From Candidatus Tumulicola sp. (GTDB taxonomy: Bacteria; Vulcanimicrobiota; Vulcanimicrobiia; Vulcanimicrobiales; Vulcanimicrobiaceae), in the NCBI GenBank assembly GCA_036490475.1, contig DASXDT010000004.1, positions 23,797 through 87,796 of the forward strand: 64,000 bases of DNA. Reading direction: 5' to 3'. Shown piece after piece: positions 1-64,000 of the stretch; positions within the stretch are counted from its first letter, which is position 1; every line of letters starts with the position of its first letter. Below the pieces are notes generated by a model. It saw only the letters and a program-made list of their open reading frames with translations, did no database searches and was not told where the DNA came from. Both the position numbers and the translations under genes were made by a program.

Positions 1-385
1 GAATCTTATTTTGATATTGTAGCGTCTGTTGAAGAACCGCGCCGTATTTCTTGTAGACCAGAATCTGACCGAGGTTCAGAGCAGTATAGAGATACAGGTG
101 GCCGGACGCGCCCGCAGCGATCCCAGGATAGTTGTCTACGCCCGGGCCACTTCCGACGTCTCCAAATTTGCGATCCAACGTCGCGCCGGCGGCGGAATAA
201 GCGCTCACCCAACCTGCCTTCTTACCAACCTGCCGATTGAGAACATAGACTGTAGAAGGTGTTGACCCAGCATGTCGCGCGCGAGACAACGCGGGTTTTG
301 CTTGCTGGGCCGGCGACGCTCCGCCGTTGCAACCTGTTAGGACGAGAGCCGCCAAACTCGCGGCTACAAGGGCGCTCCGATACAT
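1..385 (-). CDS. putative lipoprotein, N-terminal part only (gene runs off the window start)
   Basis: ATG at 385-383 opens MYRSALVAASLAALVLTGC (lipobox LTGC). I translated the frame by hand and it stays open to base 2. It is absent from the ORF track because no stop lies inside the window. GHLYLYTALNLGQILVY resembles the strand motifs of the 8870-12769 paralogs. Confidence 0.5.
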   Translation of the reverse strand, partial: MYRSALVAASLAALVLTGCNGGASPAQQAKPALSRARHAGSTPSTVYVLNRQVGKKAGWVSAYSAAGATLDRKFGDVGSGPGVDNYPGIAAGASGHLYLYTALNLGQILVYKKYGAVLQQTLQYQNKI

Positions 386-679
386 CGATAACCTTTCGAA
401 CAATACATTAGTTTGAGAACGACTCCCGGTAGATCCAAGTACAACGCGGCTAACGATCACTCGCCAATGTTGGAGCCTAGAGCTACCAACATAGATGTTT
501 GGCTCCGGCCAAATATCCGTTCGAACCAGCCGACGGCGCCCCCTGCGGTTAGCGTTTCACCTGAGTTTTAATGGAACCAACATGGTTTGGGGGCAAGCAC
601 GGTTCAACAACATGCGCCTCCAGGGGAGGCCAGCAGTAGGTCCCGAACGGCTAGTTCCGATACTTGTGGGGTATGCCAA

Positions 680-1117
680 ATGACGTTGTCGGCTTTGCAA
701 ATGCTCTTTCTGTCAGGGGTGTTGGCCGTTGGCCCTTCTCCCGCACCGACCACTGCGCCCATGAGTTCGCCCGCGCCAGATGCGCTAACGCAGTTCGTTC
801 CGAGTGACGCGCAGTTCAAAGCCGATATCGATCGCGAGATCAACGTTCTGCCGACGCCTCCACCCGACGTTCTAGCCAAGGCGCAGTACGTGTACGAGGA
901 AAAGCTCACCCAGTTAAAGCGCTGGTGGCTCCTTCCGCTTTTGCCCGAAGAACTCTACGTGCAAATGTACGTAACATCCGTGCGTCACGTGGGGCCGTTA
1001 GTGGTCTGCCGCGGCTGGGCGCTTCGCGTCCCGATGGTGGGAGCGCCGATCGTAGAAACGGATGTGTCGTACATATGTATGGGGCGGTTAAAGCCGATAG
1101 CAAAGTCTACCCAGTGA
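680..1117 (+). CDS. hypothetical secreted protein
   Basis: Internal ATG of ORF 587..1117. MTLSALQMLFLSGVLAVGPSPAP looks like a signal peptide. No family recognised. Confidence 0.35.
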   Translation: MTLSALQMLFLSGVLAVGPSPAPTTAPMSSPAPDALTQFVPSDAQFKADIDREINVLPTPPPDVLAKAQYVYEEKLTQLKRWWLLPLLPEELYVQMYVTSVRHVGPLVVCRGWALRVPMVGAPIVETDVSYICMGRLKPIAKSTQ

Positions 1118-1152
1118 TGAGCGCTTGCGAGCCGCGAAAGGTTACGCCCTAG

Positions 1153-1497
1153 TCATCCATGGTCTAACGGGGCGATTGCGCTATCACACAAGCCTTTCGT
1201 TAGTCGAAGGTGCACGACGGTGGTAAAGCCGTCGGCAGCCTCGATCGCACTGGACATTGCACAAGCCGAACTGGTCTTCGCGAGAACGCCATAATAGCCG
1301 CCGGGGATACCCGAAAAATTGAACGAGCCATCCTTTGCGGTCACAGTCTTGCCGACGTCTGGACCGCCGATAACTGGCTCGACCGAAACGGTTACTCCGG
1401 ATACCGGCTTACCGTTGTCGCCCACGACGGTGCCGGTTATTTCCGGATTCGGCGACAAAGCTGCGACTGCTAGCAATAGGCACGTGAGAATATTCAT
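1153..1497 (-). CDS. secreted carboxypeptidase-regulatory-like (CarboxypepD_reg) domain protein
   Basis: Signal peptide MNILTCLLLAVAAL, then ITGTVVGDNGKPVSGVTVSV...TVTAKDGSFNFSGIPGGYYGV, the typical pattern of this Ig-like domain. Confidence 0.6.
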   Translation of the reverse strand: MNILTCLLLAVAALSPNPEITGTVVGDNGKPVSGVTVSVEPVIGGPDVGKTVTAKDGSFNFSGIPGGYYGVLAKTSSACAMSSAIEAADGFTTVVHLRLTKGLCDSAIAPLDHG

Positions 1498-1565
1498 TCT
1501 GCAATTCCCCTCCGTCGTACAGCGATTGGGGTTTTAGCCGAGTGACATCCGACCCTTCTACAGGC

Positions 1566-2294
1566 TTAAAGCAGCTCGCGCAAGGCTTGCGCTACGACGT
1601 CCGGAGCCTCGATCATCGCAGCACTCCAAACATCGGGAAGGACGGTAGCCTGCATGCGCGCTGCCGTTTTTTGATCTAATGGAGACGTTCCCAAGAGGAC
1701 GGTCCGAAGCTGCACTTTAGCATCGACTGCCGGATCGATCGGTTTGGTTATCTCGAGAGCAACTTCAGCGGTTCTTTCGATCGCATGCGCGGTACGCCGA
1801 TCGGCCACGCGCTCCGCGGCTTCTCCGAGGATCGCATCGCTGATGTGGGCCTCCCCGATCAGCAGCGACATCTGCTTCTTCAAGAATTGCCGATCGTTCA
1901 AAAGGCGAGCTTGTTTGGAGCGAGCGAGAGCGGTCAGGACTTGCCTTCCGATATTCGAGTTTATGACCGATCGCACGACTTGGAGAGCAGGCGTAGTATG
2001 TCGAACGAGCATTGGAGAAAGCAACAGGACGGGGAGCGAGCGCGACATTTGGGCGATAGCTTCGATTGCCGGCTTCGCTGCGGCGTTGTGAGCGACTACG
2101 CAATGGGCGTCGCGCGCAGCTTCAAGAATAGCCTGCCGGCAGGCGATAGAGATGTCTGCGGAGTCCGCAAAGTCTAGCGTATCTACTTCAATAAAGCTGA
2201 GGTCCGGTGCCGCTTGACGCAAGGGAAGCCACGTGGATGGCCCACCCAGGTAAGGAGCAGCACCAGTTATTACTACAACGCGCTTTTCGTGCAT
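1566..2294 (-). CDS. hypothetical protein (possibly alpha/beta-fold)
   Basis: 242-aa ORF starting ATG with GAGGA 8 nt upstream. Composition is protein-like. No motif recognised with certainty. Confidence 0.55.
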   Translation of the reverse strand: MHEKRVVVITGAAPYLGGPSTWLPLRQAAPDLSFIEVDTLDFADSADISIACRQAILEAARDAHCVVAHNAAAKPAIEAIAQMSRSLPVLLLSPMLVRHTTPALQVVRSVINSNIGRQVLTALARSKQARLLNDRQFLKKQMSLLIGEAHISDAILGEAAERVADRRTAHAIERTAEVALEITKPIDPAVDAKVQLRTVLLGTSPLDQKTAARMQATVLPDVWSAAMIEAPDVVAQALRELL

Positions 2295-2500
2295 TCACAT
2301 CCTCAGCAAAATCTCGGCAAGCGTCCAGGCGATTACCAGTATTACATGATTAAACAGTAGGTACGCACCCCAATGCAAGGAGACCGCCCCGAATGGACTA
2401 CCAAAGACCAACAGTCTGTTCGACCCGATAGCTACTAGAGGTTAGCGACGAGTTCCCGCGCTGGGAACACCTTTCTTCTACCCGCACTAGCCGGCCTATA

Positions 2501-2506
2501 AGGAGG
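2501..2506 (+). promoter_or_regulatory. Shine-Dalgarno AGGAGG serving the downstream membrane-protein gene
   Basis: Perfect AGGAGG immediately after the in-frame stop TAA 2499-2501. The next in-frame codons 10-16 nt away are ATT-ATC-ATT. No ATG/GTG/TTG in that frame before 2568. Confidence 0.55.
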
Positions 2507-2516
2507 CTTCTTTCCT

Positions 2517-3854
2517 ATTATCATTCGAACGAGTGGCACAGCGCTAACCTCGGCTCGGACTTTCGTTTTGGTCGCGTCGTGCGTCTTTTTCGCAACGTAC
2601 GTCGCTATCGATTTGAATAAGTTATGCGCCTTGCGGGTTGGTTCGAACACAGGCGAATATCTGCAAACCGCCGTCAATTTCATTCGCTACGGATCTACCT
2701 ATAACTACGTAGATTGGAACTCTACGTTGGCGATGCATGACCAATGGATGACGCTGGCGATCGTTCCTTTCGTCTTGATCTGGCCTCACCCGGAATCCGT
2801 CATCGTGCTCCAGGTCCTAGCCTTGGCCGCGACCGCCCCGTTGCTGTTCGTCCTCGTTCGGAGGTGGGGCGGAAATGCCGAGACTGCAGCCATCGTTGCG
2901 ATAGTCTATCTGCTACAGCCGTCCGTTCAAGGCTTCGCTAATGCAGAATTCGTTCCGCTTGACTTCGTTCCGTTGCTGAGCGTTGGGCTTGCGATTGCCG
3001 TGACCGCTCGATCGCTCGTTTGGAGCTTGCTCCTCGTGCAACTGCTGTGTGGAACCAAAGAAGACGTGGGATTGTTCGTGTGCTGGTTTGGACTCGTTTA
3101 TGCGGCCTTCGGCCATTTGCGATTCGGACTAAGCGTCGCGGCTTTGTCAGGCGCAAATTTGGCTGCGTACTACGCCCTCGCGCATGGCTTTATTGGCGGG
3201 ACGGTGCACCCGACGTATTCGGCTGTAGACGTAAACTGGCCGCAACAGTTAGCGTTTCTAAGCGAGATTTCGGCACCCTTTGCGTTCGCCGCTCTAGCCT
3301 TGGGATGGCGCGTTTTGCTTGCTTTTCCGTTACTAGCGGAACTCTTTTTTGCGCATTGGAATTTTCCGTTGTACCAGGCCGGAAGTTACTACACTGTCAT
3401 GATTGTGACCGCGGTGGTGCTAGCGTCGGCGTATGTCCTAGCGAGGAATGCGGGATGGGCACGACTGTCGATAGCTACCGCCCTTATTATGGCTATGTTT
3501 TTTAACACGACCGTGCTGCACTTCGGCAGGCATTGGTATTCGTGCGATCCGTTGTACAGTCGCGCCCTCGCCTGGAGCTTTACGCAACAGGGAATATATT
3601 TTCCCTGTGAGGATCAAGGCGCTTGGACCGTAGCAGCCGCTGATACGCAGGCACGACTCATAGGGTGCGGACATCATCGTATGCTCCGGCACGCAAGAGC
3701 GGCTTGGGGGAACGAAGCGTTGTTCAGCGATTCACCGTGGACACAAAGCCCCGGCACGCTCCTCGGCCCTCCGCAGCAATGGAGCCTTAACAAAGCCTGC
3801 AAATGGTTCGCTCACGCCGGCTCACGATGCCGCTGTCGGGCACCCCACGTGTAA
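2517..3854 (+). CDS. polytopic membrane protein (DUF2079/GT-C-like by appearance), probable ATT/ATC start
   Basis: ORF track gives 2568..3854 (TTG), with many hydrophobic helices. TTG 2568 falls inside the helix FVLVASCVFFATYVAI. The SD at 2501-2506 argues for initiation at 2517-2523. Family assignment is tentative. Confidence 0.65.
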   Translation: MIIRTSGTALTSARTFVLVASCVFFATYVAIDLNKLCALRVGSNTGEYLQTAVNFIRYGSTYNYVDWNSTLAMHDQWMTLAIVPFVLIWPHPESVIVLQVLALAATAPLLFVLVRRWGGNAETAAIVAIVYLLQPSVQGFANAEFVPLDFVPLLSVGLAIAVTARSLVWSLLLVQLLCGTKEDVGLFVCWFGLVYAAFGHLRFGLSVAALSGANLAAYYALAHGFIGGTVHPTYSAVDVNWPQQLAFLSEISAPFAFAALALGWRVLLAFPLLAELFFAHWNFPLYQAGSYYTVMIVTAVVLASAYVLARNAGWARLSIATALIMAMFFNTTVLHFGRHWYSCDPLYSRALAWSFTQQGIYFPCEDQGAWTVAAADTQARLIGCGHHRMLRHARAAWGNEALFSDSPWTQSPGTLLGPPQQWSLNKACKWFAHAGSRCRCRAPHV

Positions 3855-3897
3855 CAGCAAATGTTGAAGATGGAGCGGAACCGTTTACGGCTGCCTC

Positions 3898-4257
3898 TCA
3901 CGCATTCCATTTTGCCATAGACGTTTGGAAGGCCGGCGCCTTGAATGAGTCGTTACACGCGGAGTCTTCTATGGCAGCCGCGGAGCCCTCACGTATAAAC
4001 GCAATTATTGCGCGGTCGCCACACGAGAACCACAAAGAACCTAGCCGCTGGCGCCAGTAAGGAGTGCGCGTAATCGTCAACAACCAATAGACCTGCTCGT
4101 TTCTGAGTGTGGGAACTCCCGCTTTGCCGACGTCAAGCACGCGGTACACGGGGCGATAACCGCTTTGGGAAGATTGCGCGCGCCCCGAAACCACCGTGCT
4201 TGCAAACGATGCGGCCAACGCCGCCGTAAGAAGTGAGTAGCGCGGTATTTTCGACAC
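3898..4257 (-). CDS. hypothetical secreted protein
   Basis: GTG inside ORF 3898..4365, just downstream of the stop of 4262..4555. VSKIPRYSLLTAALAASFASTVVSGRAQS is signal-peptide-like. Confidence 0.35.
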   Translation of the reverse strand: MSKIPRYSLLTAALAASFASTVVSGRAQSSQSGYRPVYRVLDVGKAGVPTLRNEQVYWLLTITRTPYWRQRLGSLWFSCGDRAIIAFIREGSAAAIEDSACNDSFKAPAFQTSMAKWNA

Positions 4258-4261
4258 AATC

Positions 4262-4555
4262 TTAGACAATCGCTTCGCCGCTTGCTTCGCTTGATCGCTC
4301 TCGCAATGCGACAAGTGCCGTCGCGGCCACGTCGCTTTCTTTGATCGGCGCGGGCAGTTTTCCACCGCCGATGGTTCCGGCGTAAATTTGGTTCAACAAA
4401 GACGCTAGCTCAGCCGCTGAAGCTCCCGTATTAAGCAAATCGCATATCTCCGGAGCGTAGTCGTCGTACTCGTCTGATGCACTCGACAAGCCCCGCACTT
4501 GAAGAGGATCCCAAACTTCCCATAAGACGCCGGCAACGGCTGCTTCTGTAACCAT
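4262..4555 (-). CDS. hypothetical acidic protein
   Basis: 97-aa ORF with protein-like composition. No family recognised. Confidence 0.45.
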   Translation of the reverse strand: MVTEAAVAGVLWEVWDPLQVRGLSSASDEYDDYAPEICDLLNTGASAAELASLLNQIYAGTIGGGKLPAPIKESDVAATALVALRERSSEASGEAIV

Positions 4556-4611
4556 TCTACCCTTTTGAGCTTGGTGCGTGTCGTTAGGCTTCTTGCGAGA
4601 CGGGAATAAGC

Positions 4612-5628
4612 GTGCGAATGAACGCCTTTGAAATCTTCCCTAAGAAAACCTTTGGACTCGGCGGCGTGCCTTTCGGCAATGAGTTCGCATACGTCACCGA
4701 TGAGATCGCGTATTCCACGATCGAAGCCGCGTGGGAGGCCGGGGTGCGGTACTACGATACTTCCCCGTGGTACGGGCTCGGGCTCGCGGAGCGGCGTCTG
4801 GGTACCTTCTTACACAAGCAAAAGCGCCGCGACTACGTGTTATCGTCGAAGGTTGGGAAATTGCTTACGGCGTCGCGTGATAACGACGCGAAGAAATACT
4901 ATCCGTTTACCCCTTCGCCGAACAATCTTCGTTACGACTATACCGGCGACGGCGTTAAGCGCTCGATCGAAGACAGCCTGCAGCGGTTAGGAGTCGATGC
5001 ACTGGACGTCGTTTTCGTCCACGATCTGTCGCCGGACAATCCGTGGTTGCCGGGGCCGTGGGAGGAGCACTTCGAGATCGCTCGCAAGGGCGCATTTCCG
5101 GCTCTGAGCCGGATGCGAGATGAGGGCGTGATCAAGGGCTGGGGTCTGGGCGTCAACTCGCCCGAGCCGATTCTGAAGCTCATGGAGGTGGCCGACGCCA
5201 ACGTCTGCCTCCTGGCGCGACAATATTCGATGATCGATCATGAGAACGCGCTGCATCAGGTCTTTCCAAAAGCCCGTGAGCGAGGGATGGGCTTCGTGGT
5301 CGGTTCGTCGCTCAATGCGGGCTTTATTAGCGGCAGCGCGCGCTTTAACTATGGAGAGGAGAACTACAAGATTCCGGCTGCGGCGATCCAGAAGCGCGAT
5401 CGTCTGCGCACTGTCGCGGACCGTTACGGTGTCGACCTTCGAACGGCGTCGCTGCAGTTTTCGCTTGCACCGGATGTCGCGGCTGCGCTCATCGTCGGAT
5501 GCGCGAATGCGGGGCAGGCTTTGGCGAACTACACGTCAGTCCAGACAAAAGTTCCGGCGGAGTTCTGGTCGGACCTTCGATCGGAGGGATTGATCGAAAG
5601 CGACGCCGCGGTTCCGCCAGAGAAGTGA
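4612..5628 (+). CDS. aldo/keto reductase family oxidoreductase
   Basis: FGLGGVPFGNEF...AGVRYYDTSPWYGLGLAERRLG...LGVDALDVVFVHD...VVGSSLNAG, typical AKR (aldose/fucose dehydrogenase-like) motifs. Confidence 0.9.
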   Translation: MRMNAFEIFPKKTFGLGGVPFGNEFAYVTDEIAYSTIEAAWEAGVRYYDTSPWYGLGLAERRLGTFLHKQKRRDYVLSSKVGKLLTASRDNDAKKYYPFTPSPNNLRYDYTGDGVKRSIEDSLQRLGVDALDVVFVHDLSPDNPWLPGPWEEHFEIARKGAFPALSRMRDEGVIKGWGLGVNSPEPILKLMEVADANVCLLARQYSMIDHENALHQVFPKARERGMGFVVGSSLNAGFISGSARFNYGEENYKIPAAAIQKRDRLRTVADRYGVDLRTASLQFSLAPDVAAALIVGCANAGQALANYTSVQTKVPAEFWSDLRSEGLIESDAAVPPEK

Positions 5629-5892
5629 TCAGTGCGAAAAGACGGTCGTTCACACGTTTACCGTTGCGAATGGCGTGTTTCCGCAAGGTCCGATGCTCCA
5701 TACCGGCGGTACCTTCTACGGAGTAACCGCCGGCAACGTCGAGCAACAGTTCAAGACGAAATACGGGACGATCTTCTCGATGACTCGGTAGATGGAGGTT
5801 AGTTCTAAACTCATGGTATTCGCGCCGTGTTTTGCTCGATGGCATTTCGGAGTTACGTCCAGCTCCTTAGCCTCTTGTTTCGGACTGTCTCT

Positions 5893-6558
5893 TCACGTCG
5901 CCGAGCCCTCTACGATTCGCACTACGGTAGGCAGCGGGTCGGCAGATAGTAGCGCCGCCCACAGATTCGCTTTTTGCCAAGTCAACTGTCCCCCAACGAT
6001 TTGTTCCGACCCAGTTTCTCCCACCAGGTCATGGATTGTCGGTATGAACTTCACATCACCGTCGAGCATGATTGCCACATTTCGACCGATGTATCGTCCG
6101 ATGAAACGATTGTATGCCTTCGGGTCGGCAAACTTGATAACGAGCGCAGGATAGGGCATGTACGGTAGTACGAAGGCATTTGAAAGCGCGCGATCGTTGA
6201 CGGATGGGTACGTCGGACCGTGCGGCATTATCTTAAATGCGATTTTTCCGGTTTGTGTGAAGATCAACGTATTATAGTTGCGCGCCGTTTGGAACGTGAT
6301 GCAGATTCCATCGAACTTCGTTGCATAGGCGGTAGCCTTCATGCCGCCGGCTTTCATCCGTTTTCGTTCGATAAGCAGAGTTTGCTCAAGCTGATTCGCA
6401 GATGGGGCGGCCCCATCTGCCGCTCGAACGCTCAATAGGATCGAGCACGGCACAGCTTGGCCCGTTTCGGCTGCACGAGGCGGAGTCGAAACGGCCAGCG
6501 CCGCGATCAACGTTATGGCAGCGGCGAAGACGAACCTGACAATAGCAATCATGTTCAT
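5893..6558 (-). CDS. hypothetical secreted protein
   Basis: Signal peptide MNMIAIVRFVFAAAITLIAALAV. The segment GRNVAIMLDGDVKFIPTIHDLVGETGSEQIVGGQLTWQKANLWAALL is reminiscent of the SecD/PpiD periplasmic head motif (weak). Confidence 0.6.
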   Translation of the reverse strand: MNMIAIVRFVFAAAITLIAALAVSTPPRAAETGQAVPCSILLSVRAADGAAPSANQLEQTLLIERKRMKAGGMKATAYATKFDGICITFQTARNYNTLIFTQTGKIAFKIMPHGPTYPSVNDRALSNAFVLPYMPYPALVIKFADPKAYNRFIGRYIGRNVAIMLDGDVKFIPTIHDLVGETGSEQIVGGQLTWQKANLWAALLSADPLPTVVRIVEGSAT

Positions 6559-7238
6559 TTAGGTTTCGTCGTCGAGATTGGGGATGGAGACGGAGAAACG
6601 AATAGTGGAACGAATCCACGTTCGCCCGTCGAGGGATAATGGTACGGGAAGCCGATGCAGCGTTGTGCTAGCTGTACGTCGACGTCGAGCCTCATCCCGT
6701 GTTCGGGGATGTCGACCGGGATCCGGCACTCCAAATCGTCTCCGTACGATAACTCCAAAAGCGACTTTCCTGGAAAAGCGAATTCGACGTAATAGGCGGA
6801 CCCGTCGATCTCGACCGGAAGCTCGAAGTCCTTTACAACTAACTTTCCGCGGGTGAAGCCCGCGAAGGGCAGCGTCCCGTAAATCGCAGCGTGTACATCG
6901 TGATGCCCGGACCCCAGGGGCGATACCTGGACACCGACATCGCGGTCGTGACCCGGTAGAACGGTAATCAACGTATCACCCCAGCACTTCCCGTCAACGT
7001 CGAGCCCGACGTCGTACCGGCCCGGATAAACCATTGCGTGGCCGGCGTAGAAGTATGGGCCGAGGCGATTGAAAACGAGATCTGTGGTCGGGTAACCGTC
7101 CTGCGAGACCATATCGGCCTTTCGAAGTACCGTCGCGCTATTGCAACGCGAAACGACCGTGACATAAACTGTCTGCTGCCCGGGATCTGCGCTGGCAACT
7201 GTGGGCTGCATTAGCGCGACGGCGACAACGAGCGCCAT
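6555..7238 (-). CDS. hypothetical secreted protein
   Basis: Internal ATG of ORF 6555..7313 gives MALVVAVALMQPTVASA as signal peptide. 4-nt overlap with the next gene. Confidence 0.6.
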   Translation of the reverse strand: MALVVAVALMQPTVASADPGQQTVYVTVVSRCNSATVLRKADMVSQDGYPTTDLVFNRLGPYFYAGHAMVYPGRYDVGLDVDGKCWGDTLITVLPGHDRDVGVQVSPLGSGHHDVHAAIYGTLPFAGFTRGKLVVKDFELPVEIDGSAYYVEFAFPGKSLLELSYGDDLECRIPVDIPEHGMRLDVDVQLAQRCIGFPYHYPSTGERGFVPLFVSPSPSPISTTKPK

Positions 7239-7523
7239 GGCGGCGGTACTCAACGGCTGGCAACTTGGTTTCGAAGCACAACAACAGCCCCCACCGACGA
7301 GCGACTGCAGCAACAGCTAGATGCCACAACCGCTGATTCGTGGAATCGCGTAGCAATCTTCCTCGAGCCAAGAGAGCCACAAGCGCGAACAACCAAATCG
7401 TTCGTAGATCCGAGGAATTAATCGAGAGCGACGCCCCCGGTTCCGCCGGAAACGTGATCAGTGCGACGAGGCCGGAGCCGAATGCGAGCAGCACTGCGCC
7501 TAAGGAAACCGTTTGAACGTTCA
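7138..7523 (-). CDS. possible small membrane protein (extent uncertain)
   Basis: ATG 7523 is preceded by GAGGT with a 6-nt spacer. The first ~55 aa form two hydrophobic helices. The C-terminal half is Arg-rich and overlaps the next gene, so the true end is doubtful. Confidence 0.3.
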
Positions 7524-7696
7524 TGTTGAGACCTCGTCTGGGCCGTTGGGATCGATGAAATGCGTGATTTGCGGCTCGCCTTCGAGCAGTTTGATGACGC
7601 GTTCTTGCAGCCCGCACCGTACATCCAGCTGCCGATGTTAGAAACCACGGTGGCGGACGCACGCAGGAAGCTCAATTAACATCCATAAGCGATGAG

Positions 7697-8653
7697 GTGA
7701 TGCCCCTAACAATTTGTCGCGCTCTCGCTACGACTGCGCTACTGGTATCGTCGATGACGGCGTCCCTCGGCGCGGCCGCTCCGGATCGAAGTATCCACGT
7801 TACGATTGGAAGCGCCAGCATCGATATCGGCGCGATACAGCGCCTGCTTCGTGGAATTTTCCAGGCCGCTGGAGCCGATACGAGCGGGGGAATGATGGCC
7901 GCACTGGAGGGCAAGCCGCTGCTTCTCCGTGCAAAGATCGTCGATACCGTCGAGACGCCGACCGCGAAGATGCCCGTGGGGTTTCAGTATTTCTATTACG
8001 CGGGTCGCGACCCGAAAACGGAGCGCGAGATCGTTTGGCAGTCGCCGGCGACAAAACATTTCTGTGTTGGAGCGCCCGGATGCCCGCCCAATGATGACTT
8101 TGTTGCCGCTTACGCGCTAGCCGCCATGGACGCTTACTACGTCGACGGCGAGCCCTGGCGGACGCTCTACAAGTCGGCGCCCGATGCCGCGTCGCGCCTC
8201 GCGCTCGGTAAAGCGATCGCAACAGCGATTAACGAGGTCGCCGCTCAAACGCAGGCCCGCGGTGTCGCGGACGTCGCGTGGATCCGCGAACGCATTACGA
8301 TCGGTACGCGTCGCAACGACGCCTACGACGCTTTGCGCTCCTTCGGGCTAGTCGCGTACAACCACGCGTTCAACCCTGGGGTTCCGATAGAATCGCCGCG
8401 GTGGAAGGGGTGCGATTACACCGATAGGACCGCGGCTGCGTGGCCCTACCACGGCGAACCGTTGCCGAAACGATCGGGTCAATGCGCGACCATGGGTTCG
8501 GATGATCCGGGACCGTTTCCATCGGCATACGTGGATGTTTCGGGCGGTTTCACGATCGCATGTGGTAGCGAAGCGTCGGTCGCACTCAACTTCGACACTT
8601 CCGATAGGATCAGTAACGTTAATATCGGCAAATTCGAATGGACGTGCATATAA
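7697..8653 (+). CDS. hypothetical secreted protein
   Basis: 318-aa ORF with signal peptide MMPLTICRALATTALLVSSMTASLGAAAP. No family recognised. Confidence 0.6.
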   Translation: MMPLTICRALATTALLVSSMTASLGAAAPDRSIHVTIGSASIDIGAIQRLLRGIFQAAGADTSGGMMAALEGKPLLLRAKIVDTVETPTAKMPVGFQYFYYAGRDPKTEREIVWQSPATKHFCVGAPGCPPNDDFVAAYALAAMDAYYVDGEPWRTLYKSAPDAASRLALGKAIATAINEVAAQTQARGVADVAWIRERITIGTRRNDAYDALRSFGLVAYNHAFNPGVPIESPRWKGCDYTDRTAAAWPYHGEPLPKRSGQCATMGSDDPGPFPSAYVDVSGGFTIACGSEASVALNFDTSDRISNVNIGKFEWTCI

Positions 8654-8808
8654 TGGACGCTACGCCGTACACCGACTATCGCTGCGATCGCTGCGGCCAA
8701 CCCTGTCGAATCCCCGATACGGTAGAGTTGGCGCGAAAGAGTCGTTGCAGCGTGCCGGAGTGTGGCGGGAGCCTACGTGAAATCGAATTGGAGATGGATG
8801 ACAGGTAA
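8653..8808 (+). CDS. possible 51-aa zinc-ribbon protein
   Basis: ATG overlaps the upstream stop (TAATG). MDATPYTDYRCDRCGQPCRIPDTVELARKSRCSVPECGGSLREIELEMDDR has CxxC...CxxxxC. Too short for the ORF track. Confidence 0.35.
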   Translation: MDATPYTDYRCDRCGQPCRIPDTVELARKSRCSVPECGGSLREIELEMDDR

Positions 8809-8869
8809 GCCGCAGTTGCAACGTTACGACTAGCCACGCAGGACCGTGTCCGCCGGCGTGCCGGGCCGG

Positions 8870-9820
8870 CTAGCGGCCGATCACGGCACCGAAAGCGAAC
8901 TTGAACCCCGTTATCGTTTCGATCGGAAAACCGCCGGCCGGATAGTTGTAGATTGAAACGTACGACGCACCGTCGCAGTAACCGGGAACGATCACTTTAT
9001 CGCTGTCGATGAAGTACTGATTTACAAGGCAGTCACCCTCAAGCAAGGTCGATCCAACTGATTTCCCGCCAACGATCCGATAAATGAAAGGTTTTCGCAT
9101 ATCTCCGACGGTCATGTTCGTTCCGTCGTACTGGATGTTTCCCGGAAATGCGATTTGCGGGCCACGCCAGCGGATGTTTACGAGATGTTTTGCGCCAGAT
9201 GGCAGCTGGTCGAGTCGAAAGTCCGAGTAATCTACGAACGGCGTGCCATCAACGAACAGATTCCCGTTCGGATCGTAGCCCAAGAATTCGTAGAAAAACA
9301 TGCCTTTGTCGGAATACGTTCTTGGCTTCGAGGTAAGCGCATCAAAAATTACCACGTCGCCGGGATCGTCTCCACCGAACGTGCTGTTCGCGACCGCTAC
9401 GTCTCCGTTCGTCGGATTGACGGCACAAGCGTTCGCCTCGTCCTCTGATCCTATTTGCAGCGTACGGATCGATTTGGTTCCACCATGACGGAACTCAGCG
9501 ACCCATGAAGTGTATCCACCTCTTTCCGCGATCCAGACGTTTCCTGTCTTCGGCTCGACGCACATACCCGCCGGGAGACTGATCCCCGACAGCATTCCAA
9601 CGGGCGCGAGGGAGGGATAGGAGTAGACAAATACTTTCGAGGCGTCTAAATCGGAAATATACAGCAAGGCACCCCGTTTTGCGCTGTTATGGGCCGCGAC
9701 GGTTGGAACGACTGTTTGCGGAATCGCACTCGGCAAGCCGGTCGTCGTGCGCGAGCCGGCGCATCCCGCGAATATGGCGGCTACGGCATAAGCGGCGGCC
9801 TGGCAGGCGATGCGGTTCAT
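8870..9820 (-). CDS. lipoprotein, beta-propeller-like repeat protein (paralog 1)
   Basis: Lipobox FAGC. Motifs LLYISD, VFVYSYPSL, GMCVEPKTGNVWI, ACAVNPTNGDVAVAN, GNLFVDG, VSIYNYPAGG are shared with 9817..10755 and 11852..12769. Confidence 0.8.
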   Translation of the reverse strand: MNRIACQAAAYAVAAIFAGCAGSRTTTGLPSAIPQTVVPTVAAHNSAKRGALLYISDLDASKVFVYSYPSLAPVGMLSGISLPAGMCVEPKTGNVWIAERGGYTSWVAEFRHGGTKSIRTLQIGSEDEANACAVNPTNGDVAVANSTFGGDDPGDVVIFDALTSKPRTYSDKGMFFYEFLGYDPNGNLFVDGTPFVDYSDFRLDQLPSGAKHLVNIRWRGPQIAFPGNIQYDGTNMTVGDMRKPFIYRIVGGKSVGSTLLEGDCLVNQYFIDSDKVIVPGYCDGASYVSIYNYPAGGFPIETITGFKFAFGAVIGR

Positions 9821-10755
9821 CGGCTGATTACCGCGCCGAACGCAGTACTGAATCCGGTTAATGTCGCTATCGGCGCGCCGCCGGCCGGATAGTTGTAAAC
9901 CGACACTGTAGCCACGCTGCTGCAGTTACTCGGCGCGATCACCTTGTCGCCGTCGATGTAGTACTGGTCCACACTGCAGGCGCCACCGAGGGCGGTCGTC
10001 CCCAATACCCTTCCGCCGGCGGTCTGGTAAATGAGTGCGTTGTGCCCGTCGCCGACCGCTATGTTTGAACCGTCGTACTGAACGTTCCCCGCATAGGCGA
10101 TTTGCGGACCGCGCCAGCGAATGTTGACAAGTTTGTTTGCGCCATTCGGTAGCTCGTCAAATCGAAACAGCGACTGGTAATAGGTCGGGGTGCCGTCGAC
10201 GAACAGGTTGCCGCGGTCGTCATACCCTAGAAACTCAACATAGTACAGGCCCTTTTCGTAATACGTCTTCGACTTGCCGGTGCGAAGGTTGAAGAGTATG
10301 ACGTCACCGGGGTCGTCTCCGCCGAATGTGATATTCGCGACCGCTAATTCGCCCTTCGTCGGGTTGACGGCGCAAGCATCGGCAATGTTGTCTTCTCCGA
10401 TCTGCAGCGTGCGTATGGGTTTGGTTGCACCATGAGCAAACTCGACGGCTCCAGCAGCATACGGGCTCGATTCGGTAATCCAAACGTTACCCGTTTTTGG
10501 ATCCACGCACATGCCCGTCGGGTTGTTGATCCCCGTCAGCAGGCCGGCGGGCTTCAGTGACGGATACGAGTACATAAACACCGTCCCGGTGTCCTGATCC
10601 GATATGTAGAGCAACGCGCTGCGTTTAGCTTCGTCTAGCGTTTGCGGTATCGCACTCGGAACGTCGTTCGCCGCGCGAGAGCCGGCGCAGCCCGCGAGCG
10701 CTGCGATTCCTACAAAAAGGACGATCTGGCGAGCAAAGCAATTCAAAACGTTCAT
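9817..10755 (-). CDS. lipoprotein, beta-propeller-like repeat protein (paralog 2, tandem)
   Basis: Lipobox LAGC. Collinear similarity to paralog 1 over the full length. 4-nt overlap with it. Confidence 0.8.
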   Translation of the reverse strand: MNVLNCFARQIVLFVGIAALAGCAGSRAANDVPSAIPQTLDEAKRSALLYISDQDTGTVFMYSYPSLKPAGLLTGINNPTGMCVDPKTGNVWITESSPYAAGAVEFAHGATKPIRTLQIGEDNIADACAVNPTKGELAVANITFGGDDPGDVILFNLRTGKSKTYYEKGLYYVEFLGYDDRGNLFVDGTPTYYQSLFRFDELPNGANKLVNIRWRGPQIAYAGNVQYDGSNIAVGDGHNALIYQTAGGRVLGTTALGGACSVDQYYIDGDKVIAPSNCSSVATVSVYNYPAGGAPIATLTGFSTAFGAVISR

Positions 10756-10773
10756 TTTTGTAAGCTCCTCACA

Positions 10774-11742
10774 CTACCAAGATAGTACGACCTTTCCGTT
10801 GCCGGACGAAGCGCCGGCTTGAATGTTTTTTACGTGGGTCGCGCCGGGCTCGACGTATGAAGAGCCGCCGCCGCCGCCACCACCGCCGCCGACGCCGCTC
10901 GTACTCGGCGTGCCCGAACCGCCGCCACCACCGCCGTAGTAACCGCCGCCACCACCACCGCCTCCGCCCGCGTGGAGTTGCTTTCTGCCGCCTCCGAGGC
11001 CGCCGCGGCCGAGCTTGCCGGGATCACCCGGAATGCCTTGGGGGAAGCCCGATCGCTGCCCACCTGGTCCCCCGGCCCCGCCGGCGCTCTGCGTACCGCC
11101 CAAACCGCCGAATCCGCTGGGATTTCCGGGAAAACCGCTTCCGCCAGGTCCCCCGATATTTCCGCCACCCAATCCGCCTGCGCCGCCACCGTAGAAACCG
11201 CCGCCGATGCCGGGTCCACCACCCCCGCCAGCAACGATCACGCGATCCTTTAGGCGATCGCCGCCGACGCGAACATCCGAGGCGCCCGCGCCGCCGCAAC
11301 CTCCGTCAGTAAAAAAAGCGCTGTAATCGATTCCTACGCCACCAATCCCACCACCATTGAAACCGCCAAGGCCGCCGGCACCTGAAAGACCGAGCTGGCC
11401 CTTTCCGCCGACGAAGATCGCGAGACGTTCTCCCGGCTTAACGGGGATAGTGGCTTGCACCAGGCCTCCGTTACTTCCGGTAAAGTACGGGCCGCTCGAA
11501 CCGTAATCGCCGCTCGGCGTGCCTCCACCGCGCGCCAAAACGGTTATCTCCGTAACGCCGCGCGGGACCCTAAAGACTTGTTCGGCGCCCGTGTATTTAA
11601 ACGTTTGGCTGCTGATTTGCGCCGCGATTTGCGCGCGCGCGGCCGGTGTCGCCGTCGGCGGCTGGTAGGCGCTGCAGCTTGAAAGCGCGGTTGCGGCCAA
11701 ACATAGAATTAACGCATCGACCCCACAAATCGAGTTCTTCAT
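10774..11742 (-). CDS. glycine-rich lipoprotein (bacterial Gly_rich / ALK-LTK glycine-rich-domain-like)
   Basis: Lipobox LSSC, then FKYTGAEQVFRVPRGVTEITVLARGGG...VQATIPVKPGERLAIFVGGKG, followed by long poly-Gly blocks (GGGGGGGGGYYGGGGGG, GGGGGGGGGSSY) and the tail GNGKVVLSW. Confidence 0.8.
   Translation of the reverse strand: MKNSICGVDALILCLAATALSSCSAYQPPTATPAARAQIAAQISSQTFKYTGAEQVFRVPRGVTEITVLARGGGTPSGDYGSSGPYFTGSNGGLVQATIPVKPGERLAIFVGGKGQLGLSGAGGLGGFNGGGIGGVGIDYSAFFTDGGCGGAGASDVRVGGDRLKDRVIVAGGGGGPGIGGGFYGGGAGGLGGGNIGGPGGSGFPGNPSGFGGLGGTQSAGGAGGPGGQRSGFPQGIPGDPGKLGRGGLGGGRKQLHAGGGGGGGGGYYGGGGGGSGTPSTSGVGGGGGGGGGSSYVEPGATHVKNIQAGASSGNGKVVLSW
10857..10975. repeat. low-complexity GCC/ACC codon tract (poly-Gly coding)
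   Basis: Runs of gccgccgccgccaccaccgccgcc and similar, the reverse complement of GGN codons inside the glycine-rich gene. Confidence 0.8.
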
Positions 11743-11851
11743 GCGTTCGGCTCCTCGTCCGGATTTATCGCGTCGCTTGCGATGATTTCGTGGCGCGCAG
11801 TTTACCTCTCCTGTGCCGAAGTGGTAGGTTTAATGCGGGAGGTTCTATACA

Positions 11852-12769
11852 ATGCTACTCCGTTTTAGCCGCACCTTCGGGCTTGTCACTTCCCTTGTGC
11901 TCGTTAGTTGCGCGGGCTCCACTTTTACACCGGGACCGGAAGTAAGGGTAGCGACCCAACACGATGCCAAAACAGCCCCGCTGCTATACGTATCCGATCC
12001 ATCCGTTAACGAAGTGCTGGTGTACTCGTATCCGGCACTACGACTCGTACAGACGCTCAGCGGAGAACTGCGGGAGCCAGCCGCTCTGTGTGTGGACGAT
12101 ACGACCGGCAACATTTGGGTGGTCGCCGCCGGCAACAACAAACTTTTCGAGTACGCCCACGGTGGCGCGACCCCGATCAAAATCATAAAAGTGGCGAGCT
12201 ACGGCACAGCCCTCTCCGGCTGTGCAATCGATGCAACGAACGGCGACGTTGCGGTGGCCATTCGAGGAATCGCAGAGGACCCGGGCGGCGTACTTGTTCT
12301 AAAGAGCGGAGTTCGGAAACCGCAGCTTTACTTCGACCGCACCCAACGTCTTTATGCGTATTTTCTTGCATACGATCCAAAAGGCAATCTTTTTGTCGAC
12401 GGGATAGCGCACAGGCCGTTCGTTTATGATGAGTTGCCGGCCAACACTAAAACGTTCACAAATATAAACCTCGAGGGCGCCAAGGTTCGTGCGCCCGGAG
12501 GCGTTCAATATCATGCGGGCAACATCGCTATCGCGGATCATAAGAGAGGGATCATCTATCGAACGTCCGGTGCAACGGTGACGGGAAGCACGACGCTCAA
12601 AGGCTCTTGTAACATCGAACAATTTCTAGTTCGAGGAGACAAGGCAGTGGTGGCCAGCAACTGTGCGGGGAGCAGCCGAATACTCGTTTATAATTATCCA
12701 GCGGGGGGCTCGGCGATCGGCCAGATTTCGGGCCTCAGCGGGACGTTTGGCGTGGCGATCAGCTACTAA
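11852..12769 (+). CDS. lipoprotein, beta-propeller-like repeat protein (paralog 3, inverted)
   Basis: Lipobox LVSC. LLYVSD, VLVYSYPAL, ALCVDDTTGNIWV, GCAIDATNGDVAVA, GNLFVDG, ILVYNYPAGG match paralogs 1 and 2. Confidence 0.8.
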   Translation: MLLRFSRTFGLVTSLVLVSCAGSTFTPGPEVRVATQHDAKTAPLLYVSDPSVNEVLVYSYPALRLVQTLSGELREPAALCVDDTTGNIWVVAAGNNKLFEYAHGGATPIKIIKVASYGTALSGCAIDATNGDVAVAIRGIAEDPGGVLVLKSGVRKPQLYFDRTQRLYAYFLAYDPKGNLFVDGIAHRPFVYDELPANTKTFTNINLEGAKVRAPGGVQYHAGNIAIADHKRGIIYRTSGATVTGSTTLKGSCNIEQFLVRGDKAVVASNCAGSSRILVYNYPAGGSAIGQISGLSGTFGVAISY

Positions 12770-12971
12770 TCCAGTACGACCGTCTGAGCAACAGCAGGAT
12801 GCCTAGTTGAGTAATTGAGTGCGCATAACGCGCGGTGGCGCTGCTCATTAAACAGCTCCATCAATGAGCTCTGTTGCGGCCAATGGGTCTCGATCGTGAC
12901 ATCGACTTATATTTCGGCGGCGAGCTGCGCGTTAAGTTTGGCACGCGTCACACCGTGGTAAGGAAAGACAT

Positions 12972-13463
12972 ATGAATGACTCAAGCGATTTCGAATCGGG
13001 AATCTATTATGATCCGGCGAGTGCTGAAGCGCGCATTCAGAGGCTTTACGAGCTAGGCTATTCCGACAAAGACATAAGCGTCATGATGCGCGACCAGGAG
13101 AAGGCGAAAGCCTTTGCGGCGCACACCGGCGGTCATGCTGCCGAAGGTGCCGTGACCGGCGGTGCAATTGACGGCGGCCTCGGCGCGATTATCGCCGGCC
13201 TCACGGCGACCGGCAGTATAGTCGCTGTTGTAGGAACGGGCGGTCTTGCCGCGCCCGTCGTGGTCGGTCCGCTTGTGGCCGCGCTTGCGGGCTTAGGTGC
13301 CGGAGCTGCTGCAGGTGGCATCGTCGGAGCGTTGGTTGGAGCCGGCATTCCAAAAGAAAAGGCGGAACAGTACAGCGAGGGTCTCGATCGCGGCGGTATT
13401 TTATTAGGCGTGAACGCCCGACCGGATAATCGCGATAAGGTGCGCGGCGTTTTCTCGGACTAA
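12972..13463 (+). CDS. general-stress-type protein (YflT-like domains flanking a glycine-zipper membrane segment)
   Basis: AEARIQRLYELGYSDKDISVMMRD, then the Gly/Ala zipper GGLGAIIAGLTATGS...GAGAAAGGIVGALVGAG, then EKAEQYSEGLDRGGILLGV. AAGGAAAG SD. Confidence 0.7.
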   Translation: MNDSSDFESGIYYDPASAEARIQRLYELGYSDKDISVMMRDQEKAKAFAAHTGGHAAEGAVTGGAIDGGLGAIIAGLTATGSIVAVVGTGGLAAPVVVGPLVAALAGLGAGAAAGGIVGALVGAGIPKEKAEQYSEGLDRGGILLGVNARPDNRDKVRGVFSD

Positions 13464-13661
13464 TCCGAAAGCATTCGATCCAAGCCAAAAAGGAAGACCA
13501 CGCTCCGGCGCCTAGAAGCCTTCAGTCGACCGGAGCAGACCTCCGTCGATGACGCAGGTTGCGCCGTTACGTGCACGCCGCTCTTGTCGTTTCGTGGGGA
13601 ATCAAGTTCGCGCGCGCGTTCTGCGGATCGCGAGATCCTCGTGGACCGAAGAAAATGTTGA

Positions 13662-14729
13662 TTATGCGACCACTTCTGCCCGTACGGCTGCAGCCTCGAA
13701 GTCGATGGTAAATCGTGCGAGTGTGATCTTCGCATCTGCCGCACCGTAGTAGACGTCGTACGTTCCGTCTTCCCGAACGTCGAGGCCGGTTGGAAAAACG
13801 ACATCGTCGACGATTCCGAAACGTTCGTCCGGAGTGACAGGCCCAAGCACCGGGACCGGCGACCGGTATATAATGTGGTGCGGACGCTCGAGGTCGTGTA
13901 CGATGATGCCCGCTCGATAGAGCAGTCCCTGACGTCCATCGCGCTTGACTGGATCGACGCCATGAAAGAACGACAGCCAACCGCCAAGACACCGCACTGG
14001 CGGCGTGCCGGCGCCGTTCTTCAGCCAGCCCCAGCGTTCGTCGACGCCAAGAAGCTCGACGCTTTCGTGCGCTTCACACAGCGCCGAAATGTCGCGTTCT
14101 ACTCGCGAGACGGGGATGTATGCGAGATACGTCGTTTCACGGTGGCTTGGATCAAGGGCCAGGATCACGGAGATTGGCGTCTGCCCGTTCACGCTGCCCG
14201 GCAACATCGGGCGATGGTAGAACGCATAGGACAGCACGCCGGTAGGCGAGAGCACCGGCTCTGGGAAGATAGCCGCGTCTTTGTTGTCGCGAGCGTTGAG
14301 CGGATGGTTTACAAACTCGACGAGCCCAAGCCGGCGCCACGAATATCCATCGCTGGATACAGCTAGCGCGATGCGAGGACCCGCGTCGCCGAAGGCGGTG
14401 TACGCCATGACATAAGCGTCGAGTCGGGGGACGAAGGTGACGCGAGCATCCTCGCAACCGTGTTCGCCATCGCGCAGCTCGTAGGGCGCTTCGGGTTCCA
14501 GCACGTATCCCAAACGCTCGAACGTTACGTTGCCATCAGATTCATCGCCTTTCGTCAGTCCGATTCGTGAAACGTTGCCTTGTGCCACGATGCGTGGATA
14601 CATGAGCAAAGCTCCGCTGCGATCGCGCGTGACACCGGGATTGAGTACACCTTCTATTTCGTTCGCGCTCCCGTCGGACGCGAGCACGATGCCCAAGCGG
14701 GTGTAGGTCGAAGAAACTTCCACGATCAA
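13662..14729 (-). CDS. glycoside hydrolase family 130-like (beta-mannoside phosphorylase/glycosidase fold)
   Basis: GVLNPGVTRDRSG...SRIGLT...GCEDARVTFVPRLDAYVMAYTAFGDAGPRIALAVSSDGYSWRRLG...DNKDAAIFPE, a GH130/DUF377-type pattern. TTGA overlap with the upstream gene. Confidence 0.75.
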   Translation of the reverse strand: MIVEVSSTYTRLGIVLASDGSANEIEGVLNPGVTRDRSGALLMYPRIVAQGNVSRIGLTKGDESDGNVTFERLGYVLEPEAPYELRDGEHGCEDARVTFVPRLDAYVMAYTAFGDAGPRIALAVSSDGYSWRRLGLVEFVNHPLNARDNKDAAIFPEPVLSPTGVLSYAFYHRPMLPGSVNGQTPISVILALDPSHRETTYLAYIPVSRVERDISALCEAHESVELLGVDERWGWLKNGAGTPPVRCLGGWLSFFHGVDPVKRDGRQGLLYRAGIIVHDLERPHHIIYRSPVPVLGPVTPDERFGIVDDVVFPTGLDVREDGTYDVYYGAADAKITLARFTIDFEAAAVRAEVVA

Positions 14730-16942
14730 GCGCGCTTCTTTTTAGTAGGCGTGAAGCGGATTTCGTACCGCGTGTCGCCGTTGCAATCGTAAGTCGCGTG
14801 CCCTTCGACCGACGTGGTTCCTTTGAGGCGGCTCGATTGGCCGCGTTTCGTAACCAGGTGCGGCAACGCGGGTTTCTCGGCGTCGATCGGAATGACGCGC
14901 AGCCGGCATTCTCCACGCGTATCTCCGCCGACGTGAAAGCTCGCCAGCGTTGCATTACCCCGCTTCTTCGTGGCGAAATCGTAGATAGGGTAGCTACAGA
15001 ATATCATGCAATTTGCCGAGTTTACGAGGGTGTAATGGCGCCCCGAATAGACGAACGGCAAACCGGAACCGTAGAGCTCCTGACCGACCTCACCGGATAG
15101 TTTGGCGCCGTCTTGAAGATCTTCGAGCGGTATCGATAGTGCGCGTTCGACCTTGCCGTTGCGGCTTTTCTCGGCGACGCCATCGACGGGCAGCGCGTCG
15201 GGATAGTAAAACCAGCCACGATCGAGGCTATACTTTTGGTATTCGGCAAGCAACAATCGAACGGATGGGCGAATGCCGGCGCCGCCGAGCGCCAAATAGT
15301 CGTGGAACTTCGCCTGCGTTTCCATTTCCTCGTACGCCGCCAAATACGGCGCGTCGTGGAGGGGAAACAGGCCGAAAAACGTGGTGTAGTATTGCGCTTT
15401 GCCGTAATCACATTCCCACAGCCACATGTTGTCGAAGATGTTGGCCAGACAGAATTCGCTCAGCTCGAGATACGAGCGTTCTTTCGTAAGCAACCAGAGC
15501 CGTAGAGCCGCTTCGGCAGCAAATCCGGTCGTGTTCGTTTGATACCCAATCGCGAAGCCGAGGCCCTCCATCGTTGCGATGGCGCGCTTTGCTTCGTCCA
15601 GATATTCGGGTTCTCCGAACATTTCGTGAGCGTCGAGCATCACCAACGCATACAGGCCCGCAACGTCGCGCTCGCCGCCTTTGCCCGGCGCGGACTCCGC
15701 TCTTACGACCGCGAGGGTTTTGAGGTTGAAAAAGATGGGCCAACGATAATCGAATCGCCGGGCGACGCGCACGGCAAACTCGAGCGACTTTCGAAACATC
15801 GCGCGTGCCTTTGCGTTCCCGAGCGTTGCGAGACGCGAGACGTTGAACAGCGAGTGGTACAAAATACCAGCTGTCCATCGCCTCGTGATTCATGTTATCT
15901 TCGGACTGATCGCCGAAATCAGCGCCCGGCAGCCAACGCACGACCGAACCGATCGCCGGATCGAAAAACGCGTCGATCCCTTTCATGAGCGTGGCTGAAA
16001 GCGGGCTGCGATAGCCTCTCCACTCCTCATATTCGAGGGTGTTGACCAGCACGGTGAGAGTTGGACCATGCTTTCGGGCGGCTTGGTGGTGTCGCCCACG
16101 TACGGCATGATGTACCGATGGCCGTCGCGCTCGTACGTGCACGCCGGCGAAAGGCAGAGGTCGCGCATCGTTTTGCCGGCGCGCTCCGGCCAATCGTGGT
16201 ATGCGGCGGGAGGCCGTTGGAGCGACAGATAAATGTCGGCTAACAAATCGAAGTATTCGCCAGCTAGTTCGTTCGGCGCCGGATACCGGCCGGGTACGAC
16301 GGCCAAGAACGCGTCGGACAAAACGAACTCGCGCGAGCCCGGCAGCGGGCATCCCGCATTGACCGGGGCTACAAAGCCACCCTCCTCCAGCGTTCCGCCG
16401 ACTGTTCCGGCGGGCGACGTTTGTGTTGTAGCAAACAGATCCGTTAACGACGAGAAATTTTGCAGATAGAGTATCGAGGCCGTGACCGGCGCGTCGTAGC
16501 TGGCGTACACAATGCCGGTGCGTAGACCGCGCTGCGTGGTATGGACTTCACCGCTGCAACCGTCGGCGCCAAACAGATCGCGCATCGGCTGCAGCAAAGC
16601 GTCGCGTGCGGGTAGCAGCGACGTCGTGCAACGTATTGCCAGTTCTGCCGACTTCGGAAAGGCGATCCTTAACCGAACGGCGCCGAGCGACGTGCACCAA
16701 TCACAGACCCACTCGTCATCGACGCGTGACAGTGAGGGCTCGCCTTCTATCGGTGCGCCGACGCCGCAGCGCAGCGCCACGATGTCGGAGGTGCCGTTTG
16801 TTGCAACCACCCAGAAATTCTCGAGGCCCGCGCGCAGCTCGTAGAAAACCTCGCCGCGCTGACCAAGTTCGATCAACCGCATGGCGCGGAACGCGTCATT
16901 GTTTCTCGCACGGCGTAACGGTGGAAGCATAGTCTCGGGCAT
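14726..16942 (-). pseudogene. large (~738 codon) unknown protein, possibly (alpha/alpha)6 glycoside-hydrolase-like, interrupted by two compensating frameshifts
   Basis: ORFs 15983..16942 and 14726..15862 are in the same frame. Between about 16065 and 15870 the protein-like reading (HGPTLTVLVNTLEYEEWRGYRSPLSATLMKGIDAFFDPAIGSVVRWLPGADFGDQSEDNMNHEAMDSWYF) is in the frame of ORF 15408..16352, while the native frame there is junk ending in a stop at 15983. Confidence 0.55.
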
Positions 16943-17043
16943 GACGGTCGACCTCCGTTGTTCGTGCGTGTGAGGGTTGGAGTCGTCGGCTCACCGATTT
17001 ACGCGCCATCTATACCGCGGACGCGTTTTTCTTAAACCCAGCC

Positions 17044-17778
17044 CTAGTAGGCCAAGAACTGCACCGGATCGTCGCCGTTTACGGCCGCGCGGAGACTGTG
17101 GGTAAACTGATCCGCCGTGATCTGGTAGCACTCGCACGCGGCCGACTCCAGCCCTTTACGATCGCGAATTTCCACATGCCCTCGGATATATTTGATGAAG
17201 CCCGCCTGTTGTAGCGAAGCTGCGGCAATGCTTACCCCCGGCCGATGCACGCCAAGCATAATGGCCAGAAACTCCTGCGTGAGGTCGAACTGATCTCCGC
17301 CGACGCGATCGTGCGACATGAGGAGCCAGCGGGCACAACGTTCGTCGACCGTATGCAAGCGATTGCAAGCGATCGATTGGCCCATAAAATTAAACAGCGC
17401 TTCGGTGTACCTGCGGACGATGCGCTGGAACGTTCTGGCCGTCTTGAGGTGCCGCAAGAACCGGTCGACGGGCATGCGTAACGACTCGCCTGGAATTTGA
17501 CAGATCATTTGGCTCGGTGCGCGATCGCCTCCAAGAATCAACTGCGCGCCGGAGAGCCCTTCCAGCCCGAACGTGCCAATCTCAACGGCCGCCCCGCTTT
17601 GCATGACCGTGAGTACAGAAAGCACCGCCCCTTGCGGAAAGTACACGTGCGACAGAGGCTCGTCGACCGGATATAAAATGTCGCGGACGCGCAATGTTAT
17701 GCGCTCGAGGTCTGGCCGGATTGCGGCCTGCTCTCGCTCCGGTAAAGCCGCGAGAACCCGATTCTTGAAGGGTTGGAT
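17044..17778 (-). CDS. Crp/Fnr family transcriptional regulator, probable ATC start
   Basis: cNMP-like barrel plus HTH LTQEFLAIMLGVHRPGVSIAAASLQQAGFIKYIRGHVEI. The family-typical N-terminus NRVLAALPEREQAAIRPDLERITL is encoded upstream of track start TTG 17694. The only candidate start after stop TGA is ATC 17778-17776, preceded by AGGTG. Confidence 0.8.
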   Translation of the reverse strand: MQPFKNRVLAALPEREQAAIRPDLERITLRVRDILYPVDEPLSHVYFPQGAVLSVLTVMQSGAAVEIGTFGLEGLSGAQLILGGDRAPSQMICQIPGESLRMPVDRFLRHLKTARTFQRIVRRYTEALFNFMGQSIACNRLHTVDERCARWLLMSHDRVGGDQFDLTQEFLAIMLGVHRPGVSIAAASLQQAGFIKYIRGHVEIRDRKGLESAACECYQITADQFTHSLRAAVNGDDPVQFLAY

Positions 17779-17905
17779 TGCGAAACACCTACATGCTGAC
17801 TGTCGTCAAGCAAGTAAGCGCTGTGTGCTTGCCGGAGAACCAATTAAGCATAGCACGGCTCAGTCCGCTTATGTACGAATTACTACAAAGAAAAATGTTT
17901 GCCGC

Positions 17906-17921
17906 TGTGTTTGATTTCATA
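17906..17921. promoter_or_regulatory. candidate CRP/FNR-type half-palindromic site
   Basis: TGTGT-TTGATT-TCATA resembles TGTGA-N6-TCACA (4/5 + 4/5). It lies in the AT-richer divergent region between the Crp/Fnr gene and the STAS gene, ~60 nt upstream of ATG 17980. Confidence 0.2.
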
Positions 17922-17979
17922 CAGAACCGAAAGGCGTTTTCATTTACTATCGGCGTGCGCGATCTCAAGGGAGGTTTCG

Positions 17980-18336
17980 ATGCACGACAATCGACCGCTA
18001 GTAATCCGGCTTACCGATGACGAGTGGGACCTGTCGAAGCGGGGAAAGCTGCAGTTTCTTCTCTCCCCAGCGACCGAACGACCGCGCGTATGCATCGACA
18101 TGAGCGCGGTCACATTCATGGACGCTAGTTGTCTTGGAAAGCTCGCTAATATGCAAAGAGAACGCCGCCGTAAGGCCGGTCTAGGCCCTGCCACGTTCGT
18201 CGTAATGTACCCGGCGGTCCGGAGACTTTTTAAACTGGTTGGCTTTGACAAAGTTTGGCCGATTTTCGGCACCTTGGACGAGGCGCTCGCCGGTGATTCG
18301 CCGCAGGACGATCTGGACTACAAAGCTGCGATATAG
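17980..18336 (+). CDS. STAS domain protein (anti-sigma-factor antagonist-like)
   Basis: GGGAGG SD then ATG. CIDMSAVTFMDASCLGKLANM...VVMYPAVRRLFKLVGFDKVWPIF is the STAS/SpoIIAA pattern. Confidence 0.75.
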   Translation: MHDNRPLVIRLTDDEWDLSKRGKLQFLLSPATERPRVCIDMSAVTFMDASCLGKLANMQRERRRKAGLGPATFVVMYPAVRRLFKLVGFDKVWPIFGTLDEALAGDSPQDDLDYKAAI

Positions 18337-18339
18337 ATT

Positions 18340-18540
18340 TTAGGAGACCTTTTCGTCGCCCCGCGTCGCATCGCGAGCTGCCTGCTTGACCTCGTCGGCG
18401 CCCGAAGCGCAAACGGAGTGTTCGCACTGGCAGCTCGCGTTATCGTTTGACGCCTTGCATTTGGGATCGCAGTACTCGCCCTCAGCGCCGGTTTGGCACT
18501 TGCAACCGTCGCCACGGCAGTTGTATTTGGAACCTTCCAT
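18340..18540 (-). CDS. small Cys-rich protein, bacterial metallothionein-like
   Basis: 66 aa with 8 Cys and 1 His in 32 residues: NCRGDGCKCQTGAEGEYCDPKCKASNDNASCQCEHSVC. The C-x-C...G-x-YC-xxx-C arrangement recalls the SmtA/BmtA family. Confidence 0.5.
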   Translation of the reverse strand: MEGSKYNCRGDGCKCQTGAEGEYCDPKCKASNDNASCQCEHSVCASGADEVKQAARDATRGDEKVS

Positions 18541-18575
18541 CGCTCCCTCTTACCCATCTACGGGCGTTATCGGCG

Positions 18576-19175
18576 TCAGTTGCGTTGTGCCAGTACTTCG
18601 TAGGCGATCGGCTTGCACTGTCCGGCGTTGGTCAACTCCGACGAACATGCAGTGATTCCAACGATAAGATCCCGCTGGGCGCGTAGCTCGAAGCGGTCGC
18701 CAACGCGCGACGGCGGAGGATGGATCGTTATGCGCCCGTCTGGATCGACACGAACGTCCATAAACACGTTGAGCGTCGCGACGATAGCATGCGGGCCGAT
18801 TCCGAAGGGCGCAAGCGATGCCGTTAGGTTTGCGTGGCAGCTCGGGTGGCCGAACTCGCCGCGCTTGGCAAACATTGCCTGGCTGCACGGGGCGAGCAAC
18901 ATATCGTGAACGCCGACGTCGTCGCGCGTTATCACTGCGAGTTCGTTGCTGCGTTGCGAGTAGAGCGCATCGTCGACGCGCACTTTGATACGTTCGAGAT
19001 AGTCGATGGTTCGGCCGGGCGAAAACGACTCTAACACGTCGGCGGCGCTGAACAAGGCGAGGTCGGCGACTTGACCGCCGACCGTATCGATGATTGCAAG
19101 CGTGTCACCGCGACGCAGCTGCACCGCAGTGCCGGTTTTGGGCGCTAGGAGTGTTGTTGGGGACGAAACGGGCAT
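18576..19175 (-). CDS. DUF1989 (urea-carboxylase-associated) family protein
   Basis: LRRGDTLAIIDTVGGQVADL...SPGRTIDY...VHDMLLAPCS...GHPSCHANL...LNVFMDV...GDRFELRAQRDLIVGITACS, the typical DUF1989 pattern. Confidence 0.8.
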   Translation of the reverse strand: MPVSSPTTLLAPKTGTAVQLRRGDTLAIIDTVGGQVADLALFSAADVLESFSPGRTIDYLERIKVRVDDALYSQRSNELAVITRDDVGVHDMLLAPCSQAMFAKRGEFGHPSCHANLTASLAPFGIGPHAIVATLNVFMDVRVDPDGRITIHPPPSRVGDRFELRAQRDLIVGITACSSELTNAGQCKPIAYEVLAQRN

Positions 19176-19942
19176 TTCCAGTCATCCTCCGTCGCGCGGC
19201 CTGCGTACTGGCGCGCCTCACTGCGGGTTCCGAATTCGCGAAGTTCGGGATTTAGCGATCCTTGCAGCGTGAGTTCGCGTTTGCGAACGGCCGTTACGAT
19301 GCGATCGAAGTCTCCCGTTTGTCGGGCGGTGTCGAACTGGTCGTGCGAGTTGAACGCGAGGGCCGGCATGAAGAACCGTCGCGACGTGCGAGACGCGTTA
19401 GGATGCATGCCGACGATAAAAAATGCGGTTCCTGCGAAGCTGAATGAGAATTGTGGGTTTGCGGGATCGCTGGCTACGGACGCGTTGTACGGATTGTGGC
19501 GCGCGTCGAGTTCGTGGAGACGTTGTAGAATGCGCCAGAGATTGCGTTCGAACCAGCGTTCGTCGCCGCAGCTGAGTTCCTCGAACGTGGCGACAAATGT
19601 GGCGTAGCGTGAGTGTATGGACGGGCGCTCGGCCACGAAGGCCGCGAGGTCTCTTGCGACGCCTTCTATCGCTTCGGAGGGTGCGAAGCCGGGATAATAG
19701 CCGAAGCGGTAACCGCCGGCAGTTACGGCGGCCTTTGCAGCCACGCACGAGCAGTTGTCGCTTTGTACGAACGCGCGCAGCGATGCATCGGTAATGCGAG
19801 CGCGAGGCGATGGCTCGCGTCGATCGATCAGCCGCGTGAGCGTGTCGTTTTCGAAGGCGCTGTAGTTGCTGAACCTGCGCGCTGCCGCCGATACGAACGG
19901 TGAGGATATAGTGTATTCGTCGAGCGGAGTATCGGCGTTCAC
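19145..19942 (-). CDS. YqcI/YcgG family protein (heme-dependent oxygenase-like family)
   Basis: GTG 19942 overlaps the upstream stop (GTGA). NCSCVAAKAAV...YATFVATF...FERNLWRILQRLH...FSFSFAGTAFFIVGMHPNASRTSRRFFMPALAFNSHDQF matches the YqcI/YcgG pattern. Confidence 0.8.
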   Translation of the reverse strand: MNADTPLDEYTISSPFVSAAARRFSNYSAFENDTLTRLIDRREPSPRARITDASLRAFVQSDNCSCVAAKAAVTAGGYRFGYYPGFAPSEAIEGVARDLAAFVAERPSIHSRYATFVATFEELSCGDERWFERNLWRILQRLHELDARHNPYNASVASDPANPQFSFSFAGTAFFIVGMHPNASRTSRRFFMPALAFNSHDQFDTARQTGDFDRIVTAVRKRELTLQGSLNPELREFGTRSEARQYAGRATEDDWKCPFRPQQHS

Positions 19943-20907
19943 GGTGTGTTTCTTGTCAGGCGTGCGGGTGGTGTTGCGGCATCGCGAATCACGTTCCCAG
20001 CGTAGCGAATGCCGCCGCGGGAAACGCGTTGGTAGATGGCGATCCACGCGCATAGTCCGCGTTCTACCAGCCAGAGCGGGGCGGCGGCGACGCTCCAGAG
20101 TGAGAAGTGCGCCCAGGCACCGTCGCGGAGCCAACCGGCGAATGCGAGAGCGATTCCGGCGATCGCTAGCGCTTCAGCGACGGCGGGCGCTTTTAGCAGC
20201 ACTGAGGCGCAGAGTAGTGGGATAATGGTTAGCGCTACGGCGAGTCGCGCGGGCCGCGCGAATTCGTCGTAAGCTTGGCGCACGCGCTGGCTCCAGTATT
20301 GCTGGGACGTTGGGGCTAGACGGCGCACGAAGATGTCGCGAGCGACACGCTCTCTCCCGCCGTTGGCGCGGATGGTTCGGACGAGTTCTAGGTTTTCAAA
20401 CAGCACGTCGGCGTTGTAGCCATCGGGCAAGGCGCTCTTGCGAATTGCGAGCGTACCGGGCCAGTCGCCGTCGAGGCTTCGATTGATCAGCGAGCGCGCA
20501 CCGTCCAAGATCGCATGCCAGGGCGTGGGTTTGAAATAGTTCTGCGGGCGTACGACTTCGGCGCTGCCCAGTGCTTCGATAACCGCGCGCAAAGCGTTTT
20601 GGTCGTAACGAACGTCGTCGTCGGCAATGACGACGCGCTCGCGCGTAGCGTGCTGTAGACCGGTGAGGACGCCGCGCACTTTGCCGTTAAGGCCTCGCAG
20701 GGACGGATCTGGCGACAGATGCTTTACTGCGGTGGGCAGAGCGTCGCGCAGCGCGTCGAACGCGGCGGCGGGCGAGCCATCGACGACGATGATTTCGGAA
20801 ATCGGGAGCGACGCGAGATAGGCGGCCAGCTCTCTTTCGTGAGCGGGTTTTTCGCGCCGGATTGGGAGCAAGTAGGTAGCGTCGATTCTTGGCGAGGGTT
20901 CGGTCAC
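19939..20907 (-). CDS. glycosyltransferase family 2 with C-terminal membrane segments
   Basis: YLLPIR...IIVVDGS...GKVRGVLTGLQHATRERVVIADDDVRY (GT-A fold, DxD-like DDD), then hydrophobic C-terminal helices. Confidence 0.8.
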   Translation of the reverse strand: MTEPSPRIDATYLLPIRREKPAHERELAAYLASLPISEIIVVDGSPAAAFDALRDALPTAVKHLSPDPSLRGLNGKVRGVLTGLQHATRERVVIADDDVRYDQNALRAVIEALGSAEVVRPQNYFKPTPWHAILDGARSLINRSLDGDWPGTLAIRKSALPDGYNADVLFENLELVRTIRANGGRERVARDIFVRRLAPTSQQYWSQRVRQAYDEFARPARLAVALTIIPLLCASVLLKAPAVAEALAIAGIALAFAGWLRDGAWAHFSLWSVAAAPLWLVERGLCAWIAIYQRVSRGGIRYAGNVIRDAATPPARLTRNTP

Positions 20908-21152
20908 GGTTCATCGCTTCTGCCCGGCGCGTCTTCGCATCAAACGTATTTTGGCGTAGAATAAGAGACATGAATCGTTATAGACGGGCGGCTTTTGCCT
21001 TATTGGCGGTGCTTTTACCTGCCAGCACGGGCTGCCCCATGACGATTCGCCGGCGCAGCCAATGGAATCTCTGCACGTCGTCGACGTTTCCGTGCAAACG
21101 TTGAGCCGTTGGCTCGACGTTTCACATCAACGCGGACTTATCTGCCGGGTAA

Positions 21153-21722
21153 TTAGCTGTTGAGAAGCGCGAGTGCTTGCTTCGAGCGACGGTCGTTAAA
21201 ATCGTGGGCGAGTTCGCCGAGAATGGCCGGTACCGACCACATTTCCACGCCGGCTTGTTGCATTCGCATGACCGCGGCCCACTCGCCTCGCTCGGATTTT
21301 CCGTTGCAGGCGTCGAGCGCAACCATCACACGGTAGCCTTTGGCGAGGCCGCTTAACGCGGCACGCTGCACCGCAATTTCGGTGACGACGCCGCAGACGA
21401 TAAGCGTCTTGCGGCCGGTTTGTTCGATCACGCGCGCGATGTCGTGATCCTCGAGTGAATCGGTGCCGTTGCGGATACGGACCGGCACCGAGCCCGCGAG
21501 CGTCTCGCGAAGTTGGTGCGTTAGTTGCGGCTCGCCGTTTACGACGACCGTGCTGACCACGATCGGCATGTCGAATAATTGCGCGGCACGAGCGAGCTTT
21601 CCGGCGGCGTCGTCGACCGACTTCTTATCGGCGGTCTTCGCGCCTTCGACGATTCCGTGCTGGTGATCGACGAATAGCACGACTGCGGCACCCTCGAGGG
21701 GCGGAGTAGCGGATTCTGGCAT
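21153..21722 (-). CDS. isochorismatase-family cysteine hydrolase
   Basis: VVLFVDHQHGIV...PIVVSTV...TLIVCGVVTEIAVQRAALSGLAKGYRVMVALDACNG. Confidence 0.85.
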   Translation of the reverse strand: MPESATPPLEGAAVVLFVDHQHGIVEGAKTADKKSVDDAAGKLARAAQLFDMPIVVSTVVVNGEPQLTHQLRETLAGSVPVRIRNGTDSLEDHDIARVIEQTGRKTLIVCGVVTEIAVQRAALSGLAKGYRVMVALDACNGKSERGEWAAVMRMQQAGVEMWSVPAILGELAHDFNDRRSKQALALLNS

Positions 21723-21837
21723 ACGCCGCCTATACCCAAATCCCAGTCGTATTCGTCAGCTCGACCGCGTGCCGTCTTCGGTGCGTTTCGCCAATACCGT
21801 TGCGCTTCTAGCCTTCATACGGCCGCCTTTATTTGCA

Positions 21838-22146
21838 TCACTTCCGAATCAAGAAGACGCGGCGGTACGACCAACAGTGGCGGATGGCTGCACCCAATAA
21901 AACGGCCGCGCCGAGTGCGAGGCTAAAGCGCGCCATCAACGTCGGTGCGAACGCGGTGCAGCCCGCCACCAACGAAGTGGCGCATATAAGCGCAGCTGCG
22001 AGCAGCAGCACTTCGCGGGCGGTCAAAATCGGCAACCCCCGATTCTTACGGTGCAAATAGATCAGCAGGATCGCGTACAGATTGTAGCCGCCGAGCAATC
22101 CGATCAAGGCGATTGTGACATACGCGGCGGTGAAGTCTGCATTCAT
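21838..22146 (-). CDS. small membrane protein
   Basis: 102 aa with three hydrophobic helices. No family recognised. Confidence 0.5.
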   Translation of the reverse strand: MNADFTAAYVTIALIGLLGGYNLYAILLIYLHRKNRGLPILTAREVLLLAAALICATSLVAGCTAFAPTLMARFSLALGAAVLLGAAIRHCWSYRRVFLIRK

Positions 22147-22242
22147 TTGTAAGGAAAGCCGGACAGCGCGAAGGGACGCCGGTTTAAAACCGTCGTCCCC
22201 ATCGTACCTTTTTTGACACTACGCGCGTACGCGTCTTGCCGT

Positions 22243-22704
22243 TTAGCGGCGCGTCTTGCGACCGCTGCTGGTCTTTTTCGCTGCGGCCTTACGCGCAGGC
22301 GCTTTTTTCGCGACGGGACGAGCCGAGCCGCGCGCCGGAGCCTTCTTGGCCGTGGATTTTGCTGCCTTGGATTTCTTACGAGCGCCGGCCGCCGACTTTG
22401 CGCCGCCTGCCGATCTCGCGCCGCGCTTCGACATCACGGCTTCTTTCAGCGCCTTCGCTGGCAAGAATTTGAAGACGCGTTTCGCGGGAACTTTAACCTG
22501 TTCGCCGGTGGCCGGATTGCGAGCCATGCGAGCCGCACGATCGCGCACCTTGAACTGGCCGAACCCCGGGATTTTCACCGGCTCGCTGCCGACGACTGCC
22601 GCCTGGATATCTTCGAAGACTCCGTCGATCAGCGCGGCGGCGTCCTTACGCGAGAGGCCTTCCACTCGCTCCATGGCCGACCGGGTCAAGTCTACCTTGT
22701 TCAT
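22243..22704 (-). CDS. hup: HU/IHF-family DNA-binding protein with Lys/Ala-rich C-terminal tail
   Basis: MNKVDLTRSAMERVEGLSRKDAAALIDGVFEDI...IPGFGQFKVRDRAARMARNPATGEQVKVPAKRVFKFLPAKALKEAV, followed by ~60 aa of AKK/ARK repeats. GAAAGG SD. Confidence 0.85.
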   Translation of the reverse strand: MNKVDLTRSAMERVEGLSRKDAAALIDGVFEDIQAAVVGSEPVKIPGFGQFKVRDRAARMARNPATGEQVKVPAKRVFKFLPAKALKEAVMSKRGARSAGGAKSAAGARKKSKAAKSTAKKAPARGSARPVAKKAPARKAAAKKTSSGRKTRR

Positions 22705-22770
22705 CCGTACCTTTCCGTTTGAAAGCAAAGCACTTGGGGCGTCATCTACCCCTTCAACGTTCGATTTCCT

Positions 22771-24090
22771 ATGGATTTTTCAAGAAAAATGCGGTTTTTT
22801 CGCGCGCAGGGAACGCACCGTGCGACGGTAATTAGCTGCCCAATGCGCGGCGAGGTTACGATTCCGGGAGACAAATCCATCTCGCATCGAGCGCTTATTG
22901 CCGCCACTCGTGCTAGCGGCCCGGTTTCCATCGACAATTTGAACGGCGGCGCCGACGTTTCGGCGACGCGTAACGCATTGAGGGCGCTGGGTGCACGCAT
23001 CGAAAAACGCGACGGAGGCCGCATTTTGGTGCATCCGGCTACGTTGCGCGACGCGCTCGAAACGCTGGAATGCGCCAACTCCGGATCCACCGCGCGGATG
23101 CTGCTGGGCGCGTGCGCGGGCGCGGGCGTGCGAAGCCGCTTCGACGGCGATGCGTCGTTGCGCGTCCGACCGATGGAACCGGTGGCCGCGCAGCTGCGCG
23201 CGTTCGGTGCGCGGATCGAAACGACCGCCGGAACGCTGCCGCTGGAATTGGGCGGAACGCCCCAAATTCAAACGCGAAACTTCATATTGCTCGGCCCGTC
23301 GGCGCAGGTGAAATCGGCGCTGTTGTTCGCCGGATTGTTCGCGGGAGTGCCGGTTACGATTCGCGGAGATCGCGGCTCTCGCGACCACACCGAGCGGCTA
23401 TTGCGCTATATGGGCGCCGAGATTTCATGGGACGCGCGCGGCGTAGAACTGCAGGCCGGCGCGTTGCATTCCGACCCGATTCGGGTTGCGGGCGATTTTT
23501 CGGCCGCGGCGTTTTTCCTCACGGCGGCGGCGATTTCGCCCGGCGCGAGCGTCACCGTGCGCGATACCGGCGTCAATCCGACGCGCACCGGGTTGCTGGA
23601 TGCGTTGGCATCGATGGGATCGGTCGTTCGCCGTTCGAACGAGCGCGAGGTGTGCGGCGAACCGGTCGCCGACGTGACCGTTACGCACGCGCCGCTGCGC
23701 GCGGCCTCGATCGACGCGGATCTGGCGCTGCGCGCGATCGATGAAATTCCGTTGCTGGCGCTGGCCGCGGCATTCGCCGAGGGAGAGACGATGATCGCGG
23801 GCATCGCCGATTTGCGCACCAAAGAGTCGGATCGCGTCGCGGGAATCGCGCGATTGCTGGGCGGTTGCGGGATCGACGTTGTCGCGCAGGCGCGAACGCT
23901 AGCGATTCGCGGGGGCGTTCCCCGTTGGCAGGGCGGCGTTTTTGCAACGCACGGCGATCACCGTTTGGCGATGGCGGCGGCAATTTTGGCCTGCGCCGTG
24001 GGGCCGGTCGAGATCGACGATCCGTCGTCGGCCGACGTGAGTTTTCCGGGCTTCTTCGAGAAGCTCGAGCGTTTACGCGTTAGCGCGTAA
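22771..24090 (+). CDS. aroA: 3-phosphoshikimate 1-carboxyvinyltransferase (EPSP synthase)
   Basis: GEVTIPGDKSISHRALIAA...LNGGADVSATRNALRALG...KESDRVAG...THGDHRLAMAAAI. The start is uncertain among ATGs at 22771, 22789 and 22843. Confidence 0.9.
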   Translation: MDFSRKMRFFRAQGTHRATVISCPMRGEVTIPGDKSISHRALIAATRASGPVSIDNLNGGADVSATRNALRALGARIEKRDGGRILVHPATLRDALETLECANSGSTARMLLGACAGAGVRSRFDGDASLRVRPMEPVAAQLRAFGARIETTAGTLPLELGGTPQIQTRNFILLGPSAQVKSALLFAGLFAGVPVTIRGDRGSRDHTERLLRYMGAEISWDARGVELQAGALHSDPIRVAGDFSAAAFFLTAAAISPGASVTVRDTGVNPTRTGLLDALASMGSVVRRSNEREVCGEPVADVTVTHAPLRAASIDADLALRAIDEIPLLALAAAFAEGETMIAGIADLRTKESDRVAGIARLLGGCGIDVVAQARTLAIRGGVPRWQGGVFATHGDHRLAMAAAILACAVGPVEIDDPSSADVSFPGFFEKLERLRVSA

Positions 24091-24414
24091 CGTCGCAGCG
24101 AGCGCGCGAATCGAGAGGGCGACGAGCGCGATTGCCGTGCGTGCGCGACGCATGCTCAGCACTTTAACGCCGGTCCGTATCGCGAGTAGCGCGGCTTGCG
24201 AGCGTGCGATCATCGCGGGCATCGCGTCGACGTCGGCGCGGATGCGCTCGACGGCACGCTCGGCGCGCGCGGTATCGAAGAACGAACCGAGCGCCGAGAG
24301 GCGCCGGCTGCGCGTGTCGAGAGTCGCTTTTTGTTTGAGCACCGCGCCAATACTAACGGCGATCGCGACGATCGCGAACAACCCGCAGGCGGCCGGGATT
24401 ATCCAGAAATACAC
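24073..24414 (-). CDS. hypothetical membrane-anchored protein
   Basis: N-terminal helix MYFWIIPAACGLFAIVAIAVSIGAVL. The rest is Ala/Arg-rich helical. Modest support. Confidence 0.4.
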   Translation of the reverse strand: MYFWIIPAACGLFAIVAIAVSIGAVLKQKATLDTRSRRLSALGSFFDTARAERAVERIRADVDAMPAMIARSQAALLAIRTGVKVLSMRRARTAIALVALSIRALAATLRANA

Positions 24415-24416
24415 GG

Positions 24417-24737
24417 CTATGCCGCGGGCTCTGAGGCCTTCGGTTTGGGCGCTTCCGTTTTGGGAGCGGCGGGCGCGGATTCGGTCTTGGCCGGCTCGGC
24501 CAACTTACTTTCCGCCGCGGGCTTCGATTCGGAGGGCGCCGGGGAGTTCGACGACGACGATTTTCTCGAATCGGTTACGTAGAATCCCGAGCCTTTGAAC
24601 ACGATCGGCGCAGGGTTGAACACCCGCGCCAACTTGCCGCCGCACGAGGGACACACGTCGGTGTGGGTTTCGTCGAAGCCGCGACGAATTTCGGTGGTCT
24701 GGCCACATTGCGTGCATTTGTAGTCGTACAGGGGCAT
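24417..24737 (-). CDS. FmdB-family zinc-ribbon regulatory protein
   Basis: MPLYDYKCTQCGQTTEI...CPSCGGKLARVFN...FKGSGFY, the CxxC_CxxC_SSSS signature. Confidence 0.8.
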   Translation of the reverse strand: MPLYDYKCTQCGQTTEIRRGFDETHTDVCPSCGGKLARVFNPAPIVFKGSGFYVTDSRKSSSSNSPAPSESKPAAESKLAEPAKTESAPAAPKTEAPKPKASEPAA

Positions 24738-24794
24738 ATCAGGTTCGATTATACCCGATTGCGGTTTGCGGTCAACGACGCCCGGGGCTTGGAC

Positions 24795-25361
24795 CTAAAG
24801 ATCGGCCAGAATGAGGTCGTCGCGACGGAATTCGACCAGGCCTTTGAAATGGACCAGGCCATCGTCGAGCGCCGAATTCAGCTTACGCTGGTTGCGCCAA
24901 CCCTCCATCAGGTGACCGATCCGGCCGTGGTACGACGGATACGAAACGCGCAGATGCACGCGCGAACGCGACGTACGGTTTTCGATGCGGAACTCGATCT
25001 TCCGGCGGCACGAATACGCACCGACCAAAGAAAGATGGTGATTCGTTATGAACGACTCGACTTCGTAGAGTTGTTCTTCTTCGCCCGGAATCGAGGAGCG
25101 TACGACGATTTCGCTGCCAAGCGCGATTACGTCGCCAGCGTTTTGCAGGCGTGCGCTTCGTAAAAATGGCAACCACACCGGCCATTTTTCGACCGCGCAG
25201 ATCAATCCGAACGTAACTTCAGCGCTGCTCTCGACGTCCAGACTTCCGCTGAGCCAACGGCGTCCGGCGTCGCTTTGAAGATCCTTAGCGACCGCCATAC
25301 GCCAAAATTCGCTGTAGGCATAAGGCTCCCTGCACCGCGATCCTTCCACAGAGTTGTGCAC
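24795..25361 (-). CDS. SRPBCC (polyketide cyclase/START-like) family protein
   Basis: SAEVTFGLICAVEKWPVWLPFLRSA... and overall length and pattern are typical for SRPBCC ligand-binding proteins. Confidence 0.55.
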   Translation of the reverse strand: MHNSVEGSRCREPYAYSEFWRMAVAKDLQSDAGRRWLSGSLDVESSAEVTFGLICAVEKWPVWLPFLRSARLQNAGDVIALGSEIVVRSSIPGEEEQLYEVESFITNHHLSLVGAYSCRRKIEFRIENRTSRSRVHLRVSYPSYHGRIGHLMEGWRNQRKLNSALDDGLVHFKGLVEFRRDDLILADL

Positions 25362-25363
25362 CG

Positions 25364-26548
25364 CTATCCACCAATTCCACCAATTCCACCGCTTCCGACC
25401 GCTGTGGCGAAGGCCACCAGCGTTTGCACGCCGACCGGCAAGGCGGCCTCGTCCATCACGAACTGCGGACTGTGACCGGAGTGAATCGCGCCGATGCTCT
25501 CGTTGCGCACGCCCAGCCGAATTTGCAAGCCGCGGACGCGTTGCGCGAAGTATGCAAAATCTTCGCCGCCCATCGTCGGCATCGGCCGTTCGACGTTTAT
25601 CTGCGTTTTTTCGCGCACGTAGTTGGTGAATTCTTCGGCAAGACCCGAATCGTTGACGACCGGCGGATAACCGCGCACGACCGTTACTTCTGCGGTTGCA
25701 TTATATGCGCCGGCAACGCCATTGGCGATGCGCTCGACACGCGATTGCAGCGCGTCGCGCACGTCTGGATCGAAAGCGCGCAGCGTTCCGGTCATTTCCA
25801 CCGCATCGGCGATCACATTGTTGCGATAGCCGCCGCGAATCGTTCCGATCGTAACGACGACCGCGCCGAGCGGATCGGTCTCGCGCGCCGCGATGTTTTG
25901 CAGCGCGGTTACGACCGCTGCGGCGGCGGGAATTGCGTCGACGGCGTTGTGCGGATACGCGCCGTGGCCACCGCGCCCGCGAATCGTCAGATGCAGCTCG
26001 TCGGCCGACGCGTTGACCGGCCCGGGCGTTATGCCGATCGTTCCGGCATTCAATCGAACGTCGACGTGCAACATCGCGATCGCGTCGACTTTGGGATCGT
26101 CGAGCGCGCCTTGCGCGATCATCGGCTCCGCGCCCCCCGGCCCTTCTTCAGCCGGTTGGAAAATCAAAACGACGGTGCCCTGGAATGCGTCGCGGCGTTC
26201 GCTCAAGACGCGTGCCGCACCCAGCAGCATTGCGGTGTGCGCGTCGTGCCCGCAGGCATGCATCGCGCCGGCGATCTGCGACGCGAACGGCAGACCGGTA
26301 CGCTCGTCGATGGGCAGTGCGTCCATATCGGCGCGGAGCGCGGCCACTCTCCCGTGGCGCCCGCCACGGAGAATTCCGACGACGCCGGTGCCGGCGAGGC
26401 GGCGCCGCTCGATGCCGAGCGCGTCGAGTTCTCGCTCGATCAGCGCGGCCGTTTCTGTTTCTTCAAATCCGAGTTCGGGACGGCTGTGAATCGCGCGGCG
26501 CAGCTCTACAACGCGCGCCACGGTCGCTTCGCCCGGCATGACGATCAT
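25364..26548 (-). CDS. M20-family amidohydrolase (N-acyl-L-amino-acid amidohydrolase / hippurate hydrolase type)
   Basis: LRRAIHSRPELGFEETETA...ALRADMDALP...MHACGHDAHTAMLLGAA...FQPAEEGPGGA. Confidence 0.9.
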   Translation of the reverse strand: MIVMPGEATVARVVELRRAIHSRPELGFEETETAALIERELDALGIERRRLAGTGVVGILRGGRHGRVAALRADMDALPIDERTGLPFASQIAGAMHACGHDAHTAMLLGAARVLSERRDAFQGTVVLIFQPAEEGPGGAEPMIAQGALDDPKVDAIAMLHVDVRLNAGTIGITPGPVNASADELHLTIRGRGGHGAYPHNAVDAIPAAAAVVTALQNIAARETDPLGAVVVTIGTIRGGYRNNVIADAVEMTGTLRAFDPDVRDALQSRVERIANGVAGAYNATAEVTVVRGYPPVVNDSGLAEEFTNYVREKTQINVERPMPTMGGEDFAYFAQRVRGLQIRLGVRNESIGAIHSGHSPQFVMDEAALPVGVQTLVAFATAVGSGGIGGIGG

Positions 26549-26604
26549 TTGCGCAGGGTTAGGCGGCGGTACCGGCGTTCCCGCCGGAGAATACGGCAGA
26601 ACCG

Positions 26605-27381
26605 ATGATTCCGCCCGATTTAGCTTTCGCGCTGCTGATCAACCGCACGACCGCGTATTACCAATCGCACGTGCCGCAATACATGACGTACAGCGAACGC
26701 ACGCACGTCAGCGCTCCCTCTCTCGGGCGAGCGCAGGATATCAATCGCTCGGTCGCGGTGCGCGTGGCGGATAATTTTGCGGTGATGCGAGACCTTCCGA
26801 ACGGCGGCGAGCGCACCGGACAAGCCTTCCCGATCCTTTCATATTTCGACCCGTTGTCGGAGTTTCAATTTTCGTATTTCGCGAACCTCAAACGAGTCGA
26901 CATCACGATCGTCCGCGGACGTCCGTACACGCTGACGATTCCGGCGCCCGACCCGTCGGTCGACATGGTCGTACCATACAATAGCTATTGGGACGCTCGT
27001 TACGCGCCCGATTCGACCGAGTCGGCGATTCACCTGATCATCGATCCGACGGCGCGGCTTACGGGTTTTTATCCGAGCGATATCGTCGAAGATTCGGCGT
27101 CGCAGCTTCCGTCGCACATCGAGATGCGTCTGACTGGCGGCGACGACGAGCATATTTCGCTGGATTACAAGATTATCGATGGATACTGGGTCATAACGCA
27201 CGGCGTGTTTTCTGCGACCGAACACGCGGTATTCATGACGTTTAAAGTCGTTGCCGATATCACGTTCGACAACATCACGTTTATGCAGACCGCGCCGGAT
27301 CCGCGACTTGCGGGAACGCCGAGCCCTGCGACTCCGACGCCGGCGGCTTCGCCGTTGCCGTCATCGGGCGGTGGCGGCTAG
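26605..27381 (+). CDS. hypothetical protein with Pro/Ser-rich tail
   Basis: 258-aa ORF with ATG start and protein-like composition. No family recognised. Confidence 0.55.
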   Translation: MIPPDLAFALLINRTTAYYQSHVPQYMTYSERTHVSAPSLGRAQDINRSVAVRVADNFAVMRDLPNGGERTGQAFPILSYFDPLSEFQFSYFANLKRVDITIVRGRPYTLTIPAPDPSVDMVVPYNSYWDARYAPDSTESAIHLIIDPTARLTGFYPSDIVEDSASQLPSHIEMRLTGGDDEHISLDYKIIDGYWVITHGVFSATEHAVFMTFKVVADITFDNITFMQTAPDPRLAGTPSPATPTPAASPLPSSGGGG

Positions 27382-27393
27382 GTTTCGTTCGCA

Positions 27394-27855
27394 CTACGTT
27401 TCGACGTACCGCGCTTCGTAGTTCACGGGAAAATTGATCGATCGCGCGATAAAGCAGTAGCGATGGACTTTCTCATGCAGCGCATCGGCTTTCTTTAGAT
27501 CGGTCCCGCGTTCGACGGTAATCACCGGGCGTAGAATCGCACGTTCGAATTGCCCCTCCCCGGCTTTTCCGCTAATACCGATGCCCAGCGGATCGTCTTC
27601 GTATCCGCGCACGATAATCTTCGCGCTGCTGGCGAGATGCAAGTACCAAAGCATGTGACAGCCGGCGAGACTCGCGAGCAGCAGTTCTTCGGGGTTGTAT
27701 CTCGTCGGATCTCCGCCGATTGCCGGATCGTTCGAACATTCGACGGACGTTTTCTCCGACGGTTCGATCTTCCAAGTGCGATCGTAGCTGCGATACGCTT
27801 GCGTTCCGTCGCCGCGATCGCCGGTCCATCGAATCCGCGTTGTAAAATCCGACAT
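27394..27855 (-). CDS. OsmC-family peroxiredoxin-like protein
   Basis: NPEELLLASLAGCHMLWYLHLA...HEKVHRYCFIARS, two conserved Cys in the OsmC/Ohr arrangement. Confidence 0.85.
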   Translation of the reverse strand: MSDFTTRIRWTGDRGDGTQAYRSYDRTWKIEPSEKTSVECSNDPAIGGDPTRYNPEELLLASLAGCHMLWYLHLASSAKIIVRGYEDDPLGIGISGKAGEGQFERAILRPVITVERGTDLKKADALHEKVHRYCFIARSINFPVNYEARYVET

Positions 27856-27859
27856 TCGC

Positions 27860-28363
27860 TTAACGGATAAGCGTGCCGGTGGCTATTGGATGGAAGGTCG
27901 TGCTTCCGGGAGGCGCCAGTTCGAATTTCACTGCAAGGGTCGTCGGATTGGAGAGCTCGTACGATAACCGGAACATTGGTGCATCGGCGCGAGTAGCGCT
28001 AACGAATGTTACGGATCGACCCGCCACAACGTCGGCCTTGATGTAATGGATTACGTGCGTTCCATCCGAATAATCCGCGCGGACAGCACCGCCTTCCGGA
28101 TAGATCATCATGATCTGATCGAAGCTACCCGCGGGCTGGCCCGACGCGGCGAAAAGATCGGTGTGATCCTTACGCACTATGACGTTGCCGCCGGCTTCCA
28201 GCGTAAATGTCGAACGACCCTTCGACGTTTCTCTGGTCTCTGCGACATTGCCACTACCCGTCCGCCAGTCTCCAATGAGAAACGACAGACCGGCTAGCTG
28301 CGGGCTAACGCTCTGCGCAAGCGCCGCACCCGATAACAGAACGCCGAGGGCGATTAGAATCAC
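27860..28363 (-). CDS. hypothetical secreted protein
   Basis: ORF track start 28426 would overlap tRNA-Ser. GTG 28363 gives the signal peptide MILIALGVLLSGAALAQS. Confidence 0.55.
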   Translation of the reverse strand: MILIALGVLLSGAALAQSVSPQLAGLSFLIGDWRTGSGNVAETRETSKGRSTFTLEAGGNVIVRKDHTDLFAASGQPAGSFDQIMMIYPEGGAVRADYSDGTHVIHYIKADVVAGRSVTFVSATRADAPMFRLSYELSNPTTLAVKFELAPPGSTTFHPIATGTLIR

Positions 28364-28384
28364 CAGGCCGCTTGCATATAAAGC

Positions 28385-28475
28385 TGGCGGAGAGGGAGAG
28401 ATTCGAACTCTCGGAACGCTCATCACGTTCGCCCGCTTTCGAGGCGGGTGCCTTCAACCACTCGACCACCTCTCC
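28385..28475 (-). tRNA. tRNA-Ser (anticodon CGA)
   Basis: Reverse complement reads GGAGAGGTGGTCGAGTGGTTGAAGGCACCCGCCTCGAAAGCGGGCG...GAGAGTTCGAATCTCTCCCTCTCCGCCA. Loop CTCGAAA, long variable arm, CCA encoded. Confidence 0.9.
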
Positions 28476-28495
28476 GCGATGAGCGACCGCCTAAG

Positions 28496-28972
28496 CTACG
28501 GCGCCGCCCGCTCAATGCCTTCCGCGGCCCGACGGCCCTCAAAAAAGCTCCGCAATTGCTCGGCAGTTTCCGCTTGCAACACGCCTGCGTCGATAGCGAT
28601 ACGGTGGTTGGTTTTCGGCGAGCGCAACACGTCGAACGCGCCGCCGTCGGCTCCGCCTTTTGGATCGTTTGCTCCGTATACCAGGCGGCCTACGCGTGCC
28701 GCGAGGATCGCGCCGGCACACATCAGGCATGGCTCTTTTGTGACGTACAGTGTCGCATCGGATAATCGCCACCGCCCCAGGCGCCGCGCAGCTTCACGGA
28801 GCGCAAGCATTTCCGCGTGCGCAGTTGCGTCGGCGGTCTTTTCTTTTTCATTGTGCGTTTCGATCGTCACGTCGCCGCAAAGCAAAACTGCGCCGACGGG
28901 AACGTCGCCGTCGAGCGCGGCGATGTCGGCGAGGTCGATTGCGCGACGCATATAGCGTTCATCGTCGTTCAC
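28496..28972 (-). CDS. tadA: tRNA adenosine(34) deaminase
   Basis: VPVGAVLL...HAEMLALREAA...LYVTKEPCLMCAGAI, the CMP/dCMP deaminase zinc motifs (HAE...PCxxC). Confidence 0.9.
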   Translation of the reverse strand: MNDDERYMRRAIDLADIAALDGDVPVGAVLLCGDVTIETHNEKEKTADATAHAEMLALREAARRLGRWRLSDATLYVTKEPCLMCAGAILAARVGRLVYGANDPKGGADGGAFDVLRSPKTNHRIAIDAGVLQAETAEQLRSFFEGRRAAEGIERAAP

Positions 28973-29114
28973 TCGATTCCGAGTCAGCCACGCCTTTTTA
29001 GAAACGACTGAATTAATGAATGCCCGATCCCTTCCAGCGCCATCAGTTCGTAATTGTGTTTGGTATGAGCAACTCGATCCTGACGGTATTCATCAGCGTA
29101 TTGCCTCGGGGAAA

Positions 29115-29191
29115 TGGTGCGCCCGGAGGGATTCGAACCCCCGGTCCCAGCCTTCGGAGGGCTGTGCGTTATCCAGCTACGCTACGGGCGC
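29115..29191 (-). tRNA. tRNA-Arg (anticodon CCG)
   Basis: GCGCCCGTAGCGTAGCTGGATAACGCACAGCCCTCCGAAGGCTGGGACCGGGGGTTCGAATCCCTCCGGGCGCACCA. Clean cloverleaf, CCA encoded. Confidence 0.9.
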
Positions 29192-29199
29192 AGGCGTCG

Positions 29200-29436
29200 C
29201 TACCGCGGAGTTTCTCCGGCTGGGCCAGCACTCGGCATGTGCTTGAACAGGTCGAGTTTGTGGTCGACCAGCGTTCGGTAGAACTTCCGAACGCAGTCCG
29301 GATGTCCGAAAAAGTAGGTGCGCGCGTAGGCGAGATCGTCGCCCGAACTGTCGGGAACGTAGTGCGAAATCTCCACTTCTTCCATTTGCACCCGGTCGAC
29401 CGGGTGCGGGCAGAAATCGCACGGGATAGTTGACAT
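29200..29436 (-). CDS. small hypothetical protein (Cys/His metal-site-like) embedded in the tRNA cluster
   Basis: GAGGAAAA SD then ATG. MSTIPCDFCPHPVDRV...FFGHPDCVRKF has CxxC...HxxC. It ends 9 nt before tRNA-Arg(CCG). Confidence 0.45.
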   Translation of the reverse strand: MSTIPCDFCPHPVDRVQMEEVEISHYVPDSSGDDLAYARTYFFGHPDCVRKFYRTLVDHKLDLFKHMPSAGPAGETPR

Positions 29437-29491
29437 TATAGGTTTTCCTCGGTTCGGACCGGCCCGGTGTCGGAGCCGGTCCTTTCAAACT

Positions 29492-29563
29492 TGACTCGGG
29501 GGTGATTTGAACACCCGACCAAGGGCTTATGAGTCCCCTGCTCTACCGCTGAGCTACCGAGCC
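29492..29563 (-). tRNA. tRNA with CAT anticodon (elongator Met or lysidine-modified Ile2)
   Basis: GGCTCGGTAGCTCAGCGGTAGAGCAGGGGACTCATAAGCCCTTGGTCGGGTGTTCAAATCACCCCCGAGTCA. Loop CTCATAA, no encoded CCA. It lacks the C1:A72 mismatch, so it is not an initiator. Confidence 0.8.
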
Positions 29564-29643
29564 GCGGCTGCGCGAACGTAGTCGCTTCGACACCGTACTG
29601 TAACAGAACCCGCTCTACTCCCGCAAGGTTCGGATAACGAACT

Positions 29644-29667
29644 GCCGCCCGTTTAAGGGCGGCTTTT
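29644..29667. terminator. GC hairpin plus T4 (intrinsic-terminator-like in plus orientation) between two minus-strand tRNAs
   Basis: GCCGCCC-GTTTAA-GGGCGGC-TTTT. On the minus strand the stem is followed only by AGTTCGTTAT. Confidence 0.35.
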
Positions 29668-29676
29668 CGCAAGATC

Positions 29677-29750
29677 TGCGGTCGGAGGGACTCGAACCCC
29701 CAACCTACAAGTTCGTAGCCTGTTGCTCTATCCAATTGAGCTACGACCGC
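29677..29750 (-). tRNA. tRNA-Arg (anticodon ACG)
   Basis: GCGGTCGTAGCTCAATTGGATAGAGCAACAGGCTACGAACTTGTAGGTTGGGGGTTCGAGTCCCTCCGACCGCA. Loop CTACGAA, no encoded CCA. Confidence 0.9.
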
Positions 29751-29776
29751 ACGATATTTTTTGTCTTACGCCGATT

Positions 29777-29866
29777 CGGAGAGAGAGGGATTCGAACCCT
29801 CGGTACGACTTTACATCGTACAACGGTTTAGCAAACCGCCGCCTTCAGCCGCTCGGCCATCTCTCC
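29777..29866 (-). tRNA. tRNA-Ser (anticodon GCT)
   Basis: GGAGAGATGGCCGAGCGGCTGAAGGCGGCGGTTTGCTAAACCGTTG...CCGAGGGTTCGAATCCCTCTCTCTCCG. Long variable arm, no encoded CCA. Confidence 0.9.
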
Positions 29867-29914
29867 CTTGCGACGACCGACTATACCACAGGCTTGCCGC
29901 TCGTCCCTCGCGAC

Positions 29915-30469
29915 TCACGGGTTCGGCGGCGCTGTCGGCCGGACCAGCGGCGGTTCGGGAACGAACTCGGCGCGGACCGTCGCGGGCGGCGGGGGACGCC
30001 GGCTCCTTATGAATACCGCATCGACGCCAAGAGCTCGTCCGGTTGGCAACACCAAGCTGATTGCGGAGAGTACGAGCATCGCCAGGTCCAATCCCTGAAG
30101 CGTCGTCAGCGACAAGATCCCGCCCTTTGATGCTATGAAGTTCAGCGCCAAGAAAACGCCTACGAGCCCCCCCAAGCGGGTCGCGGCGCCAAGAATGAGC
30201 GACGCCCCTACTAGGACCTCTGCCAAGCGTTCGAGTTGAGCGAAGAGGCCGATATTCGGAACGACCATCGTCGTGAGAAACGTGTGATATCCGCCCGTCG
30301 AGGCAGCGACGGCTTTGTCGAGGAAGCCGGACATCATTCCGGTTGGCGGCATGAACGCAGCGGCGTCGGTAAATTTTGGAACTCCGTGAGCGATCCACAT
30401 GCAGCCGGTGGCGACACGCGCGATAGCCAGCCAAAACGCGTACGTCCGGGACGAAGGAAGAATGGTCAT
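29915..30469 (-). CDS. DoxX-family membrane protein
   Basis: FWLAIARVATGCMWIAHGVPKF...ERLAEVLVGASLILGAATRLGGLVGVFLALNF, typical DoxX helices. Pro-rich tail. Confidence 0.8.
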   Translation of the reverse strand: MTILPSSRTYAFWLAIARVATGCMWIAHGVPKFTDAAAFMPPTGMMSGFLDKAVAASTGGYHTFLTTMVVPNIGLFAQLERLAEVLVGASLILGAATRLGGLVGVFLALNFIASKGGILSLTTLQGLDLAMLVLSAISLVLPTGRALGVDAVFIRSRRPPPPATVRAEFVPEPPLVRPTAPPNP

Positions 30470-31602
30470 GCGACGACCGCCTTTCGTAAGGAGACCAAGC
30501 GTGCAATCATCGACGCAGCTTCACCTGCAGCGTTCGGCCGCGCCAGTTTGCGAGCTGCCAGAGCAATGTCATCCCGCAAACGGCTATCGGTCAGCACGCG
30601 TTCCAACGTTTCCGCGAGATCGTTTAAACGCCGAACGCGCAGACCGGCGCCTGCTTCAGTGATGACGCGAGCGTTCCGCTCTTCTTGCCCAGGTAACGGC
30701 TTATAGAGCACGAGCGGCACCTGCGCGACCAACGCTTCGGCGACGCTTAACCCTCCGGGTTTCGAAACGAACGCATCGGCCGCATGCATATAATCGTACA
30801 CGTTATCAACGAACGTTAGCACCCGAACTGGGAAACGCACTTTCTGTGCCGTGGCCATCACCTGGCGTTCGCTACGCGCGTTTCTACCGGCGATTACAAC
30901 GAGCGTGAGCGGAAGATCGAGAGACTGCAACGACCGCATCATTCGCTCTAACGGACCGATTCCGAGACCGCCGCCCATCATCAGCACGACGAAACCGTCG
31001 CGCGGCAAGTTCAAACGTTCGCGCAATCCGTTGCGCCGATCGGGAGAGGGCGCGAACTCGGGCTTGACCGGAATTCCGCTGGCGGTGACGCGGTTCGGGT
31101 CGATGCCGCGGGCGATCATGGTCGAGCGAACCTCGTCGCTCGCGACCGCATATGCATCGATATCGGCATGCAGCCAGAAACCATGAACCGCATAGTCGGT
31201 AACGATTCCGACGACCGGTGGCGCGGCGGAATACATGCGTTTGTATTCTGCCATGGCGCCGCACGGAAATGCGTGCGTGCAGACGACCGCATCGGGTTGC
31301 CAGCGCTGTATCAGGCGATGCAGGTTTTCTGCCGTAAATTGATGCGCCCACGTTCGGAACGGACCGACTTCGGTCGCTCGTTCCGCGCGATTGTAGATGT
31401 ACCGATACATCTGCGGGATGGTTTTGACCATTTGGATGTAGCCGTCGGATACGACACGCGATACGACGAGCGCCGCATATTCATATGAGTCGACAATTTC
31501 GGTCTGGACGGACGGATCGACGGCACGTAATCCTTCGCACACGGCTCCGGCCGCGGAAAGATGACCGACTCCGACACTCGCGGACAGAAAAAGAATGCGG
31601 AT
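30466..31602 (-). CDS. MGDG-synthase-like (GT28) diacylglycerol glycosyltransferase, probable ATC (or CTG) start
   Basis: Body matches UgtP/MGDG synthase (HAFPCGAMAEYK, VLMMGGGLGIGP, SKPGGLSVAEAL). The N-terminal G-loop RILFLSASVGVGH is encoded upstream of track start GTG 31542. ATC 31602-31600 overlaps the upstream stop (TGATC). Confidence 0.8.
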   Translation of the reverse strand: MRILFLSASVGVGHLSAAGAVCEGLRAVDPSVQTEIVDSYEYAALVVSRVVSDGYIQMVKTIPQMYRYIYNRAERATEVGPFRTWAHQFTAENLHRLIQRWQPDAVVCTHAFPCGAMAEYKRMYSAAPPVVGIVTDYAVHGFWLHADIDAYAVASDEVRSTMIARGIDPNRVTASGIPVKPEFAPSPDRRNGLRERLNLPRDGFVVLMMGGGLGIGPLERMMRSLQSLDLPLTLVVIAGRNARSERQVMATAQKVRFPVRVLTFVDNVYDYMHAADAFVSKPGGLSVAEALVAQVPLVLYKPLPGQEERNARVITEAGAGLRVRRLNDLAETLERVLTDSRLRDDIALAARKLARPNAAGEAASMIARLVSLRKAVVA

Positions 31603-31910
31603 CAGCTGCCGCCGTTCTCGTCGTTCGACTCATCGACAATCTCGAGGAAATCTTCGAGGATTTCTTGGGCGAGGTCATCGTCTTCGATCAGATTGCCGTA
31701 CAGATCGGTAACGATCGCCTGACCCTCTTCTTCGGGATTTGATTCGTCGGTCGCTTCGGGCATCAGCACTGCGTACGAAGTTCCGTCGTCGGGGTCTTCC
31801 AGAATTCCGACGACCGTAAACTGGTGTTCCGCACCGTCGGTCGTTTTTATATGCAGTATATCGCTGAGTTCGAGCGCTTCTTTGGGCGTTTCGCCGTTAT
31901 CCGTCGTCAC
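31602..31910 (-). CDS. DUF1292-family acidic protein
   Basis: LHIKTTDGAEHQFTVVGILEDPDDGTSYAVLMP...EILEDFLEIV is typical DUF1292, and it sits next to ruvX/mltG as in Firmicutes. Confidence 0.8.
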   Translation of the reverse strand: MTTDNGETPKEALELSDILHIKTTDGAEHQFTVVGILEDPDDGTSYAVLMPEATDESNPEEEGQAIVTDLYGNLIEDDDLAQEILEDFLEIVDESNDENGGS

Positions 31911-31929
31911 CGTTCGTTCAATCTTTCTT

Positions 31930-32925
31930 TTAGTGGAGGCAGCGCGCTACGTTGGATTGATGCTCGGACAGCGTCCGGGCGAAAACGTGATGGCCGCTAC
32001 CACAATAGACGTAGTAGAGAAAGGGCGTCTTCGACGGATGCAGGGCCGCTTCCAGCGATGGCAGGCCCGGGTTTGCGATCGGCGTCGGCGGAAGGCCCGG
32101 ATGCAGATACGTGTTATACGGCGAGTTCAGCTTGAGGTCGGAGAACGACAAGGCTGTCTTATGGTGCGGGAGCGCGTATTCGATCGTCGCATCCACCTGT
32201 AGCGGCATTTTCAGACGGAGACGGTTGTAGATCACGCTTGCGATTAAGGGGCGGTCGGCGTCTATTTTGGCTTCGCGTTCGACCAGCGAAGCGACCGCTA
32301 CGGCTTGCACGACGTCCACGCCCTGGCGGCGAGCGGCCGCGGCCGCATCGTGTGGAAGTTCGCTCGCAAACTGGCCGGTGAGCTGCGCGGTCACTTGTGC
32401 GGGCGTAGCGTCGAGCGCGACCAAATAGGTGCTCGGGAACAGGAACCCCTCGAGATTGCGCGTTCGCGTGCCGGCCACGATGGTCGTTTGAGTCATGAAC
32501 GCGCGCTCCAAATCGCCACGCTTCCCTATACCCGCCTTCGCCAGCCGATCCGCGATTTGGGCCGCGGTGAAGCCTTCGGGTATGGCGACCCAGGCCGCGA
32601 CCTGCGCACCGCCGCTTTGAAGCGCATGGAGCACTTCGTCCTGTGTTTCATGCGACGGAAACCGATATTCGCCGGCATGCACGTCGCCCTCGCGTTTGCT
32701 CAAGCGGGCCAACACTCGAAACGTGAGCAGGTTTGAAATCGCGCCATCTTGCCGCAGTTGCCGGGCGATTTCTGCAAAGGTCGCGCCGCGCGGGATAACG
32801 ACCTGCACGTCGTGTTGCGGTGCCGTGCGATCCCGAAATGCCACGTACCAAAACCAGCCGCCGATTGCAGCGAGTAGCAGAACGCAGACGCCGGCAAGCG
32901 TCGCGAATCCGACACGCCAGTTCAT
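31930..32925 (-). CDS. mltG: endolytic murein transglycosylase
   Basis: N-terminal TM helix. LEGFLFPSTY...ASLVEREA...VIYNRL...MPLQVDATIEYAL...YNTYLHPGLPPTPIANPG (YceG signature). Confidence 0.9.
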   Translation of the reverse strand: MNWRVGFATLAGVCVLLLAAIGGWFWYVAFRDRTAPQHDVQVVIPRGATFAEIARQLRQDGAISNLLTFRVLARLSKREGDVHAGEYRFPSHETQDEVLHALQSGGAQVAAWVAIPEGFTAAQIADRLAKAGIGKRGDLERAFMTQTTIVAGTRTRNLEGFLFPSTYLVALDATPAQVTAQLTGQFASELPHDAAAAARRQGVDVVQAVAVASLVEREAKIDADRPLIASVIYNRLRLKMPLQVDATIEYALPHHKTALSFSDLKLNSPYNTYLHPGLPPTPIANPGLPSLEAALHPSKTPFLYYVYCGSGHHVFARTLSEHQSNVARCLH

Positions 32926-33344
32926 TCGGCCGCGCGCCGCTTGCGCTGCAGGTAGGTGTCGAGGATTAGCGCTGCGGCCATTTTATCGACGACAGTCTTG
33001 CGCTTCTTACGGGAAACGTCGGCGGCGATTAGCGTCTTGGTTACCTGCGCGGTGGTGAGCCGCTCGTCGACGCGATGGATGGCACCTGGAAACGCCCTCG
33101 CGAGCACGGCGACGAACGCGTCCATCTTGGTCGCTGCGGGGCCGCGCTGGCCCGACAGGGTTACCGGATCTCCGACCACGATCTCGCTCGCGCCATATGA
33201 CTCGGCAAGTTCGACGATGCGTGCGATGTCGAGCGCCGACGACGAACGTTCGATCGTCGTCAATGGCATCGCGAACGTTTCACTCGGGTCGGCCACGGCG
33301 ACACCGATACGCTTTTCGCCGACGTCGAGCGCGATGACCGGCAC
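32922..33344 (-). CDS. ruvX: Holliday-junction resolvase-like RNase (YqgF)
   Basis: VIALDVGEKRIGVAVADP...IVVGDPVTLSG...DERLTT. Confidence 0.9.
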   Translation of the reverse strand: MPVIALDVGEKRIGVAVADPSETFAMPLTTIERSSSALDIARIVELAESYGASEIVVGDPVTLSGQRGPAATKMDAFVAVLARAFPGAIHRVDERLTTAQVTKTLIAADVSRKKRKTVVDKMAAALILDTYLQRKRRAAE

Positions 33345-33345
33345 G

Positions 33346-34056
33346 CTACTGCTGTGCCAACTCGGCGAGCTGCGTCCCCGCTTTCGGACGGCGGCCGAGA
33401 TGGTGCGTTATCAACTCGTCGATGGCTCGCGCAACGGGAATACGAGCGTTCATCGTAGCGCCGGCGCCGCGATCGGCACCGACCGCGCGGAAGTTATCGC
33501 GGTCTTCAAGCGTAATGGAAGGCAGGTCGCGCCAGCGCTCCCGGCATCGATCGTCGATGAATCCGCCGGCCTGCGCGTCGACATAGACGACGTCGGCGCC
33601 GAGCGGTGCGCCACAGCGCACGCAATCATCGCACGGAGGCCCGAGCCCGAGCATTTCCAGCAGCCGTAAGGAAAATCGCGGAATGACCGATTGCGGAGTG
33701 TCGGAATGGGCTATCGCCTGCAGCGTACCGACGAGCAGCGAATAGATGTCGGGCACGGCCAGGTCGGGTTCGCAGAACGCATCGATGAGCTCTACGGCTA
33801 ACGACGCAACGGCAAATCGCTCGGGTCGAACCAAATCGATCCACGGAGCACTGACGATTTCGGCGGCGACGATCACGTCGAGCGATCGTCCGCGGTGCAT
33901 CGACAAATCGCACTCGTTGCCGAACTCGAGACGGCCGGCCAGATGGCTTCCCGAACGGCGGACGCCTTTTGCGACGGCGTCCAATTTGCCGCGCTCGGTC
34001 GTCAACAGCGTTAGAATGCGATCGGCTTCGCCGAGTTGCCGGCCGCGTAAGACGAT
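33346..34056 (-). CDS. recO: DNA repair protein RecO, probable ATC start
   Basis: GEADRILTLLTTERGKLDAVAKGVRR, C-terminal Zn motif CDDCVRCG...DDRC. The OB-fold start (G)IVLRGRQLGEADR lies upstream of track start TTG 34005. The only candidate is ATC 34056-34054, 10 nt after the upstream stop. Confidence 0.8.
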   Translation of the reverse strand: MVLRGRQLGEADRILTLLTTERGKLDAVAKGVRRSGSHLAGRLEFGNECDLSMHRGRSLDVIVAAEIVSAPWIDLVRPERFAVASLAVELIDAFCEPDLAVPDIYSLLVGTLQAIAHSDTPQSVIPRFSLRLLEMLGLGPPCDDCVRCGAPLGADVVYVDAQAGGFIDDRCRERWRDLPSITLEDRDNFRAVGADRGAGATMNARIPVARAIDELITHHLGRRPKAGTQLAELAQQ

Positions 34057-34066
34057 CCCGCGCGTC

Positions 34067-35401
34067 TTATAGGCGCGAGGTTGCGTCGTCGTCTTCCTCT
34101 TCTTCGCTGGGATCGGGAGTGCCGTTGGAAAAAATGCGCACGGCTAAGATCCGGCGGCCGCGCATGCGTTCGACGCGCAGGCGTGTAGCGGCGTCTCCAA
34201 CGATTTCTTCGCCTTCTGAAGGCAGCCGGCCGAAGCGTCCGACCGTGTACCCGCCGATCGTCTCGAAGTCTTCGGTTGGAATGTTTGTATGCAAACGCGC
34301 GTTCACGTCTTCGATATTAGTGCCGGCATCTACGATCGCTTCGCCTTCGGATACCACGTGAATGGCCTCTTGTTCGTCCTCGTCGTGTTCGTCGCGAATC
34401 TCGCCGACGATCTCTTCGAGCAAGTCTTCCATCGTCACGAGTCCGGCCGTTCCGCCATATTCGTCGACGACGATCGCCATCGAGAACTTGTCGCGCTGCA
34501 TCTCGCGCAACAACTCGGCGATCTTCTTGCTCTCGGGCACGTGGACCGCAACCCGCATCAGCGTGCGTAACGGCGTGTTCGCCAACGAGCCGTTCGCCAA
34601 GGCGACCAACAGTTCGCGGTCGTGTACGACGCCGACGATGTCGTCTTTGGATTCCTGATAAACCGGCAGCTTGGAGTAGCCTTCGGCGATGACGACGTCG
34701 AGCACGCGACGAGCGGGATCGGTCACCGACACGGCGACCATCTCCGGACGCGGCTTCATCACTTCCCGAACGATCGTATCGCCGAACGCCATGACCGAAT
34801 GAATCAGTTCGCGCTCTTCTTCTTCGATCACGCGTTGTTCGGCGCCGACGTTGACCAACGTGCGGATATCTTCTTCGGTTACGTACATCTTGTTGCCGTG
34901 CTTGATGCCGAACGGCCGCAACAGCAACTCGGTCGCGAACTGAAATGTTTGCGCGATCGGGTTCAGCACGAGAGCGGTTCCGCGAATCGCCCCGCCGAGA
35001 ATCAGCACCCATCGCTCGTTGTCGGCGGTCGCAACCATCTTGGGTATAATTTCGCCGAACAACAGCATGACGGCCGTCATGAAGACGGTCGAGACTACCG
35101 CCGCGGCCGGCAGCGAGAGTTCGATGGCCATGTAGGTTGCCAGCGAATCGGCAGCCAGCAGAACGATCGTGTTGCCGACCAGAATCGATGTCAGGAATCG
35201 ATTCTTGTCGTCGACCAGTTGGAGCACGCGAGCGGACCCACGGAGCCGGCGCTCGGCCATGGTGCGCGCGCGCAGGCGAGAGACCGAGATCAGGGCCGCT
35301 TCCGAGGCTGCGAAAAAGGCCGCAAGCGCGACCAGCAGCAGCAAGATGGCGAGGTGGGCCCAGAAGACCTCGGGACTACTTCGATACGAGTCGGTGTTCA
35401 A
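34067..35401 (-). CDS. CNNM/HlyC-CorC family transporter-like protein (DUF21 + CBS pair + CorC_HlyC)
   Basis: TTG 35401 just after the upstream stop. AAFFAASEAALISVSR...NRFLTSILVGNT (DUF21), CBS region, C-terminal TIGGYTVGRFGRLPSEGEEI. Confidence 0.85.
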   Translation of the reverse strand: MNTDSYRSSPEVFWAHLAILLLLVALAAFFAASEAALISVSRLRARTMAERRLRGSARVLQLVDDKNRFLTSILVGNTIVLLAADSLATYMAIELSLPAAAVVSTVFMTAVMLLFGEIIPKMVATADNERWVLILGGAIRGTALVLNPIAQTFQFATELLLRPFGIKHGNKMYVTEEDIRTLVNVGAEQRVIEEEERELIHSVMAFGDTIVREVMKPRPEMVAVSVTDPARRVLDVVIAEGYSKLPVYQESKDDIVGVVHDRELLVALANGSLANTPLRTLMRVAVHVPESKKIAELLREMQRDKFSMAIVVDEYGGTAGLVTMEDLLEEIVGEIRDEHDEDEQEAIHVVSEGEAIVDAGTNIEDVNARLHTNIPTEDFETIGGYTVGRFGRLPSEGEEIVGDAATRLRVERMRGRRILAVRIFSNGTPDPSEEEEDDDATSRL

Positions 35402-35411
35402 ATCGGCGCCA

Positions 35412-36203
35412 TTATAACACAACGTGCGGGCGGACGAGGACGTAGATCGCCACCGCGACGATCGTTCCGAGCACGGCGCCCCAGAGAACCTCGAAGGCGC
35501 TGTGGATACGGGCCTCGACGCGAGTCTGTGCGACGAGGAATGCCACGAAGTAGCCGAGAGCCGCAGCCAGCGGCTTACGATAGAAGAGCGCCAACATCGT
35601 CGCGACGGCGAACGCCAGCGCGGCATGACCGGAAACGGCGCCGCCCTGTAACGCCGATCCGCGCCCAAAGCGCGCCTTGAAGAAAATCGTTGCGATTCCG
35701 ACCACTGCGATAACGATAAGCGCGATATTGGCCGGAACCTGCTGCACGGCTTCGAAAACGGTCTGGCCGCCGCTGAGCAGTCCCTGATAAAAGATCAGAT
35801 AGCCGGCGATGACGGAGCCGGTGGCCGCTACCAGCACCGCGCCGGCCGCTGCGTCTTTGGCCGTCTTGGCCAATGGATGGTGCGCCGTGGTAAGCAGATC
35901 GACGATCGCCTCGATCGCGGTATTCACCAGCTCCATACTCAGTACGAGCGCCACGAACGCGACCGTCGCGATGACGTAGGGACGTTCGAGTCGCAAGACC
36001 AACGTCGCGAGCAACACCAACGCCGCGATGATGAAGTGGATTCGCATGTTGGGTTGCGTGCGCGTCGCATGGATAATGCCATCGAACGCATGTGAAAACG
36101 AGCGCCAGAATTTACTTTCGTCGATACGAACGTACTCGGGCCGGCGCCGCTTAGGGTCGACTTCGAGATCGGTCGCCGAGGGATCGTCTTGCGGATAACG
36201 CAT
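35412..36203 (-). CDS. dgkA: DgkA-family lipid kinase fused to a PAP2-like phosphatase module
   Basis: WRSFSHAFDGIIHA...MELVNTAIEAIVDL...AKDAAAGAVL (prokaryotic DAGK/undecaprenol kinase), then KARFGRG...VSGH...TRVEARIHSAFE resembling PAP2 motifs C1-C3. Confidence 0.8.
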   Translation of the reverse strand: MRYPQDDPSATDLEVDPKRRRPEYVRIDESKFWRSFSHAFDGIIHATRTQPNMRIHFIIAALVLLATLVLRLERPYVIATVAFVALVLSMELVNTAIEAIVDLLTTAHHPLAKTAKDAAAGAVLVAATGSVIAGYLIFYQGLLSGGQTVFEAVQQVPANIALIVIAVVGIATIFFKARFGRGSALQGGAVSGHAALAFAVATMLALFYRKPLAAALGYFVAFLVAQTRVEARIHSAFEVLWGAVLGTIVAVAIYVLVRPHVVL

Positions 36204-36213
36204 CGGCTAACAG

Positions 36214-36669
36214 CTATGCGTCGTACGGCCACGGCAGCGCGATGGCGGCCGCTAGCCGGCGTTCCTCACGTGTCATGACTTCTCGCTCGCGTTGTTCTTC
36301 GTGATCGTGCCCCAAAACGTGCAGCAATCCGTGGATGAGCAAGCGGTACAACTCGGCTTGCAGTTTCGCGTCGTAATCGGCGGCTTGGCGGCGCGCGGTG
36401 TCGATCGAGATGACGACGTCGCCGAGCAATCGCTCGGGATCGCCATCATCGCGCGGGGCATCCGGTTCGAGCGGAAAACTCAACACGTCGGTCGGCGAAT
36501 CTTTACCACGGTGCTGCTGGTTCATGACTCGAATGGTCGCGTCGTCGACCAACGTCAAGGAGATCGACGAGCCGTCCTCGCCGCAAGCACCGAGTAGCGT
36601 TTTAGCGGTGGCGACCAATGCGCGGCCATCGACGCCGCTGCGCCGGACGCGATTTCGGTAGTGGATCAC
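36214..36669 (-). CDS. ybeY: rRNA maturation endoribonuclease YbeY
   Basis: TDVLSFPL...LLIHGLLHVLGHDHE. Confidence 0.9.
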   Translation of the reverse strand: MIHYRNRVRRSGVDGRALVATAKTLLGACGEDGSSISLTLVDDATIRVMNQQHRGKDSPTDVLSFPLEPDAPRDDGDPERLLGDVVISIDTARRQAADYDAKLQAELYRLLIHGLLHVLGHDHEEQREREVMTREERRLAAAIALPWPYDA

Positions 36670-36676
36670 CAGTGGA

Positions 36677-37624
36677 TCACCGCTCGAGTTTTACCTGGTA
36701 GGCGCGGATGATCCGCGATACGAGCGGATGCCGCACGACGTCGCTTTCGTTGAGTTCGACGACGCCGACGCCTTCGACCCCGGCCAGTCGGTTAGCCGCG
36801 TCGCGCAAACCGCTACGATCTCCCGAGGGTAGATCGACTTGCGTTGCGTCGCCGGTGACGACCATCGTGGAACCCGACCCCAGCCGAGTAAGAAACATCT
36901 TGATTTGATCCGATGTGGCGTTCTGCGCTTCATCCAAGATAACGAATGCGTCGGACAGCGTGCGGCCACGCATGTACGCGAGCGGCGCGATCTCGAGCGT
37001 CCCGCGCTCCATATACCGGTTGACGATGCCTTCCTCGAGCAACTCCGCAAGCGCGTCGAACAACGGACGCATATACGGATCGAGTTTTTCTCGGAAATCG
37101 CCGGGAAGAAAACCTAGTTTCTCGCCAGCTTCGACCGCAGGCCGCGATAAAATTATTCGCGACACGTCGCGACTCTTGAGCGCTCGAACGGCCATCGCTA
37201 CGGCTAAGAACGTTTTACCCGTACCGGCCGGCCCGACGCCGACCGTCAGCGTGTTGTGCTCGATGGATTCGACGAAGGCGCGCTGTCCGTTGGTGCGCGG
37301 GCGAATTTCGGTACCACGCTGCGTTCGAAGCAACGTGCGCGGCACTTCGCTAGTCTGCGGACGCTCGTGAACGTCGGCGATTGCGAGCCGCACGTCGTCG
37401 GGCGTAATGTGCGCACCGTCGACCGCGGCTGAAAGCACCCGGCGGACGACGCGTTCGGCACGCTCGACATCGGGAGCCTCGCCGGCGACCAGCAGACGGT
37501 CCCCATCGGCGTGGAGCGACACTTTCAGGGCGGATTCGATGGCGGAGAGGTTGCGATCGTACTGTCCGAACAGACGGACGCGATCCGGCAAGCCCTCGAG
37601 TTCGATCGTTCGTTGAGCGGTCAA
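36677..37624 (-). CDS. phoH: PhoH-family ATPase
   Basis: Walker A GPAGTGKTFLAVAMAV, LSRPAVEAGEKLGFLPGD, ILDEAQN. Confidence 0.9.
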   Translation of the reverse strand: MTAQRTIELEGLPDRVRLFGQYDRNLSAIESALKVSLHADGDRLLVAGEAPDVERAERVVRRVLSAAVDGAHITPDDVRLAIADVHERPQTSEVPRTLLRTQRGTEIRPRTNGQRAFVESIEHNTLTVGVGPAGTGKTFLAVAMAVRALKSRDVSRIILSRPAVEAGEKLGFLPGDFREKLDPYMRPLFDALAELLEEGIVNRYMERGTLEIAPLAYMRGRTLSDAFVILDEAQNATSDQIKMFLTRLGSGSTMVVTGDATQVDLPSGDRSGLRDAANRLAGVEGVGVVELNESDVVRHPLVSRIIRAYQVKLER

Positions 37625-37632
37625 CGAGCGAG

Positions 37633-38130
37633 TTATTCGTTGCGCAGGGCGAGAGGCTTTCCGATGACTTCAGAAAGGATGACTGCGTCGGCCAGCCTGC
37701 GGCGATTGCTCAGCAAAGCGTCGATTGCAGATGTCCGGCGTGGAGGCCGTTCGTCGATCAGGTGCATCATCGGCTCGGCGGCGCCTATGACAAGGGACGC
37801 AGGCATTGGAGCCGCGGGTGCGACCGGAGCCGTCGGTGCGGAGGGCGAGGCGGACGGTGGCGCCTGCCGGGCCGGCGCCGCTTGAGCCCTCGAGCCACCC
37901 GGCGGCGTCGGAGCGAGTGAAGCCGGTCGGGGCGACAACACGGTCGCTCCGCCGGGTCCTACTCTCACCGTGACTGACTCGGCGATTCTGCGAGCTTCGG
38001 CGAGAGTACCAGCCACGCCGGCGGACTGCGTTGTCTTCGCGGGAGCGTTGCGGCGGGCGCTCTTCACGATGCTCGAAACGACACCGGCGAAGATGACGAT
38101 CGCCCAGACGACCAGGCCGAAGTCGTGCAT
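37633..38130 (-). CDS. membrane-anchored Pro/Ala-rich hypothetical protein
   Basis: N-terminal helix FGLVVWAIVIFAGVVSSIV, then a low-complexity P/A segment. It sits directly downstream of floA. Confidence 0.5.
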   Translation of the reverse strand: MHDFGLVVWAIVIFAGVVSSIVKSARRNAPAKTTQSAGVAGTLAEARRIAESVTVRVGPGGATVLSPRPASLAPTPPGGSRAQAAPARQAPPSASPSAPTAPVAPAAPMPASLVIGAAEPMMHLIDERPPRRTSAIDALLSNRRRLADAVILSEVIGKPLALRNE

Positions 38131-38133
38131 CCG

Positions 38134-39135
38134 CTATTTCGGCAGCTGGGAGCCCGGTGAAGAATCGGTATTGCCGTCGACCGTGCTTCCAATCGAGGAG
38201 CGCATTTCGGTGTCGGCTTGCATGTTCTTCAGACGGTAGTAATCCATCACGCCCAGATGGCCGCTGCGAAACGCCTCGGCAATCGCCTGCGGAATGGACG
38301 CTTCGGCTTCGACGACCTTCGCGCGCATCGCTTGCGTCTCGGCCTTTTGCTCTTGTTCGGCGGCCATCGCTGCGTACTGCCGCTCGGACGCCTTTGCTTG
38401 CGCGATTCGGCGGTCGGCTTCGGCTTGGCTCGTTTGAAGATCGGCACCAATGTTTTTGCCGACGTCGACGTCGGCGATGTCGATCGATACGATCTCGAAT
38501 GCCGTTCCGGCATCGAGGCCCTTGGCGAGAACCGCCTTACTGATACGGTCCGGATACTCGAGGACTTCTTTGTGGTCGACCGCCGCGCCAACGGCTGAAA
38601 CGACGCCTTCACCAACCCGCGCGACGATGGTCGGCTCGCCCGCACCGCCGACGTACCGATCCAAATCGCTGCGGACGGTGATTCGCGCTTTCACATTGAG
38701 CTGAATACCGTTTTGCGCGACGCCCTGAAAGATCGGTGTCTCGATGACCTTCGGATTAACCGACGTCTGCAGCGCTTCGAGTACGTTGCGGCCTGCCAAG
38801 TCGATTGCGGCGGCGCGCTGCCACTCCAACGGAATCTGCGCGCGTTGAGCGGCGATCATTGCGAGCGTGACATTCTCGATGTTACCGCCGGCCAAGAAGT
38901 GCGACTGCAACTGATCGACCGTCAAATTCAAGCCGGCCTTGCGAGCACGAACGTAGTTCGTGACGACGATGCTCGGCGGAATTCCGATCAACCGCATACG
39001 AACGAGCGCGATGATCCCCAACGGGACGCCCGCGGCGATCGTACGGATCCACAGACCGACTGGAAAGTAATACAGAAACACGAAAAACAAAATGACCGCA
39101 ACGACGATAATAACGCCGGCGCTGACTGCAATCAT
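38134..39135 (-). CDS. floA: flotillin-like protein FloA (SPFH domain)
   Basis: [33 protein letters not shown]...[19 protein letters not shown]...[12 protein letters not shown], the UPF0365/YqfA pattern. Confidence 0.85.
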
Positions 39136-39144
39136 GAACGGCTC

Positions 39145-40467
39145 CTATTGGTAGCTCGGAAGAGTAACGGCTTCGACGAATACGCGGGCACCTTCGACGC
39201 GAACGACGCGAATCGGCGTGCCCTGTGCGATGAATTCACCGGCGGTCAGCACGTCGACGCGCTTCGCGTCGATCGTGGCGATTCCGGCCGGACGCAAGAA
39301 CGATACGGCGGTACCGGTTCTTCCGGCCAACGCACTGAGGTCGGCCGCGGTAACATACTCCGGACCTTGCGTCGCGCCAAGTGCCAGCCGATGCGCCCAC
39401 GCATTTTCGGGCAAGCGCTTCAACAACATCGAATACACGATGACGGCGATCACGATCGCCGTCGCAAGCGTTTCGACCGCGACGAAAAAGAACGGCAGCC
39501 CGAAGGCCAGCAGCGAACCGAGTAACAAGCACAAGACGCCGACGACGCCGGGCACTGCGTGACCCGGTACGACGTGCAATTCCCATAGAATCGCCGCCAC
39601 TCCGGCCACCGCCAAACCGATCACCAGCGGGCCGGCACCTCCGGATATGGCGTGGCCGCCAAAAAACAGCACCAGCGCGACGACGCCGACGGCGCCCGCC
39701 ACACCATGGAGCGTTTGCATCTCGATCAGTAAGCCGACGAGTCCCAACGCGAGCAGGATCGCACCGGCGACTGGACTGCTCAAGAATCGGACGGCAGCCT
39801 CGCTCCAACTGTATCCCTGCACGAGTTGCGGGTTGGCGTTGAGCTCGGACAACGCCAACGCGGATTGGAGCGTCGGAGCCATCGCCTGCGCGATATTCGC
39901 GCGCACGGCGTCATCGCCGTCGAGTGCCAGCACCGTACCCGAATTTTTATACTGTGGCACGTCGACCGACGGATCGACCATCGCAGCAGCCAGTTGCGCG
40001 GGTTTGTGCGTTCGTTGGGCGGCCGATTCGAACGCCGCGCGTATCTCGGCGACTTGGGATCCGATCGCGGGTACCGGTTCGGCCGAACCGATCGAGGCTT
40101 GCGGCGTCACGACGATGCGGTCGGCATTTAGCGCAATCAGCGCGGCTATGGTGTCGGCCCGGCCATGCACGAATGCAATAACCGGGACGCGCGCCTTGGC
40201 GATCGCCGCGCGAATCGCTGCCGCCGAAGCAAAAGAACCGCTGGCGTTACCGACGTCGAGAACGATGGCAGCGGCGGAGCGTGAATCGGCGAGATCGACC
40301 GAGCGACGAAGCAAGTTCGTCGTGCCGGAGTCGACCGGGCCGGAAATCGGGACGACGATAACGTCACGACCCGACGAGGACGTTGCGGCGGCCGACGCGA
40401 CCGCGCCAACGCCCCAAAGCAATAGAGCCGCGACTCCAAAGCGGCGAACGAACGGGACGACCTTCAT
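39145..40467 (-). CDS. NfeD-family membrane-bound ClpP-class serine protease
   Basis: Signal peptide, ClpP-like head (VIVVPISGPVDSG...AAIVLDVGNASGS), multiple TM helices, C-terminal OB domain (GRTGTAVSFLRPAGIATIDAKRVDVLTAGEFI). Confidence 0.85.
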   Translation of the reverse strand: MKVVPFVRRFGVAALLLWGVGAVASAAATSSSGRDVIVVPISGPVDSGTTNLLRRSVDLADSRSAAAIVLDVGNASGSFASAAAIRAAIAKARVPVIAFVHGRADTIAALIALNADRIVVTPQASIGSAEPVPAIGSQVAEIRAAFESAAQRTHKPAQLAAAMVDPSVDVPQYKNSGTVLALDGDDAVRANIAQAMAPTLQSALALSELNANPQLVQGYSWSEAAVRFLSSPVAGAILLALGLVGLLIEMQTLHGVAGAVGVVALVLFFGGHAISGGAGPLVIGLAVAGVAAILWELHVVPGHAVPGVVGVLCLLLGSLLAFGLPFFFVAVETLATAIVIAVIVYSMLLKRLPENAWAHRLALGATQGPEYVTAADLSALAGRTGTAVSFLRPAGIATIDAKRVDVLTAGEFIAQGTPIRVVRVEGARVFVEAVTLPSYQ

Positions 40468-40541
40468 GCTGGTGGATACCGAGGGGCGGCGACAAAGGTT
40501 ACGTCGCGGCCCTCCTTCTTTGACGCAGGAGGCGAGCTGGG

Positions 40542-40991
40542 CTATTTCGGGTCGAGTTCTTCGCCGACGATCTGTCGTACGGCGTTGCCGTCGGCCAATC
40601 CGCGCATCTGCGGTAAGACCACTTTCATAACGGCGCCGACGTTGCGCGAGCCCTCGGAAATTCCCGCGATCGCGGCTCGTACGGCGTCGCGAATCTCTTC
40701 CGACGATTTCTGCGCCGGGAGATATTCCACGAGAATCGCTCGCTCGGCACGTTCTTTATCGGACAGATCGGTACGGCCGGCCTTATCGAATTCGGCGGCC
40801 GAATCGGCACGCTGCTTCACGAGGCGGCCGACGACGTCGAGCTCCTCTTGGTCGCTTAGGTCCTGACCGGCTTCGGAGCGCTTGTACGTGAATCCCGACA
40901 ACGCCGAGCGGAGGGTGTCCAAACGAAGCTGGTCGCGGGCTTTCATCGCCGCCTTAAGGTCGGCGGCGATGCGGTCTTTGAGGGTTGCCAT
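40542..40991 (-). CDS. GatB/YqeY domain protein
   Basis: LKDRIAADLKAAMKARD...LSDQEELDVVGRLVKQR...EYLP...MKVV. Confidence 0.85.
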   Translation of the reverse strand: MATLKDRIAADLKAAMKARDQLRLDTLRSALSGFTYKRSEAGQDLSDQEELDVVGRLVKQRADSAAEFDKAGRTDLSDKERAERAILVEYLPAQKSSEEIRDAVRAAIAGISEGSRNVGAVMKVVLPQMRGLADGNAVRQIVGEELDPK

Positions 40992-40996
40992 CGCGT

Positions 40997-41167
40997 CTAG
41001 GTCCGACGCTTGCGCGCGGCGGCCGACTTCTTCTTTCGGCGAACGCTCGGCTTTTCGTAATGTTCGTGCTTGCGCGCTTCGGCCAGGATACCGGCCTTCT
41101 GGGTGGCTTTTTTGAAACGGCGCAGCGCGCTCTCGATCGATTCACCTGGAGCTACGCGTACTTCCAT
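40997..41167 (-). CDS. rpsU: 30S ribosomal protein S21
   Basis: [56 protein letters not shown]. Internal ATG of track ORF 40997..41209. Confidence 0.9.
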
Positions 41168-41210
41168 ATTATTCGACACCCCCTCGCGACGCGGCCGTGC
41201 ACGGCACACG

Positions 41211-41234
41211 CAAAATTAGAGCCCGTGTGGGCTC
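41211..41234 (-). terminator. possible intrinsic terminator after the HIT gene
   Basis: The minus strand reads GAGCCC-ACAC-GGGCTC followed by TAATTTTG. The stem is short (6 bp). Confidence 0.35.
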
Positions 41235-41286
41235 GAACACCAACGGTAGCACAGGCCCGCTCCGGGCGTCAAATCGCCGCAGGCTC

Positions 41287-41634
41287 CTACCCGGGCGGCC
41301 ATGCCAGCGGACGCCCGGCCAACACATGCACGTGGACGTGCCCTACACTCTGCCCGGCCATCGGGCCACTGTTCACGACCAAACGAAACCCGTCTTCGCC
41401 CCCGCGCTCGCGTCCGATCCGAGCGGCGGTCGCGAACAACTCCGACAATAGGGCCGCGTCGCCGCTAGTAGCCAGATCCGCGACGGTGTCATGGTGGGCC
41501 TCAGGAATGACCAACACGTGCGTCGGGGCTTGCGGGGTCAGGTCTTCAATTGCCAGCACGCCGTTGCCGCGATAAACGATCGTGGAGGGAATCGCCCCGG
41601 AGGCGATGCGGCAAAAAATACAGTCGTCGCTCAT
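41287..41634 (-). CDS. HIT-family nucleotide hydrolase/transferase
   Basis: CIFCRIASG...PQAPTHVLVIPEAH...GQSVGHVHVHVLAG (HxHxHxx triad). Confidence 0.85.
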   Translation of the reverse strand: MSDDCIFCRIASGAIPSTIVYRGNGVLAIEDLTPQAPTHVLVIPEAHHDTVADLATSGDAALLSELFATAARIGRERGGEDGFRLVVNSGPMAGQSVGHVHVHVLAGRPLAWPPG

Positions 41635-41646
41635 CGTTGCCTTCGG

Positions 41647-43137
41647 TCAGCGGGTTCGAATGAAGAACGTCCACGACTTCGTGTACGCGTTGCCGGCTCC
41701 ATCGGCGACGCGCACCGTCACGCGGACCGGGCCGTCGGGATACCCATAGGCCGGCAGATAGTGCACGAACTGCGACGTGCGAACGGCGTCCGACGTCACG
41801 TCGTGTCCGTTCACCACAATTTGCACGCTCGACGGGCTCACGGGTACCGCATCCGTGCTAAACGTCGCGTAGATCGACGGGCGGTTGTCGTTGACCGTTA
41901 CATTGTTGTCCGGCCCGAAATCCGAAACGCCCGGCGGCACGCTCGAGGCCGAAAACAGCGAGGGGGCTTGGGCTTGCAACGACCCGGAGGCAACGCGTAA
42001 CCGGCCGATCACCGGAACGGAATCGAAGTTCGCGCCGCGTGGTATTGCGTAGCTGCCGTCGTAGACGCCGGACGAGCTTTCGCGCATTGCAAGATTCGAG
42101 ACGTACGACCCGATGTCGAACGTCGCCGAACCACCCGCCGGACCGCGCATCACAACGTGTAACGTTTCGTCCGCGCGCAGCGGACGCGTCGCGTCGGTCG
42201 ACACCGACAGGCCGTTTTGCACCGGCGTTCCTTGAATCTGGCGGCTGGCCAAAATTTCGCGGACTTCGTTCGTCTCGACGTTGTATCGCACGGCAACCAT
42301 GTCGCCCGCCCGCAGATCTGCAAAGCCGGCCGCGGCGCCGTTGAGCGACACTTCGACAGTACGCCCGGGCGAGATGACCTGTCCGCTGTCCAAAACAAAC
42401 TCGTTCCCGCCGACGGCCACGATCCTTCCGTCGTGCGAGCCAAACGCATCCACGATGCGCTCGACACGACCGTCTTTGCGCATCTCCACGCGAGCGAAGT
42501 CTCCGGGACGCACGTCGCCGAGTTCGCCCGGCGTCGTAACGTTGGCGTCGACATCTTCGATCTCGATGATCGCGTTAGGAGCGATCGAAACCGTTTTCGG
42601 CCCGCTGAAATACCCGAACGTCAAGGTCGGCGGATTTGACAAGAGATCGACGGCAGCCACCGTTCCGACACGCGTGTAACCCGAGCCGGTCGAGGATAGA
42701 CCGGTGTCCGATCGTCCGACGAGTTGCGCCACGATCGTCACGACATTCGAACGGCGGTCGAACGTGGCTTGCGCGCCGAGCACATCGGTAAAAAAGCGCA
42801 GCGGCGCATAAATGACGCCGTTGTCTTCTTGAACCGGTTGATCCAGTTGCACCTGAACCGAATCGATTGTTGCAGTACGGCTACCGACAACCAGCGTGGC
42901 GGTCTTCGAGCCGACCTGGGTTACGAGCCGGCTGCCGTAGCGGTTAAACGGCAGGCCGAGTGCGATCAGCGTTCGGCGTACCGGACAGAAGAGAACGTTC
43001 TTATCGAAGCGCGGCGCGGGATCGATCGGCAACGCGTTGCCGTTGATGACGATCGAGATCGGGTGCCGGCTCGGCGCGGGCGCGCGAACTGCCGGCGCGG
43101 TCGATGTGGCGGCGGCCAGAACGATAACGGCTAGCAC
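41647..43137 (-). CDS. secreted protein with copper-amine-oxidase N-terminal-like domain and Ig-like repeats
   Basis: GGAGGA then GTG 43137 gives MLAVIVLAAATSTAPAVRA. INGNALPIDPAPRFDKNVLFCPVRRTLIALGL and VIYAPLRFFTDVLGA are typical of the Cu_amine_oxidN1 stalk domain. Confidence 0.7.
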   Translation of the reverse strand: MLAVIVLAAATSTAPAVRAPAPSRHPISIVINGNALPIDPAPRFDKNVLFCPVRRTLIALGLPFNRYGSRLVTQVGSKTATLVVGSRTATIDSVQVQLDQPVQEDNGVIYAPLRFFTDVLGAQATFDRRSNVVTIVAQLVGRSDTGLSSTGSGYTRVGTVAAVDLLSNPPTLTFGYFSGPKTVSIAPNAIIEIEDVDANVTTPGELGDVRPGDFARVEMRKDGRVERIVDAFGSHDGRIVAVGGNEFVLDSGQVISPGRTVEVSLNGAAAGFADLRAGDMVAVRYNVETNEVREILASRQIQGTPVQNGLSVSTDATRPLRADETLHVVMRGPAGGSATFDIGSYVSNLAMRESSSGVYDGSYAIPRGANFDSVPVIGRLRVASGSLQAQAPSLFSASSVPPGVSDFGPDNNVTVNDNRPSIYATFSTDAVPVSPSSVQIVVNGHDVTSDAVRTSQFVHYLPAYGYPDGPVRVTVRVADGAGNAYTKSWTFFIRTR

Positions 43138-44171
43138 GCTTCCTCCATCACTTCTGCATACACGGATGCGGTCGCCAGCGCGCACCGGTCCCACGTCAGC
43201 GTCGCGGCCGCAATACGTCCGGCTCGCGCATGTTGTGCGCGCAAGCCGGGTTCGGCGACGATGCGTTCTAGCATCGCGCGCAATTCCTCGGCGCTCTCAA
43301 AAACGAGAGCCGCAGGCGCGAGCACACGAGGAAGAGCGCCTTCGGTAGCAACGACGGCACATCCACTCGCCATCGCTTCGAGAGCAGGCAACCCGAAGCC
43401 CTCACGAAACGAGGGTTGGACCAGCGCGGTGGCCCCCGCATAATAGGATGCCAATTCGTCTTGGGAGACGTCGCCTAATGCGACGATTTTGCGCTCGGGC
43501 GTGCTGCGGCGCTGGAGCTCGCCGCCGAAGTCGTCGTCTCCAGTTACGTAGAGATCCACTGCCACGCCGTCCGGCAGCGACGACCACGCCTCGAACAACG
43601 TGTGTAAATTCTTGTGAGGGCGGTGATTGCCGGCGTACAGCAGATACGGCGTCGCGGCGACGTGCGGCGAAGGAGCGGCCAGAAAGCGTTCGTCGACGCC
43701 CAGCGGAATCACGCGCACCTTCGCGCGGTCGACGTGCAAGAAGCGCTCCAAGTCGTCGACCGTTTTTTCGTCGTCGGTGATCACGCGTTTGGCGCGCGCA
43801 CACGCCCACCGGACGACGGTTTGGTAATACGGGCGCACTTTGGACTTGAAGTATTCCGGAAAATGCAAATGGATCAGGTCATGGATCGTCACGATCGACG
43901 GCGCAGGCGACAGCACGGGAACGTAGAGTGATAGATAGTGTACGAGCGAAACGTGCGACCGCGCGATCGCCAGCGGTAAACCGATTTGCTCGTCCCAACC
44001 GAAATTGCCGCCGCGCTCGAACGAGACGTAGTCGTATTGCGATGCTACCGCCGGTAGGCGCCGCGTCAGCTCGCGTACGTAGGATTTCATCCCGACCGAA
44101 AGTTGGCGCGTCAGACGGGCGTCGAGGCCGATCGCAGGCCGTGCGCCGCTCAGCGCGCCAGCGCCTTCCAT
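43131..44171 (-). CDS. glycosyltransferase family 4 (GT-B)
   Basis: Internal ATG (MEGAGAL...) of ORF 43131..44783. C-terminal EGFGLPALEAMASGCAVVAT is the GT4 E-x7-E region. Confidence 0.8.
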   Translation of the reverse strand: MEGAGALSGARPAIGLDARLTRQLSVGMKSYVRELTRRLPAVASQYDYVSFERGGNFGWDEQIGLPLAIARSHVSLVHYLSLYVPVLSPAPSIVTIHDLIHLHFPEYFKSKVRPYYQTVVRWACARAKRVITDDEKTVDDLERFLHVDRAKVRVIPLGVDERFLAAPSPHVAATPYLLYAGNHRPHKNLHTLFEAWSSLPDGVAVDLYVTGDDDFGGELQRRSTPERKIVALGDVSQDELASYYAGATALVQPSFREGFGLPALEAMASGCAVVATEGALPRVLAPAALVFESAEELRAMLERIVAEPGLRAQHARAGRIAAATLTWDRCALATASVYAEVMEEAC

Positions 44172-44892
44172 GTAACTGCGGCGCGATACACCGCCGATCG
44201 GTACGCGATGTACAAGCCGCGCGGTCCGTCTAACGCACCGCCGCGCAGAACGGCCAAACGAAAAAATCGCAACGGAACTTGGGCGAGCGCCAGCGCCCAA
44301 GCCGAAAACGAGCGCGGTACGCCTTCGGACTCGACAGAGGTGTACGAGTCGAACTTGCGACGATACGTCGCGTAATCCGGATAGGAAAAATGGAGTAGGG
44401 TGCCGCCGAGCTCGCCGACGCGCGCGTCCGACGACCATCGTTCGTGTAAATTTGCGGTTCCACCGGCGGCCGGATGCGTCGCTAAACGCGCCGAGCCGAC
44501 TCGAAAAAGGCGAACTAACGGCTCGTCGCGCCAGACCCGCATCGCCTTTCCGCAAAAGTAGGTCGTACGCAACACCCGGTACGCGTCGTGCTCGTCGCCG
44601 GCAGCCAGCAACGATGCACGCAAGCGATCGTCCAATGCTTCGTCGGCATCGAGCATCAAAGCCCAAGGCGTGCGAACGTTGGAGAGCGCGAACTCGCGCG
44701 CGTCGACGAAATTGGTCCACTCGCGCTGCACGACGTCCGCTCCGGCGCCCTTGGCGAACTGCACCGTATGATCGCGCGAGCACGCGTCGAGCACGAAGAC
44801 GTGCATGCCGCGCGGCAGGCTCGTTAAGGCTCGCGGCAGATTGCGTTCCTCGTCCCGCGTGAGGATGACCGCGGTAACGTCCGCAGGGTTCA

Positions 44893-44893
<1 letters not shown>
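44150..44893 (-). CDS. glycosyltransferase family 2
   Basis: GGAGG then TAATG overlap with the pyrG stop. MNPADVTAVILTRDEERNLPRALTSL...VFVLDACSRDHT...MLDADE. Confidence 0.8.
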
Positions 44894-46617
<1,724 letters not shown>

Positions 46618-47487
46618 TTACGCTTCGGGCAGCACAATTATGACGAACCGTTCGAGGCGGCCCAGATCGCACCCGACCGCGACGCTCGCCTTCGAAAAAG
46701 CCGCCTCGCAGAGCGCGCGTAACGCCCCAATCTGGTGCGGAGCCGCTTCGCACAGCGCCAGGCCGCCCGCCACGAGCAGACGCGGTAGTTGTGGCAGCAG
46801 CCGGGCATACGCGCGCAACCCGTCCGGGCCGCCATCCAAGGCTATCCGCGGTTCGAACGCGAGCGGGTCGGGCGCGGCCGGGATATCGGCGGTTGCGACG
46901 TACGGCAGGTTCGCGATGATGGCGTCGTATTGCAGATCGGCAACCGGACCAGCCAAATCGCCGAGATAAAAATGGCAACGGGAGTCTACGCCGATGGTGC
47001 GCGCGTTGGCTCGCGCAACGGCGAGCGCTCCGGCCGAGCAATCGGTCGCGTCGATCGTGGCGGACGGCAGTTCGGCCGCGAGCGTACACGCCAGGGCTCC
47101 CGACCCGGTGCCGACATCCAGAATGCGCAACGGCTGCGAGCCCTGGCACTTTGCGAACTGGAGAGCATAATCGACCAGCGTCTCGGTTTCGGGTCGGGGA
47201 ACGAGCACGGTTTCGTTGACCGCAAACTCCCGGCCGTAGAAATACGCGCTTCCAAGCAGATACGCAATCGGAACGCCCGCCGCACGCCGAGCGCACAGGT
47301 CGCCAAACCGCTGCGCCTGGGGCGCCAAGACGAGTGCCTCGCCGTGTGCGATCAGCCACGCTCGACTCCGACCGAGCACGTAGGCCAATAGGATTTGGGC
47401 ATCCGCATGGCCGGAATCGCCGAGCGCTCCGAGGCGCCCGGCGCTCTCGACGAGCAGCCGGCCGACGGAGCTTACCGGTTCTTGGAT
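46618..47487 (-). CDS. prmC: release-factor glutamine N5-methyltransferase, start probably upstream of the first canonical codon
   Basis: ILDVGTGSGALA, IIANLPYV. The N-terminal helical region ...GRLLVESAGRLGALGDSGHADAQILL is encoded upstream of track start TTG 47388. Candidates are ATC 47487, ATT 47499 or CTG. Confidence 0.8.
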   Translation of the reverse strand: MQEPVSSVGRLLVESAGRLGALGDSGHADAQILLAYVLGRSRAWLIAHGEALVLAPQAQRFGDLCARRAAGVPIAYLLGSAYFYGREFAVNETVLVPRPETETLVDYALQFAKCQGSQPLRILDVGTGSGALACTLAAELPSATIDATDCSAGALAVARANARTIGVDSRCHFYLGDLAGPVADLQYDAIIANLPYVATADIPAAPDPLAFEPRIALDGGPDGLRAYARLLPQLPRLLVAGGLALCEAAPHQIGALRALCEAAFSKASVAVGCDLGRLERFVIIVLPEA

Positions 47488-47777
47488 GCTTTTTCTAATC
47501 CGGTTCGCAACTCTTCCAGGTTCATCACGGGCACGAGCTCGACGCTAGCGTTCAATTCGAGAAATAACGGTTCGACGATCGACGGTATATCCGACGGGTC
47601 GTTCAAATCGAAGATAAACGTTGCAGATCGCTTCCCATCGTGTGCGGAGAAGTACGTCGCCTCCGGTTTCAAGCGGGCGATCGTAGCCTCAAACGTTTTG
47701 CCGAGCGAACCATCCTTGACCGCCGCATTTGACTGTTCCACGGGAAAAACGGCCCGTAACATCGCGCGCATACTCAA
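47472..47777 (-). CDS. small conserved hypothetical protein
   Basis: 101-aa ORF between prfA and prmC, protein-like (AAVKDGSLGKTFEATIARLKPEATYF...EPLFLELNASVELVPVM). Family not assigned. Confidence 0.6.
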   Translation of the reverse strand: MSMRAMLRAVFPVEQSNAAVKDGSLGKTFEATIARLKPEATYFSAHDGKRSATFIFDLNDPSDIPSIVEPLFLELNASVELVPVMNLEELRTGLEKASKNR

Positions 47778-47825
47778 GTCTCCTTTTACCGCAAGCTTAT
47801 CCCGCGACCAAGCAGCCGCCTGCAG

Positions 47826-48908
47826 TCAAGCATTTTCGCCGGCCAGCGCGCGAGCGCGCTCGTCGGCCAGCAACTCCTCGACGATCTGCTCGAGTTGCCC
47901 GTCGACGATCCCACGAATGTTGCCGAAGCTGCGATTGATGCGGTGATCGGTCACCCGATCTTGCGGAAAATTGTAGGTGCGAATCTTCTCCGAACGGTCG
48001 CCCGTACCGACTTGCGAGCGGCGCATCGAGCCCATCGCTTCTTCTTGTTCGCGGCGCTTGCGATCGAACAACATCGACCGCAGCATGCGCATGGCCTTTT
48101 CACGGTTTTGTATTTGCGATCGCTCTTGCTGCGACGCGACGATGATTCCGGACGGTACGTGCGTAATGCGAATGGCCGACTCGGTCTTATTGACGTATTG
48201 GCCGCCGGCACCGGACGATTTGTAGGTGTCGATTTCAAGGTCGGTCGATCGAATCTCAACTTCAACGCTATCTTCGACCTGGGGCAATACTGCGACCGTC
48301 GCCGTGCTGGTGTGAATGCGGCCCTGCGCTTCGGTTTCCGGGACGCGTTGCACGCGATGGACGCCCGACTCGTGCTTGAACGAACGATACGCGCCCTGGC
48401 CTTTGACTCCGAAGACGATCTCCCTGAAACCGCCGGCGTCGCTCGCGTTCTCGGACGTCAGTTCCGGCCGCATGCCCAGTTGTTCGGCGTAGCGCATGTA
48501 CATGCGCGCCAGGTCTCCGGCGAAAATTGCGGCTTCGTCACCACCGGCGCCGGCGCGAATTTCAACGAAAATATCGTTGTCGTCGTTCGGATCGCTCGGG
48601 ACGAGCAGCTGAGCGAGTTCGGCGGAAAGTTCGCGCTCGCGTTCCCGCAGCGTACGAACGTCGTCCTCGGCCAGGTCGCGCATCTCCCCATCGGTTTCGG
48701 CGACGAGGCCCTCGCTGGTCACCGCGTCGGCCTGCACCTTGCGCAGGCGGCGGTACACGGCGACCGGCGGTTCGAGTTGCGAACGCTCTTTGAGGAGCGC
48801 GGTGTAGCGTTGTTGATCGAATGCTCCGCTCGGATGTGCCAGCTCGGCTTCGATTTCATCGAAGCGACGCGACATCGTTTCGAGCCGGAGCTCGGATGGC
48901 GAACTCAC
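47826..48908 (-). CDS. prfA: peptide chain release factor 1
   Basis: [28 protein letters not shown]...[20 protein letters not shown] (GGQ). Confidence 0.95.
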
Positions 48909-48935
48909 GCGGTCGACCGTAAGGCCCGTGCGGCC

Positions 48936-49205
48936 CTACGTACGAGCGGCCTGTTGCGCCTCGCGAGTCGCGCGGCGCGAAGCCGCCTCTTCTTGCTTGC
49001 GCTTGGCCGCTGCGGCGCGCTGATTGAACTTATCGACGCGACCGGCGGTGTCGATGAGTTTCTGCTGACCGGTGAACAGGGGATGGCAGGCAGCGCAAAT
49101 TTCCACGCCGATCTCGGCCATCGTCGAGCCGGTCGTGAACGTGCTGCCGCATGCGCAGTGAACGCGGGCCTCGGGGTACCACTTGGGATGAATCTTGTCT
49201 TTCAC
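48936..49205 (-). CDS. rpmE: 50S ribosomal protein L31 (Zn-binding type A) with basic C-terminal extension
   Basis: GTG start. [22 protein letters not shown]...[16 protein letters not shown]...GRVDKFN. Internal start of track ORF 48936..49553. Confidence 0.9.
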
Positions 49206-49269
49206 AGCCTCTGCATTATAGCAGCCACCACAAGAGGGTCCCCTCGCGCCCGGTTCTAAACGGAGGAGG

Positions 49270-49917
49270 GTGAAACCGAACTCGTTTTTGACCGCGATTG
49301 CCGGCGCCGCGCTGGCCGTCGTCTTCGCCGCCTCGGCCGGCGCCCCGCATCCCGCGATCGGCGCTACCCCGCCTCCGACGCCGCCGCCGCTTGCGGCGCC
49401 GTCCTCAACTCCGGAGCAGGCGCCCGCACCCGGCGTAAACCCGGGATCGGTCGCGACTCCCGTCCCGGTTCCCTCGGGATTTGCCGTGCCGGGACAGCCG
49501 GCGCCTGGAGCATCGACCGCGCCTACTCCGCCCCCGAACGCGCGCAAGGGCATTGAGGGCGTATGGGAAGTCCAAATTCAACGCGGTAGTAACACCGAGT
49601 ACACGCACCTCGTCCTCAAGCAAGACGGTTCGACGATTAGCGGCACCTACGTCAACAGCAATGGAAAGAAATACCCCATCGCCGGGTCGCTCGACGCACA
49701 AGCCGTCCATCTCGTGGTAACGCTCCCGGACGGAACCTCGATCAGCCTCGAGGGACGCCTCGATGGAACGACCGATATGATCGGAGAGTTCACGACGCCC
49801 AAAGAACAGGTGACGTTCACGGCCGCCTATCGTCCCAAATCGAAGTTCATCGACAACCTGAACGCGGCTCCCGGCGGAATGGGCGGGAACAACAGCGGAG
49901 GCGGCGGGCCGCCGTAA
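49270..49917 (+). CDS. hypothetical secreted protein with Pro-rich linker
   Basis: GGAGGAGG then GTG. Signal peptide [20 protein letters not shown], a PPTPPP linker, then a beta-rich domain. Confidence 0.6.
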
Positions 49918-49940
49918 CCTCAGGGGTTTGGTGGGGGCGC

Positions 49941-50450
49941 CTACTTGGCGGCTTCAGCCAGCCGGCGCTCCACGTATGGAACCAATCCACCGGCGTCGAT
50001 CAGCGATCGCATAAACGGCGGGAACTCGGCGGCTTGGTATTCCGTGTTCTTGGTAATGTTGCGGACGATGCCGGTCGCCGGCTCGACCTCGATCACGTCG
50101 CCGCTCTCGATGCCGTCGACGGCTTCGTCTGATTCGAAGATCGGCAGACCGATGTTGAGCGCATTGCGATAGAAAATACGCGCGAAGCTCTTTGCGATCA
50201 CCGCCGACGTACCCGAACCCTTGATCGCGATGGGCGCGACCTCGCGGCTCGATCCACAACCGAAATTACGATCGGCGACGATGATGTCCCCTGATTGCAT
50301 GCGCGCGGTGTACTCCGGGTCGAGGCCCTCGAGTGCGTGCTTGCCCAACTCTGCCGGGTCGACGATGTTGCAATACTTGCCGGGGATGATCACGTCGGTG
50401 TCGACGTTCTTTCCGTATTTGTGTGCGTGTCCGCGCAGCTTGCTGTCCAT
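49941..50450 (-). CDS. leuD: 3-isopropylmalate (or homoaconitate) dehydratase small subunit, short type
   Basis: GKNVDTDVIIPGKY...IIVADRNFGCGSSREVAP...SFARIFYRNALNIGLP. Confidence 0.85.
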   Translation of the reverse strand: MDSKLRGHAHKYGKNVDTDVIIPGKYCNIVDPAELGKHALEGLDPEYTARMQSGDIIVADRNFGCGSSREVAPIAIKGSGTSAVIAKSFARIFYRNALNIGLPIFESDEAVDGIESGDVIEVEPATGIVRNITKNTEYQAAEFPPFMRSLIDAGGLVPYVERRLAEAAK

Positions 50451-50474
50451 GACCGAAACCTTTCTTCGCTGTAG

Positions 50475-51758
50475 TTAAACGGCGGCGAGTTCGAGCGCGC
50501 GCGGGTCGGCGATTTTTCCGGCTAAGGCCGACGCGGCACAGGTCGCGGGAGACGCGAGGTAGACCTCGGCTTTCGGCGAGCCCATCCGGCCGACATAGTT
50601 GCGATTGGTGGTGGAGACCGCACGCTCGCCATCTCCGAGCGTCCCCATGTGGCCGCCGAAACAGGCGCCGCATCCGGGCGTGTTCACCGCACATCCGGCC
50701 GCCGCTAAGATGGTGAGAATGCCTTCCTGAGCGGCTTGCATCCAAACTTTTTGACTGCCAGGGTTGACGATCACGCGCAGGTTCGACGCGATTTTCTTTC
50801 CGTCGAGAATCTTCGCCACGACACGTAAGTCTTCGATATAACCGTTCGTACACGATCCGATAAACACTTGATCGACGTCGATGTTATCGGCCGCGACTTC
50901 GGAAATGGGATGCACGTTATCGGGCGTATGCGGACAGGCGACTTGCGGTTCCAGTTGGCCCACATCGATGTTGACGATCCGCTCGTACACGGCGTCGTCG
51001 TCAGAACGTTCGACGACGAACGGGCGATCCGTTCGCTCGGTAACGTATGCGAGCGTCTTGGCATCCGCGTGGAAAATGCCGTTCTTGGCGCCGGCCTCGA
51101 TCGCCATGTTGGCCATCGTAATGCGACCCGTGATCGACAAGCGATCTACCGTGGTGCCGTGATACTCGATCGCGCGATAGGTTGCGCCGTCGATGCCGAG
51201 TTCGCCGACCGTACGGAGCATGACGTCTTTTGCATAGACCATGGGACCGAGCTCGCCGTCGTACACGATCTTGATCGTCGAAGGAACTTTCAACCATACC
51301 TCGCCGAGTACGAAGGCTGCGGCGATATCGGTCGAGCCCATTCCTGTGGCAAACGCGCCGAAGGCACCATACGTGCACGTATGCGAATCGCCGCCGACGA
51401 TCAGCTCGCCGGGTGCGACGAGGCCTTCCTCAGGCAGCACGACGTGTTCGATTCCGCCGCGGCCCACGTCGAAGAAGTGCTCGATCTCTTGCTCCTTCGC
51501 GAATTCTTTCATGAGACGAGCAAGTTTTGCGGACTGCGCGTCCTTGGCCGGAACGAAGTGGTCCTCGACCAGCGCGATTTTTTTCCGGTCGAACACGCGG
51601 CTCGCGCCTTTGATTCCGCGCATGACCGCGATCGCGACCGCGGCCGACAGTTCGTTGGCCAACACCAAGTCGACGTTTGCGTTAATGATGCTGCCGGCGC
51701 TAACGCGTTCCAAGCCGGCATGTCGAGCCAGAATTTTTTCGGTGAGCGTCATTCCCAT
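50475..51758 (-). CDS. leuC: 3-isopropylmalate (or homoaconitate) dehydratase large subunit
   Basis: MTLTEKILARHAG...VEDHFVP...GGDSHTCTYGAFGAFATGMG...FIGSCTNG...PGCGACFG (aconitase Fe-S ligands). Start is ATG 51758 or 51752. Confidence 0.9.
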   Translation of the reverse strand: MGMTLTEKILARHAGLERVSAGSIINANVDLVLANELSAAVAIAVMRGIKGASRVFDRKKIALVEDHFVPAKDAQSAKLARLMKEFAKEQEIEHFFDVGRGGIEHVVLPEEGLVAPGELIVGGDSHTCTYGAFGAFATGMGSTDIAAAFVLGEVWLKVPSTIKIVYDGELGPMVYAKDVMLRTVGELGIDGATYRAIEYHGTTVDRLSITGRITMANMAIEAGAKNGIFHADAKTLAYVTERTDRPFVVERSDDDAVYERIVNIDVGQLEPQVACPHTPDNVHPISEVAADNIDVDQVFIGSCTNGYIEDLRVVAKILDGKKIASNLRVIVNPGSQKVWMQAAQEGILTILAAAGCAVNTPGCGACFGGHMGTLGDGERAVSTTNRNYVGRMGSPKAEVYLASPATCAASALAGKIADPRALELAAV

Positions 51759-51792
51759 GATTGAATCGGTTATCCAGCGAAGCCGCGGAGTC

Positions 51793-53031
51793 ATGCAGGA
51801 CCGGGACTTCGGATTCGCCACGCGCGCGATCCACGCCGGGACGCCGCCGGACCCGGCGACCGGGTCGCGGGCAGCCCCGATTTATCAAACGGCCGCGTAT
51901 GTGTTCGACTCGGCCGAGCAAGCTGCCGAACTCTTCGCACTACGCAGCTATGGGCACATCTACAGCCGGATCAGCAACCCGACCGTTGCCGCCTTCGAGG
52001 AACGAATGGCAAGCCTCGAATCGGGGCTCGGCGCGGTCGCGTTCTCCAGCGGCCTGGCGGCGCAACTGTGTACGGTGTTGGCATTGGCTCAATCCGGCGA
52101 TCACATCGTCTGTTCGCGAAATGTCTACGGCGGAACCATTACGCAACTCTCGGTCACGATCAAGCGCATGGGCATCGAAACGACGTTCGTCGATACCGAT
52201 GACGACGCGGCCGTCGCCGGCGCGATCGGGCCGCAGACACGCCTCCTGTTTGTGGAGACCGTCGCCAACCCGTCTGGTTCGCTCGCCGATATCGAAGCGT
52301 TGACGCGCATCGCGCACGACGCCGGCGTGCCGCTTGCCGTCGACAACACGTTTGCAACGCCGTATTTTTGCCGCCCGATCGAACGCGGCGCCGACATCGT
52401 CCTGCATTCGGCCACGAAGTTCATCGGCGGGCACGGCACGAGCATCGGCGGCGTTGCGATCGAATCGGGGACGTTCCCATGGGGCAACGGGCGCTTTCCG
52501 CTGTTGTCGGAACCGAGCCCGGGCTACCATCGCAAAGTGTTCTCCGAGACGTTCGGTGAGTATGCGTTCTTGATGCGTTTGCGGGCCGAAGTTTTGCGCG
52601 ATATCGGTGCGCAACTCTCGCCAATGGACGCGTGGCTCTTGTTACAAGGACTCGAAACGCTACCGCTGCGGATGGACCGTCACACCGCTAATGCGCGCAC
52701 GGTCGCGGACTTTTTGCAGGGCCGCCCAGAGGTTGCGTGGGTACGTCCGCCACTCTTAGGTGCAGTGTTTACGTTTGGTTTGAAGGGCGGACGCGAAGCC
52801 GGAAGCCGTCTCATCGACGCGCTGAGTTTGTGGAGCCACTTGGCGAACGTCGGTGATGCCAAGAGCTTAGTCATTCATCCGGCGTCGACGACCCACTCGC
52901 AACTCAGCGATGGCGAGCTCGAAGCGGCAGGGGTGCCACCCGAATCGGTGCGGCTGTCGGTTGGGTTGGAAGACGCGAACGATCTGATATGGGATCTCGA
53001 ACGCGGGCTACGCGCGGCAGCAGCAGTCTAG
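51793..53031 (+). CDS. metY: O-acetylhomoserine/O-acetylserine sulfhydrylase (PLP-dependent)
   Basis: GGAG then ATG 51793. FATRAIHAG...[10 protein letters not shown]...YSRISNPT...[16 protein letters not shown]. The upstream part of track ORF 51241..53031 is antisense to leuC. Confidence 0.9.
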
Positions 53032-53046
53032 GGAGCACGACATCGC

Positions 53047-53439
53047 ATGATACACCACGTCGACGTTCACGTCCGCGAACTCCGATCCGCGGAAACGCTG
53101 TTCGGCGCATTATCCGCCCCGCTCGGATTCCGGCGAGTCCCGGATGAGGCCGGCTTCGTCGGATACGAACCATCGGACGGCAGCCGTCCGCGCATCGGTT
53201 TTACCCAAAACGACGAAGCCTCCGGCGGAACGATGCAACTGGCTTTTGGCGTCGACGACCGTGCTCGTGTCGACGCGGCCGCCGAAGCGGCGCAAAAGGC
53301 GGGCGCGCAAAAGATCGACGGTCCGTCGCTCAATCCCGAATACGGCGACAATTATTACGCCGTTTTCTTTGAGGACGTGGACGGAAACCGGTATGAGGTC
53401 CTTACCCGTTCGCAAGCCAGCCCGCAGGTGGACGCGTGA
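53047..53439 (+). CDS. VOC (glyoxalase/bleomycin-resistance) family protein
   Basis: MIHHVDVHVREL...MQLAFGVDD...YYAVFFEDVDGNRYEV. Confidence 0.8.
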   Translation: MIHHVDVHVRELRSAETLFGALSAPLGFRRVPDEAGFVGYEPSDGSRPRIGFTQNDEASGGTMQLAFGVDDRARVDAAAEAAQKAGAQKIDGPSLNPEYGDNYYAVFFEDVDGNRYEVLTRSQASPQVDA

Positions 53440-53918
53440 TCGCGAGTACGCCGGCCGATATTCGTTCGCTGCTCGAGCGCGTGACATCGATCGCGATGGT
53501 CGGCGCTTCGGATAATCCGCTGCGCCCGAGCTATACGGTTTTCTCCTATCTTCGAACGCAAACGCCGTATCGCGTGGTTCCGATCAATCCCAACGTCGCA
53601 GAGATCGATGGTATTGCAGCGCTGCCGTCGCTGGCTGCGTACGCCGACGCGTACGGTCCACCAGACGTAGTCGACGTTTTCCGTCGGCCGGCCGATGCTC
53701 TCACGGTCACCGAAGAGGCCATCGCCGCCGGCGCGCGAGCGATGTGGTATCAGTACGGGGTTATAAACCAAGACGCTATCGCACGCGCCGACGCTGCCGG
53801 GTTGACCGTAGTGGTGGATCGTTGCATCAAAGTCGAGTACGCGCGCTTTTGCGGCGGACTCGCTTCGGCCGGACTCAATAGCGGCGTCATCACGTCGCGC
53901 CGTCGCGCGCCGCATTGA
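53436..53918 (+). CDS. CoA-binding domain protein (YccU-like)
   Basis: GTGA overlap with the upstream stop. IAMVGASDNPLRPSY...VVPINPN...DVVDVFRRP...MWYQYG. Confidence 0.85.
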   Translation: MIASTPADIRSLLERVTSIAMVGASDNPLRPSYTVFSYLRTQTPYRVVPINPNVAEIDGIAALPSLAAYADAYGPPDVVDVFRRPADALTVTEEAIAAGARAMWYQYGVINQDAIARADAAGLTVVVDRCIKVEYARFCGGLASAGLNSGVITSRRRAPH

Positions 53919-55051
53919 CGTACGCGAGCGAATCGGCGGCGCTCGACGCAGACATTCTCGCCGTCATCGACGCCTGGCGAACGCGCGGAGTGACGTTAGC
54001 GGACCAAGCGTTCGACGATCTCGCGTTGCGGCTGTTCGACTATCAGCGCCGTTACAATCTGCCGTATGCGCGCTACTGCACGATGCTCGGATGGAATGCT
54101 ACGACGACGCCACAGTCTTGGGATCGCATTCCGGCCGTCCCGGCTGCGGCATTTAAGGAAGCTGCGCTCGCCTCGTTCCCGGTCGAGGGCGCCGTCCTGA
54201 CGTTCGAAACCAGTGGCACGACCGACGGGCATCCCGGCAATCACTATTTTGAAACGAGCGCCCTCTACGATGCCGCGCTGCTGGCCGGTTTCGAGCGATT
54301 CATGCTCGGCGACGGGGCGCGGCTGCGGTATTGCAACGTCGTTCCGAATCCGGCGATCCGTCCGCAGTCGTCACTTGGGTACATGATGCGCGCCGTTGCG
54401 GCCGCCTTCGGCGACGGCGAGACGAGCTGGTACGTGCAACCGGATCGCATCGACATCGACCGTTTGATCGTCGACTTGCACGACGCCGCTCGACACGACC
54501 GGCCCTTGTGTATCGCGACCACCGCGTTTGCACTCGTAGCGCTTCTCGACCGGCTCGAGGAGCTTGCAATGCAGTTGCCCTTGCCGCACGGATCGCGCGT
54601 GATGGAAACCGGCGGCTTTAAGGGCCGCACGAGAACGCTGGATCGCGGCGAACTCTACCGGCAAACGGCGGCTGCGTTCGAGCTTTCCGATTCGGCGATC
54701 GTCGCAGAGTACGGCATGACCGAGCTAACCTCGCAATATTACGATGGACCACCCAACAGCGCAGCTCGCAGCGATACGGACGTTCGGTATAAGTATGCCG
54801 GACCGTGGCTGCGCTCGCGCGTCGTCGGTGCCGATGGACGAACGCTTCCCGACGGAATCGTCGGCGCGCTCGTGCACGTCGATCTTGCGAACCGCGCGTC
54901 GTGCATCGCCATCGCAACCGAAGATCTCGGAGCGCGCCTCGTCGATCCGCAGACGGGCGAGACAGCCATCGTCCTCATCGGCCGGGAACGGGGCGCCGAA
55001 TTACGCGGCTGCTCGCTCGACGCGGAAACGCTGCGCGATCTGCGGGCCTAA
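53915..55051 (+). CDS. LuxE-like acyl-protein synthetase / acyl-adenylate-forming enzyme
   Basis: TTGA overlap. FDDLALRLFDYQRRYNLPYARYC...IPAVPAAAFKEA...FETSGTTDGHPGNHYF...METGGFKGR...EYGMTELTSQYY, the pattern of the LuxE/PaaK-like family. Confidence 0.7.
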   Translation: MTYASESAALDADILAVIDAWRTRGVTLADQAFDDLALRLFDYQRRYNLPYARYCTMLGWNATTTPQSWDRIPAVPAAAFKEAALASFPVEGAVLTFETSGTTDGHPGNHYFETSALYDAALLAGFERFMLGDGARLRYCNVVPNPAIRPQSSLGYMMRAVAAAFGDGETSWYVQPDRIDIDRLIVDLHDAARHDRPLCIATTAFALVALLDRLEELAMQLPLPHGSRVMETGGFKGRTRTLDRGELYRQTAAAFELSDSAIVAEYGMTELTSQYYDGPPNSAARSDTDVRYKYAGPWLRSRVVGADGRTLPDGIVGALVHVDLANRASCIAIATEDLGARLVDPQTGETAIVLIGRERGAELRGCSLDAETLRDLRA

Positions 55052-55066
55052 GGAACGCTGCAGTCG

Positions 55067-56302
55067 TTACGTCGGAGACGGGTACGGACTGGGGCTGCCG
55101 GGGCTAAACGACGGATTCGGAGTCGGCGACGGCGGGGGAGGCGGGCCGACGAAGACCCTCGACGCGCTTGCATACGAGGCAATCGTAATGTTGCGTCCGT
55201 GCGCGCCCTGCCGGAAGACACGCATGCGCGGATATTGTCCGTGCGCGTTGGAGCCTTGCGTCAGCGGATTCCAAGTGTTTGCGAGCGCGGCAATTTGGGC
55301 GTTAGGGGTGACCACTGAGATTTCAGAGATTATGCCGTGTGCCGCGATGAAGACGTTACCGCCGGGAGAAAAGGCCGCCCCGTGCCCGAAATCGATCATG
55401 GGCAACATCGGCGACGGCTGCGGCGAGGTCACCGGCGCCGGGAACGAATCGCGGTATCCGTATTGCTTCGATTGGTACGTTTGATACGACGAAGTAATGT
55501 TCGCAGTGCCGTCAGTGTAGATTCCGATGTTCGCGCCAAGAACGCTCTCTGCCGGCTGACCGTTGAGTGTTACCGACGGATGCAGACCTTGCGCCGAGAA
55601 GGCCAACACCGCGTATCCGCTTCCGAGCAACGCGCAAGCCGTGCACGTCACCGCACCGCCCGGCAACATCAACCCGCCGGCCTTCGCCGACGTCGACTTG
55701 GTTGCCGCTGCAAAGGTTACGTGCGAAGCCACGAGCTGGCCTAACCCGTCTAACGATGCGTAACTGGCACTTCCGGGAATCGACAGCGACGGCGCGCCGA
55801 CGTACAAGCGATTGATCTGTACCTCGGTTACATCCGTTCCGACTTCCAGCGTCGCGAATGCCGTGCGCGAACTCGGATGTCCGACGATCGCTTCGTAATT
55901 CAAATCTTCGCCGAAGCCACTGATGAACGCGGCATCGGCTTGACGAGGTCCCATGCCGTAGCCCGAGCCGTTGATCGTGACACCCGTGGGGATAACGATC
56001 GGAAACAGTTCGCCGCTGGCAGTTGTGTATGCGCCGGGCTGCAGTTCGATCGTCAGGCCGGTGACCGTCTCCGACTTCACCACGGCCAGCGCCTTCGTCA
56101 GCGTCTTGAACGGGCTCGTCTGCGAACCGTTCCCGGTGGTGTCGTTTCCGGTTTTCGGATTGACCATGAGCGTCGTCAGCGGCGTGGCCGTCGGCGGAAT
56201 GATGGTCGAGTGACCGCGTCGCGTGCACGCGGCGGTATCGATGAGGCCGGCGATCGACGCTGCAGCCAATAACACAAAGAACGCGCGCACGCACCACGTC
56301 AT
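55067..56302 (-). CDS. secreted right-handed beta-helix protein (DUF1565-like) with Pro-rich tail
   Basis: Signal peptide. LMVNPKTGNDTTGNGSQTSPFKTLTKALAVVKS...TINGSGYG is typical of DUF1565/pectate-lyase-fold proteins. C-terminal PPPPPSPTPNPSFSPGSPSPYPSPT. Confidence 0.7.
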   Translation of the reverse strand: MTWCVRAFFVLLAAASIAGLIDTAACTRRGHSTIIPPTATPLTTLMVNPKTGNDTTGNGSQTSPFKTLTKALAVVKSETVTGLTIELQPGAYTTASGELFPIVIPTGVTINGSGYGMGPRQADAAFISGFGEDLNYEAIVGHPSSRTAFATLEVGTDVTEVQINRLYVGAPSLSIPGSASYASLDGLGQLVASHVTFAAATKSTSAKAGGLMLPGGAVTCTACALLGSGYAVLAFSAQGLHPSVTLNGQPAESVLGANIGIYTDGTANITSSYQTYQSKQYGYRDSFPAPVTSPQPSPMLPMIDFGHGAAFSPGGNVFIAAHGIISEISVVTPNAQIAALANTWNPLTQGSNAHGQYPRMRVFRQGAHGRNITIASYASASRVFVGPPPPPSPTPNPSFSPGSPSPYPSPT

Positions 56303-56385
56303 GCCGCTCTCGTTTGCCGCATCTCCGCCGGTAACCTCGAACGCGTCCTGCGGGCGCCTCTTGGCTTTCCGCGAACCTGGGAGGC

Positions 56386-57597
56386 ATGACGACCGGTCGA
56401 CGTCCGGTCCGCTCGGTGATTCGGGCGGTTTCGGATGCCGCGCGACGCTGGAGCGACGGCGATTTCCCCCCTCGCGTTCGTACGTTGGCGGCCGTCAGCC
56501 GGAGAACCGGCTATTCGTCGCCCGTTGCTGAGTATGCGTTGGACCGATTGTTTTCATCCATTTCTAACGATGCGCTGGTCGCGACGATCGCGGGCGAACT
56601 GGGGTCGCTCGACGCGCTGGATGGATTCGTCGACCGGAACGGCATGCGGGTGCGCGCGCTGCCGGCCGGACGAACGTGCATCATTTCAAGCCGGACGACG
56701 ATCGGCGTCGCGATCGTTCCGGCGGTCTTCGCAATCTGCGCGGGATGCGACGTGATGGTCAAGGATCGCGAAGATCACATGGTCGATGCTTTTTTTCGTA
56801 CCCTGCTCGAAGAGCTGCCGGATCTTTCGCAACGGATCGCCGCGCAAACCTGGGACGGTTTCGCAAGCGAACGAGATTTGCGCGATTTCGATACGGTCGT
56901 AGCGTTCGGCGACCGAACCTCGCTCGAAACCATTCGCGCGCTGTGCGCCGCCGAGAGCCGCTTCATCGCGTACGGCCCGCGAACCAGCGCCGGTTACGTC
57001 GCACGAGAGTCGCTCGAGGGCGACGTCGAAGCGCTGGTTCGAGAGGCGGCGCGCGACGCCGTCCTCTACGACACGGAAGGCTGCCTATCGTTACGTACGA
57101 TTTTCGTAGAACGCGGTGGCGCCATTTCGCCCGAAGACTTTTTCTCGGCGTTGGCGCGCGAAATGGAGCGCGCCGCAGTTGAGTTTCCGCCTTCGCGGAA
57201 CGACCCGGCGGCGATTGCCGCGGTGGCCGCGGCGCACGATCTCGGAGCGTTTCGCGCGGCGAACGGGCAGGGCACGGTGCGCACCGATGCAGCGCGAAGT
57301 TATGTGGCAGTCTTCGACGGCGGATTCGAACGTGCGCCCGACTTTCTGCCTCGAACGGTCGCCGTTTTCCCGGTCGACGCACCGTCGCAAGCGGCCGACT
57401 ACCTTCGGCAGCACGCGCTCCCGATCGAAGCCTGGAGCGCAAGTTCGCAACGTGCCGACATCGTCGACGCCGCGATCGCATCGGGCGCGGCGCGCGTGGC
57501 TGCATTCGGCGCGTTGCAGAACCCGCCGCTATCCACTCCGCACGGCGGCAGGCCTCGAATCGCGGAATTCGTGCGATGGGTGAGCGATGAGCGGTGA
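56386..57597 (+). CDS. LuxC-like acyl-CoA/acyl-protein reductase (aldehyde-forming)
   Basis: AARRWSDGDFPPRV...YALDRLFSSI...ISSRTTIGVAIVPAVFAICAGCDVMVKDRE...YDTEGCLS, the pattern of the LuxC family (ALDH-like with catalytic Cys). Confidence 0.7.
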   Translation: MTTGRRPVRSVIRAVSDAARRWSDGDFPPRVRTLAAVSRRTGYSSPVAEYALDRLFSSISNDALVATIAGELGSLDALDGFVDRNGMRVRALPAGRTCIISSRTTIGVAIVPAVFAICAGCDVMVKDREDHMVDAFFRTLLEELPDLSQRIAAQTWDGFASERDLRDFDTVVAFGDRTSLETIRALCAAESRFIAYGPRTSAGYVARESLEGDVEALVREAARDAVLYDTEGCLSLRTIFVERGGAISPEDFFSALAREMERAAVEFPPSRNDPAAIAAVAAAHDLGAFRAANGQGTVRTDAARSYVAVFDGGFERAPDFLPRTVAVFPVDAPSQAADYLRQHALPIEAWSASSQRADIVDAAIASGAARVAAFGALQNPPLSTPHGGRPRIAEFVRWVSDER

Positions 57598-58879
57598 GCG
57601 TTCGGCGAACGGGACGCCGATTCCAGGTCCGCGCAGTCGCGCGTTGTTAGATCGCTTGCGCGTCCGCGAATCTCGCAACGTTACGGCTATTAGCCACGAT
57701 TTTCCAGTGGTGTGGCAGAGCGCTTCGGGTGCGTTTATCGATGATTGCGATGGCAACCGCTACCTCGATCTCACGTCCGCATTCGGGGTGGCAAACGTCG
57801 GCCACGCAAATCCGCGCGTCGCACGTGCGATTTCAGAGCAAGCAGCGCTACTTCCGCACGCGATGGGCGACGTCCATCCGCCCGAAGTGCGTATCCGGCT
57901 GCTGGAACGGCTGCACGACATTTTGCCGGGAGACATGTCGAGAACGTTTTTGGCGACGACCGGTTCGGAAGCCGTCGAAGCCGCTTGTAAAAGCGCCGTC
58001 CTCGCGACCGGCCGCACGCGCTTTGCCGCCTATCGCGGTGCCTATCACGGCTTGTCGCTTGGAGCGCTCGCGGTGTGTGGGCTCGAGAAATTTCGCGCGC
58101 CGTTCGCGGGGGCATTTGCGGCCGGAACGGTCTGGCTCGATTATCCCGGCCACGACATCGACGCAGCGGCGGCGATCGCTGCAACCGAAGAACAACTCAG
58201 GGAGTGGCACGACGTCGCTGCGGTCGTGATCGAACCCGTTCAAGGCCGAGGCGGCTGTATCGTGCCGCCTGACGGCTACTTGTCCGCGCTACGATCCTTG
58301 TGCGATCGCCGGGGAATCCTATTGATCGTCGACGAGATCTACACCGGCTTCGGAAGAACGGGAACCTGGTTTGCGATCGAGCGCGATGCAATCGCTCCCG
58401 ACGTACTCTGCATCGGCAAAGCGATGGGCGGCGGATTTCCGATTAGTGCCGCCGTAGGATCGAAAACGGTCATGGACGCGTGGCCGGTTTCCAGCGGAGA
58501 AGCGCTCCACACGTCGACCTATCTCGGCAACCCGATGGGTTGCGCGGCCGCACTCGCTGTCATCGATGAAGTGCAAGACCGCTCGCTGCCGGAACGAGCC
58601 ATGCGATTGGGTGAGACGATCGCAGAACGGTCGCGGCGATGGACCGGCCTCTCGGGTGTGGTCGACGTGCGCGGGCGCGGAGCGTTCTGGGGAATCGAAT
58701 TCGATCGGCCGGAGCGCGCAGAACGACTCGTGAAAGATGCACTGCAAGACGGGCTCATCTTGCTCCAATCGGGAGCGACCGGAAATGTTGTCACGATCGG
58801 TCCTCCGCTCGTCATCGCCTTCGACGATCTCTCGCATGCGCTCGAGACGATCGAACGCCGCCTAATGGAGAACGACTAA
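57587..58879 (+). CDS. class-III (omega) aminotransferase
   Basis: NRYLDLTSAFGVANVGHANP...TGSEAVEAACK...YHGLSLGA...IVDEIYTGFGRTG...CIGKAMGGGFP (PLP Lys). 11-nt overlap with the LuxC-like gene. Confidence 0.9.
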   Translation: MSGERSANGTPIPGPRSRALLDRLRVRESRNVTAISHDFPVVWQSASGAFIDDCDGNRYLDLTSAFGVANVGHANPRVARAISEQAALLPHAMGDVHPPEVRIRLLERLHDILPGDMSRTFLATTGSEAVEAACKSAVLATGRTRFAAYRGAYHGLSLGALAVCGLEKFRAPFAGAFAAGTVWLDYPGHDIDAAAAIAATEEQLREWHDVAAVVIEPVQGRGGCIVPPDGYLSALRSLCDRRGILLIVDEIYTGFGRTGTWFAIERDAIAPDVLCIGKAMGGGFPISAAVGSKTVMDAWPVSSGEALHTSTYLGNPMGCAAALAVIDEVQDRSLPERAMRLGETIAERSRRWTGLSGVVDVRGRGAFWGIEFDRPERAERLVKDALQDGLILLQSGATGNVVTIGPPLVIAFDDLSHALETIERRLMEND

Positions 58880-59913
58880 TGGAACGGTACAAGATCGGAA
58901 TCGTCGGATCGGGATTCGGCGTCACGTCGCATCTGCCGGCGTTGCTGGCGCACCCGCGGTTCGATGTGGTGGCGTTGGCATCGCCGTCGAGCGCGAAGCG
59001 CATCGCAGCCGAACGCAACATTCCCAACGCCTTCGCTTCCTGCCGCGAGATGATCGCCGGGTGCGAGCTCGACGCGGTGACCGTCGCCTCGCCACCCTTC
59101 GCGCATCTCGACGACGTCGATGCGTGCCTGGATGCCGGCAAGCACGTGCTCTGCGAAAAGCCGTTTGCCCTCAACGTCGCGCAAGCTGAAACGATGGTCG
59201 AGCGTTCGAAGCGCGCCGGCACCGCGTGCGGAATCGCGCACGAATTCCGCTTCGTCCCGCAAGCCCAAGCGTTGCACGAGCTGGTCGCCAACCGGCATCT
59301 CGACCCCCTGCGCGACATCGAAGTCACGGCGCTGCGGCGCTCGCTGCGACGCGACGTGCAGCGCGAGCGTAGTTGGTGGTTCGATCGCGAGCGTGGAGGC
59401 GGCATGGCGGGAGCGCTGCTCTCTCACATGATCGATCAGGCGACCTGGACGTCGGGGCGCGAACCGCGCAACACGGTCGGAATGCTTCGTACCGCAAACC
59501 CGCGACGAACCGACGAGCGCGGAACGTTCGAATCGAACGTCGACGATGGCGCGTTCGCGATCGTCGACTATGGCGGCGGCCTCGTCGCACGATTATGCAT
59601 CGATGCCGCGACCGGGTTGGACAGCTATACGTGTGCGATTCACGGTGAAGACCGGTCGGCGGTTGCCAGCGGGGACACCGTCACCGACCTGACACTATTC
59701 TCGATCGACGAAGAAGAAACGAGCGAGTTGGAGTGCAAACCTTCACCCTACGCGCGTTTCGCCTCGATCAACGCCAACGTTCCGTTGCTCATGGAACTGT
59801 ACGATCAGTTCGTTCTCGCGATCGAAGGCAAATCCAGCGGGTTGCCCACCTTCTCGCAGGCGCTCGCGACGCAGCGCGTTCTCGCTGCGCTCGGATTCGG
59901 TTCGGCCGTCTAA
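58879..59913 (+). CDS. Gfo/Idh/MocA-family NAD(P)-dependent oxidoreductase
   Basis: TAATG overlap. MERYKIGIVGSGFGVTSHLPAL...VLCEKPFALN. Internal start of track ORF 58639..59913. Confidence 0.85.
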   Translation: MERYKIGIVGSGFGVTSHLPALLAHPRFDVVALASPSSAKRIAAERNIPNAFASCREMIAGCELDAVTVASPPFAHLDDVDACLDAGKHVLCEKPFALNVAQAETMVERSKRAGTACGIAHEFRFVPQAQALHELVANRHLDPLRDIEVTALRRSLRRDVQRERSWWFDRERGGGMAGALLSHMIDQATWTSGREPRNTVGMLRTANPRRTDERGTFESNVDDGAFAIVDYGGGLVARLCIDAATGLDSYTCAIHGEDRSAVASGDTVTDLTLFSIDEEETSELECKPSPYARFASINANVPLLMELYDQFVLAIEGKSSGLPTFSQALATQRVLAALGFGSAV

Positions 59914-59920
59914 CCTGCGA

Positions 59921-61177
59921 TCATTCGCGTTCGCCGCGGAGAAAACGCCACAGTAGCCCCAGGGCGTAGGTCGTCGCTCGCGTCTGAATTCCGACGCGGT
60001 CGCCACGGAAGACGAAACGCCGTGAAACCATCGTCCCATCCGAGGCGGCGATCGCGAACCATACTACGCCGACCGGCTTCTCCGGAGTGCCACCGTCCGG
60101 ACCGGCGATGCCCGTCGTCGCGATCGCGACGTCGGCGGAAAATGCGGCGCACGCGCCGCGCGCCATCGCTTCCACCACGCTTTGGCTGACGGCGCCGTCC
60201 CGCTCGATCGTGTGGGCGGGCACGTTCAGCGCCGATACCTTGACAGCGTTGTCGTACGCGACGATGCCGCCGACATACGCGAGCGACGCACCCGCACGTT
60301 CCGTCATCGCAGCGGCGAGCCGTCCACCGGTACACGACTCGGCAGTTGCGACCCGCATCGTTCCGTCGACCAGCAACCGTGCGATCGCCGACGCGAGCGT
60401 CGCATCATCGCGACCGTACACGAAACCGTCGAGCCGACGTTCGATTTCGGTCTGCAACGGCGCGATCGCCGCCTCGGCCGCATCGGCATCGTGCGCTTTC
60501 GCCATGATCTTCACGTCGGTACGCCCGTCGTGCGCGAGCACGGCGATCTTGGGATTTTCTCCAGCGCGAAACACATCTTCGATGCGCCGGTCGACGTCGG
60601 ACTCGCCGATTCCAATCGTGTGGATCGTCCGGGTAAAAATGGCCGCATCGGGCGAGAAACGCTCGCGCAGCCAGGGGACGAGCCGCTGCAGCAGCATGGG
60701 CTGCATCTCGCGCGGGACGCCCGGCATACAGGCTACGAATTTTCCGTCGTTTGCGAAGGCGATGAATCCCGGTGCGGTTCCGTTGGGATTCTCCAGCGCG
60801 CGGCTACCCCGCGGAAGTTGCGCTTGTTTACGATTGTTTTCGGGCATGGGGCGGCCGAACGACTCGAATACCGCGATCATGTGCGTCAAAGCCGGCTGGT
60901 ACAGTTCGGTGTCGAGTCCGAGCGCATCGCAGACGGCTTCCTTCGTTAGGTCGTCCACGGTCGGGCCGAGTCCGCCGGTAACGATCGCTCCATCCCGGCG
61001 TGACAACACGTCGCGGACGACCGCCGCGATCCGTTCGCGATTGTCACCGATCGCGTGCGTCCCGAGTACGTCTATTCCAATCGACGACAACTGACCCGCA
61101 ATCCAGGGCGTGTTGGTATCGACGAGTTGCCCGAGGAGCAACTCCGTGCCGACCGCGATGCATTCGACGCTCGCCAC
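59921..61177 (-). CDS. cinA: CinA-family protein (MoCF-like domain + nicotinamide-nucleotide amidohydrolase PncC domain)
   Basis: VECIAVGTELLLGQLVDTNT...VTGGLGPTVDDLT...TAESCTGGRLA. Confidence 0.9.
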   Translation of the reverse strand: MASVECIAVGTELLLGQLVDTNTPWIAGQLSSIGIDVLGTHAIGDNRERIAAVVRDVLSRRDGAIVTGGLGPTVDDLTKEAVCDALGLDTELYQPALTHMIAVFESFGRPMPENNRKQAQLPRGSRALENPNGTAPGFIAFANDGKFVACMPGVPREMQPMLLQRLVPWLRERFSPDAAIFTRTIHTIGIGESDVDRRIEDVFRAGENPKIAVLAHDGRTDVKIMAKAHDADAAEAAIAPLQTEIERRLDGFVYGRDDATLASAIARLLVDGTMRVATAESCTGGRLAAAMTERAGASLAYVGGIVAYDNAVKVSALNVPAHTIERDGAVSQSVVEAMARGACAAFSADVAIATTGIAGPDGGTPEKPVGVVWFAIAASDGTMVSRRFVFRGDRVGIQTRATTYALGLLWRFLRGERE

Positions 61178-61184
61178 GACGGGT

Positions 61185-62066
61185 CTAAAAATCGACCGGA
61201 CGCAAGTAGAACTCGTTGATCGCCGTGCCGGTCAGCATCGCCGTCGTCGGTAAATGCCGTTTCCAGTGCGTTGCGTCGACCAGCCGTCGAACCAATCGTA
61301 CGTCGTGCACGTCGAATCCGCGAGCTGTGAGTTGGACGTCGTCGTATCCCAGCAACAGAAAATTCAGGATTGCGTCGGCGCGAGCGTACGATATTCCGAG
61401 ATCGACCTCGTCGGTTTGTCCGGCCTCGAGATCGGCGCTAGGCGCCTTATCGATCAGTTGTTCGGGCACGCCGAGATAGCGCGCCAAGGCCCACACTTGG
61501 GTTTTTAGCAAGTCACCGATCGGATTGACCGGGGGCGCGTCGTCGGCGTGCCACGTGAAATACCCCAACAATCGTTCCGTCTTGTTTCCGGTTCCGACCG
61601 GAAGCGCGTCGAGTTTGGCCGATTGATCGAACAGCACCACCATGCGCGTACGCGCCATCACGTTTCCCCGGCGACGCGCGCTTGCGTCGGGTTCGAACTG
61701 GAGATAGCCGTCGACAGCGGCCGTTATTTCGATGGTGCGACAGTGAATGCCGGTGGCATCGACGACCAACTGCGCATCGTCCAGGCTCGATTTGCTGGAT
61801 GTGGCGTACGGCAATCGAAACGCGTGCACGTTGTTCGAGCCGAGCGCGCGAGCACACAAGAACGCGGTAACCGCCGAATCAATACCTCCCGACAGTCCCA
61901 GAACGGCTCGATCGATTCCACGACGGCGTTGCAGTTCGTCACGCAAAAAATCGACGAGCCATTCGGCTGCGAGTGCGGTGTCGATCCCGGGCGGCTCGTG
62001 CGCGAGCCGCGCTTCAATCCGCTGAAACGTCACCGTCATTGCGATTGCGCGAAACCGGCCACGCAT
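61185..62066 (-). CDS. nadE: NAD+ synthetase (synthetase domain only)
   Basis: VLGLSGGIDSAV (PP-loop), TGNKTE..GYFTWHADD. Start is ATG 62066 or 62039. It overlaps the 3' end of the C-N hydrolase gene. Confidence 0.85.
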   Translation of the reverse strand: MRGRFRAIAMTVTFQRIEARLAHEPPGIDTALAAEWLVDFLRDELQRRRGIDRAVLGLSGGIDSAVTAFLCARALGSNNVHAFRLPYATSSKSSLDDAQLVVDATGIHCRTIEITAAVDGYLQFEPDASARRRGNVMARTRMVVLFDQSAKLDALPVGTGNKTERLLGYFTWHADDAPPVNPIGDLLKTQVWALARYLGVPEQLIDKAPSADLEAGQTDEVDLGISYARADAILNFLLLGYDDVQLTARGFDVHDVRLVRRLVDATHWKRHLPTTAMLTGTAINEFYLRPVDF

Positions 62067-62934
62067 CGTCCAACAGTAGATCTGGTAATACCGCTCGCAG
62101 ATCGCCGAGCAGCGGCAGGTTGGCGCGGGCCAGTACGACCTCGCGCAGATCCAAGTCGGCTCGAACGATGCAAGCCCCGAGCGCCGGCGCTTGCACGAGC
62201 ACCGTACCCCACGGGTCGATGACGCACGAGTTGCCGGTCATGCCCTTCCCGCCTTCGAAGCCGGCGAGCCCGGCATACAAGACGAAGATCCCGTGTTCTG
62301 CGGCTGTATCCGCCAAGGTGTTTCGCCAACGCGTGACGCTCGTAAGCTCGCCGCTTCCGCCGTTATCGATGCCGCGCCCCGGCGAGGCGCTCGGGACGAT
62401 CAAGATGCGGGCCCCTTTGATCGCGGCGAGCGTCGGAACCACGGCATGCCACGCATCCTCGCAAACGACGATCGCCGCCGGTCCGGCAACGCTGTCGAAC
62501 ACGCCGACGTCGCGACCGCGCGAAAGAAATCGCTCTTCGTCGAACACACCGTACGTTGGTAAAAACAATTTACGATGCACGTGCACGATGTGCGGCCGGC
62601 CGCTTTCGATGCGAACGTAGATCGCGCTATTGTAAAACGTTCCGCCGGCGTTTTCAAAAAAGCCGGCCACGAGGTCGACTCCAGCGTCGCCGCACGCCGC
62701 GCCCCACGCCGCCGCCAAATCGTTGGCGAACGCGTCCGACGTCCGCGCGAGATCGTACACCGCTCCTTCGAGGAAGTAGCCGGTGAATGCGGCTTCGGGG
62801 AACACGATCAGCTCGGGTCGATCGGGAGCGAGTTCGGAAAAAGCCTCGCCTGCGGTAGCGAGATTTTCGGCGTACCGGCCCTTGGCCGGTTTCATCTGTA
62901 CGAGGGCGGCGCGCACGCGCTCGCTAGCCGGCAC
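62014..62934 (-). CDS. carbon-nitrogen hydrolase (nitrilase superfamily), likely glutaminase partner of NadE
   Basis: VRAALVQMKP...LIVFPEAAFTGY...HRKLFLP...IVVCEDAWH (Glu-Lys-Cys triad context). Confidence 0.85.
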   Translation of the reverse strand: MPASERVRAALVQMKPAKGRYAENLATAGEAFSELAPDRPELIVFPEAAFTGYFLEGAVYDLARTSDAFANDLAAAWGAACGDAGVDLVAGFFENAGGTFYNSAIYVRIESGRPHIVHVHRKLFLPTYGVFDEERFLSRGRDVGVFDSVAGPAAIVVCEDAWHAVVPTLAAIKGARILIVPSASPGRGIDNGGSGELTSVTRWRNTLADTAAEHGIFVLYAGLAGFEGGKGMTGNSCVIDPWGTVLVQAPALGACIVRADLDLREVVLARANLPLLGDLRAVLPDLLLDDAWPVSRNRNDGDVSAD

Positions 62935-64000
62935 CGGTAACGCTCGTTGCTATCTCGATCTGCTCGTCGCCGGGGCGCCGCAAACCCACTTGCGACGCGC
63001 AAATTTCCGCCGGATACGTCCAAATCTCGGCCAACGTCGGATGCAGGTGCGGAATGCGCATAAATTGCGTGACGGTCGCCCCGAACTCCATCGCGACGAT
63101 CGTTTCGTGAATCAACTCGGACCCTTGCGGCCCGATGACCGCCGCGCCGAGCATCCGGCAATCCGTCGGGTCGGCCATCATCTTTACGAAGCCCTTGGTC
63201 TTTCCCAAACACTGCGCTTTGCCGTGCTCCGCGAAGTCGTAGCGGCCGACGACGTACGTTATCTTCTTAGCGCGTAGTTCTTTCTCGGTAGCGCCTGCGA
63301 CGGCAACCTGTGGATCGGTAAACACGGTGTGCGCGGAAACCAATCGATAATCGGCGCGTTCGTCGTTTCCGGTGCACGCGTGCCTGGATGCCACTTCACC
63401 CTGATAAATCGCTACGTGCACCAGCATGTAGCGCCCGGTGACATCTCCCACCGCGTAGATGTTCGGATTGCTGGTGCGAAGGTGCTCGTCGACCTCGATG
63501 CCGCTCTTGGGATCGAATCGCACGCCCGCTCGATCGAGTTGCAGACCCTCGACCATCGGCCTTCGTCCCAGCGCGTAAAAGATTTGCTCGGCAGCCACTT
63601 CTCGCTCTTCGCCGTCGACCGAAAACGCAATCACTTTCTTGCCGTCGCGCACGAACGCACGCGACAACGACGCGTGCTCGAACACGCGAATGCCTTCTTC
63701 GCGAAAATATCCAGTCAGCGCTTCGCCGATATCGTCGTCCGTCTCGGTCAGCAAGTGGCCGCTGCGGATGATCATCGTCGTTTCGGCGCCCATCCGGCTC
63801 AAGAACTGTCCGAGCTCGCAGGCGGTATAACCGCCGCCGAGCACGATCGCCGAGCGTGGAATCTCTTCTAAATCGAGTACGCCATCGCTGTCGACATAAC
63901 CGGTTTCCGCAAGGCCCGGCAACTCCGAAGGCGTGATCGCGCTGCCGGTTGCGATGACGAACTTGCGCGCTCGAAGCACGTCCTCGCCAACGGCCAACTC
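62924..64000 (-). CDS. FAD-dependent pyridine nucleotide-disulfide oxidoreductase (dihydrolipoyl dehydrogenase/mercuric-reductase-like), C-terminal part; gene continues past the window end
   Basis: FVIATGS...VLGGGYTACELGQFL...IYAVGDVTG...HPTLAEIW dimerisation motif. The frame is open to base 64000. Confidence 0.85.
   Translation of the reverse strand, partial: ELAVGEDVLRARKFVIATGSAITPSELPGLAETGYVDSDGVLDLEEIPRSAIVLGGGYTACELGQFLSRMGAETTMIIRSGHLLTETDDDIGEALTGYFREEGIRVFEHASLSRAFVRDGKKVIAFSVDGEEREVAAEQIFYALGRRPMVEGLQLDRAGVRFDPKSGIEVDEHLRTSNPNIYAVGDVTGRYMLVHVAIYQGEVASRHACTGNDERADYRLVSAHTVFTDPQVAVAGATEKELRAKKITYVVGRYDFAEHGKAQCLGKTKGFVKMMADPTDCRMLGAAVIGPQGSELIHETIVAMEFGATVTQFMRIPHLHPTLAEIWTYPAEICASQVGLRRPGDEQIEIATSVTGAG

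Follow-up and report, generated by a model that had tools for sequence, protein, structure and literature searches.

A gene cluster in the genome of a soil bacterium from Eremiobacterota, a phylum about which little is known, raises the question of which pathway could join a LuxE-like adenylating enzyme and a LuxC-like reductase with a class-III aminotransferase. The first-pass annotation of the window (the whole 64,000-nt stretch of DNA that was analysed) had read the cluster as a possible route from a carboxylate, perhaps a fatty acid, via an aldehyde to a primary amine or amino-alcohol. Here we examine which genes belong to the unit, what their products are likely to do, and which acid they may act upon.

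Organization of the locus

The genes of the cluster and their upstream neighbor are the following:

51793-53031, plus strand: MetY, O-acetylhomoserine sulfhydrylase (TIGR01326, 552.8 bits against a cut-off of 495)
53047-53439, plus strand: VOC/glyoxalase-like protein, 130 aa (PF18029 and PF00903, weak matches)
53436-53918, plus strand: CoA_binding_2 protein, 160 aa (PF13380, 120.7 bits)
53915-55051, plus strand: LuxE-like adenylating acyl-protein synthetase, 378 aa, TTG start (PF04443)
55067-56302, minus strand: DUF1565 beta-helix protein (PF07602)
56386-57597, plus strand: LuxC-like acyl-thioester reductase, 403 aa (PF05893)
57587-58879, plus strand: class-III PLP aminotransferase, AT3, 430 aa (PF00202)
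58879-59913, plus strand: Gfo/Idh/MocA NAD(P) oxidoreductase, 344 aa (PF01408, PF22725 and PF02894)

Pfam assignment bore out the positions and families originally given to the LuxE-like, LuxC-like, aminotransferase and Gfo/Idh/MocA genes, and the overlaps that had been claimed can be read directly from the sequence. The VOC and CoA_binding_2 frames share GTGA at 53436-53439, CoA_binding_2 and LuxE share TTGA at 53915-53918, LuxC and AT3 overlap by 11 nt (ATG at 57587, TGA at 57595-57597), and AT3 meets Gfo in the TAATG at 58877-58881, which places the start of Gfo at the ATG at 58879 and not at the longest-ORF start at 58639. The true start of MetY likewise lies downstream of 51241, since in the longest ORF (596 aa) the Pfam domain sets in only at residue 194. 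As previously stated, no luciferase-type gene is present among the genes scanned beside the cluster, and a profile scan of neighbors detected neither luxAB nor luxD among the flanking genes in the window or in ~100 related loci.

A conserved triad and its neighbors

Synteny was analyzed in 80 species of the phylum, with only the readable loci counted for each adjacency. LuxC is followed by AT3 in 73 of 73 readable loci, and the two are fused into a single frame in three lineages (L132, L223 and L224); the LuxC-aminotransferase linkage, which the first-pass annotation had suggested looking for, is therefore kept in relatives. LuxE is present in every genome tested, including 10 of 10 in which it is unlinked from LuxC, and the sister family f3 also carries the triad, in another genomic context. 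The conserved core consists of the LuxE-like protein, the LuxC-like protein and AT3, and this triad behaves like a set of housekeeping genes, single-copy and class-wide.

Gfo follows AT3 in 66 of 68 loci. It is missing in L057 and L102, its place is taken by an MFS_3 transporter in family f3, and its f2 counterpart is only 28-31% identical. The protein matches PF01408 (85.6 bits), PF22725 (56.9) and PF02894 (53.4) and reaches no NCBIfam equivalog. It is an accessory, common but subject to loss, and this near-constant partner has no role in the route to preQ1 proposed below.

Membership of the cluster as first drawn was thus revised: LuxE, LuxC and AT3 were retained, Gfo was kept as an accessory only, and the VOC, CoA-binding and beta-helix genes were removed. 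Of 77 loci, 32 have the beta-helix gene upstream of LuxC. More distant genera lack it, their LuxE and LuxC genes being direct neighbors; it is a lineage-specific insertion between these two and stands outside the pathway. CoA_binding_2 is linked to MetY and not to LuxE, for it remains with MetY, on the other strand, in loci with an inverted LuxE; it is context only. VOC occupies this position in only 3 of 20 relatives' loci, all from the closest relatives, and MetY is a conserved upstream neighbor with a housekeeping assignment, not a pathway part.

It could be argued that the genes share no pathway at all and are held together by conserved housekeeping synteny (leuC, metY, cinA, nadE), each acting on its own. 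The region leuC-metY ... cinA-nadE is indeed syntenic across the family, and MetY and the CoA-binding protein are mere neighbors. However, the LuxC::AT3 fusions, the overlapping start and stop codons, and the recurrence of the triad in differing contexts (families f2 and f3 and other phyla) all speak against this explanation, which was already disfavored and which we consider highly improbable.

Searching genome contigs with a profile of a 7-sequence LuxC alignment gave matches only in Eremiobacterota, and nearly all matches to the LuxC of the window, the f3 LuxE and the representative P0247 also fell within this phylum. P0247 and P0248 are divergent members of the unit with the same synteny. 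Six f3 genomes that appeared to lack the unit in a first protein search reflected a sensitivity artefact, all of them possessing f3-type LuxE and LuxC. PF05893 alone was rejected as a marker of the unit because other classes of the phylum have another type, a frame of ~890 aa found with QueC.

The LuxE-like and LuxC-like proteins

The LuxE-like protein matches PF04443 with 38.5 bits (cut-off 24.9), covering profile positions 47-384 of 391, and scores 40.2 bits against the NCBIfam LuxE equivalog NF052244, whose cut-off of 550 is not reached; judged by these profiles, it is a member of the PF04443 family and not an orthologue of LuxE from luminous bacteria. Its RGCSLDA motif aligns with KGCSLSM of PDB 7XC6 chain E, matching the acylated cysteine near the C-terminus (Cys364 in P. 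phosphoreum LuxE, the reference for the motif), and the same motif was found in the f3 LuxE orthologue and in the P0302 clade. The LuxC-like protein gave 144.6 bits against PF05893 and 45.6 bits against the LuxC equivalog NF052251 (NCBIfam), again without reaching the cut-off (750). All 12 orthologues compared keep its Cys233 (GCLS), which corresponds in alignment to the active-site cysteine (ACFS) of 7XC6 chain A. Both thioester-carrying cysteines of a LuxE-LuxC reductase are thus conserved. Elsewhere, in unrelated contexts, close LuxE homologues have an SDR or ADH partner, and a plasmid collection yielded LuxE-LuxC-SDR cassettes only, a different flavor.

The chemical logic first put forward for the cluster, activation of a carboxylate, reduction to the aldehyde and amination, is supported by the two conserved cysteines and by the invariable adjacency of LuxC and AT3, which are fused in three lineages. 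The fatty substrate fared worse. It was suggested that LuxE and LuxC convert a fatty acid to a fatty aldehyde from which the aminotransferase forms a fatty amine or amino-alcohol lipid; the sole characterized LuxE-LuxC pair does use myristate (PMC12041015), and a LuxC-related thioester reductase acts with an omega-transaminase to give dodecylamine for tambjamine BE-18591 (bioRxiv 10.1101/2025.08.11.669332). However, the present proteins score far too low to pass as LuxE and LuxC equivalogs, and in ~100 loci the unit has no linked gene for an acyl carrier protein, a thioesterase (LuxD), fatty acid synthesis or lipids. The unit is also single-copy, class-wide and housekeeping-like, and elsewhere its partners are queE and queD. 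These neighbors, together with the queuosine gene gap described below, favor 7-carboxy-7-deazaguanine (CDG), and a fatty substrate seems to us improbable.

The aminotransferase AT3

AT3 scores 340.5 bits against PF00202 and reaches no NCBIfam equivalog cut-off (best 311 bits against 574; GabT 277 against 507). The PLP lysine (GKAM) and the Asp motif DEIY are conserved in 91 AT3 orthologues. Both in these and in relatives from other phyla, the equivalent of GabT Arg141 is a leucine (YHGLS), tyrosine or phenylalanine stands in place of the glutamine of DEVQ, and the equivalent of GabT Arg398 is serine, threonine or alanine (motif V-[STA]-I-x-PPL); the same positions read FHG-R-T and I/L-R-[VI]-A-PPL in the genome's own ArgD and OAT. 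Arg141 and Arg398, numbered as in E. coli GabT, are the carboxylate-binding arginines of GabT/ArgD-type enzymes, and AT3 has neither. By its sequence, AT3 represents a distinct class-III aminotransferase subfamily. The lack of an arginine for a distal substrate carboxylate is in keeping with an uncharged heteroaryl aldehyde and speaks against an omega-amino acid as the product, and a route from a dicarboxylate to an omega-amino acid (GABA, beta-alanine) was accordingly considered unlikely. AT3 is also without the arginine to which the amino donor normally binds through its alpha-carboxylate, and it may catalyze a reaction other than transamination.

Separate ArgD, OAT and HemL enzymes are encoded in the genome, along with HemL-like and PatA-like paralogues. 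AT3 is not an orthologue of ArgD, OAT, HemL or GabT, and the first-pass annotation, which had named ArgD or GabT orthology as fatal to its reading, is therefore not contradicted. An ArgB/ArgC/ArgD-like or HemA/HemL-like replacement was rejected in view of the canonical ArgD, OAT and HemL.

A gap in the queuosine genes of the class

De novo synthesis of queuosine is held to need QueD, QueE, QueC and QueF (PMC11130926). Among 41 genomes of the class Eremiobacteria, QueD was found in 40, a QueE-like gene next to QueD in 40, QueA in 40 and Tgt in 39; QueC over its cut-off was detected in 0 of 41 and QueF in 0 of 41. The genome under study has a QueD over the QueD equivalog cut-off, and a tblastn search of it with a genuine QueC of the phylum gave no match. 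The QueE-like genes of families f1 and f2 lie below every QueE equivalog cut-off.

In a sample of 151 genomes of the phylum, QueC is confined to other classes. Outside the class, 25 of 25 QueE-positive genomes have QueC or a near-cut-off QueC match, and inside it ~80 QueE-positive genomes have the triad-type LuxC and no QueC, a complementarity that amounts to essentially one class-level event, so that the genomes are not statistically independent. The triad is not located beside queDE or tgt in Eremiobacterota: it lies 14-24 kb from queDE in f3 and on another contig in this genome. A small secreted protein encoded after queD in f3 (P0123, P0124) was rejected as not a plausible enzyme, and a riboswitch search revealed no preQ1 riboswitch in the window, the related loci or the metagenomic cassettes.

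Links to queE and queD in other phyla

Outside the phylum, locus L226 is arranged as QueE-AT-LuxE-LuxC with overlaps of 4, 13 and 28 nt (QueE, 281.5 bits), and locus L227 as QueE-x-AT-x-LuxE-LuxC (QueE, 301.7 bits against a cut-off of 300). The aminotransferases of both are 45-49% identical to AT3 and possess the same active-site signature. Two further triads, L229 and L231, have no adjoining queE and make up 2 of the 4 class-III aminotransferase triads seen outside the phylum. LuxE-(MFS)-LuxC-QueD was found on one strand in 33 metagenomic loci, with LuxE-LuxC directly before queD; the PVC-type LuxE-LuxC-QueD cassettes have no aminotransferase nearby and could act on the QueD product instead.

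These cassettes bear on a second explanation, according to which the triad aminates some other small polar acid, for example a pterin carboxylate (6-carboxy-tetrahydropterin, the QueD product) or an unrelated metabolite, with Gfo acting on the same molecule and the preQ1 used by Tgt being salvaged or supplied by other enzymes. The generic chemistry supports it equally well, the regular position of Gfo beside AT3 suggests an extra redox step, the PVC cassettes tie LuxE-LuxC to QueD, not to QueE, and do so without an aminotransferase, and the triad is not operonic with queDE in Eremiobacterota. Such a substrate would, however, leave queD-queE without a downstream enzyme in ~80 genomes, CDG having no other known fate; moreover, in L226 and L227 it is an aminotransferase of the AT3 subfamily that is translationally coupled to QueE, and Gfo has been lost in some lineages and is absent in f3. 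We regard this explanation as possible but doubtful.

A proposed route from CDG to preQ1

Both the phyletic gap and the genes found beside the unit in other lineages suggest that the substrate is CDG, which QueE produces. We infer the aldehyde intermediate, the amino donor and every enzymatic activity of the triad, as we do the substrate, and the reactions would run as follows. LuxE would adenylate the carboxylic acid with ATP and hold the acyl group as a thioester on its C-terminal cysteine, Cys233 of LuxC would accept this group and NAD(P)H would reduce it to the aldehyde, and AT3, adjoining or fused to LuxC, would turn the aldehyde into a primary amine. CDG would thereby be converted through 7-formyl-7-deazaguanine to preQ1 (7-aminomethyl-7-deazaguanine), which would then be inserted by Tgt and matured by QueA, the LuxE-LuxC-AT3 line standing in for the QueC and QueF that are absent from the whole class. 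That the triad is a carrier-free carboxylate-to-amine line making preQ1 from CDG has, in our judgement, an even chance of being correct. The wider claim, that the whole class and scattered queE-AT-luxE-luxC lineages of other phyla replaced QueC/QueF and avoid the nitrile preQ0 altogether, seems to us just as finely balanced. A literature search found no description of a preQ1 route via LuxE, LuxC and AT3, nor, in keeping with the first-pass annotation, any characterized system of such composition.

Genome-based calls of queuosine makers and users rest on QueD, QueE, QueC and QueF. If the proposed preQ1 route is correct, these predictions would have to be revised for an entire class of bacteria abundant in soil and peat, as well as for further uncultured lineages, and no preQ0, the branch point to archaeosine-like DNA/RNA modifications and deazapurine antibiotics, would be made in such organisms. 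It would also provide a natural carrier-free acid-to-amine line acting on a polar heteroaromatic acid, of interest for biocatalysis, and establish a subfamily of class-III aminotransferases that lack the carboxylate-binding arginines usually present. Should the substrate be a different one, the unit would still be an uncharacterized, vertically inherited pathway in every sampled genome of the class.

Comparison with known systems

In the canonical route, QueC converts CDG to preQ0 with ATP and ammonia and QueF reduces preQ0 to preQ1 with NADPH. The proposed route would share its start and end and, like it, require ATP to activate the carboxylate and NAD(P)H for the reduction, but it would employ unrelated families, pass through an aldehyde instead of a nitrile, take its nitrogen from a PLP-bound amino group instead of ammonia, and need one two-electron reduction in place of a four-electron one. 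So far the aldehyde concerned, 7-formyl-7-deazaguanine, is known from QueF mutants alone, as a by-product of hydrolysis (PMC13740343).

LuxC-LuxE of luminous bacteria (Photobacterium phosphoreum, 7XC6) belong to the same two Pfam families, have both thioester cysteines and are encoded by adjacent or overlapping genes, and both systems are expected to form an acyl-enzyme with ATP and then to reduce the acyl group to the aldehyde with NAD(P)H. The similarity is nevertheless remote (phmmer E-values of 3.6e-9 and 2.8e-6; 40-46 bits against cut-offs of 550 and 750). Here luxAB and luxD are missing among the flanking genes, the partner is an aminotransferase, and a deazapurine carboxylate is predicted as substrate in place of myristate.

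ArgB-ArgC-ArgD and LysZ-LysY-LysJ follow the same three-step logic (acyl-phosphate, semialdehyde, class-III transamination) and likewise end with a class-III aminotransferase, but they activate the acid with a kinase instead of an adenylating enzyme and use a GAPDH-type reductase; the present genome has its own ArgD, and AT3 is devoid of the arginines used there. TabE/TabA of tambjamine BE-18591 biosynthesis and engineered CAR plus transaminase cascades also lead from a thioester or acid via the aldehyde to a primary amine. TabE belongs to the ALDH superfamily, and LuxC is its only characterized relative in its sequence cluster (bioRxiv 10.1101/2025.08.11.669332). These systems belong to secondary metabolism, take fatty acyl-ACP or acyl-CoA as substrate and depend on carrier proteins or a phosphopantetheine arm, whereas the triad appears carrier-free, housekeeping-like and class-wide, with a remodeled aminotransferase active site.

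Gene organization of the cluster

The cluster at 53047-59913 is made up of the following genes:

53047-53439, plus strand: VOC-fold gene, PF18029, PF00903 (weak)
53436-53918, plus strand: CoA_binding_2 gene, PF13380
53915-55051, plus strand: LuxE-like gene, PF04443 (38.5 bits, cut-off 24.9)
55067-56302, minus strand: DUF1565 beta-helix gene, PF07602
56386-57597, plus strand: LuxC-like gene, PF05893 (144.6 bits)
57587-58879, plus strand: class-III aminotransferase (AT3) gene, PF00202 (340.5 bits)
58879-59913, plus strand: Gfo/Idh/MocA oxidoreductase (Gfo) gene, PF01408 plus C-terminal domains

The first-pass annotation had described this cluster, and its ORFs, Pfam families and gene overlaps (GTGA, TTGA, 11 nt and TAATG) were all present in the sequence. 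The upstream flank carries leuC and metY, a bona fide O-acetylhomoserine sulfhydrylase gene, and the downstream flank cinA and nadE. By its named homologues the organism belongs to Eremiobacterota (Baltobacteraceae / Tumulicola). The longest metY ORF (window 51241-53031, 596 aa) overlaps the divergent leuC gene with its 5′ part; its PLP-enzyme domain extends from residue 194 onward, placing the real start near 51793. Elsewhere in the window, a match to the Plastid-psbl-rps4 3UTR RNA (RF04351, 29777-29866) is exactly antisense to a tRNA gene of a five-tRNA cluster (28388-29866) and is almost certainly spurious, caused by the tRNA sequence.

A predicted LuxEC-like reductase and an atypical aminotransferase

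The sole solved-structure match of both the LuxE-like and the LuxC-like protein was the LuxC-LuxE complex 7XC6. In the alignments, the LuxE-like protein has RGCSLD at its C-terminus opposite KGCSLS of the 7XC6 LuxE, and the LuxC-like protein has Cys233, within GCLS, opposite the active-site cysteine of the 7XC6 LuxC; Cys233 is invariant in 12 orthologues with identity down to 30%. In the characterised LuxC-LuxE enzyme, the LuxE C-terminal Cys and the LuxC active-site Cys are the acyl-carrying residues (PMC12041015). Orthology to LuxE and LuxC themselves was ruled out by equivalog scores of 40 bits for the LuxE-like protein (cut-off 550) and 46 bits for the LuxC-like protein (cut-off 750). With both acyl-carrying cysteines aligned and the scores far under the cut-offs, the pair is predicted to work like the LuxEC reductase but to belong to a different subfamily.

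AT3 reached no equivalog cut-off in the NCBIfam comparison. Five further class-III enzymes are encoded in the genome, namely ArgD, ornithine aminotransferase, HemL, a HemL-like paralogue and a putrescine-aminotransferase-like paralogue; AT3 is not any of them. A set of 91 orthologues retains the PLP lysine but differs from the usual residues at three other positions (E. coli GabT numbering): the equivalent of Arg141 (FHGRT motif) is Leu (YHGLS), the usual Gln of DEVQ is Tyr or Phe, and the equivalent of Arg398 (before xPPL) is Ser, Thr or Ala. Replacement of the carboxylate-site Arg suggests that the AT3 substrate probably lacks a distal carboxylate. Next to canonical HemL, the same genome carries a second HemL-like enzyme of class III (C2:214170-215717, minus strand), with 446 bits on the model of the GSA-aminomutase subfamily but a score under the hemL equivalog cut-off.

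The conserved unit

Gene order was compared in 20 loci from relatives' genomes and 80 species-level loci of the phylum Eremiobacterota. LuxC was followed by AT3 in 73/73 readable loci and AT3 by Gfo in 66/68, while LuxE lay immediately 5′ of LuxC in 44/77. The inverted beta-helix gene, found in 32 of the 77, is a lineage-specific insertion, and the VOC gene occupies this position in the closest relatives only. In one sub-clade LuxE is relocated, yet kept elsewhere in all ten of ten genomes; there the CoA-binding gene and metY stand together on the opposite strand, indicating that they are neighbours and not partners of the unit. Two loci (L057 and L102) have no Gfo, and the sister family f3 carries an MFS_3 transporter in its place. 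LuxC and AT3 are fused in a single frame in three Eremiobacterota lineages (L132, L223 and L224). The locus conservation, the Gfo losses and the LuxC::AT3 fusions together define the conserved core as LuxE, LuxC and AT3 (the triad). That these genes are together through mere synteny appears very improbable.

The fused polypeptides measure ~860-920 aa (L132 8620-11214; L223 ~2406-4907; L224 ~1681-4209, minus strand). In one Eremiobacteraceae-like f3 locus, the transporter replacing Gfo after the triad is of the EntS type (L030 6457-7917, minus strand). Other classes of the phylum (genomes G042-G141) possess a second LuxC type with much higher Pfam scores (250-335 bits) and open frames of ~890 aa, probably a fusion protein; it differs from the triad unit and in several genomes is found together with canonical QueC.

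A two-step gap in the queuosine pathway

The accepted pathway to 7-aminomethyl-7-deazaguanine (preQ1) needs QueD, QueE, QueC and QueF (PMC11130926). Among 41 genomes of the class Eremiobacteria, QueC over cut-off was found in 0/41 and QueF in 0/41; Tgt was present in 39, and QueD, a QueE-like protein adjoining QueD, and QueA in 40 each. A tblastn search of the genome studied here with a genuine QueC taken from a different class of the phylum gave no match. Its QueD scores above the QueD equivalog cut-off, and the best matches of the neighbouring radical-SAM protein are all QueE models, every one under cut-off. Tgt retains, in VLDVC and GGLSVGE, the Cys and Val of a preQ1-type pocket. Many genomes of the class (G007, G013-G016, G030, G032, G034, G036-G038 and G040) also have a second, more divergent QueA-family gene (~230-266 bits) besides canonical queA (~400-437 bits).

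In a second sample of 151 genomes of the phylum, QueC was over cut-off in 29 and just below it in one, all in other classes, and 25/25 QueE-positive genomes of those classes were among the QueC carriers. Some 80 QueE-positive Eremiobacteria genomes have the triad-type LuxC and no QueC; six f3 genomes in which the unit initially appeared to be missing do carry it. The pattern is clean, but it amounts to one evolutionary switch and so counts as a single observation.

Linkage to queuosine genes and proposed function

An exhaustive search with the LuxE-like protein returned 622 cluster representatives at E <= 1e-30. On one contig outside the phylum (L226, contig of P0250), genes for QueE (TIGR04349, 281.5 bits), an aminotransferase, LuxE and LuxC follow each other with 4-, 13- and 28-nt overlaps; on another (L227, contig of P0290), QueE (301.7 bits against a cut-off of 300) is followed by an aminotransferase gene with a small ORF on either side, and then by LuxE and LuxC. 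At 45-49% identity to AT3, both aminotransferases show the YHGL / DEI[YF]TG / no-Arg signature that AT3 and the aminotransferase of an Omnitrophota triad also have. The triad occurs without queE in L229 and L231. When metagenomes were scanned with another LuxE clade, 80 loci were recovered; in 33 of these LuxE, LuxC and QueD stand in this order on one strand, often with an MFS transporter between the first two, with gaps frequently <15 nt and no aminotransferase within reach.

Conversion of an acid via an aldehyde to an amine, the chemistry read by the first-pass annotation, is quite likely the generic function of the unit, and its nearest characterised analogues by logic are the fatty acid reductase LuxEC, the reductase-transaminase pair TabE/TabA from tambjamine biosynthesis, and the ArgBCD and LysZYJ lines. 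The fatty-amine product suggested along with that chemistry was not supported and is improbable. We propose instead that LuxE, LuxC and AT3 would convert 7-carboxy-7-deazaguanine (CDG) to preQ1 independently of QueC and QueF, a reading for which we regard the chances as evenly balanced. It is put forward because the gap in the otherwise complete pathway is exactly two steps, because the unit and QueC are complementary at class level, and because the same enzyme subfamilies are recurrently operon-coupled to queE and queD elsewhere. Counted against it are the lack of linkage to queuosine genes within this phylum, a Gfo partner without a place in the route, an amino donor unaccounted for, and the absence of a preQ1 riboswitch from the window, related loci and metagenomic cassettes. 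Action on another small polar acid is possible, though rather doubtful. No paper that we found connects LuxC or LuxE with queuosine or deals with queuosine in Eremiobacterota; the only role in which 7-formyl-7-deazaguanine was found in the literature is that of a by-product of hydrolysis in QueF mutants (PMC13740343). If the CDG to preQ1 assignment is true, the unit would have a role of potential importance, providing a route independent of QueC and QueF.

Related reductase cassettes in other contexts

In other contexts, related LuxE-LuxC pairs have an SDR or a zinc-ADH as partner. LuxE-LuxC-SDR cassettes, a variant of the same pair predicted to form alcohols, are found on plasmids of cultured bacteria, including Azospirillum (L133), Pantoea (L135) and Lactiplantibacillus plantarum (L134 1624-6321; 10-kb plasmid NZ_CP035118.1), where the cassette lies 3′ of an SLC23 (nucleobase/ascorbate-type) transporter. 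Three proteins (P0262, P0373 and P0327) are zinc-alcohol-dehydrogenase::LuxE fusions whose LuxE part is 35-39% identical to the LuxE-like protein of the window. In the metagenomic PVC-type cassettes, the transporter between LuxE and LuxC is of the MFS_1 family. The orphan Rfam motif Acido-Lenti-1 RNA (RF01687, gathering threshold 37) matched at L155 1322-1367 and L167 9976-10021, both on the plus strand, with 43.1 and 44.4 bits; one match precedes a queD-linked LuxE gene by ~300 nt and the other lies just upstream of LuxC in another cassette, and this RNA might be a regulatory leader of LuxE-LuxC cassettes.
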